Source: Selaginella moellendorffii (lineage: Eukaryota; Plantae; Lycopodiophyta). From it: 64,000 nucleotides of DNA. Position 1 is the first letter of the stretch; each line of letters starts with the position of its first letter. A model generated the notes under the pieces. That model saw nothing but the letters and a program-made list of their open reading frames with translations. It had not been told where the DNA came from and made no database searches. Of the stretch, positions 1 to 64,000 are shown one piece after another. Where the stretch lies: the NCBI RefSeq assembly GCF_000143415.4, contig NW_003314343.1, positions 789,334-853,333 on the forward strand, read 5' to 3'. The position numbers were made by a program, and so were the translations under genes.

Positions 1-922
1 TCATCTCCCAGGAATCCACCTCCTTTGCCTTGCTGAATTTCGCCACAACAAGTTTGCTCTTGCTACTCCGCCCAGCACGAGTTTGTGCTAACCTGTGATT
101 GTAATCCTACGCACACAAACAAAAACACATGAGAACTTCTGGCAAAGCAAGCTTACGCAAACCTGGAATGCTGTTGATAGATTTTGGACCCCCTTGTTGT
201 CAACTCTGTAGAGATCAGCAGTAATATATGATCGCGCAGCGGCACAGCAGATGATCTTGTTGCAACCTTCGACCGCTGCTTTCAGCGTCTCCGGCTCTCC
301 CAAATCGCCCACAACGATTTGCACCGAGCGAGGCAGCATCTCCAAAGTCTCGGGATCGGCATTTCGTACCAAAGCCTTCACAAAAGAATGAATTTTAGAG
401 AAACCAAAATGCCTCAAACATTTGCCCATTAGAGGCAAATGCCAAGAGAAGAAGAGACTCTACCTTAACTTTGTATCCTCGCAGCTGGAGCTTCCGGATG
501 AGAACCCGGCCAACGCGACTGGTAGCTCCCACGACCAGCAGCGTCGTAAACTCGGCGTTTGGGATGGTGAATTCGCACATTGGGCCGCCAACGAGCACAT
601 TGTCATCCCCATCCCGGGGCCTGGACGAGCCCGTGAACTGACCCAGATCCTTGATCCGCTGCCACACATCGTCGAAAGCCTTCCTCGACTTTCGACCCAG
701 ATCCACCGGGTTCACATTCTCCAGGCTGAGCGACAGTGGCGGCTGCTCCGGCTGCCGCTTGGGCGAACCTGTGGAAGAATTGGAGGGATCATCCGCGCAA
801 GCTGTGATCAAACGCGCCGGTTTGAAGCTCACCAGGCGGCTGGCGCTGCTCCTGTGGACGAGAGTGACGCCAAATGCGAGTTCCTGGCGGCCGGAAGCGA
901 GTCCCGCCACACTGGCAGCCAT
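1..922 (-). CDS. HCF173: High chlorophyll fluorescence 173-like atypical SDR/NAD(P)-binding protein, 5' exons (continues beyond left edge)
   Basis: Spliced exons (~463-922, ~162-377, 1-~90) read GGPMCEFTIPNAEFTTLLVVGATSRVGRVLIRKLQLRGYKVK|ALVRNADPETLEMLPRSVQIVVGDLGEPETLKAAVEGCNKIICCAAARSYITADLYRVDNKGVQNLSTAFQ|...RAGGSSKSKLVVAKF, matching HCF173 as I recall it. Transit-peptide-like N-terminus from ATG 922. Confidence 0.9.
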
Positions 923-1224
923 TGATTCATACACTCATCGTCATCCATAGCCATTTGACGCGCCACAAAAAGTGCCACGTGTAAAACTTAAAAGTTACCT
1001 AAAATGCTTTTAGTTAAGATTTTTTAGCTAACTAATAACTGTTAAAATACTTAACAGCGCAAGTAACAACAAAACATTGTTAGCAGTAGCAACAGCAATG
1101 GTATGTAGCCTGAAGATTTTACTTTGTTTTGGAAGAATGCATACCTCCTTTGCTTGGAAAGGCCACCAAGAGGAGCAATCTGTGCCGGAAGAACTTGGGA
1201 CATGAGCAAGAATTCTTAGAACTT

Positions 1225-1968
1225 TCAATGTAGCTGCACTTGCTTCTTAAATTCAGGGTCTTCCAACAGCTTTCTATCAATACACATGAATTCTATCCAC
1301 AGTGGATTATATTTATAATAATCCCTCCACATGAGCATGGCGTTCATGAACCATTCCCTCACCTGTGCGTATACCAAAGTCAGAATAATAATCACACAAT
1401 AACCCTTCCGAAACAATTTCCCCATCAATCTCTCCAAATTTGAGCTCCTCGTCAACCAGCTTACACTCGCCAGCCCCTCAATCGCCAGAGCGAAGTCATC
1501 CAGTTTGGCCAGAGCGGTGAGAAGCGGCACAAACCCTTCCAGCACTCGATCCTCCTCGTCCTCCCCATCGTACTGAGGAACCACAAAGCCATTGTTTGGC
1601 TGGACCAGCCAGTAATACTCATCATCATCAAGCCACACCGTTCACTTGCAATCCCTGTCAACCATTATCACGGAACAAATGTCTTTCAGAGACATGACCC
1701 TATCGATGCTTGGATCCGTATAAGACCTGCAATCGTCCCGGCAACATTATCTTAGAATTCGTCCCGAGGATAGCCTCAACTTTATATTGTAGACAATGCC
1801 ACTACAATAGGACTATGAAGAGCAGCTGAATACATAGAGATCATAGATGGCAGCCATGCTCTCCAGGAAAGGGATCAACCCAAGCCTCATGCCGATCTTG
1901 AAGCCACCTGGAGTCCAAAACCAGCACCTTTCAGACCCATATATTGTCAAGAAACATATCCGATCCAT
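1225..1968 (-). pseudogene. Degenerate NIF/FCP1-like (CTD small phosphatase-like) domain gene
   Basis: Read across stops: MRLGLIPFLESMAAIYDLYVFSCSS*SY...VIMVDRD...QPNNGFVVPQYDGEDEEDRVLEGFVPLLTALAKLDD. This resembles the NIF consensus (RPGL..FL..M...YE..VF; VIIVDN; QP.N...I..F.G...D..L..L.P.L..LA..DD). In-frame stops present. Confidence 0.6.
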
Positions 1969-2289
1969 ACTTAAATTAAAAAAGGGAGGGTTTCTCTAAG
2001 ATGCCGCTCGATTGGAGGATGTGCCAGAAATTCCCTTCCCTCTGGCGGAAAATGTAGGCTATCGGTGCGTTCTTTCTGGAGAGCTCCGCTCAGTGCGTCT
2101 TGTTCTTGCAGATTTCTCGCGATTTCGACTTGGTTGTGATCTAAGGCCTGGGACAGGAGGCGAAGATTGTGGCGATTCCCGTCCTTGTTGCGGCGTTGAA
2201 GGCGTGTGGCAGCTCCGGCGACGTGGATCTCGCGACAAAAATCCATGGCGATGCAGCGGAGAGCGGGCACGATTTCTACGTTGCAAACA

Positions 2290-2800
2290 CGCTGGTGAGC
2301 TTGTATGGATAGTGTGTGGCAACTTGGTGGAAGCTGAGAGAGTTTTTACGGGGATGGTGGTCTCTTGGGCGGCACTGATGCTGGAAAGCGGGGAAGAGGC
2401 ACTGGCTTTACAGGCACCACTGTCATGGATGACAAATGACAGGACCTTTGTTGCTGCTCTTAAGGCATAGCAGGCAAGGAAGAAGGCAGCAAAGAGTTGG
2501 AAGATGGTTCGTGAAAGCAGGGACGCTGGAGAAAGGCATGGATCTCCGTTCTCAAGCTTCAGACAAGCATGAGCTAGATATATTCGTGGCCAGCTCGCTG
2601 ATCGACATGTACGCTATCGTTCGGTGTGGGTGAGTTTTCGCAGCATGACCTGGTTTCGCTGGTTTCGTTGATGCTGGGGTACTTGGAAAACGGCCAGCCA
2701 GACCTTGGTTACACAGATTGTGGAAGTTTATTGAACGCTCAGGGGCTCTTCCAGACCATAATCTGGCACTCTGGAACACGCTGATACTCGGGTATGCTGA
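2290..2800 (+). pseudogene. PLS-class PPR gene fragments
   Basis: CGNLVEAERVF..MVVSWAALM..GEEALAL..NDRTFVAALKA; LDIFVASSLIDMY; LWNTLILGYAEN. Interrupted by stops and frameshifts. Confidence 0.75.
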
Positions 2801-3200
2801 GAACGTAGTGGACGAGAAGATCGCCATCCCTCTCTCGACCAGCTCAGCATGGCTGCAAGCTGAGAGAGAACCGACGCGAAAGTGATCCCGTTCGGCTCTC
2901 ATTTCTTCTCGTCACGCATTTGATCGAAGAGCTCGCGAGCTTGTAGTTCCCTATCCCCCAATCAAAGCATTCGAGACTTCCACCCGGAGTCGAAAGCATG
3001 CCGAGCTTCCACCATGCCTCCACACTTCCCATACGTGTCCACCAGCGAGGTTCGTAAAACGCAACCGTGGATCCATCTCACGGCCTCCAAAGCCAACAGA
3101 TTCCCACAAGCCTTGAGTGCGGCCTTGAAGCTCTAGGAATCCAGCGAGAGATCTTCTTCACGTTGTTGCAGCCGCGAGAAAAGAAGGCCACAGATGGTTC
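2800..3200 (-). pseudogene. PLS-class PPR gene fragments (opposite strand)
   Basis: SFKAALKACGNLLALEAVRWIHGCVLRTSLVDTYGKCGGMVEAR; LSACSHAELVERGMAIF. Confidence 0.75.
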
Positions 3201-3359
3201 CCACTTGTGCGTGACTGATATGCGAGTTCTTGGAGTAGAGGTTCTTCACGTGGTTGTAGGTGCCGGTCTAAAAGTTTGGGAATCGGAGAAACTCTAACGT
3301 CGGAAGATTCTCTTCAGCTTTGCATTCACCAAAGGAGTCTCAAAACTGTTGTTAAACTT

Positions 3360-3640
3360 GCCTGAAGCTGATCGACAACAAGAGCACAGGGAATCGACCC
3401 GACCGTCTTCCACTTGTCTTGGAACTTAACTTGGACTCCCACGACATCATTTTCCTGCAAGAGAATGGTGAGACCACCAACGTCGGAATGACTGCTCAGT
3501 CTGATTGCGAGCTCGGGGCTCGGGCAAGGAGGATAATAGTTGAGTTCCAGCGCTGCTTGGTGCTTACCAAATTCCCTCTCGAGATAGTCGGAGCCTAAGC
3601 CCAGACCCTCAGACAATGCTCGCAGGAGATGCCATGGCTT
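3360..3640 (-). pseudogene. 2-oxoglutarate/Fe(II) dioxygenase fragment
   Basis: LLRALSEGLGL...LELNYYPPCPSPELAIRLSSHSDVGGLTILLQENDVVGVQVKFQDKWKTV (HxD motif). No flanking exons carrying the distal His/RxS motifs were found. Confidence 0.8.
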
Positions 3641-5214
3641 GATCCACAGCAACCAACCTGGATGATCCATAGAAAAAACTCTTTAGAGGAAGAAAATAAT
3701 GCTGCACTTCACGAGGACAAGAGCTTTGCGAAGCGCTTGGAGGACAATGGAGGATAAAATAAAAGGCTGGGGAATTAACTGTCTAGTGTGACCCCAAAGC
3801 TGGTTAGTTCTAAATATTGTCCACATGAATTACATTCATAACTGTTCCTGTTAATTCCTTGATACTGGTTTAGGGTAGCAGCTTCTGAAGGATGTGAGAA
3901 CATCACAGTGACTTTAGTCCATATAGAACACCAACAAGCAAGATAGATTTTGATGCTTCTCCTTTTTTCTCAGACTCTTTGTAGCTTAGGAGTATTTTAA
4001 ATATTTTTATAAAGTATAGTTTAACCAAATTGAGAAAACCAGATTAAAGATCAAAATTCATCTAAATAGGATGCTTTTGTATGATAGACTTTGCTAACTG
4101 CAAGTAGTCTTTATTGTAAACTCCAGAATGCAAACACTCCTCAACACCTATGAGTGCCTTCAGACTTTCCTCAACCTTTGCCTCATGATCTTGTGGCTAA
4201 ACAAAGGCAAAATCTTTATTTGGTTAAGGATTAAGATTTTTAGTTCAAAAAGTTGATTTGAACTATTAGTAAGAGTGTGATTGATAAAATTAAAAGATTA
4301 GTGGTTAAGAAAGGGCCACTAGAATCATTGAACGAAATCCAAATGGTAAAATTAGGTGAGGAACACTAATATGTTAGATGATAATGGATTGTGGGAAAGG
4401 CAATAGGATGGATTTTTAAAAGCTCCGATTTAGTGAAAGTGGAAGCTCTAAAGGAAGGAGTGACAAGGTAACCAAATGATAAGGCTGTGAATAACTGTAG
4501 CACAAATTATGATAATTGAAACTTAGTGTTAAAAGTGGCATAAAATAAAAAAGAGGATGATAGTGCCCTCAAATAAAGAACTTCCTAGGATAAGGAAGTG
4601 GAGTTTGCACAATATATACAATGCAAAGTGTCAAAGACACCCAAGAAATTGACTTTGAGAAGTTAAAATTCTAAAATGTAATAGTTATATCGATAAAAAC
4701 TAAAACTATTCAAGAATGAGTAATGGGATTGATATAGAGAAAGTGTCTTTTACGGGTTTAATGAGAACTAAATCAATAAAAGGAGAGAACCACCACAAAT
4801 AGTCGAATGAGTCTTTATATTGGAGAGACTATGCTCCTTAAAAGATAGGTAAAGTATGGTGAGCGTTCAGTGTCGAACCATCAACGAATATTGGCTTGGT
4901 GTTAAGGATGGAAAGGGTAATACTTGATAGTATTACTTTATAAAATGATTTATCATTCAATGAGGACATCGAACTTCATCTATGTGAAACACAAATCTCT
5001 AAACCCCAAAATGGAACCAAAAGGGTGTTATATGGTGGTGGCCAAAGCAGAAGCTAAATGAGTGTAACACATTTGGACCAAGAGCTCCGATTTGGATAGT
5101 TGAGAGTGGGAGTGAAACTCCCAATGAAGTGTTCAAGAACAAGCATGTAACAAGCAGTAAGCGAGTCTCTAAAAAAGGGACATAAGAGGACTAATACATA
5201 ACACATAGAAATGT

Positions 5215-5470
5215 CGAGATGGAGTTCGAGAAGGAGTTTGAGATAGACTTGATAGAGAGTCCGAGATGGACCCGAAAAGGAGTTTGGGATGGACCCGAGA
5301 AGGAGTTTGAGATGAATCCAAGATGGAGTCCGAAATGGACCTGATATAGAGTTCGAGATGGAGTCCAAGATGGATTCAACATGGAGTTTGAGATGGACTC
5401 GACATGGAATTCAAGGTCAAGACCGAGACCGAGAACAAGACTAAGATTGAATTCGAGTCCGAGTCCGAGG
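5215..5470 (+). repeat. Degenerate ~11-12 bp tandem minisatellite (consensus ~ATGGAGTYCGAG)
   Basis: About 20 consecutive variants, e.g. atggagttcgag, aaggagtttgag, atggacccgag, atggagtccaag. Confidence 0.8.
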
Positions 5471-5982
5471 GTGAAAACCCAAAGTGTTCATCTCCTAGAC
5501 CCTAGGGTTTTAGTGAGCTCTAAAAGTATAATAGAGGGAAGACTCTAGTGGAGCTAGTTTGGCTAAGAAAAGCCAGTGTGACCAAAGAAGGCTATACCCA
5601 CATGTTGGGTGATGATATAACCATTGAAGAATCCAAGGTTAAAATGAATATAGACAAACAAATTAGATAGCTTGGTGAAGTGTTTAAGAGCCACTTCTAA
5701 CTCCCCTAAAAGATCAAATAGTCGATACTCCCAATCTAAGTGTGGGTGGCACTACTTACTTGGATATTTAGCATGACTTATTGGAACCTTGCTCTAGCCA
5801 CATGGCTAGAGCATTTAAAAGTAGAAGGTGGGGAGAGTGCCCATAAGGCTCATGTAGGGCCATGGTGTTTTGAAATGTCATCCTAAAGTCCCAAACTATG
5901 GAAAGGAAAAAGAGCAATCTTCTAATATAGTGATCAAAGATACAATCACATGGTGAAGAAATCCCAGAATATAGTGGGACTT

Positions 5983-6940
5983 TGTAGCGCACCTTATTTC
6001 TCTCCCCTTAAGCTAACTAGAAAAGGGGCAATTGCTTGATGAGAGAGCCCTTAGTAGCTATTTTATCCCCATTTATCCCCCAAGGTTCCAAGGATCCACG
6101 GTGACAGTATATCCATACAAAGTCCCACCTTATCTCTCTCCCCTTAAGCCAACTGGAAAAGGGGCAATTGCTTGATGAGAGAGCCCTTAGTGGCTATTCC
6201 TTCGTCCGTGGATACTCTACACAAGAGGAAGGACGTACGCATGGATGCCCAATACGTACAATTTCAAATTTAGGGGTAGGAATATACCTTGCTCAAGGGT
6301 ATATTATATTTCCATTTCCGCACTCAATCTACCAATCCTTCCATTGTGTAGACCAGCTATTCCATGTGAGGCAACTAGTCATCCACCCGTACCGCAGTCC
6401 CACAGTGGATACCTTCGTCCGTGCCCAATACGTACAATTTCAAATTTAGGGGTAGGAATATACCTTGCTCAAGGGTATATTATATTTCCATTTCCGCACT
6501 CAATCTACCAATCCTTCCATTGTGTAGACCAGCTATTCCATGTGAGGCAACTAGTCATCCACCCGTACCGCAGTCCCACAGTGGATACCTTCGTCCGTGG
6601 ATACTCCACACAAGAGTCCGTGGATACTCCACACAAGAGGAAGGACGTATGCATGGATGCCCAATACGTACGATTTCAAATTTAGGGGTAGAAATATACC
6701 TTGCTCAAGGGTATATTATATTTTAGGTAACCACTAATTAATGGGAATCGAACTTGTGCCATTTGCTCCAATACCAACTGTAGCGCACCTTATCTCTCTC
6801 CCCTTAAGCCAACTGGAAAAGGGGCAATTGCTTGATGAGAAAGCCCTTAGTGGCTATTTTATCCCCATTTATCCCCCAAGGTTCCAAAGATCCACGGTGA
6901 CAGTATATCTAAATCTCATCCCATGATCACATGCGCTACA
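5983..6940 (-). mobile_element. TRIM-like non-autonomous LTR element nested in the gypsy element
   Basis: Termini TGTAGCGCA...TGCGCTACA; identical 5-bp TSD GACTT (5978-5982 and 6941-6945); ~162-bp LTR at 6779-6940 with truncated copies at 5983-~6112 and ~6126-6197; tRNA-Met-like PBS (tggtattggagca on the minus strand) abutting 6779; no coding capacity. Confidence 0.88.
6245..6600 (+). repeat. 176-bp essentially perfect tandem duplication inside the TRIM, plus a partial third copy (~6657-6720)
   Basis: tgcccaatacgtacaatttcaaatttagggg...accttcgtcc occurs at ~6246 and ~6422. Confidence 0.9.
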
Positions 6941-9900
6941 GACTTAGTGGTTGGGCATTTGAGCCTTAACCTAGTGGCGGTGTTAGCGAGCACAACCGTG
7001 AATAAAAAGGGACTTAGTGGGGATGGAAGAAGGGACATTAGGGAATTAGTGGTCCAACACCACCTGCATCATAGTCCCGTTCCCCAAAGATGAAGCCATC
7101 CATCCATGAGTGATCCTCCCTTGACCACATCTTAGCACCCTTAGGATGCCAAGAAACATGGGGAATACCCTATGACAAAAGTGAATGGGCCTACCCTTAG
7201 CGTAATGGGTTGATTTGTTGGTAATACCTTTAGTGTTGGTTATAGGATTGAATATATGGAGCACTTGGATCAAGTGTAAATGTTAAGTGGCATAGATGCC
7301 ATTCTCGAGGCTAGCAAGTCTCTAAGTTTAGAATAGGAATTTATGGAAGTTGTGATTGAGACTCCTTCATGTGGTCCAATATGTGGTTAAATGACTAAAG
7401 TAGAATGGAAAATTTAGTTGCTTACATATTCCTCCTCTTAGTGGGTACAAACAGTAGCAACTTGCAAAACTTACTTCTATTGAGTAGTGTGAGTCATTGC
7501 TTCTATTGTGGAGAGGTAGGATATAAATTCTTGGAATGACTCAACAAGTATAAGATAAGGTCTCATGTTAATGTTATAAGGGAAGATGGTGAAGGTGAAG
7601 TTAAAGGTTAATGCAAACTACAAGAAAGAGGAGGTGAGTTACTTTCCTTAAGATTTTTTTACAAGCAATACAAGCATTGATCTGTTGATGTATCTTGTAG
7701 GCTTTGTTCATGGACACCAAATCCAAGTAATGCTTGATATAAGACTTAGTAAAGTTGTTAAGATTGAAAGCTAAGCAAATATCACCCATACACTAATAAT
7801 AGATATTATTATTTAGTACAATTTATGGATAGAATATTCAAAGTTTATTTGGACATATTTGTTATCATATATATCAATGATGTTCTAGTCTTTAGTGAAA
7901 TATTGAAGGATTATTTATGGAGTTAGTGTTTCAGAAATTGCATGAACATGAACTATATGCTAAGGAAAGTAAATGTGCTTTTGGACAATTGCATATAAAC
8001 TTTCTTGGGCATATAGTTAGTGGTGGCATAATTGAGGTGGATCCAAAAAAAGTGGAAGCAATAAAGTCTTGGGAAGTCCTGACTACTGTATTAAATGTTT
8101 GTTCTTTTCTCGGTTTGGGTGGATATTTTTGCAAGTTTGTTTGTAGTTTTGCAAATATTGCTCTTCTATTAACTAAGTTAACTAAATGTAGTATACCATT
8201 TCATTAAACACTAGCTTGTTAGTGTGTTTTTGTACAATTAAAGGAAATATTGATTATAATTCCTATTCTTAGGATTGCAAATCTTAATAAACCCTTTAAA
8301 GTGCATTGTGATGCATCTAGCTATGCTATATGTGCCATGTTGCAATAAAATTGTAACAATATAGTTAGTATTACTTTAAGGCAATATGGTTGTTCATTGT
8401 ATTTTATTCCAAGAAATTGGATGAAACCTAATAAAGATGGCCAATGCACGAGAAAGATATATTTGCTATAGTATTGGCATTGGAACACTAAAGAAACTAT
8501 TTGGGTACATACCAAGGTTTATATGGATAGTAACACACTAAGTTATTTTGCTATGTAGCCAAAGGTTATGCCCAAGCATGCTCATTAGCAAATAAAACTC
8601 ACTAGATTTGATATTGATATCATCTATAAATCTGGTAAAAACAATATTGTTTTAGATGAGTTGAGTTGTCAGGCTCAATTTTGGGCAATGTCGGCAATCA
8701 GTTTGGACTGGTTGGAGGATGGTTATGCTTCATATGAAAATGATCTATTGGTGAAGGTAATCTTGCACTATGTGGAGTTGACAAAGCAGAACTCTAGTAG
8801 CAAAGTGGTGAAAGTTGCTAGTCATGCCAATGCAAAGCTTTACTTCTCAGTTCGGGATGGATTTATTTACTATAAATAAGAAAGATTGTATTTTCCCTCC
8901 AAAGATTTGCAACAATTATTTCTGTAGGAAGATTATGATGTTTCGGCAGCAGGATATAGTGGTAAACGAAAGACTCTTGCTTCATTGAAAAAGGGATTTT
9001 TTTGGTTTGGTATAGAAGGCAATGTAGTGGATTATGTCCATTCTGCCAATAATATAAGTGAAGAACTCAAAAGCAGGCTAGGAAGTTGCAATGTATTCTA
9101 ATACTAGCTTGACCATTTTAGAGTATAACACTTGACTTCACCATTATAATACTTTGATGGTAGTTGTGGATTGGTTATCAAAGATTGTACACTTCATTCC
9201 AATTGTGGAAATAATGAATGTAAAGTAAATGGCAAAGCTTTTTTTTCCATGAAGTGGTACGGGTTCATAGTCTTCCTAAAGAGATAATCTTAGATAGAAA
9301 TTCAAGATTTACGAAAAAGTTTTAGGGCACACTATTCCAGTTATTCAGTATTAAGTTGAAGTTTAGTACAACTTATCATTCTAAAATTTATGGGCAAACC
9401 GAACATGTGAATGCTCAAGTTGAGGATTATCTATGGTTTTATATCACGGTAAACCAATGTGATTGGGTTGAGCATTTGGATACAGTAGAAATTTGTTATA
9501 CCAACATATTTCACAACGCTATTAACTATTCTCCATAGAAGATGTTGCAAGGGAATGTTCGTAAGGTTCCTTAATAGATTGTTTTATTGAAACTAATGTC
9601 CGAAGTGCAAGTTATTTAGACTTATGTAGAGCAGCTACACCAAGGTTGGTCTAGAGCTACTGAGGTGATGGGCAAAACTCAAAATAAATATCAATATAAT
9701 AAGGATCAGCATTGTTAAGATGTATCTTATTAAATAGAAGATTATGTATGGCTATCTTCCTAAAACTTGAATGCTAAGGAGTCTTTGTCTCAGAAGTTGT
9801 TACCAAGATATGTTAGGCCCTATTGAGTTTTGAAATAGATTGGTGATGTATCCTATTAGTTTGTCCAAACATTTCATTTACAATAACACTAATAAAACGT

Positions 9901-11462
9901 TGTTGACACCAAAGTCTTCACAAGTACGTTAATTTAGAAAATGCCAACAATGTTGATATATGTGACCAACCTCATCATATGCTTAATAATAAACATCATG
10001 GCTACAACCACATCCTCACCCTTGTTCTTGAACTTGAGTAATAGTAACATCAACCTTCATTAGAACATAACCATCTCCCATATGAAATGGAGTTAAAGAG
10101 CATGTAGTGAGAAGTGGAAGAAGTGATGTTTTATAACGTTGTATCATATGAAAAACATTATCAAAGGTGGCTAGAGTAAGTGCATATAAAATCCCACAAA
10201 ATCTTGACGAAGTGTTAACCACAACATTTCCAACTTGATCCTCTTCAATATATTTAGCTCCATATAAAGCAAGAAGTTTTAGAAACAAATGCTAAATTGC
10301 AAATAACCCTTGATGAAAACAATGTAATTAAAAAAAACATTATCACAATTGTCAACATATCCAAATATGCACTTGAAGACATATGAGAGAATGTTTCAAT
10401 CCATATAAATGGCTACACTTAAACCATTGTATTACTATAACACCATCCTTTAAAAACACATAAGAAACTTATGCAAATGCTAAATATCATCCCAAAAATG
10501 ATATGTAGCAATCATTGTAAAATGATTGAATCAATAATACATGTCATCTCTAGGATTTTGTAAACTCCTGAATTTGAACTTCTTAAGAAAGTCATTTAGC
10601 CTATTACTATTTAAACCCAAAAACACTTAACTCTAAGTATCCCAAAACCCTTAACCAATTGAAAAAAAAGGGTGAACTTTTATTTATGGGCCTTTTCTCT
10701 TTATATTTAAACCCTATAAATCATCTCTTGAATCATTCAACTTTGGTTGCTTACAATTCACTATGCTTTCTTGCAAGCAAGAGATTCCTACATAAGAACT
10801 TCAACTGAACACAAGGATTAGTAACAAAAGTAATAAGAGCAAAAGAGTTCTACAACATGCCATAAATACAATTATTAATTGAGTATGATTATTTAACTAC
10901 AACCACATAACATTGAGCAATTGCACCAACTATTGCTCTTAAGTTAAAGGAGGAAGATATTGCTTTGTTATAAAGATGAACAAAAAGGAAAAAGTAAAAA
11001 AGAAGAAATTGAAAAAACTATAGAGTGAGATTTAGATGATGCAAAAGCTAGATTTAATTAACTAAAATTCAAATTTAATTAATTCTTAAGAATAATTAAG
11101 ATTGCTTTTCACCTCCACCAATATGAGTGCATGGAATATAGAAATGGAATACATAAATATGCATATAAATTAACCCAAAAACTTTAATTTATATACAAGA
11201 GCAAATAATCCAAATTGAAACAAATCCAAAAATTATTAAAATCCTATTACGTTAATATTAACATAAAAAGGCAGATTGAAACCAATCATCACCCTAATAT
11301 GCATTATAGCCAAACCTCACACTTTTAATTTAAAATAAAAGAGAATGCATCAAAATGCTTTTAGAATAAAGGCAGCGATAAATGCTAGGCATCATTAAAA
11401 GCTCCTTTGGATCTCATGAAATTTCTAATAAATACACTCTCGAATTAAATACTGATGCCTGA

Positions 11463-13979
11463 TCACAGTCCCGTGTCACCCGCCTTTGCGCAAAGCATGT
11501 TGTACTCGTCAGCCTCTTCCTGGGTGATCGTCCAGCGCAGGCTACCATCCAGCTTCCACACTTCGACCTCACCAGCTTCATTCACGCCCCTCCCGTAGAG
11601 GAACGGCCGCGAGCGCACGGGGTTCTCGCACACCACGCGCACTGGATCCCGACTGGTCACTGCCGGCAAGTTGGAAAACAAGCCAGGAACCTCGTTGTTG
11701 GTGACCCGGTTGTAATCGTGGCCGAGGTCGCGGATGATACCAATTCCTTGGCTCCGTCTGGACGCCTTGCACACGAACATGTTCTTCCCGTTCATCCACG
11801 CAAAATGCCACTCGTCCTTGAGGTCCGACACCACCATCCACGGCTTGAGCGTTGGGTTCCTGATGTTCAAACCCAGGCAAGCCACCATAGCCTTGTAGAG
11901 CAGCTCGTCACTCATCGTTTCCTCCATCCAGAAACCGATCGCGGTGCCCTCACCAAGGACGTTCCCCAGGACTGTCTGGAGCTCGAACTCGAGCTTGAAT
12001 GGAAAGTTTGCGTTGGAGATGCACGATACGTGCTCCCTTTCCCTTTCAAGGTTCACTAGGTACTGGACTCTCAGCATGCTGTGCCTCGGCACACCGTGCC
12101 GCCACAGATAGCTCATCGTGGCGTCTCGTGTGACATCCCACGTCCACACAAAGGGCTCTGCGTCAAATTCCATCAGAGGCACTAGCCATCCTTCTCCCCT
12201 CATAACCGTGACGTTCATCCGGGACAAGAAACGCTTGCAGGCGCATAGATCCATGGATTCCAGTTCCAAGTTGCCAGGCTTGAGCACGCCGTAAAAGTCT
12301 AGCTCCTCTCCGGGATAGACCAGATCGCCCCGAGTCAGAGCCACTCCATTCCTTTGCAGCAGACCTGCCTGACCCGTCAGGTGTTCAATGGCTCCTACAA
12401 CGTCCGCTACCGGTTTTCCTCCTTCCGGAACGGAGACAGTCCCTAGAACTGAACCATCCCTGTCCCTGACGCGGCAGTAGCTTGGCAAATCTGCTTTGGG
12501 TGGCGTAGCCGGGTAGGACTTCATGGTATCGAGCTTCAACACGCTCAGCTGCAGGGAAAATGCCTCAAATCGTGCTGGCAAGAGCTGGTCATCACATACC
12601 TCACCGTGATCACCTCCCGACGCAATGAGACAAGCTTGGTCTTTGATCTTCGCGTACACTAGGCTCAGGCCCTGCAAATGATGTGAGTTGCCGTTCAAAA
12701 GCGTCTCACGCACACGAAGTCTGAATGATACCTCGCGAGGCAGCCGAGGCTCCACGCACACGGGAGTCCACTTCATCGCCTTCATGTTCAACAGCATCGT
12801 TTGAGGAACCAGGCCTGTGTGCAAGCACATTGGTGAAAATGATATAGAAACTAGAATCGCCTACCACCAACGATGTAGCATTCGTCTCCAGATCCAGTAG
12901 CCGCAGCGATGGACGTTGGCGCAGCAGGAAACTCCAGGGGCGCGGACGACCATTGTTTCTGCGCAACAGCGACTCACCAGTGAGTTCTCGGCAAAAACCG
13001 TGGCTTGCTCACAGTTTTAAGATCCAACGTGTACAGCTTATGGTCACAGCCAGAGAAAAGGTAGAGATAATTGCTGTTGAAGGAAGCATCGCCATGAAAA
13101 CAAAGCCCCGGTGGAAGCATGCCACTATGAACAGCGAAAGAAGATCACGAGGTGAGGTTACATGAACAAACAACTCGGACCTTGTAACCACACGTTCCCA
13201 CTCCTTCGTATCCAGATCAAAGACGTGGACGTCGTGAAGCATTCGACCGTGAAAATCCTCGCCACCATACACCCATACTTTGCTCCCAACCAAGGTAGCT
13301 GAGTGACCACGCGTTCCAGGCTATAGCATCATAGGGAAAAAGCACATTTCTCAAGTGGTAAGGAACAACAAGACCCCTTACCGGAGCTTCTCCACTCACT
13401 GGTAAAAGTGACCACACGCATTCTATCGCATCAAACTCGTACACTACACAAGTAGAGTCAAACTCAGCCAGAAAGGCCTCAAACCTTGTGTATACCTCGC
13501 AACCTTTCGTCTGATGGAATCCCAATGAAAGCAAACAGCGTTGTTCCTCTTGCAACCTGATAGATAGTGTTAGCCACCGTAAAGAAAACTCACCAAGCTC
13601 TTGAGCAGTAACTCACCAAGCGATGCCCGGCACAAGACACAGGACAGGATGGAAGTGGAGTCCAAGTCGAGTTTCTCAAATCGAAAACCTTCCGGGAAAA
13701 TTCACGACACCATAACGAAACACCAAACCAGAAGAAGTTTACCAGCGCATCGCTCAGGTATTTGTCCTCACAGCGTCCCCCAACAACATAAAACTTTTCG
13801 TTGAGCACGACTGCACCGTGCTGCAAGAAGACGCAAAGTTAGGGCCGGATCCTGCTAGAACTTACTAGACATCGAGCTTGTGGGTGAGCCGCGGTAACAG
13901 CTTCCCATTGGGCTGCCGCACCGCCGCTAAACCACCACTTCCACATGTATCCACCGGCACTAGTCAAAAGCACCGCCAT
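11463..13979 (-). CDS. Chimeric protein: ACBP4/5-like Kelch beta-propeller (no acyl-CoA-binding domain) fused to a ~360-aa Crinkler-like C-terminal region
   Basis: Short-intron exons give Kelch blades HGAVVLNEKFYVVGG, CAGHRL, GHSATLVGSKVWVYGGEDFHGRMLHDVHVFDLDTKEW, YLYLFSGCDHKLYTLDLKT|KQWS..ECYIVG|GLVPQTMLLNMKAMKW..E|GLSLV..LIASGGDHGE|LSVLK. Two stop-free 3n introns lie inside ORF 11463-12830. The last exon 11463-12548 (362 codons) is intronless. Confidence 0.8.
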
Positions 13980-14879
13980 GATTAGCGATTGGCTATAAAA
14001 ACGCCCAAGAAAATGAGGGACGATTTGGCCACGCGTTTGGAGGCGATCCAGCTGTCCCTGGAATCGATCGAGCTTTCCATTTGGTTCGTCCAAGGTTTAC
14101 GTACGTCCCGTCAAGAATGCCCTAGGAAGGTCTCCACATTCTAAGGAATGAATATTGGTTTTTTTTGGGAATGTTAGCAACCTAAATGATTTGACAAAAG
14201 AGAAATCTCTTAAATTGACAAATATCTATTGCATTTAATTAATAACGTGCTGGTCCTTCCTGGATATGGGTGGTTTAAAGCCACTAACAATCAAACGTGG
14301 TTGTCCATTTATGGCTCTCTGGACATCTCGGGAACATGCAACACTGCTATCTGCTAGAAAGCTACAAATCAAAGCAAGTGTTCCAATTGATGGCGTTATC
14401 AACATCTTTGAAGCTAAAAAGGTGGAAATTTTTTGCTGGGCAGATGCAAGAACACCAGAGCGAGGCAGAGCTATTGCTAGCCTCATACAAGAGCACCAAA
14501 GAAGTTCTACTGGTGCGAAGTGATTTTGCAGTTAACTGGAAGATCTTTTGGCTTGCAGACAGATTCACCATAGTGAACATTCCACTGGGCAAAAGATTAT
14601 TGATACTTGCAAACAAGAGTCCCAATGGTGTTGCTTTTGCATTGATGCGGTTGAATGGGAAAAAGCACCAGACGACTTAACAACATTTGCCCACACGGGG
14701 GATATGGAAATTTGATGCTCTTGCCTTGTGGACCCGATGATCACAATGTAGCAGTGCTGGTGGGACTGCCGGGGCTCCTGGGCTCCACTGCAACTCGCAG
14801 GAACAGCAAAACTCCCCAACGAAGCTGGTGCTCGTCCAGGACTTTTGTGGTGGTGGCCTGACTCGGCTCTGAGAAGCAG

Positions 14880-15900
14880 AGAGCTCTTCACACTCTACCT
14901 GTTAGCTGGGACTCCTACCTCTTTGTGGAGTATGTACGCAAAAGGTGACTGTGGCCAAGAGGCTTACGCTGTTTTCTCGAGGTGCATGGTGTCTTGGAAC
15001 TCTCTTATAAGAGCACGCACCAGGTCATGTCGCCGCCCGGGCTCTCGAGGGGCGCTCTAGGCGTGCAGCTGGGCCTTGTGTCGGATCGTATGTCTACATT
15101 GGAAGCCGAGCTTCAGCCTGTTTGAGAAAATGTGCATGATCCAGGGATGCGTAAACAACGAGGCTGTATGAGCTCCTGCGAAGATGACAGGCAGGCTGTA
15201 AAGTTCGGCTACTCTTCGGACTTCTTCATGCCCATAGTGGTGAGGTATGCCAAGTGTGGTCAAAATCTTCGACAAGAGCCAAGTTTCCGTGCAATCGAAT
15301 AGGCTTTCACCAGCTTTTACTGTGTTGCCAGTCCCGTTACGTCCGAGAGCTCGGAAGACGGCCTAGCTCTCGTGGCGTGCACCAGATGAGCTCCAAAGCT
15401 ACTAGCTCGGCCTCGTCGCTCTCCGCGTAGCCGAGTACCAGCCACACCACATCATAACGCTGGCGGTGGACTCAGTGAGCTTGCACTCCAAATGCGGTAG
15501 CCTGATGGATGGGGGGAACCCAAGCTTGCGGTGGCAGAACGAGAGCACTCCAGAAGCTGACACCCAGTGCAGCAATGGAAGCCTTGGAGACGGGAAAGCT
15601 CGTCCACGCTCACATTTCATCGGAGCTGCTGGGAGCCAGGGAGCTTGCGAGAAAGTGTTTAGCTTGCTTGGGAGTGCTGGGCTTCAACGTATGGCGTGGT
15701 GTCGGAGCCAAAGCTCGAAGTGCATGATCGATAGCGGCTACCGACGACGCAGCTAGGAAGACTGGCGCGCCGCTGGAATGCCGCTTTCAGATGACTTTCA
15801 GCTGAAGACTAACGGTAAACCGCCTGTCCACTGACCTGGCAGGCTTTGATTATGCCGAGAAAGGGCACTCGCATCTGGAAGTGGCGCTTGATGAGTTAAG
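14880..15900 (+). pseudogene. Scrambled PLS-PPR fragments
   Basis: SLWSMYAKGDCGQEAYAVF..MVSWNSLIRA; AVDSVSLHSKCGSLMDG; CAMEALETGKLVHAHI. Confidence 0.65.
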
Positions 15901-15919
15901 GAGTTGAAAAGCGCTAAAA

Positions 15920-16750
15920 CCTTTTAAAGCCCAGCTCGTGTCGGAGACATGGACCTGGTGACCGACGGCAAGCGCGTGCTCATTGCCGTCCACGACACCA
16001 CGGGCGTTCTCTCAAAGTGCCCCATAGCTCGTTCGAAATCCCCAGCACTGGCAAACGAACAGTTCAGGTGTCGTGTCCGCCACACTATTTTGTACGGTTG
16101 GAAGCACACTAGTGTAAATTCACATCGGGGGTGGCGTGAGTCCGTGTCCGGGCAAGGATCTGGGACTGGAGCTTCTTTGCTTGTGAGCTGGAGGCGGAGC
16201 CTTGAAGAGCGTGGTCATTCAGGTTTTATTTTGATCCGCAGGCTCACGTGAGAAGAGGTGAGTGATCCCTTGCTGGATCAAGCTTCGATTAATACAATCT
16301 TAGTTCTGAGCAAAATTATTAGGTGCCTTTTAAACACTTAGTTCATATATTTCACACCTGGAAAAGCCTTGGCCCCTCCACACATAATTCCATGTACATA
16401 CCCGCGCTAAGACTTTTGTTGCGCTTCTTCGGCGGCATCGGATCCTAGCAGTCGAGCGTCAACCATGCTGCGTGCATTTTTCTTTCCAGCTTAACAAGAA
16501 CGATCTGGCCTTGTTCCTTCTCGGCCAGATTGCTGCAAGCTTTGAGAGGAGCCACGAAACTCCTCCCATCATGGAGAGACTCAAGAACAGCTCCAAGGCC
16601 ATCTCATCCTCGCCGTTGTCCGTGTATCCGAGCAGTAGCGCGTTCAAAGTAACCAAGTCCATTCGATCGAACACCCTGCGAGTGTCCACCATCACTTTGC
16701 GTAGAAGTCGACGAGCACGCTTGACACATAGTTGTCTCGTTGGTTGATTA
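15920..16750 (-). pseudogene. PLS-PPR fragments (minus strand)
   Basis: FASAGDFERAMGHFERTPVVSWTAM; MVDTRRVFDRMDLVTLNALLLGYTDNGEDEMALELF. Confidence 0.65.
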
Positions 16751-17119
16751 AATCTTCTGGAACACTTCCAATGGAAGTGCAATCCAGTGGAACAGAGGTA
16801 CCAACAGTTTAAAATGCCCTGTAGCTTCAGCTTGATTGCCATGAAAACGAAAGCAAGCACAAAAACGAACCCTGGAGTCGAGTAGAGTGGCACAAAAGCA
16901 AGAGCGGCGCAAACAACTATGCATCAGCCAGCGCCCATGGGATGGGTGATAGCCAGAACTATAAACTTCAAGTGTCAAAATTTGCATGGTATTTTATAAA
17001 TCATGCGCAACTCACAAAGATGCAAGAAAGCAGTCTGTCTCCTGATCTTCTCATCTTCGAATCAACCTTGAACCAAATAAGTTACTATATGGAGTGGAAG
17101 GGTTTAAAAGAATATCTTC

Positions 17120-20100
17120 CTATGAATGTGGAACCAGCACGGCCAACTGCAAGACTTTGTCTCGGCACAGCTGCACTGGATTGTCAAACGTCATAAGCCG
17201 AGCCTGCTGCTTGTTCTGGAGCATCTGGATCCGGATGATGCTGTATCCATCGCCCATCTTGCTCGCAAACTCCCACTCCCAGGGAGATAACTCGAACCAA
17301 TCCTTGCTGCTCGATCTTGTCGACTTCACCTCCACAAACTTCTTCCGCCCGTCCGACCACTCCACCACAATGTCGTAAGCACAGCCCGTTTCCACCTCCT
17401 CGTTCACCCACGAGACCATGGCGTCCTGGCCGTGCTTCCTACACAGGTGCTCGTATACCATCTTCTCGCCGTTTCTTCCAGTAACTTCCTGCTGCTCCCG
17501 GTTTGCTGGACGTGATGATACGAGCTTGTCGCGGTCGACCACGCTGAGTTCTTGAGCGTCATCTGCCTGCTGCTCAGTGAAGTTGTAGTCGTCCAGATCG
17601 ATTACATTCTGCTTCTGGATCACTGCACTATCGCCGGGAGCTTCGATGGAGTGCCTGGCGGTCTTCGATTTTGTTCTCTGCCGCTCGAGGAACTCGTCGG
17701 CCCGGGCTGCCATGGTTGACGTGCTCGGGTTGTGCCGCTGGCTCCCTCCCAGCTTCCAGGGCGCCTCTTCCGTAGGGAGAGGCATCAGGTTCTGGGAGCT
17801 TGAAACCAGAGACTCCAAATCATCATCGTCCGCCAGACCCTTGGCTTGAAGTGCTACCAAGTGCAAGAAGTTGGCTAGAGGCGTGTGTTGCGTGCCACTG
17901 AAGAATAGACGCGAGAGCTCTAGAAAAATGGAAGCATACTCTTGGATATGCGTAGAAGAAACATAGAGTTTATTGTCCTGCACAAACCATAGTATGTAAG
18001 TACCAAAAGAAACTCAGTCTTACCTCTAGTAAGCAGTTGCAGGGAATCCTGTGACGCGAAAAAAATCCCGTCGACTTAAGCTTGTACCGCGAAAACAGCC
18101 TGTCCACAATGAAGCACTGAAATTCACGAAGACATCCATCTTCCTTGCAGCGTCTGTAATTCTCCGGATGAAACTGTACCAAATACCTCTGACAATATGG
18201 AAGAACCAGCGAAATGATGTTTTCAAGCTCTGGCGAGCTATTTGGGCCATAAATAATGGCTTCCTTTTCAACTACCTGCGACATTGAAGCATTAGCCAAC
18301 ACAGAAATTCATAATCCACAACATTACCTCCGAAAAGCGAGGTACTCCGATTCCCGTCAAGAAGGACACGATCGAAGCTGAAGATCTCCCGACATCCACG
18401 AACTTGACTGCACTGTCTAAGTAGTCGAACGCATCAACAAGCTTGGCATCGTCACACCAGCACAATATGCGGTCCGCATCTGTCAAACCCGTCCAAGTGT
18501 TCTGCGTTGTCGGTAAAATGGGAGCACCGCTCGCTCGCAACGCATTCTTTCGACGATCCAGCTCCTCCGGTTTCATTTTGCCATTGTCAAGTTCTCGCGA
18601 CCAATGAGCAAAAAGCTCCAGAACCTGGAGAAACACGGAAAACACACTTAATAACAAGTAAAAAGAAACGGGCTCTTTACGTGCCTTGTCAAGGAGCTTC
18701 GAAGGTGGCACGGTTCCAGCAATGTGCTGGAGTATGCTGATATAAGCATCGAAGTCAGGTACGTCAGGCACGCAGCATCCTTCGACGAAAAAATCTCGCA
18801 TTTCCGCTGAGTAAACGTGGCAAAGTGTTCTGACAGGAACTTTCCCATCCGTCGAATCGTCAAAACCAAACGGATCTTCCCAAGTAACCTGTGCAGCTGA
18901 ATAAAGATTTCCAGTGACATTTTCGTTGGTTCTCGTCACTCGAACGGAAGGTAAAAATATGTAAGTAGATTCAAACTGCCTCTGCAACTCCTGCTTGTCC
19001 ATTTTCTCGCACAAAAACGTGTATACTCTTTCCATCTGGCCAATGCTGTAAATACAACATACTGTTAGGAAACGTCATGGAGTAAAACAAAGTTGTACCT
19101 GATTGAACAGCTTCCTTCTTTTTCTCTTTCATTGAGCAGCTTCATTAAATTTATTATATCCTCCAGTCGCACCTCTGTATGTAGACCCAAAGCTTTTGCC
19201 AGTTTGCTACTACCAACCTGCACATGAACTAGTAAGACACAAGATAAATTTACGAATGCTACGCACCTGAGGCCGGGCATAGGAAACATAGCTTCCCAGC
19301 ATCGATTCCACGCTTTTGTGAAACAGCTCCGTTGGCTTATGAAGTTGATGGTCCAAGCTGGAACCGATCCAAGCGTACCCTCGGAGTTGCAAAACAAAAG
19401 ACGACTCACAGTCGCCACCAATGCTGGGAGCACCTTCCACACTGTAGCTGCCTTTCGAGAACCGATCGTAGTGCTCATCCCACATACTGTCCAGTACCGT
19501 CAGGAAAAGCCTGCAATTTTCAGGCCTTCCACTCCGTGCAAGAGCGTTGCATATGCGGAACGAGTCGGCGCATCCCCAGTCTTGTATAATCCAGGCAGTG
19601 TTCCCATCCGCGTGCTTCCAACTCTCGTTCTTCCAGACGGTAGATGATTTATCCCCGACCCTCACCTTCGACGGCAGCACGTTGATAAAGTCGCTGACTC
19701 CCAGCGACATGAAGAACTTCCGCCAAAACGCCGGTGACGGATTGAACTGGAGGTACTTGCTATCAACCTCACACCATGGCACTGGAGCATCCTCGAGCAA
19801 TTTTTCGACGTCGACAATGTTGCCCAGTTCCTTGCCGAAGTGTATGCTGTGTTCAGCGACGCTGCGCAGGCCGTCCTTAGTGAGAACAATCGCTGTATTC
19901 CTGAGCTGAGATAAAAGTCCGTCCTTTTCTGCTTGACAGCTTCGGCAATTGTCGAGCTCAAAGTGTAAGGCGCAGTAAGCCAGGTACTGCAGGAGAAGTG
20001 ATGGATCTTTCTTGAGACAATCCACGCTTGCCATTGCTGGTAAAACGTGGCTCTTGATAACTTCATGCGCAGTCACCACCTTAACCCCCAGTTTCACAAG

Positions 20101-23100
20101 CATCTCCTTTATAGTACCAGCGGTGCTTTCCTCGTCGATAAGGAACGGACTCACGGTTCTAATGTCCGAATAGAGGTCCAGGAAATCTTTAGAGCGTCCC
20201 TGTAAACCTTCGCCATCAAGGAACCAAACTAGTCCGTCCTCTAGTGATGTGAATCCGCCAGAAGATAGAGGAATGAAAGGAACACCTCGCAGAGTTCCCG
20301 CCACCTTCTGCTCCTGATGTACAAAGTTCTGTTTCTCGTAGGCAAAGCACTTGTGGATTTCCACAAGACACCTTCGCAGCCATCCTATTCCCAGGTCGTC
20401 CAGCGATTTAGCAGCAGCTTTCAGCAAGCCAACCAGCGTCTCCACTCCATACTCCGGAACTCCCAAGGCCGATGCAAGAATATCGCTGATGATCACCTCT
20501 CTGTCAAGGTAGAGCAGTCCCAAATACTTTTTCAGCATGTCATCGGGTACCAGCAGTCGAAATGCGTCGCCCCATCCTCTCAAGGTTGTGCATGGCAGCG
20601 ACCAGAGCTCTGAACCTTCAACAGGCAGGCAAGGAGCAGCTCGTAGCAAGGATAGAATAATCCTCGGGACCGAAGAGAAAAAACCAAGTACCTCGCCTTC
20701 AACGGGAACGTAGCTCAAGTAGCTTGATATAGCTTCAATGCGGCTTCCAAAGACTGCAGATGATTGAAAGCAGTGGAGTGATTGTAGGAAGAGCTTTGGA
20801 ACCTCAGCACGTAACCACTGGTTCCATGCACTGTCCCGGTCCAAGTCTTCCCGTGAAGATGGAAGAATGAAGTCGCCCTGTACGACGAACTTCAGCCCGT
20901 AAGAGCGTACTGGTAGAAAGGCGAACACCTGTTGCTGAACGGCAAGTGCCGCGTAGTGTCCATCACGGCTCTCCTTCAGCTCGAAAGCAAGAGCAAGCTC
21001 AGTGTCCGGAACCCCAGCCCGATCCATAGGTGCGTCAAGAAGCTGCCTCACGACGAGAAAAGTACCTGTGCTCCTTCCATCTGTCAGCTTGATGATGTTG
21101 TTTCCAATATCTTGACGACGCATGGTCAAGCACGAATCCGATGCTTCGTTCTTGACGACCACCGTTCGCAGCTTGTGAAGGAAGAGTAGTAGTTTGGGTT
21201 GTACGTCTTGGAACATGCGTGACATAGAGTTGGCCTCGACTACGGACGCTCGAAGAGGAAGATCGATACGAGTGTTGATGCACCAGGTATCTTCTCCAGT
21301 TGCCTGTGAAAGGACGTTCTCAAGGTAAGCGTTATCAAGAGGAGACTGCACCCACGTCGGTAAGATAAAGCCGATAGAGCTCTCTGATATGTCGAACTTG
21401 ACGTGAAAGCCGTTTGAATGTATTTGTGGAGACTCTGTGACCTGAAAAGATAATCGTCAATCAACAGCAAAGCACCTAAAACTGACTTACTCTGAAGACT
21501 GATTTGAATCCTATTCCTTTGTGTCCAATGTAGCCTGCAGGTACCCCTTTCTTTGTGGACTTCCCGACATCACAAAGAGCACGGATGTTCTTCGCTGTAA
21601 AGCCCTTCTCATTGTTTAAAACGACGATCCGGTCTTTTTGAATGATAAAAGCGAGTGTGGGATGGGCGTTCAGAGGATAGCTATTGTCATCGGCATTTTG
21701 CACCTGGGTAACAAACAACCAAAAACCAGAAGACCATGAAATGGACTGAAAAGAAAAGCCTTTGAAAATGCGTACCAGCTCAAGGATGAAGTGACAATCT
21801 TCCGAATACAAATTCTGAGAAAGGCACTCCAAGGCACGACCCATTCGAGCATGCTGCTTCGCAAGTAGTCCAGACTGAGTTACTTCGTCTTGTTCCTCGA
21901 AGCCAAACTCGTCCTTACGTATCATTCGTACCACTTCTCTCGCATCACTATCGAGGCTTTCTTCCGACATATCAGCCACCTCCTTCTTCACAGAACGGAG
22001 TTGACTACCCGGTTGTCGCTCAGACAAAACGGTCTCGTCACGCCTCGGTTTCTTGAAGTGGTTCTCACAGGCGGAAGAGCTATCCCGATAGCTCTCATCT
22101 GCATGACTTGCAGCTTCAAAAGTGGAGTAGTCGTTAATCCACTGCGGAACGCCCAACGCCAATCCCACCCTGTGAAGCATCAAGTGATGAAGGACGCTGC
22201 TACAGTTTTGTAGAAGTAGGGAGCCAGCATCCGGGAACAGTCTGGAAAGTCCAGCGTAAAGAACCTCCGCCGAGAACTCAATAAAATCGTGAGGCGCGCT
22301 TGCAAGGCAGTCAAGTATAAAGCAGGCTGCTTCGTGATGGTTTTCCTGCTTCCTTTTCCGGCCATTGTTTACCCTTGCTCGATCGAAGTATATTTGTAGC
22401 CCTTTAAGCGCATGTGTCTGGAGTAGCGCTTTTGGAGTTCTTGCGGCTCCTCCGTACAACACTACTAGAGATACCAGCTGCGCCGCAACATCCAAAGACC
22501 GCCCGTTTACAACTGCATCGAGAAAGCTATCTACGCTTGCATCTCCATCTACTCGCAAGAGCTTGCCATCCCTGGTCGCAACAGCTAGAACCTGCCGGTT
22601 GCATCTTCCATGCTCGAGCCACTCTAGAAGAGGACCAAGTTGAGGCTCATAGATGTCCGTCCATTGCGACCAAAGTGTCAAGTCAGCTAGCATTGGTGCC
22701 TTTACGAGACATGCTTCGGCATCTGCGTCTGTCTTACTTCCAAGCTTGCCAACCTGGGCACTGAAATTTGGCAAATATTCCCCAAGTAACGCTACCGAGA
22801 AGTAAACTGTGCTTGGTCTCCTGATATCATCTGGGGTAAGATCCTCAAAGCTTGTCGTTGCTAGATTGAACTGCTTGCAGCACCGGACTGATATATCCTT
22901 CTCTGACAAAGTGGCATCTGCATTCGACGCTTGCCGACCAAACGCTTGCATGCGATGCCGTGGAACTGTAGTGGTATCGATTAAGCTTCTGTTTTCCATC
23001 ACCATCACCCTGTCGAGATGCACTTCCAGATAGTTCAGAAGACTTTTGCATCCTAGACTGGAAAACACCTTATCTGTGAATGAGCTGTAAAGCAGCTTCT

Positions 23101-25149
23101 CACAGCCAATGGCCCAATTCAGAACATTGCACCACCACCTGCCATTCCCGTGCGTTGTTGGAACGTATCGTTCAAAATGTTCCTTGATCACTGAGAAAAC
23201 CTCGTCATTGGTACCTGCAAGGAGAGCCGTAGCAAGTGAAGTCTCCAAAAAATTAAAATAAAATAAAATAAAAGAATATACCAGTGCACGCGGGAGGAGC
23301 TTCCACAAGAGCTACTACGTCGTCGTCATCAGAGATCGCTTCTGGAGCTATGACGTCCCATTCTCCAGAATTGATAGAGGCTAACTAAAAGGAAAGCATT
23401 CACGGTAAAGCCAACGAAGCCATGATTCTTACAGCAACATGAAGTATTTGAGCCACCGGATAGAATTTGAAGTAGCGAACTTTACGACTTCCCTTGGTAT
23501 CCGCTAGAATGTGATTCAGTGCCTAACACACAGTTCAGTACAGAAAAATAAAGACATCTGCCCACCTGAGCCACAGAACAGTCGCGGCAAGTATCTCTCC
23601 ACGTTGCTACAAACTCAACAATCGATGCTCTGCTGATTTCGTAGTCGAATCCCGATAGCGACTCAAAAGCTTTTTCCACTTCTGCAGTGGAGCATTGCAC
23701 TGTTGCATCCATGTCTTCATCTGACGAATGAAAGCAGCCTTTCATGGAGGCTACCTACGAGAACCAGATATTAAAACACGAAGCACGCAAAGACTAGAAA
23801 GTCTCCTTACAGCGATGTTCAGCAATGCAAGTGCTGGACGAGTTTTAAAGAGTTTGAAAAGCCTCCTCAAATTCTTTTCACTGGTTACTTGAGCAAGCAT
23901 TCGCTTAAGTACCTGCTTCAAAGATACATGAAAAAAACTCGTAGAGAAATGGAAGAGGCAGATGTTACCTCGGTCACTGGAAAATCGTGGCAACAGCGCT
24001 TCCAAGTACGAACAAAATCAGAGACAGCAGATTTCTTGAGAGAAAATTCGTTGTCCACCATTTCTCCACAAGGTTTTCTCTGTTCTTCTCGTGAGGATGG
24101 AAATGGACATGTGCTATGCCTCGGAGGTACTGCCTTGTTGTCGTCAGAATCAGAATCGGAGTAGCAGAACCGTATGTGTGAAGGTTTCTGGGACGCAGAG
24201 GATTCGACGTTAGTGTTGGTTTGCGTTCCTCTCAGGGCTCTCTGTATAGCCTCCCTCTGTTCGCGGGCTTTCTTCATGTTTGCCTCCCACTTTTGTAGAG
24301 CTTCTTTTTCTTTCCGTTTCACTTCCCGAGTGATACCAATGTACATCCTACGGCCACAGTCAGTCAGGAGATTAAAAACGATGAAGGGAGAAAAGCTAAC
24401 CCGAGGCTTTGAATGCGAACGCAGAGTCTTTTGACGTCCACACTTCTCTCTTCGGCAATGAAGGAGAGTAGAGCAGCCGGATCAACGTGCTGTTTTTTCT
24501 CCATCAGCCTGTTCAAGTCCTCTAAAACCTCCAACGCAGTAATCTTGTAAACTTGCATCAATCCGGCAGAAAAAATTTGCTGGACGAGGGCGTGTTTTAC
24601 GACAGGTCCAAGGCCAAGATCATCAAACGTATCAACTCGTTCCTCCTCGCACAGCCCGAGAACCAGGTCGTGGAGCGTCGTGATCCGGTTCCCTGCAACA
24701 TAAGCCACTATATAGGCGTTCACCTACACCCATAGAAACGCTTTAGAACAGAACTCGCGCAACAATTTGAGAAGAAAGAACAGAAAGAGAAAAAATGAAA
24801 GAGCTTACTCGATTCCCACCTTTCCTTCGATTGCCGATAGCGTTCTCAAGCAAGGGACTTGGTGCATTTGCACACCAATCGACTCCAGCGAGTAAATCCC
24901 CAGCTGACACAGCATTCTGCCGAGAACCGCCGCGACTGTGACACCGTTGCCATCGCCAAGAGCCTGCTGGTAAGCTGTGACGGCCGCATTATCCAAGCGC
25001 TTGATCGTCTCCTCGTACATTGCCCGATGAGGCTGCGGCTGCCATCTCCCGGGCGCAATCCAAGGCCGAGGAGGAGGAAGAGCAGGACGATAATCTGGAA
25101 ATACCTGACCTCCACTGCCGCTGCCGGAAGGAATCCTTCTCTCCGCCAT
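17120..25149 (-). CDS. NOV: NO VEIN protein (sacsin-like HATPase module plus C-terminal DUF3883/NOV_C), multi-exon
   Basis: QHARMGRALECLSQNLYSEDCHFILELV|QNADDN...NNEKGFTAKNIRALCDVGKSTKKG..GYIGHKGIGFKSVFRV; VFAFLPVRSYGLKFVVQGDFILPSSRE; C-terminal GRNGEKMVYEHL..VSWVNEEVETGCAYDI..FVEVKST..DWFELSPWEWEFA. Confidence 0.92.
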
Positions 25150-26000
25150 GGAGAGAGAAATGCCCTAAACCCTACCTGGGGGGTTTTAGAAGATTAAGTT
25201 CAAACATAACCATGGGTAAGTTTACCTTTAATCTTGGAAATTAACTAGCTCCAGGTAAATGTATAAAAGGATCTTTGGGGTGAATATGCTCACCGCGAGT
25301 GGATAATAATACATGCAGCGTTCACGTGGGAAAAGATGCTCTTTCCATCCATCGCGGCGAATATGCCCCGGACAACAAGAACAAGGCCTACTACTTGGCT
25401 TCTTGCTTATGGTATGGATTTCCAGCGACAGGATCTTGGCTTGTACGCGCCCATCATTATTCTCTCATGGGAGTGAGCTAATCGCGCTTAATTAACATCC
25501 CGCTAATCTAATGCGGCGCCGGGTCTACAGTCAATGGTCATGCTTTCTTCGTTGCCGCTGTCTCATTCTAGGTGTAAACATCCTCACAGCAAAGAGGATC
25601 CCTCTTGTTTTGGGCGAGAGATCAGTGCCAGAGGAATCGCTCGCCAGTATCGAGCAGAGAGGAGGAGAAGATCGAGAAGATCGAGGGAAAGAGGGTCTTT
25701 GTTTTTGTCGGTTCTCTCGACTTTGTGCAGTGGGCTCGCCGATCTAGGACAAAGGAGCGTCGTGGGCGATCTCGCCCGCGGTCCGGGCGTGGAATTGCTG
25801 TGGATTCCACTCGCGATCGGCGGGAGAGACGCGAGATAGGGGTTTCCAGTTCTTCCTTGTCATGATCTCGCGCTTCTTCTCTGTCGCTGGGATGCCACGC
25901 CCGCGAGATCCGAGGTTTGCTCTAGCTTGTCACCCAGAGACCAAGGCCGGACGAATTCCTCCTCGTCGATTCTCGATGGATTAGAGCAGGGACCCTCTCC

Positions 26001-26003
<3 letters not shown>

Positions 26004-26038
<35 letters not shown>
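26004..26038. repeat. (CT)n microsatellite in 5' leader of the BT1 gene
   Basis: Seen directly. Confidence 0.95.
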
Positions 26039-26041
<3 letters not shown>

Positions 26042-26048
26042 TTCTCCA

Positions 26049-28138
26049 ATGGATCCAGCAGACGAGGAGAGATCCTTGGGAGTTGAGCTAGCATCGCCAG
26101 TGGAGGAGGAAGATCTGGGCGCTGCAAAGGCGAAGAGGGCGATGGGCCTGGTGGACTGGATTGGGCAGCTGCGCGCGGCATTTGGAGCCCCATTCCTGGC
26201 AGTGGTGATGATCGTGTATGGCGTCAACCAGGGATATGGCGAGAGCGTCAAGAACATGGCCATCAATTACTACTGGAAAGACGTCCAAAAGCTGCAGCCA
26301 TCGTCAACCCAGGCATTCCAGGCAAGCGGCGCAAATTCTCTCCTTTTCCATACCTTTTCTTCTTTCTTCTTTCTTCTTTCTTCCAGGCACTGTCGAGCTT
26401 GCCATGGGACATCAAGCCAATCTACGGCCTTATAACGGACACGTTTCCCATTGGCGGGTACAGCGTAACTTTTGTAGAGTTCTCGGGCTTGCCAAAGATC
26501 TCTTCTTAAAACTTTGTTCTTGGCAGCTACCGGCGATGGCCTTACTTGGCGACGTGCGGCATGGCCGGCAGCTTGTGCTTGTGGATGCTGGCGCTTCTTC
26601 CCACTCCATCGCCGCTGGTCGCGACGCTGCTCCTCGCCGGTGCCGCGCTGTGTACCGCCTTCCCGGACGTCGTCACCGACGCCGCAGTGGCACAGCACAG
26701 CCGAAACGTACCACACCTCGCCAGTGATTTGCAGGTAACCATTCTTCTCTCAGTGATTGCGAGTCGAGAACTTCGCCACCGTCACGGCTAGATCGAAGAA
26801 CTTTAAGGAGCTCGCTTGATCGTCTTGAGTTCTCGCAAAAAGATCCTGGAAGAGAACTTGAGTGGATTGATCGAGCGAAAAGTTACCAGCTAGGGAGAGA
26901 GAATTTACCACCATTTCTTGATCTTGATAGGAAGAGAGCTCCGCTACTGCCACCCTGAGATGATCTGATGCTGTTGTTTTGCACAGAGCTTGTCGTGGGG
27001 GAGCATGGCGATCGGTGGCCTCTCCGGGTGTGGGATTTCCGGGCCAGCCGTCCACTCCTTGGGTCCAAAGGGAGCTTTCCTCTTGATCTCCACGGCGCCT
27101 CTCATGCTCATCGTTGCAGCGTGGGCTCTTCCCGAGGACAAGCTCCCCAAGCAGCTCGCGGGGGCCAACTTCGCGGCACTGCTCCGCACGGTACACCTCT
27201 TCACCGCCACGGTCCGCAGCCCGAGCATCTGGAAGCCAGCCCTGTACATATACCTCTTCAGCGTGAACTCTCTCTTCCAGCCTTTCCACCTCCTTTTCTT
27301 TGTTTCGATCTCGCAATGCTGCTGCTCCTCCGTTGGTTCCTCACGTAGAATTCTCGTCGCTGCAGGGAGCTGTGTGTCCTGACATCTCGGAGGCAATGTT
27401 CTTCTGGATGACGGACTCCAAACACGGGCCCGGCTTCAGCGAGAACTTCCTCGGCCTCGTCAGTGCAATCGGCTACGTCGCCATGGTCTGTGGGATCCTG
27501 CTCTACAACACCTGCTTTCGATTCTACTCGTTCCGGACGATGTTCAAGTGGACTCAGGTAACTCGATCGCGAGCGAGCTTCTCTCGCCACCTTGAACGTT
27601 TGCTTCCCAGGTTGCAGTCTGCCTCGTCAGTCTCCCAGACATTGCTCTCGTCACGAGATACAACTTGAAGCTCGGTGTTCCAGACCATTTTTTCGTGCTC
27701 GGTGACAAGGCGCTGTCGAGCGTCATCTTCAAGCTGCAGCTGATGCCAATGCTGGTGCTCTCGGCCAAACTTTGCCCGCCGGGAGTGGAGGGAACAGTGT
27801 TTGCCTTTCTCATGTCCGTGTCCAATCTCGGAGGTACCACTGCTTCCTGGCTTGGCGCTTGGCTCCTCAGGCTCTTCCACGTCAAGAAGGACGACTACAC
27901 CAATCTGTGGCTGGCCGTGGTGGTGAGAAGCATCATGAGATTGTTGCCATTGATCTTCCTCACGGCTCTTGTCCCGGACGGTGGCCCCGACACGCTCGTT
28001 GATAATGGTCCTGCTTTGCAAGTGGTAGCTTCAAATCAGGACGAGAGTGAGGCTCAAGATGATCTTGTAGAAATGAAGAAGTTGGCCAAAGGAGTTGAGC
28101 TTGGACAAGAGAGCCAGCTTCTCATCCAAAGCTTGTAA
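26049..28138 (+). CDS. BT1-family folate/biopterin transporter (MFS), multi-exon
   Basis: VYGVNQGYGESVKNMAINYYWKDVQKLQPS; LPWDIKPIYGLITDTFPIGGY..RRWPY; AFPDVVTDAAVA; VLSAKLCPPGVEGTVFAFLMSVSNLG. Confidence 0.9.
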
Positions 28139-28493
28139 CTCAAAATTGTGGAATGTATAACAAGAAATAATTTGCTACAACAGAAAAAAAGAGGTCATAA
28201 AGTATTTTTGTGATTGTAAACTTACTTGAAATTCTCACTTTCATTCGCGAACATTATAATATATATTTCGACGAAACCTGTGAGATTGGTTAGTAACATA
28301 TTAACTCACGAATGCAACGCACCTGAGTATCCCCGTTGGCGGTCTCTTCTCGTGTCTGGACCAGATGAGAAAGTTTGGAACTCCAATCTTACGTTATAAG
28401 GCAATATAGCTCTTCCTTTAATCAATCGTAAAAGCCGAAATTTGCCGGCAATTGTTGCAACAACCTGCATGCATCCATGCAGGCTCGTTAGCG

Positions 28494-30505
28494 TCAGAAA
28501 TTTGAGCAAGCTTGCCTGCTTTGCGCGTACACCGGAGCAAACATGGCAGTCAGAGGTGCATGGTCGGACAAAGAGTAGTTGTCGGGCCATGTCCCCTGCT
28601 CCACTTCCGGGGGATGAAACGATGCGTGTCTCACGTCAAGCTCAGGACTCGACTCCACCAGGCAAGGATGATGATCCGGCTCTTCAGGCTGAGCAAACTC
28701 CCAGGAGCTTTTTCTTATTTCCGTTTGGAAGATTCTCTTCGACCAGCTGCCAAGGCTGCTTCCGTTGTTGCAGTCGAAAGTATTGTCAAACGCGAGACTC
28801 TCCTGAAATATAGACTTCATAAGACTTTTCTAAGTTGAGTGACATACGTACTTGAAATTCGTCGTAGTCAATGACGCCGTTGCCATCAAAGTCTGCAGAT
28901 TTTATCAGTTCCTCAATCTCATCTCTTGAGAGCCCTTCCAAGTCCTCCTTCGTCAGCTCAAGCTGCGATTTCTTTGTTAGATACGCAAGTTAGAACTGCA
29001 TGCAGACCTACCCGTCTTAGAGTCGCATGGAAATCTTCATACGTCAAGCATTCATCGCATTCGTTCTGCTGGAAAAAACAAAACGCGTCTCTTCCTTGTT
29101 TGCCGTGTTCACGGAGAAGTTTTGACTGTCACAGGAAAAGAGAAAAACAAGTGAAAATGAAAAAGCACTTTCGTATGGACATACTTTAATGATACCGAAT
29201 ACAGCGCTTTTCCAGTTTTCTCTCAGCGACCCTGTACTTTTGCTGGGATTGAGCAACCATATAAAATCGACTCCACAAATATTGCCCCGGTGATTACGAT
29301 GACTCACCCACTGAGAAAAAAATATGTCAAAAACGTCTAGTGGTGTGGACTCCTTACCCGATGCGCATCAGCTTCACAATCCGAATATTGGTGAGCAACA
29401 TCGTACGATGACACAAACCCTTGCGACCGCAGGAACTTGTACACCTGGCCCCTTTTGCTCCCGTTCCAGTCCCTGAAAAAAATCATATGTAACGTGCTGG
29501 AAGATGTGGGATAGCTTGACTAACCCGCAGAGTAAAACTGGCGCATGCGATAGATTGTGGTCATCTTTGTACTGCTCCAAATACTTGAGGATCTTGTAAA
29601 CCTGCTCGCCACGAATTGGTCAGCTAGCTAGTCACAAAGCACACCAAACTCATACCTGACGCAGCCGCACCAGACAAAAGTTGGAGTTGTGCGGGAATAT
29701 GAGATGAGTATTGACAAGAAGAACTTCTTGTTGTCCAGCTACGTGCAAGCAGTCTCTGTACATTGGAATGTTTGATTGGAGGCGTAGAAACTGGGCAACA
29801 CGGTCACCGCAATCGTGAAACTGCAGCTCCTGATAGTCCATCACCCGTAAGACGTCTCTTTTTACAGCAGTGAAGAGCCCTGGAAAGCTAACAGCACTTC
29901 CATATGAATGGAAAGGAGACAAAGAAATGAAACACACGTACCATCACCGCGTCCGTTTGGCCTAGCAAGTTTTCGCATGTCATACCCCGCTGCTCCTAAA
30001 GTTTTCTCATACAACTCAACTAGCTCTTCGTTTCCCGTCCAAAATTCCTAGCGAAGAACAAGACACAGAATAAAAAGATAATGATCGATCTTGTTGCTTT
30101 ACCTGCAAGCAAATTGCCGACGATTTCCCTTTCAGAAGCATGTCCAGTATCCTCCGATTCCTGTCCAGCCAGACCTCTCGAGATTGGCTCTCGCGACATT
30201 CCTGCAAAAATATTTCCTTGCTAAGACCACGATAAAAATTCTTGGAGCCAAAGAATTTTCGTTACCTCTCCATTGACGCGCTTGTAAATCGGTGCCAAAA
30301 TGTTGAAAGTAGTGCACGAGAAGGACGTGTTCACCGCGCTAGAAGCCGCTTCGTCCTTGAAACAGACAGCGCGACCGGCTTCCCTCCACGATCTCTTCCT
30401 CTTCAAATCGCCCGAGGATGCCAAGTCCCACGGCGCTTGGCACAGCATGGTATTTCGAGCCGCGGAGGACTGATTCGCCGACGAGAAATCGTGAAGAACG
30501 GGCAT
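28494..30505 (-). CDS. Calcium-binding (EF-hand) endonuclease/exonuclease/phosphatase (EEP, CCR4-like) family protein, multi-exon; start codon uncertain
   Basis: SCTTFNILAPIYKR; SSAICLQ|EFW; RPNGRGDG; FHDCGDRVAQ; LLVNTHLIFPH; VSHRNHRGNICGVDFIWL; EF-hand ADFDGNGVIDYDEF; WPDNYSLSDHAPLT. Confidence 0.88.
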
Positions 30506-30945
30506 TCTCAGACCTGGCGGGCGATCCAAGCCGAGCGGCTGTGAGCTGATCGGAGGATCGAAGAAGAGGAGGAAGAAAAAAAAAAGAACCGGAGAAATCC
30601 CTGTGCGAGATTCCTTGCGCTCATTGCGAAACAATGGACAACGCGCAATGGAATCGCCAAATCCTCGCCCTGGCCGCGCCTTCCACACGAATCCTCTGAC
30701 CAAACTCCACCATGGAATGGAAACCCTACAAAATTCCCACACACACACGATCGATATTTCTTTTCTTCGTTTGCCGCACACGTCCGCGTCACCGCAAGGA
30801 GGAGGAGAGAATATCCCATCGGCACAAACGCGCCAATTGGCTGGATCAAACGGACGGCGCGGATGCGCGAGCGGAGATCCCAGCCGTCAAACCTAGGGCT
30901 CCTCCGTAAAAAGGGGATTTGGCGGGGCGCAATCTCCGTGCCAAG

Positions 30946-31359
30946 ATGTGTGATCAGCACCGGCAGGAGATCGATGCGGAGCTGCAGCGGCGAAAATCTC
31001 TGGGCTGCGATGGCGAGGAGGTGGAATCGGCGGCGTCGTCGGAGAAAATCTGCCACTGCCGCCCGTTTTGCAATTGTCACTGCCAGCTCCACGCCTGCGG
31101 CTGCGCTTGCGGATGCTCTTGCTTTTGCGTGTGCCACTGCCGCTGCCCGACGTGCCACTGCCCCTCTTGCAATTGCCAATCCAGGAATGGATGCCACTGC
31201 AAATGCCACTGCGTTTGCCTGTGCTTTTGTAGTGGCCGCGAGAGGAGCATGAGGAACACCAACAAGCGGCGCTGCAAGATCTGTCGCTGCGATCCAATCA
31301 CGCTCTACAAGCCCACCAATGTGAATTCCTACGCGCGGCAGCACAGCTCCAGTTCGTGA
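30946..31359 (+). CDS. Intronless cysteine-rich (CxC-repeat) orphan protein, metallothionein-like composition
   Basis: 137-aa ORF from ATG 30946 with about 30 Cys. Alternating TGC/TGT codons keep T-G fixed while spacer codons vary freely. Confidence 0.55.
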   Translation: MCDQHRQEIDAELQRRKSLGCDGEEVESAASSEKICHCRPFCNCHCQLHACGCACGCSCFCVCHCRCPTCHCPSCNCQSRNGCHCKCHCVCLCFCSGRERSMRNTNKRRCKICRCDPITLYKPTNVNSYARQHSSSS

Positions 31360-31997
31360 TCCTCCAATAGATCGATCGATCGAACGACATTTTGTTCCTA
31401 GTTTTTGTAAAAAATGGAGTTTTTGGATCAAACAAAGCTTGAGAAAGACACTATTTTCCTAGTTTCTTCTTCTAGGGTTGGAAGAAATCGTGCAGAATGG
31501 AGAGCTCCGGCGAGGTAAGTGGCGATGCTGGCGGCGATCCTTTGCAAATTTCTCCACTTTCCAGGCAGAAGAGAGGAGATTAGCGGCGGCGCACGCATTG
31601 ACGCACTACTCTCCATTCGCCATGACTTGCATCGGCGAGAGCGTTACTCCCAGCCAGCTGAGACTCCATCTCCTCCAGGTATGGTTTCTCCAAAAGTTTC
31701 TCCCAGGATGATCTTCCATCTCTTCCACGATCTCAGGAACTCTCAGGAATGCCATCGACTTTGAAGACCCCCGGCCCCTCGGAGATCCGCAACGCCCAGA
31801 GGGTCACCACTCCAGTAGAGTTTCCCCCGCGAGAAGAAGAAAGAGTCAAGAATTGAAGATCTCTTCCATGCCAAAATCTCTTTTTGCAAAGCTTCCGGAT
31901 CGAGATCGCGCCTAGCTATGGCCTGGAGCTCGCCATGACTTCTCTTCCATGCCAAAATCGTTTTTTTGCAGAGCCCCTGGATCGAGATCGAGCTCAG

Positions 31998-34814
31998 CTA
32001 TGGCCTGGAGCTCGGCATGACGATACTATCGTCCCTCCTAAACCCCGCCGCCACCTTTCCGAGCACGAACTCCACCCCTTGATGCGCATTCTCCACCGCC
32101 TTGGACACCCGGATCCACCGCTCGCCGTGCTTCGGCTCCGCCGCCTTGCATCTCTCCACCACCTCCTCGATCGCCTCCGCGCTCCCGTGCTCCTGCTCGA
32201 ACCGATACAGCACCGCCCAAAAGTCCCCGATATCCGGCGCCGCAGCCACTGCCCGCTTGATCCAGCTCCTCGCCTTGTCAACCTTGCGGTCCTGCCAGAA
32301 GAACTTCCCCACCACCGCCACCACGAACGGATCCTGCTCGCTGTTCTTCACCGCATCGAAGCTCCTGGCCTTCCTCTGCGCCCGCGGTGCCATCTCCGCG
32401 CTCGCGGCCCACAGGATCCCGCTCCTCCGGCACTCCTGGAGCGCTTTCGCCATGAGCGCCTCCGCCTCCTTCCACTTCCCCGCCCGCGCCTCCGCTCGAA
32501 TCGCCGCCAGCCACAGCTCCGGATCCTCCTTCTTCTTGAGCCGCGCCGTCGTGAGCAGCGCCCTCGCCTTCGCGATCCCGCCACCTTTCTCTTCGAGCTC
32601 CGCCGCCGCCAGCCACACCGGCGTGCTCGTCGCTGGATCACACCTCTCCAGCGCTCGCTCGTACACGCTCCTCGCGGCGGCGAGGTTCCCAGTTCTCTCC
32701 TCGAGCTGCCCGAGCATCAGCCACAGCTTGTGGAATCCCGGGAAGCGCTTGAGCCCCTCCTCGAGCAGCCGCCTTTCCTCCGCCACCTTTCCCAGCTCCC
32801 GCTCCACCATCGCCGACTTCATCCACACTCTCTCCGAGCAGCCACCGCGCTCCCTCGCCTTGGCCAGCAAGATCCTGGCCCTCTCCGGCTCGCGGCTCTC
32901 AAACTCGAGCTTGAACGCCGCCAGCCAGATCTCCTCGGACTCCGGGATCGCAACGTATGCCGCCGTGAGGATCGCTCGAGCGCCATCGATGTCTCCCGCT
33001 AGCCACTTCTCCTTGGCTCCCAAGAGCCACAACACCTCGGCCTTTGGACAGCACCCCACAGCGCGCTCCAGCAGCGAGTCCACCGCTTCCCTCGATCCAT
33101 GGCCCTTCTCCAGCAGCGCCGCCTTGATCCACACGCTCTTCTTCCCAGGAAACTCTTCCAGCGCGCGAGTAAAGATCGCCCTCGCGGTCGCGACCGATCC
33201 CCTCTTGAGACACTCCTCCGCGTCCGCCACCAACGTCCTCTTCTTGTCCTCCTCCTCCACGCCCAACCCGATCGTCCTCCTCACGATCGCCGCGCAAGTC
33301 ACCGCCGCCGCCGCTCTCTCCGCCGCCTCCGCCTCCTTCATCCAGTACTCGCGGTCGATCACCACCCCGAGCCTCTCCAGCGACCGTATAGCGCGGTCGA
33401 TGATCTCTGCCACGCGAGAGCCATTCCCCGCCGCCTCCTCGAGCTTGGCTGCCGCGATCCAGATCACGGGCTCGGTTGGCAGCGCGTCGCGAGCTCGGTT
33501 GAGCACCACCCTCGCCTTGTCGTAAGTCTCCAGCCTCGCCAGCGCCAGCCATAGCTCCACGTGGTGGCGGCAGCACTCGGTGGCGCGGCCCAGCAAGATC
33601 CTCGCCTCCTCCTCGCTCGCCAGCTCCACCACCGCCTTCCACAGCCGCACCGAGTCGGGTATAAACTCGAGCCCCTTGCGAAGAACGCGGCTCTTAGCGG
33701 CGCTCTCCTCCTCAAGCCCCGCCGCCGCCATCCACAGCTTCACCGACGTGGGGATCGCCTTCACTGCCGCGGAGATCACTCCCTTGGCGGCGGCGCCGCT
33801 CGTCAGCCTGCATGCCTCGAGCCACACGTCTTCGTTCTTCGGACACTCCTGGCACCCCTGGTGGATGACGCTCCGCGCGGCGGTGATCTTCCCCGCCACC
33901 TCCTCCAGCCGCGCCGCCGCCATCCACCCCGGCGCGTGCTTTGGATTGGTCTGGATCACGGACTTGAGCAGCAGGCGCGCCTTCTTCATGTCGGAGATCT
34001 CCGCGTCGCTGGTGATCTTCATGCTCTTGAGATCGGTGAGGTAGCCTCGGGGATCCACGACCGTGAGCCCACTGACCGAGTCGGACAAGCGATCCAGCTT
34101 GAGCGAGAGAACCGTGCCGCGTCCCTCGCCCACGGCTGTGAGGCTGCTGATGTTACTACTAGCGGCGCCGCCAACCACGGTAGCGCCGCCACCACCCTGG
34201 TCCAGGACCGTGTTACGCTCCTTTTGGGCCTTCTCAAGGAGTGTGTCCGGCGGAGGAACATAGCTTTCAAACCGCGCCTTCTTCTTCCGCCGCGACAGAT
34301 TCGTCGCGTCGGGGATCTTCTCCCACTCTTGCGGGGGCAGCTCCACCAGAGTTCTCGTCACGTCCGCCAGGAGCTCCTTGATCGTGGGAGTGCTCTCGCG
34401 GCGCTGCTCGATCGAGCGCTTGAGCCGCTCCTCCCGTCGCTCCTTCCGTCGCGAATCCATCCTGGCGGCGACGCTCTCATACACCGCGTCGGCCTCATCG
34501 TCGTCGGCGTCATACACACCTGTGGCAAACAGCCCCACATCGTTACCCTCGAACTCGTCAAACTCTTGGTTCTGGATTTGGCCATACCCGCTCACCTCGT
34601 GCTCATCTTCCTCATCCTCCGCCCCACCGCCGCCAATAGGCGGCGGCGCCGCTTTGCCCCTGCCCCGCCCAAAGCTGGTGGTGGTGGTCTCCGGCGCCGC
34701 TCTGGCGGGGCCGATATCCGATCGAGTGGTGAAACCGGTGGCGCCGCGGCCCAAGCCAGCGACGTAGCCGGGCGGCGCCTTCGCTGTGAGGAAATCCAAG
34801 CGCTTACCCCCCAT
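31998..34814 (-). CDS. PRP6: Pre-mRNA processing factor 6 (STABILIZED1-like; HAT/TPR repeats), intronless
   Basis: RLDFL...PPGYVAGLGRGATGFTTRSDIGPAR; LSLKLDRLSDSVSGLTVVDPRGYLTDLKSMKITSDAEISDMKKARLLLKSVIQTNPKH; C-terminal EPKHGERW; 938-aa ORF; TATA-like ttatataa at ~34841. Confidence 0.95.
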   Translation of the reverse strand: MGGKRLDFLTAKAPPGYVAGLGRGATGFTTRSDIGPARAAPETTTTSFGRGRGKAAPPPIGGGGAEDEEDEHEVSGYGQIQNQEFDEFEGNDVGLFATGVYDADDDEADAVYESVAARMDSRRKERREERLKRSIEQRRESTPTIKELLADVTRTLVELPPQEWEKIPDATNLSRRKKKARFESYVPPPDTLLEKAQKERNTVLDQGGGGATVVGGAASSNISSLTAVGEGRGTVLSLKLDRLSDSVSGLTVVDPRGYLTDLKSMKITSDAEISDMKKARLLLKSVIQTNPKHAPGWMAAARLEEVAGKITAARSVIHQGCQECPKNEDVWLEACRLTSGAAAKGVISAAVKAIPTSVKLWMAAAGLEEESAAKSRVLRKGLEFIPDSVRLWKAVVELASEEEARILLGRATECCRHHVELWLALARLETYDKARVVLNRARDALPTEPVIWIAAAKLEEAAGNGSRVAEIIDRAIRSLERLGVVIDREYWMKEAEAAERAAAAVTCAAIVRRTIGLGVEEEDKKRTLVADAEECLKRGSVATARAIFTRALEEFPGKKSVWIKAALLEKGHGSREAVDSLLERAVGCCPKAEVLWLLGAKEKWLAGDIDGARAILTAAYVAIPESEEIWLAAFKLEFESREPERARILLAKARERGGCSERVWMKSAMVERELGKVAEERRLLEEGLKRFPGFHKLWLMLGQLEERTGNLAAARSVYERALERCDPATSTPVWLAAAELEEKGGGIAKARALLTTARLKKKEDPELWLAAIRAEARAGKWKEAEALMAKALQECRRSGILWAASAEMAPRAQRKARSFDAVKNSEQDPFVVAVVGKFFWQDRKVDKARSWIKRAVAAAPDIGDFWAVLYRFEQEHGSAEAIEEVVERCKAAEPKHGERWIRVSKAVENAHQGVEFVLGKVAAGFRRDDSIVMPSSRP

Positions 34815-35144
34815 ACTTTGCCCTAATCTACTGAAGAGCTTATATAATGGAAAAGGAACCTTTTCTCCTTTTAGGGCATATAACTTAAAAGTATTACGAC
34901 CTTTTAGCCTCTTTTTGCCGTTTTAGGGCAGCTTTAAAGTAACCTAAAAGGCTGTCCTTTAAACAATCTTAGCCCAAAACATCGTTATTTTTAAGAAACT
35001 TTTAGTGAGACAAAACGCGAGAGCTTGGCATTGCCACTCTCGTAAGAAATAGTAACGAACGAAAAAGGATTAAAAGCTCGGAGTTTTTTGCTCGAGTACC
35101 TCCCGGTTCCTCCCTTTCGATCCGGGGAGAGACGCGCGCTCGCT

Positions 35145-36761
<1,617 letters not shown>

Positions 36762-37553
36762 CTGCGAGAGCAAGAATGCGTCAGATCTGGAAGATAGAAA
36801 TGCGCGACGCCAAGATCTAGGATATTTCGACGACCCTAAGCTCAAAAGCCGCAAGATTTGGAGAGATTGCGAGTGCTGAAACCCTGGATCTACATTCCAA
36901 TCGGGAGCTCACCTTGATAGCGCCGAGAGATCGAGAGAGATCTGAGCTGCGAGAGCGTCGAATGCCGCTGCCGCCGCCTTGGAAGAGCCTGAAAGAACGA
37001 GGTCGCTTCACTCCCGTGAAACCCTTTTTGTTATACTTCAATGGGCCCCGTCAGGACGAATTAGACACTGGCACGTGGCAAATCGCTGACTAGATGAGCT
37101 TACCTACCAAATCGAACAATGGGTCACTCGTTCAATTCCGTCCAACCGCATTCCATTGTTGACTGGTTGATAGTGTGGTTGAGTTTTAAATTAACAGTGC
37201 CATTTTGCTACAGATTTTTCGATCCTCTTCTTCAAAATTTATATTTGGGGACAAAGTGCAATTTTGCAGGATTATTTTATTGATAAAGAGATTCACCACT
37301 GTACTGTGTACTTTTACTGGCCACAATTTGTCCATTTCTAAATGTTCCACATAACTATGGGCTCAACTCCAACCTCTAGATTTCATAGTACATTATGGGA
37401 TCATAGTTGTGTTGCCCTTGCAGCTTCAAGAATCACATGTCACTAGCAATTATATTCAAATGTTTATGTAATATAACCATTAGAATTTTAACTTCAATTA
37501 ATATAAAAAATTAATGAGGCTCTCACTATCCCAATAAAAATAGATAATTCATA

Positions 37554-37598
<45 letters not shown>

Positions 37599-37741
37599 TA
37601 AAATAAGTTTTTCATCTAATATATCTTAATTGTCATTATTTTCTAGATAATTTTGTATATGTTAATATATTAATTGATATACTTATATACAAGAATGAAT
37701 GGACCAGATTCAATTCCAAATGAACAATCCATATGCTATAT

Positions 37742-37823
<82 letters not shown>
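37554..37823. repeat. (TA)n/(GA)n microsatellites (~37554-37593 and a long (TA)n at ~37745-37823)
   Basis: Seen directly; they mark the boundary between the conserved gene block and the repeat array. Confidence 0.95.
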
Positions 37824-37828
<5 letters not shown>

Positions 37829-38073
37829 TGTATTTATATCATGGAAAATGTATCCACAATAAGAATAAATCGTTAAGACTAAAGGAACAATCATTTCTGC
37901 TACTTACTTGAAATTCTGGAGGATACTTGCCACTCCTAAAAATTGCACTACCTCAAAATGCCACTTAGGTGTGCAAGCAAAGCAAAGACTAAGCACAAAG
38001 AGTTTTTCCTATGCTTTTTTAATTAGCTCCCCATGTTCCATCATCTCATCCATGGTATGCACGATTCAAGCTT

Positions 38074-39576
38074 AGATCCAGGTGTGGATCATAGAGATGA
38101 TCTAGCAGTGATTATCCAAATATACATACTCATTCATACACAGTCATATATAATTCTTTCCTCATGTGTGCGTGTGTCTGTCCACTTTCACTTTGAGGCT
38201 GAGGATGTTAAAAAGGAGAAATATGAAGCAACACCTAGGGTATATGGATGTGAAACACAAAAGTCTCACTCCCTCCAGATACCTGATCACTTGGCTAATG
38301 AAATTTAATCTCCCTGTGGATGCTAGAAACACCCTCCCAATGACTGTTTGTGATACATGCAAAGAATTTTCCTAAGGATTCCAGAGCACACCTGGGAACT
38401 CGCAGCCTCCAGCTGATTGTACTGGCATAACAGTGAGCCAGTAACTTGGTTTTGGAAATTTGGAAGCTGGAGCAAAGTGTTGAGAGTTAGAGATGCAAGC
38501 ATGATTGGGTGAGTGCTCTCAAAATTGAAATCCTAACCACGAGTGGCAAACAAAAGAGGAGCATACCTAATTGCATAGGCTTCACGAGCTGATGGTGAGA
38601 GCTGAAAAGAATTTCACATCCTAGTCTTCAATGCTTCATTCATATCTGCTGAAGAATTTTCCTTTTCACTGGTCTTTTTTCCTTGATAGTTTTAGGGCGG
38701 AGAAAGGTTGCATTTGTTATGGGCGCTGTGGATTTGATGATTCGGGTCGCTGTGTGTAGCATCCTCCAGAGTATCGAGGTAAATCAGCTTCCATCCTGGA
38801 TAATGAATTAGCGTTCGCTCGCCAGAGAGTCCAGAATGACCAGGTTGACAGGAGGATCTTGCCTCCAAGTGGATGTAAGTCATCGAATAATGAATGATCA
38901 AGAAATGTTTTTGTCACTCGCAAATTTTGATTTTGCGAGCATACCCTATCTATGCCATCATCCAAGAGGTGAGCCCATTTGCACCACCTTACGTCTCTTT
39001 GCAGGCCGGAGTGGAGAACGGCTTCGAGCAGGCTTCTGTGGTTTTCTTTGCCCTTCGACTTTTCTTGCCACAAGATACATCGCCCGCACCACCTGTCCAT
39101 TGTCTTGCACTACATCGCGTCTGGAAAGGTGCTCCGAAAACAAAAGCTCATGTTTGTTCGTTTGGTAGATGCACATCAGTCGCGAGTCGTGAGTCTATTA
39201 TAACTAAAGTCGACTGTTTGGTTATCCCATGCACAATGCTCACCAGTGCCACGTAAAAGACTGCAGTTGATACTGTGATCAACAGAAACAAGGAAAAGCT
39301 TCTCGCGGAGCTATATGCTGCCTTTAAAGTGCGCTTTTTTTCATAATGTAAGTCGACTTTTTCTGATCAACTTCCAGTGCAGCTTTACTGGCGCCACGCT
39401 GAGCACTCTCTACGAGCTGCTGCGGGAGAAAATCCGGGAGGCACACAAATCCAGAAAGAGCAACAAAGGTCGTGTTGCCGAGCAGGACTTGGATCTCATT
39501 TCCGACCGCCCTGGACAACACGGGGCCTCACGATAGGCTTTGATACGAAATGCTCTACGAACAGCTCTCTTGTGAG
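38074..39576 (+). pseudogene. Degenerate intron-containing gene remnant 'X' of unknown family (repeated at ~48155-49538 and ~51790-53488)
   Basis: Three diverged copies with exon-like blocks bounded by GT/AG, e.g. NELAFARQRVQNDQVDRRILPPSG|gtaag, TVINRNKEKLLAELYAAFKVRFFHN|gtaag, cag|FTGATLSTLYELLREKIREAHKSRKSNKGRVAEQDLDLISDRP. Stops and indels in all copies. Confidence 0.45.
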
Positions 39577-40899
39577 TAAATATTCTAGAATACTTTACTA
39601 TCTAATGGTTGTTATTTATTTAGATTAATTTTGTATTTATAAATTGTAAACATGTTTATAATTATAAACTTCCATTTGATTAATTGGATTAATATATAGG
39701 AATAACACTACTACTAAGAAAATCAAGTGTTGTTGCGTATAACATATTATTATTGCATGAATTGACTTAAGCTATATAAGTAAGTAGCAAATCAAGTTTT
39801 AAAATTGACATATTTATATTTTCTCAAATTAAATAGATTTATGTAGCCCTTTTCCTTGAAGGGCAATAAAATAGATTATTCTTTCAGAATATTTTTTTCT
39901 TTTCTAAAGGATGAATGAATATTCCAAATGTGATGAATTTCTCTATCCATTTTGTTAGTGTATAATTTTATATTCCATTTTTCTCTTACCACCTCTTTGG
40001 TATGGCAATGAATATAATTGTGTATATTTGTTATAATGCTTAAATTATTTATCATATGTAGATTTATTGTTTGTTTTGAGTTGTATACAAAAATATTATG
40101 CACACAATCACTTTTCAATTGCTATATTAGCAATCAAAATGTGATTATGTATATAATATTTTTGTCATGGGATATACCCTATATACATGGCGTGACATCC
40201 TATGCAAAACTAATCTCAAACAACATAAGATCACCACAAATCTAACAAACGGTTTTTTGTCTTGTATGATTGAGTGCAGATTTATAATCTCTTGATTGTG
40301 ATCATCTCTTTACTCTTATTTCACACAACTGTGGCTCATTTCTTATAATTTAGAAGCATAATTTTATTGTAGCATTCCCTTGGTCCCCACATCATATGTT
40401 GCAAGAAAAGCATTTAAACCACAATAACACTCTTGAGGTGATACACCCCTTCCTAACCTCCTAATTTATAGTTTTGAGATATTAGTGCAATGTACATTGG
40501 TGTAAGTTTTTGAATTTTTATTTTCTGGGAGATCACCCAACCCAATATTATTCAAAATATCCCAAAATTCTTAACTAATTAAAAAAAGATTGCCTCTACT
40601 TTCTATATTTGAATTCTTATAGATTTAATTACCCCACTATGCCCTAATGTCATTCCACACACAATATTTCATTTTCAATCAACATAATATATTCTATTAC
40701 TGTTTACATAGTCTCAGATTTAGGAATCGGGCAATTTCTTTTGCAGCTCTGGCGTCCTTTTTGCCAGTGTTAAAGCTGACATATAGCATGTGAATACGTA
40801 CTACGGTATGCACAAAGCTTTACCGCAAGCATACACGTAGCTCAATATCGACATAAAAGACACAAAAGTCCTAAAAGGTAGTGCATGCGTCACAATGCA

Positions 40900-41170
40900 T
40901 CCTTTCTCAACTTGGAGATACCAGTTATTTAAGAACACTTGAAAGATGTACGTTTCTGAGGACAACCAGGCAATTCCATGCCCGAGCGGGGGAGGAGCTA
41001 CTGGACGTGGCTCCTTGTCCCAGTTCGGAGAGCTCACCGAGACGAAGCGAAGCTCGTGTTTGATCGCCGTCGTGGGTCTCTGCGTACGCCCGCTTCGAAT
41101 GCCCCCAGCAGCCCCCGAGGATCGAGATGGTGTCTCCTGGACTGCCGTAATCGCAGAGCTCTCTCAAAAC
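40900..41170 (+). pseudogene. PPR fragment inside the inverted repeat (also at ~51490-51740 and ~55350-55600)
   Basis: LTETKRSSCLI..MPPAAPEDRDGVSWTAVIAELSQN / EAKLVFDR resemble the PPR motif A+.VFD.M..RD.VSWTA.I. Confidence 0.55.
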
Positions 41171-41469
41171 TATCGCCTCCAGGACACAACACAATACCGA
41201 CCGCAAAGTTTAGACAAGACAATAACATCATAGTCCTCGCAGTGGTTGAGCTTCACCATCTCAGTGAAGTTCTTGAGCGGGTTGGCGTCCTCTTCTTGTC
41301 CGTCAGACTCTGCTTCATGGCGATGGCATCAGGGAGCTCTACATTGTTAATAGATGCACTAGTCGGTAGCCACGATCTTCTATCAATCTTTCCTCACGAC
41401 ATTCTAGGGAGGAAATAGAAACCTTATTATAACAACCTTTGCGATGTAGGCAAAGAAACATAGAGTCAA

Positions 41470-41887
41470 TCATGCACACCATCCACCAACACCGAGGACT
41501 GCTATGCAGTGGAGCCCCGAACAGCACTGTACTCCCCTTGGAATATAGAACGGTGCACAACTCTTGCCCTTGCCGGCACAATTCTCATTCAAGGTGAGAG
41601 CTAGATCCCCATGATCATCTTCTGCATCACACAGAATCTTAGTGACCAAAAGAGCCAATGAAACCTCACACTCACCAGTGTTAACAGGATGATCTTCAGC
41701 GAAGCCAGCTACCTCCTGGTTCTGCCGAGTTATGTCGTAAACCTCTTCTCCTGCAGCACAGGGAATGTCAGTGACCAAGAAACCGGAGCCACATCTCACA
41801 CTCACCGATATTAGCAGGACGAGCAGATGCCATAAACATTGCCATGGTGCATGCTACAGCAAGAAAAAGAGTAAAGCGGAGAGCCAT
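41470..41887 (-). CDS. Secreted pre-pro-peptide with inhibitor-cystine-knot (knottin) mature domain, copy 1 (102 aa)
   Basis: Exons 41887-41806, 41750-41676, 41621-41470 with two phase-1 GT-AG introns splice in frame to MALRFTLFLAVACTMAMFMASARPANI-GEEVYDITRQNQEVAGFAEDHPVNT-EDDHGDLALTLNENCAGKGKSCAPFYIPRGVQCCSGLHCIAVLGVGGWCA*. Spacing C-x6-C-x10-CC-x4-C-x9-C. TATA box at ~41946-41953; alternative ATG at 41893. Confidence 0.85.
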
Positions 41888-42103
41888 TGGCATGAGACTG
41901 GATACAACCGATTGAATGAGCGCTAGGAATCATAGAAGCCTACAGTTTATATATTCTAGAGCTGGTTGTATTTAAAACGTGCTGCTGCAAGCAGCCAATT
42001 ATATTGAGCCACGTGTATGCTAGCTGTAAAACGTTGTACATAACGTAGTACGTATTCACATGCTATATGTCAACTTTAACACTGACGCCAGAGCTGCAAA
42101 AGA

Positions 42104-42188
42104 AATTGTCCGCATTGTGACACTGAGACTATGTAAACAGTAATAAATTGTCCGCATTGTGACACTGAGACTATGTAAACAGTAATAA
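42104..42188 (+). repeat. 42-bp tandem duplication in the right inverted-repeat arm
   Basis: aattgtccgcattgtgacactgagactatgtaaacagtaata occurs twice (42104, 42146). Confidence 0.9.
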
Positions 42189-43940
42189 AATATATTATGT
42201 TAGTTGAAAATGAAGTTGGTGATGAATTTGAGGTGGGTAATTTTATTTGACCATTTTTGAAAAGGGTAGAAATTTGTTTTTAAGGGCTAACCTTCAAAAC
42301 AAAGAAACTTTTAAAATACAAAAGCTTAAAGATTTTGAAAGTTCTTTTCTTGTCCTTGACTGTCAAGTGGCTCTTGTTGGGTAGTGGGGATAGTTCTTCC
42401 TTAGGCTTACCTTAGTTATTCTCATATAAAATGTGTGAGTCACTTGGTAATACAAGGGGAAGTGTACCTCAATTTGGCAAAACATTGCAAAATATATGAA
42501 AAAAATTAAATATATGTGTGTTTAAATTATTGTAATACACATGTGTGACTCACAAAATTATACAACTTTTTTTTACGTATGGGCATGCAATAATGCCTTT
42601 CTAAGTTAGTGTCACATATACAATTTTCTACGCTATATTTGACTCAATGTCAAATTTTTTAATATGTTAGAAGGGTTTACACTTTGGGTTAGGGCTTGTA
42701 GTTGTGATGTTTAAAACAATTCGATCTATAAGAATTCAAATATAGATGGTAAGGGCACATTTGGAATACTCATTCATCCTTTAGAAAAGAAAAAATATTC
42801 TGAAAGAATAATCTATTTTATTGCCCTTCAAGGAAAAGGGCTACATAAATCTATTTAATTTGAGAAAATATAAATATGTCAATTTTAAAACTTGATTTGC
42901 TGCTTACTTATATAGCTTAAGTCAATTCATGCAATAATAATAATAATGTATTGCGTGCTGCATGCAGCAACACTTAATTTTCTTAGTAGTAGTGTTATTC
43001 CTATTGATTAATCAAATTAATCAAATGGAAGTTTATAATTGTAAACATGTTTACAATTTATAAATATAAGAGTAATCTAAATAAATAACAGCCATTAGAT
43101 AGTAAAGTATTCTCGAATATTTAAATATATTCTAGGTATATTCACTACCACACCCAAATTAAACTATTATGAAGTAATATTAAAAGTAGCATCTCGAATG
43201 GAGAAAAACTAGTTAGAGTCATGTTGGCAAAAAACAACTCAGAAAGGAATCTTTAGTAAGACATTGATTGAGATCAATCTTCTCTAAAGTCATATTAAAA
43301 CCCAGGGTTTAAATCAGCCACTCAAGAAATTTTAGAAAAGTAAAATTAAAGAATAAAAGGCAAATTAACATACAATTTGGACTGCTTCAACCACTATAGA
43401 GAATATTATATACATATGGAAGGCGCGCGCCGCGCAACCTCCACTCCTTTCGCAGCACGCACTTGTGTTTTTGCTTCTCTCATCGCAACCAACTGAGAAG
43501 AGCTCCCTCGGGTTGGGCGCCTGTGCCCGGGAAACGGCCTTAAGACCGTTAACGGACACGTGGAATAACGTGATTCGAGGATGAGAGGGTTTCTCTAGAA
43601 CTGGCAGCTGGTAGCTGGGTTTTGGAGAACCTGGCAGTTGTTAGCCTTCTCGCAGAGAACCTGACATCATCCGACGGCTGCCAACGGCTAGATCAAGTTA
43701 ACGGGCGAGCCACAGCCCGTTAAGAGAGGAGGTCCAGGCAGCGCCAGATTGATTACGAGCTGCTAGATCTGGGGGATGTTGCCAGAGATTTGTGTGTTCT
43801 TCCTGTAGCAGCTCTAAGAGGGAGAGGGAGAGGGAGAGGGAGAGAGAGGGGAGGCGAGAGGGGGAGAGGGGGAATGGATTCTTTCAATCCGTTCCAGGAG
43901 GAGGTGGGCGGGGGGGGGCATCCAGAGCACGTTTGCGGAC

Positions 43941-44041
43941 ATGGCGCTGCAGCACAAGCTCACCTTCCTCGTCGACAACTCGTCCCTCTGCTGCTGGACG
44001 TATGCAATCGTCTGGCAGCTCTCCAGCGCCGACGGCCAGAT

Positions 44042-44082
<41 letters not shown>

Positions 44083-45070
44083 GCATCACCTAGCATCATC
44101 TGCCATGGTTCTAAAAGGCGCTCACTTCACTTCAGGATTCTGAGCTGGGGCGACGGCTACTTCTCCACCAACGAGAACAGTACCCAGCGGAACGAGGCCA
44201 AGCAGTTCGATGCCGACCAAATTCTCAGGCGCAAGGTCCTCCGCGAGCTCCACGACCTGTGCCATCCCGAGGAGGATTATCGAGAGGTGGACCATGTCAC
44301 CGACCAGGAGTGGTTCTATCTCCTCTCCATGTCGTGGAATTTCGCCTGCGGTGAAGGGTACGTAGAAACACGCTTCTTGTCTTGTTCCAAGGCTGATAAG
44401 CTCCAGGAGAACTCGCAGCATTCCAGGGCGGGCGTTCCAGTTTGGGCAGCACATATGGATTTGCGACACTGTCAAGCCCATTAACTTTCAGTGTGCGCGA
44501 CTGGAGCTTGCCAAGGTAACGTATTCTTTTTCCTTTGTTTTTATCACCTGCGCTCCAAGATTGCGTGCTGACTTCACTCCTCCCCTCTGTGCTTGTGCCC
44601 AGAGCGCAGGAATTCAGGTAACCAAAAGTTGAACTGGCCATGTTGTATAGATCTCTCACGTACTCCACGCTGCAGACAATCGTCTGTGTTCCCACCCGAA
44701 ACGGAGTTGTGGAGCTGGGATCCACCGAAATCGTAAGCTTTCGTGTTTTTCGCTTCTCTCTGTTGGAGATGATATATGTGGTGCCGCAGGTTAACGAGTG
44801 CTCGCGGACACTCCAAGACATAAGGAGATACTTTGAGGAGGAGCAGCAGCAGCAGCAATCACAGTAGCAACCGCAGCAACAGCAACTTCTTTCCCACCTT
44901 TGAAGTTTCTATTCATTGCTCTTGAACCCGCAGGATTCCTCGTTGCTATCCGGTCCTATATCCAGCACCAGGAAGTTTCCAGCTTGTGCCCCTGGGGATT
45001 TCTTGCCTCCTCTGAAAGAAAAGTCTCCTGGGTCATATGTCCTCTCAACATCTCCCAATCAAAACGCCGT
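43941..45070 (+). CDS. bHLH-MYC/R N-terminal domain (MIR/JID region) gene lacking the bHLH domain, copy 1; possibly truncated or pseudogenic
   Basis: MALQHKLTFLVDNSSLCCWTYAIVWQ|ILSWGDGYF..LRRKVLRELH..VTDQEWFYLLSMSWNFACGEG|IPGRAF..HIWI..RLELAK|SAGIQ (15-nt micro-exon)|TIVCVPTRNGVVELGSTEI|VNE..EEEQQQQQSQ* (TAG 44865-44867; CAG in copy 2). The upstream ATG at 43874 is out of frame across a G-run. Confidence 0.8.
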
Positions 45071-45513
45071 ATGCATTCCAATAGAGATCATATTTCCTCG
45101 AGGCCTTGACAACCCTTGTCACTTGCTCGACAAGCTCAACATCGCTAGCATTGTGTTTTGGCATGATCTCATGGATGAAGGACGAGCACACGCTGCTTAG
45201 AACAGAGATTGTGCATGCTCCTCACCTCCACCCTGATGGGATTGGTTTGCAACAGAAACGTACTAATTTTTCTTCTTGGTGGAAATCTCCAACAGCCTTT
45301 ACAAACTGTGTCTCACGGAAGACCAGCTGCTTTGCAGTATTGGAAACGTCACCTCAAAGATCTTCATCGTCTTGCTTTGAAAAATCAGAGGAGAAAAACA
45401 GTCCAAGATGTAGAGAAAAGAAATGTACGTCCTCGTCCAGAGCAAGAAAAGTTAGGGCTAGGGTCAGCGTCCAGTTTATCTCTGAGCGTAAAAAGTATAT
45501 ACGCAGAACAAGG

Positions 45514-47313
45514 ATGGCGTTTCTGCGAGCGCAGCGCGTTTTGTACATCCATCCCACAGGCGAAGCGGAACTAGACGAAGGAGTGCTGCGGCACAAGGGG
45601 AGGAGAGGTAGGCCAGTTCCCAGCGCTCTGCCCGATGTGGCCGGCCTTCGGGGATGGCTGCAGGAAGAACTGCCTTCTGTGGATTCGGTCCTCGTTCCCG
45701 GCGATGGATGGTACAATCCGGAGTACTTACCAGACGGCCCACTTCCTGTGAGCTTTGCGCTTCATGTGCGTGGATCCGAAGGTAAAGTAACTGGTTTTTT
45801 GCTCTTGGTCTCCGCTCATTCTTGGCGATGGTGATCAGGCAAGCGACGCAGGGACGAAAACACCGCTGTGACAGTCGCAAGGAGTCAGACGAAGAGGGTG
45901 AAGGATTACCAAGTATACGAGCCCATGCTAGTGGAGCCGGATATCCTACTGGGCGGCCGGTCGAGTACCATGCTTGTGGCTCTAAAGTGGCTAGCTTTGC
46001 TCGAGCGCGAGGCCGCCAAGGTAGACCTTACAAGCCTGAGAGAGCTCAGGCTTGCCAAGGTGAAGCCAAAGGAGAGCGCCTATTATCCCGGCGTCTTGGC
46101 CTTCTTACGAGCTGCTTCGATTGGTCAGACAGGCTTGAATTTCGGTGGGCACGGCTTGCAGGGCTTTATATGCGGCAAGCCAAGAGTTGTGTCGGAAGTG
46201 AAAACGAAGGTTTTCTATGCAACTGATAAGGATGAGACGGGTATGGTGGCCAATGCTACGCTGATAAAGCAGGAAACAGACTATCTGAAAACGGGAATCG
46301 AGGGAACGGATGAGACGGCTCGTCTGGGGTGCCTGTTTTGCCGCATGGACAGGTTCTGGATTGTCAAGTACCTGCGAGTGACGGATAAGGTTCAGGTGAC
46401 GCCGGGATTTCCTTTGCCTCTGCAGCTGGCCGACTTCAGTCCGGATTTTGTGCTGATGAAGCTTTCGTGGCTAAATGAGACCAGCTTGGAGAGCATCAGC
46501 CTGAAAGACGTTCTACCTCCTAAACCGATGCCTGGATTCTGTACGTTGGTCTCCTATACGGAGGAACTGCAGCGAATGTACGATCTACCGCTGCTGAGTG
46601 TTCGTTTCGTGGGACCAAGCACTGATATCCCGCTCTCAGATCTGACGCCGGTGGCTTATGGCAAGAAGTCCCTTGTGGTGCTCCGACGATCGGCATTCAA
46701 TGTCCTCAAGATCTGCTCGCCATCGAGTGCTGAGATGGAGCGACGCATCCATGCAGCATCCGACGGGCACTGCAACGTGCGGAGGCTTGTGAACTGGGGG
46801 ATGGTGAGCATTGGGGAGAACAATGACGTGTTTGGCTTTCTGGAGCTCGAGGGCTATGGCCAGCCTTTGGGTCGGGAGCACATTGCCGACATGGAAGCGA
46901 TGGATGATATGTGGAATCAGGCATACCGGGGGCTCAAGCATCTCCATTCCAAGGGTGTTCTTCACCGCGACGTGAAGCCAGACAACCTGGTCGTGTTTCC
47001 GGGCAACGTGCTCAAGATAAACGACTACGATGTGTCGTGCTTCAAAGGCGAGAGCCGTGCTTACAGCGAGATGGTGGGAACTGTCGGGTACCAGTCTCCT
47101 TCTGATATGTTGCCGTATGCGGAGGAGGACGACGTGTTGTCTCTGGCGCTCTCTTTCTATGCTCTCAAGTTTGGAACGACAACGACTTCGAAAGCGGGCC
47201 GGCTCCATATCTTACTCCGAGAGCTGCAGCCGGATGTTTTCCCTGGAGCAATGATCCAGGCAGTGGAAGAAGCGGTGATGCAACTCAACTTGGAGCTACT
47301 CGAAGAAGATTAG
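45514..47313 (+). CDS. Crinkler-like protein: ~90-aa header, basic NLS-like linker, PD-(D/E)xK nuclease-like domain, atypical Ser/Thr kinase (580 aa), copy 1
   Basis: Exon 45514-45781 and exon 45839-47313 splice in frame (phase-1 intron GT 45782..AG 45838). KRRRD-x12-KRVK; VVSEVK...KQETDYL..LGCLF...FWIVK; kinase VLKI, HRDVKPDN, INDYD, GTVGYQSPS, DDVLSLALSF. The kinase call is firm; the nuclease and CRN calls are inferred. Confidence 0.78.
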
Positions 47314-49538
47314 TACTAAATTTATAAAGTGAGCCTATTGAATGGTTTGTAAATTAAGACCTACTGTGTTCCTGAAGTGCCATTTGTAGCAACACCCAGT
47401 AATCACATAGACGTGGATCCCAATATGTCAGAGTCTATCAGGTTGGAGTTGTTTTATTTTGTTTGTGGTGGGCATGATGTTATTAGGAGCTGCATTTCGC
47501 AGTACATGTTCCATGCAGCACTTCTTCCTTCCCTCAGCTTGCACTTGGCAAGTCTACCACGCGGATGGAGGTCGACCCTCCAGCCAGTTTAGCAACACAA
47601 GAACAAGGTGGCGGTGGTGGTTGTGGTGGTGGTGCTCGTGTACATTGCCACATAGGAATCCATGTCAAGCTACAGTTGCACCTGGTGGTGAAGATGTAGA
47701 ATTGTTTCCTGTTGAACAATTGGAAAAGTAATGGATGTATCTAGATGTTCATGGATAACAGGAGTACTCCTCCACTCTTTCACAGCATGCTGTGTGGAGT
47801 TGATGGAGGATGAATGGTTGGTTTATATTCATTTTCTTTTGTGTTGTTAATGTTACTAAGGTGATCGTCTTCGTGGATTCAGGTTTAACAATCTCCTCCA
47901 TTCACTGCTTTATTGTCAATGTTTGGCAACATCTTTATAGTGCCACTTATGCAAGTTTCTAGTCCATTTGAATTGGTCATATATAATTTGATGGGCCATT
48001 TTCATAGGGGGTGTTATTATATTGTCATTGTATCTGATTACTTTATTCAATGAGTTGAGGTGTGTACACCTTGCAACATAATTTGAAAACCTGAGTATAT
48101 CCTTTCAACTCAAGATTGTGAAAAGTGCTCAACATATGAATCTCTCTTTTCTCCCTATGGATGCTAGAAACACCCTCCCAATGATCAATGATTGTGACTG
48201 TTTATGACACATGCAAAGAATTTTCCTAGGGATCCCAGAGCACACTTGGGAACTTGCAGCTTCCAGCTTCCAGCTGGCATAACAGTGAGCCAGTAACTTG
48301 GTTTTGGAAATTTGGAAGTTGGAGCAAAGTGTTGAGAGTTAAAGATGCAAGGATGATTGCTGAGTGCTCTCAAAATTGAAATCCTCGAGTAGCAAACTAG
48401 TGGAAGTCCAAAAGAGGAGCATACCTAATTGCATAGGCTTCACGAGCTGATGGTGAGAGCTGAAAAGAATTTCAATGCTTCATTCATATCAGATATTCCT
48501 GCTGAAGCCTTTTCCTTTTCACTTGTCTTTTTCCCTTGATTGTTTTAGGGCGGAGAAAGGCGATGGAAACGGTGGTATCGGTGGTGGAGTTCATGAAAGC
48601 AGCCCGTGAAGCCTGACTGGATGGAAGTATGGATATAAGGGTACTAGACCTGAGTTGGAAGAGATTGACAGGAAGGAAAAGGAGCAGTCAGCATTGTACA
48701 GGGAAGTGTATTTGGCACTATTTGCTCCAATATGGGCGCTGTAGATTTGATGATTCGGGTCGCTGTGTGTAGCATCCTGAGGTAAATCAGGCTCCATCCT
48801 GGATAATGAATTAGCGTTCGCTCGCCAGAGAGTACAGAATGGCCAGGTTGACAGGAGGATCTTGCCTCCAAGTGGATGTAAGTCATCTAATAATGAATGA
48901 TCAATAAATGTTCTTGTCACTCGCAAAATTTGATTTTGCGAGCATACCCTACCTATGCCATCATCCAAGAGGTGAGCCCATTTGCACCACCTTACGTCTC
49001 TTTGCAGGCCGGAATGGAGAACGGCTTCGAGCAGTGGTTTTCTTTGCCCTTCGACTTTTCTTGCCACAAGATACATCGCCCGCACCACTTGTCCATTGTC
49101 TTGCGCTACATCGCGTCTGGAAAGGTGCTCCGAAAACAAAAGCTCATGTTTGTTCATTTGGTAGATGCGAGTCGCAAGTCTATTATAAGTAAAGTCGACT
49201 GTTTGGTTATCCCATGCACAATGCTCACCAGTGCCACGTAAAAGACTGCAGTTGATACTGTGATCAACAGAAACAAGGAAAAGCTTCTGGCGGAGCTATA
49301 TGCTGCCTTTAAAGTGCGCTTTTTTTCATAATGTAAGTCGACTTTTTCTGATCAACTTCCAGTGCAGCTTCACGCTGAGCACTCTCTACGAGCTGCTGGG
49401 GGAGAAAATCCGGGAGGCACACAAATCCAGAAAGAGCAACAAAGGTCGTGTTGCCGAGCAGGACTTGGATCTCATTTCTGACCGCCCCACGGGGTCTCAC
49501 GATAGGCTTTGATACAAAACGAAGAGCTCTCTTGTGTG

Positions 49539-51322
49539 TAAATATTCTAGAATACTTTACTATCTAATGGTTGTTATTTATTTAGATTAATTTATATTTA
49601 TAAATTGTAAACATGTTTATAATTATAAACTTCCATTTGATTAATTGGATTAATATATACTACTAAGCAAATCAAGTGTTGTTGCGTATAACATATTATT
49701 ATTGCATGAATTGACTTAAGCTATATAATTAAACAGCAAATCAAGTTTTAAAATTTACATACTTATATTTTCTCAAATTAAATAAATTTATGTAGCCCTT
49801 TTCCTTGAAGGGGATTAAAATAGATTATTATTTTAGAATATTTTATAATATTTTTTGGATGAATGAATATTCCAAACGTGATGAATTCCTCTATCCATTT
49901 TGTTAGTGTATATTTTTATATTCCATTTTTCTCTTACCATCTTTGGTATGGCAATGAATATAATTGTGTATATTTGTTATAATGCTTAAATTATTTATCA
50001 TATATAGATTTATTGTTTTTTTTTGAGTTGCATACAAAAATATTATGCACACAATCACTTTTCAATTGCTATATTAGCAATCAAAATGTGATTATGTATA
50101 TAATATTTTTGTCATGGGATATACCCTATATACATGGCATGACATCCTATGCAAAACTAATCTCAAACAACATGAGGTCACCACAAATTTAACAATCACT
50201 TTTTTGTTTTGTATCATTGAATGCAGATTTATAATCTCTTGATTGTGATAATCTCTTTACTCTTATTTCACACAACTGTGGCTCATTTCTTATAGTTTAG
50301 AAGCATAGTTTTATTGTAGCATTCCCTTGGTCCCCACATCATATGTTGCAAGAAAAGCATTTAAACCACAATAACACTCTTGAGGTGATACACCCTTTCC
50401 TAGCCTCCTAACTTATAAAAATGAGATATCAGTGCAATGTACATTGGTGTAAGGTTTTGAATTTTCATTTTCTGGGAGATCACCCAACCCAATAATTCAA
50501 ACCCAAATATCCCAATATTTTTAACTAATTAAAAAAAGATTGCCTTTACCCTCTATATTTGAATTCTTATAGATCTATTTTTTTTGTTACTTACAATTAA
50601 TCCACTCCAAATAAGGAGGCAAGATCCTTTATTCAGTATTTTTTATTCAAAAATATAACTACAAGTCCTAACCCAAACTCTAAACCCTTTTGACATATAA
50701 AATTTTTTTAATGTTGATTCAAATGTAGTGTAGAAAATTGTATATATGGCACTAATTTAGAAAGGCACCATTGTATGCCCATACATAAAAAAAAGCTGTG
50801 TTTTAAAGTATAATTTTGTGAGTCATGTGTATTATAATAATTTAAACAAACATGTATTTGCTTTTTTTCATATATTTTGCAATATTTTGCCAAGCTGCCC
50901 ACCTAAGGTACACTTCCCCTCATATTACCAAGTGACTCACACATTTTATGTAAGGATAATCAAAGTAAGCTTAAGGAAGAACCATCCCCACTACCAAACA
51001 AACTTGACAGTCAAGGACAAGAGAAGAATTTTCAAAATCTTTAAGCTTTTGCATTTTAAAAGTTTCTTTGTTTTGAAGGTTAGCCCTTAAAAAAAAAATT
51101 CTACCCTTTTGAAAAATGGTTAAAAAAATTATTTTCTTTACCCCACTATGCCCTAATGTCATTCCACACACAATATTTCATTTTCAAATAACATAATATA
51201 TTCTATTACTGTTTACATAGTCTCAGATTTAGGAATCGGACAATTTCTTTTAAAGCTGACATATAGCATGTGAATACATACTATGGTAAAGCTTTACAGC
51301 AAGCATACACTTAGCTCAATAT
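49539..51322. repeat. Full-length (~1.8 kb) left-type arm of the inverted-repeat element in a partial cassette copy lacking knottin, bHLH and kinase
   Basis: Same outer and inner termini as 39577-40848; near-identical to 53489-55265. Confidence 0.85.
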
Positions 51323-51361
51323 CGACATAAAAGACACAAAAGTCCTAAACAGGTAGTGCAT

Positions 51362-51461
51362 NNNNNNNNNNNNNNNNNNNNNNNNNNNNNNNNNNNNNNN
51401 NNNNNNNNNNNNNNNNNNNNNNNNNNNNNNNNNNNNNNNNNNNNNNNNNNNNNNNNNNNNN
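51362..51461. other. Assembly gap (100 N)
   Basis: Run of N. Confidence 1.
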
Positions 51462-53488
51462 CTAGGGTAAAAATAGATTTTATCCTTTCTCAACTTGGAG
51501 ATACTAGTTATTTAAGAACACTTGAAAGATGTACGTTTCTGAGGACAACCAGGCAATTCCATGCCCGAGCGGGGGAGGAGCTACTGGACGTGGCTCCACC
51601 ACTCCTTGTCCCAGTTCGGAGAGCTCACCGAGACGAAGCGAAGCTCGTGTTTGATCGCCGTTGCTTCGAATGCCCCCAGCAGCCCCTGAGGATCGAGATG
51701 GTGTCTCCTGGACTGCCGTAATCGCAGAGCTCTCTCAAAACTGGGATTAAGCATTGAGTAGTCGATAGCCACGAACTTCTATCAAATTAAGATCCAGGTG
51801 TGGATCATAGAGATGATCTAGCAGTGATTATCCATATATACGTACATTCATATACAGTCATATATAATTCTTTCCTCATGTGTGCGTGTGTCTGTGCACT
51901 TTCACTTTGAGGCTGAGGATGTTAAAATGGAGAAATATGAGGCAACACCTAGGGTATATGGATGTGAAACACAAAAGTCTCACTCCCTCCAGATACCTGA
52001 TCACTTGGCTAATGAAATTTAATCTCCCTATGGATGCTAGAAACACCCTCCCAATGATCAATGATTGTGACTGTTTGTGACACATGCAAAGAATTTTCCT
52101 AGGGATCCCAAACCACACCTGTCCTCCCAAGCTAGTGTTAGGGCCATAAACACCCGTGTCCAGGCTCCTAGGCTGACTCGTTCCCGAAACTCACAGCTTC
52201 CAGCTGATTGTACTGGCATAACAGCGAGCCAGTAACTTGGTTTTGGAAATTTGGAAGCTGGAGCAAAGTGTTGAGAGTTAGAGATGCAAGGATGATTGGC
52301 TGAGTGCTCTCAAATTGAAATCCTAACCATGAGTAGCAAACTAGTGGCTATGCAATTAGGTACGCTCCTCTTTTGAACTTCAAGCTGATGGTGAGAGCTG
52401 AAAAGAATTTCACATCCTAGTCTTCAATGCTTCATTCATATCAGATATTCCTGCTGAAGCCTTTTCCTTTTCACTTGTCTTTTTCCCTTGATAGTTTGGC
52501 ATCGGTGGTGGAGTTCATGAAAGCAGCCCGTGAAGCCTGACTGGATGGAAGTATGGATATAAGGATACAGCTAAATCGCAAGAGGAGTTGGAAGAGATTG
52601 ACAGAAAGGAAAAGGAGCAGTCAGCATGGTACAGGTTGGCACTATTTGCTCCAATTGGGTTTGTTATGGGTGCTGTGGATTTCATGATTCGGGTCGCTGT
52701 GTGTAGCATCCTCCAGAGTATCGAGGTAAATCAGGCTCCATCCTGGATAATGAATTAGCGTTCGCTTGCTACAGGTTGACAGGAGGATCTTGCCTCCAAG
52801 TGGATGTAAGTCATCGAATAATGAATGATCAAGAAGTGTTTTTGTCACTCGCAAAATTTGATTTTGCAAGCATACCCTACCTATGCCACCATCCAAGAGG
52901 TGAGCCCATTTGCACCACCTTACGTCTCTTTGCAGGCCGAAATTGAGAACGGCTTCGAGCAGGCTTCTGTGGTTTTCTTTGCCCAGTAACAAGATACATC
53001 ACCCGCACCACCTGTCCATTGTCTTGCGCTACATTGCGTCTGGAAAGGTGCTCCGAAAACAAAAGCTCATGTTTGTTCGTTTGGTAGATGCACATCAGTT
53101 GTGAGTCGCGAGTCTATTATAAGTAAAGTTGACTATTTGGTTATCCCATGGACAATGCTGACCAGTGCCATGTAAAAGACTGCAGTTGATACTGTGATCA
53201 ACAGAAACAAGGAAAAGTTTCTGGCGGAGCTATATACTGCCTTTAAAGTGCGCTTTTTTTCATAATGTAAGTCGACTCTTTCTGATCAACTTCCAGTGCA
53301 GCTTTACTGGCGCCACGCTGAGCACTCTCTACGAGCTGCTGGGGGAGAAAATCCGGGAGGCACACAAATCCAGAAAGAGCAACAAAGGTCGTGTTGCCGA
53401 GCAGGACTTGGATCTCATTTCTGACCGCCCCACGGGGTCTCACGATAGGCTTTGATATGAAATGCTCTACAAACAGCTCTCTTGTGTG

Positions 53489-56400
53489 TAAATATTCTAG
53501 AATACTTTACTATCTAATGGTTGTTATTTATTTAGATTAATTTATATTTATAAATTGTAAACATGTTTATAATTATAAACTTCCATTTGATTAATTGGAT
53601 TAATATATACTACTAAGCAAATCAAGTGTTGTTGCGTATAACATATTATTATTGCATGAATTGACTTAAGCTATATAATTAAACAGCAAATCAAGTTTTA
53701 AAATTTACATACTTATATTTTCTCAAATTAAATAAATTTATGTAGCCCTTTTCCTTGAAGGGGATTAAAATAGATTATTATTTTAGAATATTTTATAATA
53801 TTTTTTGGATGAATGAATATTCCAAACGTGATGAATTCCTCTATCCATTTTGTTAGTGTATATTTTTATATTCCATTTTTCTCTTACCATCTTTGGTATG
53901 GCAATGAATATAATTGTGTATATTTGTTATAATGCTTAAATTATTTATCATATATAGATTTATTGTTTTTTTTTGAGTTGCATACAAAAATATTATGCAC
54001 ACAATCACTTTTCAATTGCTATATTAGCAATCAAAATGTGATTATGTATATAATATTTTTGTCATGGGATATACCCTATATACATGGCATGACATCCTAT
54101 GCAAAACTAATCTCAAACAACATGAGGTCACCACAAATTTAACAATCACTTTTTTGTTTTGTATCATTGAATGCAGATTTATAATCTCTTGATTGTGATA
54201 ATCTCTTTACTCTTATTGCACACAACTGTGGCTCATTTCTTATAGTTTAGAAGCATAGTTTTATTGTAGCATTCCCTTGGTCCCCACATCATATGTTGCA
54301 AGAAAAGCATTTAAACCACAATAACACTCTTGAGGTGATACACCCTTTCCTAGCCTCCTAACTTATAAAAATGAGATATCAGTGCAATGTACATTGGTGT
54401 AAGGTTTTGAATTTTCATTTTCTGGGAGATCACCCAACCCAATAATTCAAACCCAAATATCCCAATATTTTTAACTAATTAAAGAAAGATTGCCTTTACC
54501 CTCTATATTTGAATTCTTATAAATCTATTTTTTTTCTTTGTTACTTACAATTAATCCACTCCAAGGAGGCAAGATCCTTTATTCAGTAGTTTGTCCTCCA
54601 ACATCCAAAAAGGCATTCAAAATATAATTACAAGCCCTAACCCAAACTCTAAACCCTTCTGACATATTAAAAAAATTAACGTTGATTCAAATGTAGTGTA
54701 GAAAGTTGTATATATGGTACTAATTTAAAAAAGCACCATTGAATGCCCATACATAAAAAAAAGTTGTGTTTTAAAGTATAATTTTGTGAGTCACACATGT
54801 GTATTATAATAATTTAAACACACATGTATTTGTTTTCTTCATATATTTTGCAATGTTTTGGCAAGCTGCCCACTTAAGGTACACTTCCCCTCATATTACC
54901 AAGTGACTCACACATTTTATGTAAGGATAACTAAAGTAAGGTTAAGAACCATCCCTACTACCCAACAAAAGCCACTTGACAGTCAATGACAAGAGAAGAA
55001 CTTTCAAAATCCTTAAGCTTTTGCATTTTAAAAGTTTCTTTGTTTTGAAGGTTAGCCCTTAAAAAAAAATTTCTACGCTTTTCAAAAATGGTAAAAAAAA
55101 TTATTCTCTTTACCCCACTATGCCCTAATGTCATTCCTCACACAATATTTCACTTTCAAATAACATAATATATTCTATTAGTGTTTAAATAGTCTCAGAT
55201 TTAGGAATCGGACAATTTCTTTTAAATGCACAGAGCTTTACAGCAAGCATACACGTAGCTTAATATCGACATAAAAGACACAAAAGTCCTAAACAGGTAG
55301 TTCATGCGTCACAATGCCTTTCACTTTTGCATTAAAAATAGATTTTATCCTTTCTCAAATTGGAAATACTAGTTATTTAAGAACACTTGAAAGATGTCCG
55401 TTTCTGAGGACAACCAGGCAATTCCATGCCCGAGCGGGGGAGGAGCTACTGGACGTGGCTCCACCACTCCTTGTCCCAGTTCGGAGAGCTCCCCGAGACG
55501 AAGCGAAGCTCGTGTTTGATGGCCGTCGCTTCGAATGCCCCCAGCAGCCCCTGAGGATCGAGATGGTGTCTCCTGGACTGCCATAATCAGAGCTCTCTCA
55601 AAACTATCGCCTCCAGGACACAACACAATACCGACCGCAAAGTTTAGACAAGACAAAAACATCATAGTCCTCGCAGTGGTTCAGCTTCACCATCGCATTG
55701 AAGTTCTTGAGCGGGTTGGCGTCCTCTTCTTGTCCGTCAGACTCTGCTTCATGGCGATGGCAGCAGGGAGCTCTACATTGTTAATAGATGGGATTAAGCG
55801 TTGAGTAGTCGGTAGCCACGAACTTCTATCAATCTTTCCTCACGACATTCTAGGGAGGAAATAGAAACCTTATTATAACCTTTGCGATGTAGGCAAAGAA
55901 ACATAGAGTCAATCATGCACAGAATCCACCAACACCAAAGATGACTGCCACGCAGTGGAGCCCCGCACAGCACTGTACTCCCTCTGGAACATAGAACGGT
56001 GCACAGCTGTGGCCCTTGCCGGCACAACTCTTCAAGGTGAGAGCTGGATCCCCATGATCATCTTCTGCATCACACAGAATCTTAGTGACCAAAAGAGCCA
56101 ATGAAACCTCACACTCACCAGTGTTAACAGGATGATCTTCAGCGAAGCCAGCTACCTCGTTCTGCCGAGTTATGTCGTAAACCTCTTCTCCTGCAGCACA
56201 GGGAATGTCAGTGACCAAGAAACCGGAGCCACATCTCACACTCACCGATATTAGCAGGACGAGCAGATGCCATAAACATTGCCATGGTGCATGCTACAGC
56301 AAGAAAAAGAGTAAAGCGGAGAGCCATTGGCATGAGACTGGATACAACCAATTGAATGAGCGCCAGGAAACTTGGAAGCCTATAGTTTATATATTCTAGG

Positions 56401-57868
56401 GCTGATTATATTTATAATGTGCTGCTGCATGCAACCAATTATATTGAGCTACGTGTATGCTTGCTGTAAAAATTGTACATAACCACGTGCTATATGTCAG
56501 CTTTAACACTGGCACAAAGGACGCCAGTTCTTTTCTTGTCCTTGACCATCAAGTGGCTCTTGTTGGATAGTGGGGATGGTTCTTCCTTAAGCTTACCTTA
56601 ATTATCCTCACATAAAACATGTGAGTCACTTGGTAATATAAGGGGAAGTGTACCTTAGGTGGGCAACTTGGCAAAACATTGCAAAATATATGTGTTTAAA
56701 TTATTGTAATATACATGTGTGACTCACAAAATTATACTTTAAAACACAACTTTTTTTATGTATGGGCATGTAATGGTGCCTTTCTAAGTTAGTGTCACAT
56801 ATACAATTTTCTACACTACATTTGACTCAATGTCAAATTTTTTAATATGTTAGAAGGGTTTACACTTTGGGTTTGATATTTAAAACAATTCAATCTATAA
56901 GAATTCAAATATAGATGGTAAGGGCAAATTGTTTTTTAATTAATTAAGAATTTTCAGATATTTGGGTTTGAATAATATTGGGTTGGATGATTTCCTATTC
57001 AAAAACTTACACAAATGTACATTGCACTAATATCTCAATACTATAGGTTAGGAGGCTAGGAAGGGGTATATCCTCTCAAGAGTGTAATTGTGGTTTAAAT
57101 GCTTTTCTTGCAACACATGATGTGAGGACCGAGGGAATGCTACAATCAAATTACGCTTCTAAATTATAAGAAATGAGCCATAGTTGCATGAAATAAGAGT
57201 AAAGAGATAATCATAATCAGCAGATCACAAATTTACATGCAATGATACAGGACAAAAAAATGATTATTAATCTATAATGACCTCATGTTGTCTAAGATCA
57301 GTTTTGCATAGGATATCACACCATGTATATAGGGCATATCCCATGATAAAAATATTATACATATAATCACATTTTGATTGTTAATATAGCACTTGAAAAG
57401 TGATTGTGTACATAATATTTTTGTATGCAACTCAAAACAAAAAAAGAATTTGCATATGATAAATAATGTAAGCATTATAAAAAATATACACAATTATATT
57501 CATTGCCATACCAAAGAGGTGGTAAGAGAAAAATGGAATATAAAAATATACACTAACAAAATGGGTAGAGAAATTCATCACATTTGGAATGCTCATTCAT
57601 CCTTTAGAAAAGAAAAAAATATTCTGAAAGAATAATCTATTTTATTGCCCTTCAAGGAAAACGGCTACATAAATCTATTTAATTTGAGTTCATGCAATAA
57701 TAATATTAATAGCAACACTTGATTTGCTTAGTAGTAGTGTTATTCCTATTTATTAATCAAATTAATCAAATGGAAGTTTATAATTATAAACATATTTACA
57801 TCTTATAAATACAAGATTAATCTAAATAAATAACAACCATTGGATAGTAAAGAATTCTAGAATATTTA
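53489..57868. repeat. Second complete inverted-repeat element (arms ~53489-55265 and ~56441-57868) enclosing a PPR fragment and knottin copy 2
   Basis: Same termini as the first element; right end GATAGTAAAGAATTCTAGAATATTTA. Confidence 0.85.
55913..56327 (-). CDS. Secreted pre-pro-knottin, copy 2
   Basis: Same 3-exon structure and identical signal exon; mature end LTLKSCAGKGHSCAPFYVPEGVQCCAGLHCVAVIFGVGGFCA* (C-x6-C-x10-CC-x4-C-x10-C); frame intact. Confidence 0.85.
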
Positions 57869-58635
57869 AATATATTCTAGGTATATCCAGTACCTCACAA
57901 ATTTGCTTACCCAAACCAAACTATTATAAAGTAATATTAAAAGTAGCATCTCGAATGGAGAAAAACTAGTTAGAGTCATGTTGGCAAAAAACAACTCAGA
58001 AAGGAATCTTTAGTAAGACATTGATTAAGATCAATCTTCTCTAAAGTCATGTTAAAACCCAGGGTTTAAATCAGCCATTGAAGAAATTTTAGAAAAGTAA
58101 AATTAAAGAATAAAAGGCAAATTAACATACACTAATTTTTATTCAACCACTATATGGACGCGCAACCTCCACTCCTTTCGCAGCACGCGCTTGTTTTTTC
58201 GCTTCTCTCATCGCAACCAAGTGAGAAGAGCTCCTTCTTTGTGTGCCCAAAAGGAGTTCCCAGGTAGGGCGAGCACGTTCCCGCCCAGAACGGGCGAGCC
58301 AGGCGTTAGCCTGGTGGACCGTGCCCGGGGAACGGTTTAGGGTTTACGAGCTCCGTTAACGGACACGTGGAATAACGTGATTCGAGGATGAGAGGTTTCT
58401 CCAGGAAGCTAGGTTCTTGCGAACCTGGCAGTTGTCAGCCTTCTCGCAGAGAATCTGACATCATCCGACGGCTGCCAAGTTAACGGGCGAGCCACAGCCC
58501 GTTAAGAGAGGGGGTCCAGGCAGCGCAAGATTGATTACCCTTCCGGGAGCTGCTAGACCTGGGGGATGTTGCCAGAGATTTGTGTGTTCTTCCTGTAGCA
58601 AGAGGGAGAAGGAGAGGGAGAGGGGGAGAGGGGGA

Positions 58636-59830
58636 ATGGATCCTTTCAATCCGTTCCAGGAAGAGGTGGGCGGAGGGGGGGCCATCCAGAGCACGTTTGC
58701 GGACATGGCGCTGCAGCACAAGCTCACCTTGCTCGTCGACAACTCGTCCCTCTGCTCCTGGACGTATGCAATCTTCTGGCAGCTCTCCAGCGCCGACGGC
58801 CAGATGTAAGCTCTCTCTCTCTCTCTCTCTCTCGTAGCATCACCTAGCATCATCTGCCATGGTTCTAAAAGGCGCTCACTTCACTTCAGGATTCTGGGCT
58901 GGGAAGACGGCTACTTCTCCACCACCAACGAGAAGAGTACCCAGCGGAACGAGGCCAAGCAGTTCGATGCCGACCAAATTCTCAGGCGCAAGGTCCGCCT
59001 TGTGCGAGCTCCACGACCTGTGCCATCCCGAGGAGGATTATCGAGAGGTGGACCATGTCACCGACCAGGAGTCGTTCTATCTCCTCTCCAAGTCGTGGAA
59101 TTTCGCCTGCGGTGAAGGGTACGTAGAAACACGCTTCTTGTCTTGTTCCAAGGCTGATAAGCTCCAGGAGAACTCGCAGCATTCCAGGGCGGGCGTTCCA
59201 GTTTGGGCAGCACATATGGATTTGCGACACTGTCAAGCCCATTAACTTTCACTGTGCGCGACTGGAGCTTGCCAAGGTAACGTATTCTTTTTCCTTTGTT
59301 TTCATCACCTGTGCTCCAAGATTGCGTGCTGACTTCACTCCTCCCCTCTGTGCTTGTGCCCAGAGCGCAGGAATTCAGGTAACCAAAAGTTGAACTGGCC
59401 ATGTTGTATAGATCTCTCACGTACTCCACGCTGCAGACAATCGTCTGTGTTCCCACCCGAAACGGAGTTGTGGAGCTGGGATCCACCGAAATCGTAAGCT
59501 TTCGTGTTTTTCGCTTCTCTCTGTTGGAGATGATATATGTGGTGCCGCAGGTGAACGAGTGCTCGCGGACACTCCAAGACATAAGGAGATACTTTGAGGA
59601 GGAGCAGCAGCAGCAGCAATCACAGCAGCAACCGCGGCTACCGCAACTTCTTTCCCACCTTTGAAGTTTCTATTCATTGCTCTTGAACCCGCAGGATTCC
59701 TCGTTGCTATCCGGTCCTATATCCAGCACCAGGAAGTTTCCAGCTTGTGCCCCTGGGGATTTCTTGCCTCCTCTGAAAGAAAAGTCTCCTGGGTCATATG
59801 TCCTCTCAACATCTCCCAATCAAAACGCCG
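58636..59830 (+). pseudogene. bHLH-MYC N-terminal domain gene, copy 2 (frameshifted)
   Basis: MDPFNPFQEEVGGGGAIQSTFADMALQHKL..WTYAIFWQ is intact. Exon 2 has a net +4 insertion at ~58998 (gtccgccttgtgcgag vs gtcctccgcgag) and EWFYL>ESFYL. Confidence 0.8.
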
Positions 59831-60274
59831 TATGCATTCCAATAGAGATCATATTTCCTCGAGGCCTTGACAACCCTTGTCACTTGCTCGACAAGCTCAA
59901 CATCGCTAGCATTGTGTTTTGGCATGATCTCATGGATGAAGGACGAGCACACGCTGCTTAGAACAGAGATTGTGCATGCTCCTCACCTCCACCCTGATGG
60001 GATTGGTTTGCAACAGAAACGTACTAATTTTTCTTCTTGGTGGAAATCTCCAACAGCCTTTACAAACTGTGTCTCACGGAAGACCAGCTGCTTTGCAGTA
60101 TTGGAAACGTCACCTCAAAGATCTTCATCGTCTTGCTTTGAAAAATCAGAGGAGAAAAACAGTCCAAGATGTAGAGAAAAGAAATGTACGTCCTCGTCCA
60201 GAGCAAGAAAAGTTAGGGCTAGGGTCAGCGTCCAGTTTATCTCTGAGCGTAAAAAGTATATACGGAGAACAAGG

Positions 60275-62071
60275 ATGGCGTTTCTGCGAGCGCAGCGCGT
60301 TTTGTACATCCATCCCACAGGCGAAGCGGAACTAGACGAAGGAGTGCTGCGGCACAAGGGGAGGAGAGGTAGGCCAGTTCCCAGCGCTCTGCCCGATGTG
60401 GCCGGCCTTCGGGGATGGCTGCAGGAAGAACTGCCTTCTGTGGATTCGGTCCTCGTTCCCGGCGATGGATGGTACAATCCGGAGTACTTACCAGACGGCC
60501 CACTTCCCGTGAGCTTTGCGCTTCATGCGTGGATCCGAAGGTAAAGTAAATGGTCTTTTGCTCTTGGTCTCCGCTCATTCTTGGCGATGGTGATCAGGCA
60601 AGCGACGCAGGGACGAAAGCACCGCTGTGACAGTCGCAAGGAGTCAGACGAAGAGGGTGAAGGATTACCAAGTATACGAGCCCATGGTCGTGGAGCCGGA
60701 TATCCTACTGGGCGGCCGGTCGAGTACCATGCTCGTGGCTCTACAGTGGCTAGCTTTGCTCGAGCGCGAGGCCGCCAAGGTAGACCTTACAAGCCTGAGA
60801 GAGCTCAGGCTTGCCAAGGTGAAGCCAAAGGAGAGCGCCTATTATCCCGGCGTCTTGGCCTTCTTACGAGCTGCTTCGTTTGGTCAGAAAGGCTTGAATT
60901 TCGGTGGGCACGGCTTGCAGGGCTTTATATGCGGCAAGCCAAGCGTTGTGTCGGAAGTGAAAACGAAGGTTTTCTATGCAACTGATAAGGATGAGACGGG
61001 TATGGTGGCCAATGCTACGCTGATAAAGCAGGAAGCAGACTATCTGAAAACGGGAATCGAGGGAACGGATGAGACGGCTCGTCTGGGGTGCCTGTTTTGC
61101 CGCATGGACAGGTTCTGGATTGTCAAGTACCTGCGAGAGACGGATAAGGTTCAGGTGACGCCGGGATTTCCTTTGCCTCTGCAGCTGGCCGACTTCAGTC
61201 CGGATTTTGTGCTGATGAAGCTTTCGTGGCTAAATGAGACCAGCTGGAGAGCATCAGCTTGAAGGACGTTCTACCTCCTAAACCGATGCCTGGATTCTGT
61301 ACGTTGGTCTCCTATGCGGAGGAACTGCAGCGAATGTACGATCTACCGGTGCTGAGTGTTCGTTTCGTCGGACCAAGCACTGATATCCCGCTCTCAGATC
61401 TGACGCCGGTGGCTTATGGCAAGAAGTCTCTTGTGGTGCTCCGACGATCGGCGTTCAATGTCCTCAAGATCTGCTCGCCATCGAGTGCTGAGATGGAGCG
61501 ACGCATCCATGCAGCATCCGACGGCCACTCCAACGTGCGGAGGCTTGTGAACTGGGGGATGGTGAGCATTGGGGAGAACAATGACGTGTTTGGCTTTCTG
61601 GAGCTCGAGGGCTATGGCCAGCCTTTGGGTCGGGAGCACATTGCCGACATGGAAGCGATGGATGATATGTGGAATCAGGCGTACCGGGGGCTCAAGCATC
61701 TCCATTCCAAGGGTGTTCTTCACCGGGACGTGAAGCCAGACAACCTGGTCGTGTTTCCGGGCAACGTGCTCAAGATAAACGACTACGATGTGTCGTGCTT
61801 CAAAGGCGAGAGCCGTGCTTACAGCGAGATGGTGGGAACTGTCGGGTACCAGTCTCCTTCTGATATGTTGCCGTATGCGGAGGAGGACGACGTGTTGTCT
61901 CTGGCGCTCTCTTTCTATGCTCTCAAGTTCGGAACGACAACGACTTCGAAAGCGGGCCGGCTCCATATCTTACTCCGAGAGCTGCAGCCGGATGTTTTCC
62001 CTGGAGCAATGATCCAGGCAGTGGAAGAAGCGGTGATGCAACTCAACTTGGAGCTACTTGAAGAAGATTAG
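60275..62071 (+). pseudogene. Crinkler-like nuclease-kinase gene, copy 2 (two frameshifts)
   Basis: Near-identical to 45514-47313, with a 2-bp deletion at ~60526 (catgcgtgg vs catgtgcgtgg) and a 1-bp deletion at ~61245 (cagctgga vs cagcttgga). Confidence 0.82.
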
Positions 62072-63312
62072 TACTAGCCTATTGAATGGTTTGTAAATTA
62101 AGACCTTTGTAGCAACACCTAATAATCACATAGACGTGGATCCCAATACGTTGGAGTCTATCAAGTTGGAGTTGTTTTATTTTGTTTGTGGTGGGCATGA
62201 TGTTATTAGGAGATGCATTTCGCAGTACATGTTCCATGCAGCACTTCTTCCTTCCCCCAGCTTGCACTTGGCAAGTCTACCATACGGATGGAGGTCCCTC
62301 CAGCCAGTTTAGCAACACAAGAACAAGGTTGCGGTGGTGGTCGTGCTCGTGTACACAGTTGCACCGGGTGGTGAAGATGTAAAATTGTTTCCTGTTGAAA
62401 AATTGGAAAACTAATGGATGTATCTAAAGTTTCAAAAGGCTCCTCTGATGTTCATGGATAACAGGATTACTCCTCCACTCTTTCACAGCATGCTGTGCGG
62501 AGTTGATATTCATTTTCTTTTGTGTTGTTAATGTTACTAAAGTGATGGTCTTCATGGATTCAGGTTTAATAATCCCCTCCATTCACTCCTTCATTGTCAA
62601 TGTTTGGCAACATCTTTATAGTGCCATTTATGCAAGTTTTTAGTTCAATTGAATTGGTCATATACAACTTCATAGGCCATTTCCATAGGGGGTATCATTA
62701 TATCATCATTGTATTTGATTACTTTAGTCTGTGGGTTGAGGTGTGTATACCTTGTAACATGGTTTGAAAACTTGAGTGTATCCTTTCAAATCAAGATTGT
62801 GAAAAGCATTGACACAATTTTCCTTTACATAGGTTTATAATTATGAATCTCTCTTTTAAAAGTAGGTTTTATTTATAATTTTCTTTTATATAAAAGTGAT
62901 TTAAATGGGTCTTAAAATAAATTTCTAAAACTAAGATTTGTGTATATTCTAAAGATGATTTATAAAGTTTGTATAAATCTATGGAGTAGGTTCACAAAAT
63001 TGATTTATAAATTTTTGGTTTTAAATAATTTTTAAAATTAAGTTATTTTAATTACAAAAGGTTTATTTAGTGTATTTATAAAAAAGATTATGTTATGGTC
63101 TATATGATATTATAAGAATATTTACTATGTAAAAATATAATAATTTTTTCAACTAGATAACTTTGTTTATAATTATATTTTAATGGCTGTATAAGAAAGT
63201 TTTTTCTGCTAATATAACAACTTAATTATTTAACCAACTAAAAGATAATTATATTCACTATAAAACTATAATTTAATTAATTTAATTGCTCTACGAACAG
63301 CTCTCTTGTGTG

Positions 63313-64000
63313 TAAATATTCTAGAATACTTTACTATCTAATGGTTGTTATTTATTTAGATTAATCTTGTATTTATAAATTGTAAACATGTTTCTAATTA
63401 TAAACTTCCATTTGATTAATTGGATTAATATATAGGAATAACACTACTACTAAGCAAATCAAGTGTTGTTGTGTATAACATATTATTATTGACTTAAGCT
63501 ATATAATTAAACAGCAAATCAAGTTTTAAAATTTACATACTTATATTTTCTCAAATTAAATAAATTTATGTAGCCCTTTTCCTTGAAGGGGATTAAAATA
63601 GATTATTCTTTCAGAATATTTTTTAATATTTTTTGGATGAATGAATATTCCAAATGTGATGAATTTCTTTATCCATTTTGTTAGTGTATATTTTTTATAT
63701 TCCATTTTTCTCTTACCACCTCTTTGATATGGCAATGAATATAATTGTGTATATTTGTTATAACGCTTAAATTATCTATCATATGTAGATTTATTGTTTG
63801 TTTTGAGTTGCATACAAAGATATTATGCACACAATCACTTTTTAATTGCTATATTAGCAATCAAAATGTGATTATGTATATAATATTTTTGTAGTGGGAT
63901 ATACCCTATATACATGGCATGACATCATAATCTCAAACAGCATGAAGTCACCACAAATTTAACAATCACTTTTTTGTCTTGTATCATTGAATGCAAATTT
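63313..64000. repeat. Start of a fourth left-type inverted-repeat arm, running off the window
   Basis: tgctctacgaacagctctcttgtgtgTAAATATTCTAGAATAC..., the same junction as at 39577, 49539 and 53489. Confidence 0.88.

Follow-up and report, generated by a model that had tools for sequence, protein, structure and literature searches.

To our knowledge, the plant knottins characterised so far all come from seed plants. In the 64,000-nucleotide stretch of DNA analysed here (the window), an initial annotation made from the letters alone had proposed a hidden three-exon gene for a secreted inhibitor cystine knot (ICK) peptide from a non-seed plant. This locus raises the questions of whether the gene is real and spliced, what kind of peptide it encodes, and where its relatives are found. 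The non-seed-plant origin was borne out, with the matching database records being those of Selaginella moellendorffii. Taken as a whole, the results are best explained by a real, spliced gene for a secreted six-cysteine, ICK-like candidate defence peptide that belongs to a duplicated family, and we consider this explanation likely.

A transcriptome survey reported one motif-predicted cyclotide (a cyclic knottin) in Selaginellaceae (PMC7168108). In the literature that we searched, we found neither a mention of these loci by name nor any account of a knottin family in lycophytes. As far as we found in that literature, the peptides form a new sequence family within the known kind of knottins, and they are the first such family described in a lycophyte.

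Gene structure and public annotation

The gene was read directly from the sequence as three exons on the minus strand (41893..41470, Table 1), and the coordinates and intron sizes that had been proposed for it were correct, yielding exactly the 104-aa protein in the databases. Both introns are in phase 1, splitting a Gly and a Glu codon. Intron 2 is in frame and free of stop codons, and the open frame is the ORF 41470..41805. The acceptor of intron 2 is a NAGNAG site (CAG|AAG), giving isoforms of 104 and 103 aa.

Table 1 Features of the knottin-like gene and members of its family in S. moellendorffii (positions in the window).
Feature	Position	Strand	Evidence or remark
42-nt perfect tandem duplication, promoter-proximal, ~200 nt upstream of gene	42103..42189	.	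run X11 contig skips 52 nt there
TATA-like box TATATAAA	41946..41953	-	22-32 nt 5' of transcript-contig starts, depending on box end counted
5' UTR (approximate)	41894..41924	-	contigs of runs X1 and X2 extend to 41921 and 41924
Exon 1, 88 nt, ATG at 41893, phase 1 end	41806..41893	-	signal-like peptide (24 codons, 41893..41822) and start of pro-region
Intron 1, 55 nt, GT..AG (GTGAGT...GCAG)	41751..41805	-	absent from contigs of 4/4 runs (joint 41749/41805)
Exon 2, 75 nt, acidic pro-region	41676..41750	-	sequence reading and translation
Intron 2, 54 nt, GT..AG (GTGAGT...GCAG)	41622..41675	-	sequence and contig joints
Exon 3	41470..41621	-	TGA stop at 41472-41470
Exon 3, first part: end of pro-region, Asn-Glu-Asn immediately before first Cys	41581..41621	-	translation
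Exon 3, mature domain, 36 residues, C-x6-C-x10-CC-x4-C-x9-C-A, net charge +3	41473..41580	-	translation
Stop codon and 3' UTR (approximate end)	41371..41472	-	run X1 contig 41371..41536; 0-1 substitutions among close copies
Paralog B, SELMODRAFT_447042 / LOC9629800, 103 aa	55913..56333	-	P0007; same three-exon structure; 14.4 kb away
Family member LOC112341459			P0013; locus L005
Family members LOC9654912 and LOC9654360			P0011; loci L003 and L004, ~26 kb apart
Family member SELMODRAFT_445429			P0014
Family member LOC112343373, more divergent, 115 aa			P0008; locus L002; insertion in pro-region

In public databases the gene is LOC9629796 / SELMODRAFT_447040, a hypothetical (uncharacterised) S. 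moellendorffii protein of 104 aa with no Pfam domain. The locus protein is identical to the S. moellendorffii records P0001 and P0002, the latter being isoform X1 (104 aa, EFJ11445.1 / XP_002987609.1), which equals the three-exon model. Isoform X2 (103 aa, XP_024517206.1) matches the mature region exactly and lacks one Glu because intron 2 ends in the NAGNAG acceptor. The gene is thus not hidden or missed: its annotation dates back to the 2011 genome release (EFJ11445.1), and RefSeq has it as LOC9629796 with two isoforms. It is indeed absent from the bacterial-style ORF list that accompanied the initial annotation, but that list is the sole place that lacks it.

The gene contains an internal duplication, with the 3' end of exon 2 and intron 2 repeating the 3' end of exon 1 and intron 1. 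Identity between the two extended to 53 of 75 positions, with a score of 30 against a shuffled maximum of 5, suggesting that the pro-region was enlarged through exon-intron duplication.

Transcripts and splicing

Transcript evidence came from assembled contigs of four public sequencing runs (X1, X2, X6, and X11) that belong to four studies, the RNA label of the runs being a guess. A search of public runs with the locus identified 20 runs that hold part of it, each with about half of the locus words or fewer. The top 14 runs held a fraction of 0.46-0.55 of the locus words, as expected when exons are present and introns are absent.

In all four runs, the contigs joined 41805 to 41749 and 41676 to 41621, so that both introns were gone at the predicted sites. 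Single contigs covered 41805-41921/41924, then 41676-41749, and then 41604-41621. The pieces 41676-41749 and 41604-41621 adjoined within single contigs, and loose ends at 41622 read into exon 2. At the NAGNAG acceptor of intron 2 the contigs used the upstream AG, and the contig ends placed the transcript at roughly 41924..41371.

Summed contig depth (mean_word_depth, which is not an expression measure) was ~10-19 in run X1, 100-400 in run X2, ~190-770 in run X11, and ~1800-5200 in run X6. By the same non-expression measure, contigs over the flanks had depths of 0-50 in the runs, compared to far higher depths over the exons. The intron-less contigs are best explained as mRNA, because this copy and four other genomic copies all retain their introns. 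The splice junctions foreseen for the gene were therefore recovered in contigs from four runs and four studies, and the locus is a genuine, transcribed and correctly spliced gene.

Precursor and mature peptide

The 29 residues translated from exon 1 include Arg6 and a hydrophobic core of 15 residues with a mean Kyte-Doolittle value of 2.16, and Arg25 is preceded by A-S-A. Judged by these sequence features only, the N-terminus is a putative signal peptide of ~24 residues. Exon 2 encodes 24 residues and is acidic, and exon 3 encodes 49 residues, the last 36 of which make up the six-Cys domain. Between signal-like peptide and six-Cys domain lies a pro-region of 44 residues, 11 of them acidic and two basic.

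The Cys residues of the domain are spaced 6/10/0/4/9 and followed by a single C-terminal Ala. From the first Cys to the end, the mature peptide has a calculated oxidised mass of 3607 Da, a pI of 8.7, and a net charge of +3. Exon translations and composition thus agreed with the layout that had been claimed for the precursor, namely a signal-like peptide, an acidic pro-region, and a C-terminal six-Cys domain with a C-C-CC-C-C framework.

Structural class of the six-cysteine domain

The six Cys residues fall within 36 residues in the order C-C-CC-C-C, which is common to all Selaginella and Grifola copies (see below). This motif with a central CC has been reported for knotted alpha-amylase inhibitors and for 6C-hevein-like peptides (PMC6042386). 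A 6C-hevein-like chitin binder was rejected, because no Chitin_bind_1 match was found at E <= 10 and the aromatic motif is missing, CC being followed by S/A/E-G-L-H/T with no aromatic pair.

Pfam scans of the exon 3 product, the intron-2-retaining ORF, and six mature domains yielded no family at the gathering threshold. The sub-threshold matches were all to ICK families, i.e., Conotoxin (PF02950), Toxin_7 (PF05980), Toxin_24, Tachystatin_A, and Toxin_12 (PF07740), the best of which scored 16.6 and 15.3 bits where 25.1 and 27 would be required. A single-sequence search of the PDB had wrightide R1 as its best match, which shares CA-KG...QCC...HC...GG-CA with the peptide (E 0.62, not significant). 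When fungal relatives were included in a profile, all 19 PDB matches at E <= 10 were ICK peptides, led by gurmarin (E 0.044, not significant) and including cyriotoxin-1a, bidentatide, asteropsins, wrightide, hainantoxin, and psalmotoxin.

AlphaFold (AF2) models were obtained with six sequences (pLDDT 61) and with eight sequences (pLDDT 79.3), the latter showing short strands and a C-terminal hairpin (27-30/34-37). The top Foldseek neighbours were mostly ICK peptides, with TM scores of 0.6-0.74 and rmsd of 1.8-2.5 A over 33-38 columns. These neighbours included agelenin, MCh-1, amaranth AAI, asteropsins, DkTx, and tachystatin, none of them significant (best E 0.09), as expected at 38 residues. 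A wide VIA-align search yielded no match, and feature searches of the ESM Atlas gave scores of ~0.8, which is the chance level; a shape search of the Atlas returned generic small disulfide domains (IGFBP, Kazal, and CBM1). The ICK-like fold anticipated in the initial annotation is consistent with the PDB profile matches, all of them to ICKs, and with the fold matches of the pLDDT-79 model. Taken together, the cysteine pattern and the models suggest that the six-Cys domain most likely folds as an inhibitor cystine knot, with the knot itself being predicted.

Gene family and divergence in Selaginella

A profile search and cluster look-ups identified at least six annotated Selaginella loci in the family (P0007, P0008, and P0011-P0014; Table 1). 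The S. moellendorffii assembly presumably contains two haplotypes, so some of the family copies may be alleles. Paralog B lies within a segmental duplication of 14.4-14.8 kb, in which ~38.0-48.1 kb of the window corresponds to 51.8-62.8 kb at 83-95% identity. A contig of run X6 had a 3-nt deletion in exon 2, leaving out 3 nt at 41716. In the genomic alignment, paralog B was the only copy missing 3 nt in that part of exon 2, so the contig is probably a paralog B transcript, which suggests that paralog B is also expressed. Contamination was ruled out as a source of the plant genes, since five loci on four scaffolds have plant-type introns.

Divergence was analyzed in an alignment of five close genomic copies, including copy A (this locus), B, L003, and L005. 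Both introns, exons 1 and 2, and the 3'UTR each carried 0-3 substitutions, and exon 1 was identical in the five copies save for 1 nt in L005. The hypervariable part was the mature domain, with 4-13 substitutions per 105-108 nt. Between A and B, the mature domain differed significantly from the introns and 3'UTR (Fisher p = 4e-6), and 21 of 156 positions differed in the 5' flank. The stretch from the 5'UTR to intron 2, together with the pro-part of exon 3 and the 3'UTR, was significantly more conserved than the flanks (p = 2e-7).

The mature domains of B, L003, and L005 had 4-7.5 nonsynonymous and 0-0.5 synonymous changes. For copy A against the others, dN/dS was 0.8-1.5 and dS was ~0.11-0.13, a divergence without a counterpart in the introns, suggesting that the flanking parts underwent gene conversion, either in addition to positive selection or in its place. 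Our reading is that two processes acted on the family, with gene conversion or very recent duplication accounting for the framework, and diversification, partly by selection, for the mature domain.

The sites that vary between copies are in loop 1 (Lys/His), loop 2, loop 4 right after CC (Ser/Ala/Glu), after Cys5 (Ile/Val), and in part of the last loop. At one loop 2 codon the copies have Arg, Glu, Lys or Gln, and just before the last Cys they have Trp, Phe or Val. The Asn|Cys junction occurs only in this copy, the paralogs having Lys-Ser|Cys or Asn-Ser|Cys. Family members vary in net charge between +3 and -1, so that no simple cationic mode of antimicrobial action is kept throughout. Besides all six Cys, the copies and the fungus described below have 18-25 further conserved columns in common. 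The family pattern C-x6-C-x9/10-CC-x4-C-x9/10-C, with G-x-SC, P-x-Y, CC-x-G(L/V)-x-C, and G-(V/L)-G-G-x-C, was found in both Selaginella and Grifola.

Fungal homologs and possible origin

In an exhaustive HMMER search, the 104-aa protein was compared with 1.84 billion representatives at a listing threshold of E <= 0.001. Five matches were found at this threshold, including the gene's own cluster. The only credible relative outside Selaginella in this search was a protein of the maitake fungus Grifola frondosa (A0H81_12613, 80 aa) with a borderline E of 6.4e-4. Two long repetitive proteins (P0003 and P0004) matched the pro-region only, and a tick protein (P0005) matched via three repeats of one short stretch without CC; these three were rejected as not homologous.

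The Grifola protein and Selaginella P0008 had 57% identity over 42 ungapped residues, both with CCEGLTCVA and GVGGWC. Translated searches of the 20 kb surrounding the Grifola gene identified three further copies within 8 kb, two of them intact and one degenerate, making a four-copy cluster in Grifola. Alignment of the Selaginella set to the Grifola set with hhalign gave a probability of 98.9% and an E of 2.6e-17. Judging from these alignments, the Selaginella and Grifola proteins are true homologs. Contamination as the source of the fungal match was ruled out, because the Grifola genes lie between fungal genes on a 600-kb contig. Plant and fungus have the strongly hydrophobic last loop, V/I-A-x-I/L-x-G-V-G-G-W, in common, and this conserved loop probably forms a functional face or a structural core.

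Like the Selaginella genes, the Grifola genes encode a predicted signal peptide and a pro-region, have a phase-1 intron in the pro-region, and share the same Cys spacing and the GVGGWC end. They differ in their GC-rich codons, a shorter pro-region, and a C-terminal Trp where Selaginella has Ala, and their intron lies four codons before Cys1, compared to 14 in this gene and more in P0008. The annotated Grifola model reaches its stop codon via a second intron, and the proteins are uncharacterised.

A word-index search with the mature region had a single match, namely the record of the gene itself. The same kind of search with the Grifola protein found only that protein and missed even known relatives, so it is of little use for judging absence from other fungi. 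Two metagenome scans with the family patterns yielded no match.

One tentative account of this distribution is an inter-kingdom horizontal transfer between an Agaricomycete fungus and the Selaginella lineage, in either direction, followed by expansion in the clubmoss through tandem and segmental duplication and by mature-domain diversification as a new lycophyte defence-peptide class, which we regard as possible but rather doubtful. Since the Grifola copies differ more among themselves, a transfer from fungus to plant would be slightly more likely than the reverse. The close fungal homologs make it testable whether genes were exchanged between plant and fungus or whether a much wider family distribution is hidden. 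If a transfer did take place, this would be a rare case in which a plant and a fungus have a ribosomal toxin-like peptide scaffold in common, with ~57% identity.

Proposed product and role

The product would enter the ER via its ~24-residue signal peptide, with co-translational secretion, and would fold there into a three-disulfide core of the ICK type. The 44-residue acidic pro-region would then be lost, releasing a ~3.6 kDa peptide by cleavage before the first Cys, at Asn|Cys in this copy. Asparaginyl endopeptidases cut angiosperm knottin precursors at Asn|Cys. Angiosperm knottin precursors have been described as a signal, a pro-region, and a C-terminal mature peptide, with the cut at Asn|Cys (PMC5171801).

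Genes for defence or toxin peptides typically occur in tandem multigene arrays and diversify in the mature peptide only. The conserved framework beside an amino-acid-changing mature domain, the tandem arrays, and the transcripts in four studies therefore favour a defence role. A secreted defence peptide, whether antimicrobial, anti-herbivore or enzyme-inhibiting, is the most likely role of the product, a prediction that we hold to be about an even bet.

The main alternative to defence is that the product is a secreted signalling or reproductive cysteine-rich ligand. Plant cysteine-rich ligands evolve rapidly, and a recognition ligand would equally well have a secretory precursor and a mature domain that diverges fast through amino-acid changes, as well as a charge that is not conserved across the family. 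However, contig depth was far above that of the flanks in all four runs (again as mean_word_depth, not an expression measure), the scaffold resembles protease-resistant ICK peptides, and a homologous cluster is found in a fungus, which has no plant receptors. With these points weighed, we consider a ligand function unlikely. Less probable still is that the locus has no functional product, being either an artefact of annotation or assembly or a decaying pseudogene. The gene is short, has no Pfam domain, is annotated merely as hypothetical, and is located in a repeat-rich duplicated region, all of which would suit such an explanation. Its frame is intact, however, with canonical splice sites and a TATA box, and six Cys plus 18-25 further columns are conserved across copies and fungus; the spliced contigs in four studies largely refute an artefact, which we find hardly credible.

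With regard to the fold, the six Cys might be paired in a non-knotted pattern, in which case the peptide would belong to another cysteine-rich class instead of the true knottins. Other connectivities do exist among six-Cys plant peptides, for example in the jasmintides (I-V, II-IV, III-VI) and the beta-ginkgotides (PMC6042386), the fold matches were not significant, and the first AF2 model reached a pLDDT of merely 61. On the other hand, the C-C-CC-C-C motif is that of knotted amylase inhibitors and 6C-hevein-like peptides, every PDB profile match was an ICK, and the better model superposed on ICK structures with an rmsd of ~2 A over 33-38 columns. A non-knotted pattern is thus improbable in our judgement, and a secreted ICK-like candidate defence peptide is the reading that we retain.

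The 'conserved precursor, hypervariable toxin' mode is known from venoms. The Selaginella family, in which signal, pro-region, and introns are nearly identical and the mature domain diverges, is a compact plant example of such a venom-like mode. The 3.6-kDa disulfide-rich peptide, predicted to be stable and abundant and to have a hypervariable surface, would be a candidate bioactive compound and a candidate grafting scaffold.

Comparison with known systems

Knottins occur in Basidiomycota, as the rust effector MLP124266 / AvrP4 demonstrates, which to its authors' knowledge was the first fungal protein with a knottin-like structure (PMC6889267). MLP124266 is secreted and carries a C-terminal knot (I-IV, II-V, III-VI) behind a flexible N-terminal half (PMC6889267), and the corresponding knot is predicted here. 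This occurrence is all that the effector shows, as it has an extra helix and no detected sequence relationship to the peptide.

Gurmarin, bidentatide, cyriotoxin-1a, asteropsins, and agelenin were the best profile and fold neighbours, having the G-x-SC...CC-x-GL-x-C core in common with the peptide. The predicted triple-strand or hairpin architecture is also common to the peptide and the gurmarin, spider, and sponge ICKs. These ICKs differ in having shorter loops and coming from unrelated organisms and precursors, and with E > 0.04 the resemblance is at the superfold level only.

Angiosperm knottins of the AAI/roseltide type (AAI, wrightide R1, allotides, and roseltides) have the same C-C-CC-C-C framework, an x6 loop 1, and x4 after CC. 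Their precursors likewise consist of a signal, a pro-domain, and a C-terminal mature peptide; the junction is Asn|Cys in this copy and Ser|Cys in its paralogs. Wrightide R1 further shares the CA-KG start and the GG-CA end, although sequence similarity to this type was not significant (PDB E 0.62-1.3, with wrightide R1 profiles at 0.97-1.3). Compared to AAI/roseltide-type knottins, which have 5-7 residues in loop 2, the Selaginella peptide has 10. Its last loop of 9-10 residues is also unlike theirs, being hydrophobic and Gly-rich (V-A-x-I-x-G-V-G-G-W), and its host is a lycophyte, whereas theirs are angiosperms.

Segmental duplication and repeats around the knottin gene

The two knottin copies lie in a segmental duplication, in which window positions 38000-48100 matched 51800-62800 at offsets of 13.7-14.8 kb and with 83-95% identity. 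An assembly gap of 100 N (51362-51461) separated the two duplicated segments, and the exact layout of the duplication is therefore incompletely assembled. The first copy of the duplication (38000-48100) presumably also contains a bHLH-MYC_N / Crinkler-like gene. The knottin copy in another Selaginella locus, L004, was adjoined by a bHLH-MYC_N gene, and the linkage between bHLH-MYC_N and knottin was thus found again on another scaffold.

The duplicated knottin segments were flanked by a ~1.9-kb repeat; the window contained four to six copies of it at 85-92% identity, and it probably represents a transposable element or the LTR of one. Elsewhere in the window, a perfect direct repeat (100% identity, offset 176 nt) was found at 6246-6599.

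Coordinates of the ~1.9-kb repeat in the window and of the six-Cys domain copies in the Grifola frondosa locus L006
Feature	Sequence	Position	Strand
~1.9-kb repeat	window	38713-40621	
~1.9-kb repeat	window	48731-50574	
~1.9-kb repeat	window	52660-54521	
~1.9-kb repeat	window	63284-64000	
~1.9-kb repeat, inverted piece	window	56887-57688	
~1.9-kb repeat, inverted piece	window	42756-43123	
six-Cys domain copy	L006	8514-8618	+
six-Cys domain copy	L006	9174-9286	+
six-Cys domain copy	L006	10188-10295	+
six-Cys domain copy	L006	16394-16290	-

Intron 2 and sequences flanking the knottin gene

Intron 2 of the knottin gene (window 41622-41675) is 54 nt long and lies in frame and free of stops within ORF 41470..41805, so that its retention would lengthen the pro-region by 18 residues with the frame intact. 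Its acceptor is a NAGNAG, giving the annotated isoforms with and without Glu.

About 200 nt upstream of the gene, we found a perfect tandem duplication of a 42-nt unit (2.1 copies, 42103-42189). Because one contig from X11, one of four public sequencing runs guessed to be RNA, skipped 52 nt there, the copy number of the unit may vary between individuals or copies. Downstream of the gene, window positions 40900-41330 were covered by low-depth contigs (depth 6-50) in three runs, and one X11 contig linked 40900 with 42001 on opposite strands. These contigs and the join suggest a further transcript, or that a rearranged copy exists at a different genomic site.

Matches in other organisms

In an exhaustive HMMER search with the 104-aa knottin precursor, the tick protein KAL1473077.1 (Rhipicephalus appendiculatus, hypothetical protein, 336 aa) matched with an E-value of 5e-5, summed over three repeats that resemble the end of the knottin pro-region and loops 1-2 (D-N-C-A-G-x4-C ... 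P-F-L-I-P). The protein has no CC, and it may represent a mis-annotated tandem array or a chance match.

The fungus Grifola frondosa carried a cluster of the same six-Cys domain at L006, the locus around A0H81_12613, with three intact copies and a degenerate one in which the second Cys was substituted. In every intact Grifola copy, the domain closed with GGWCW, and a putative intron began immediately after it, ahead of the stop.
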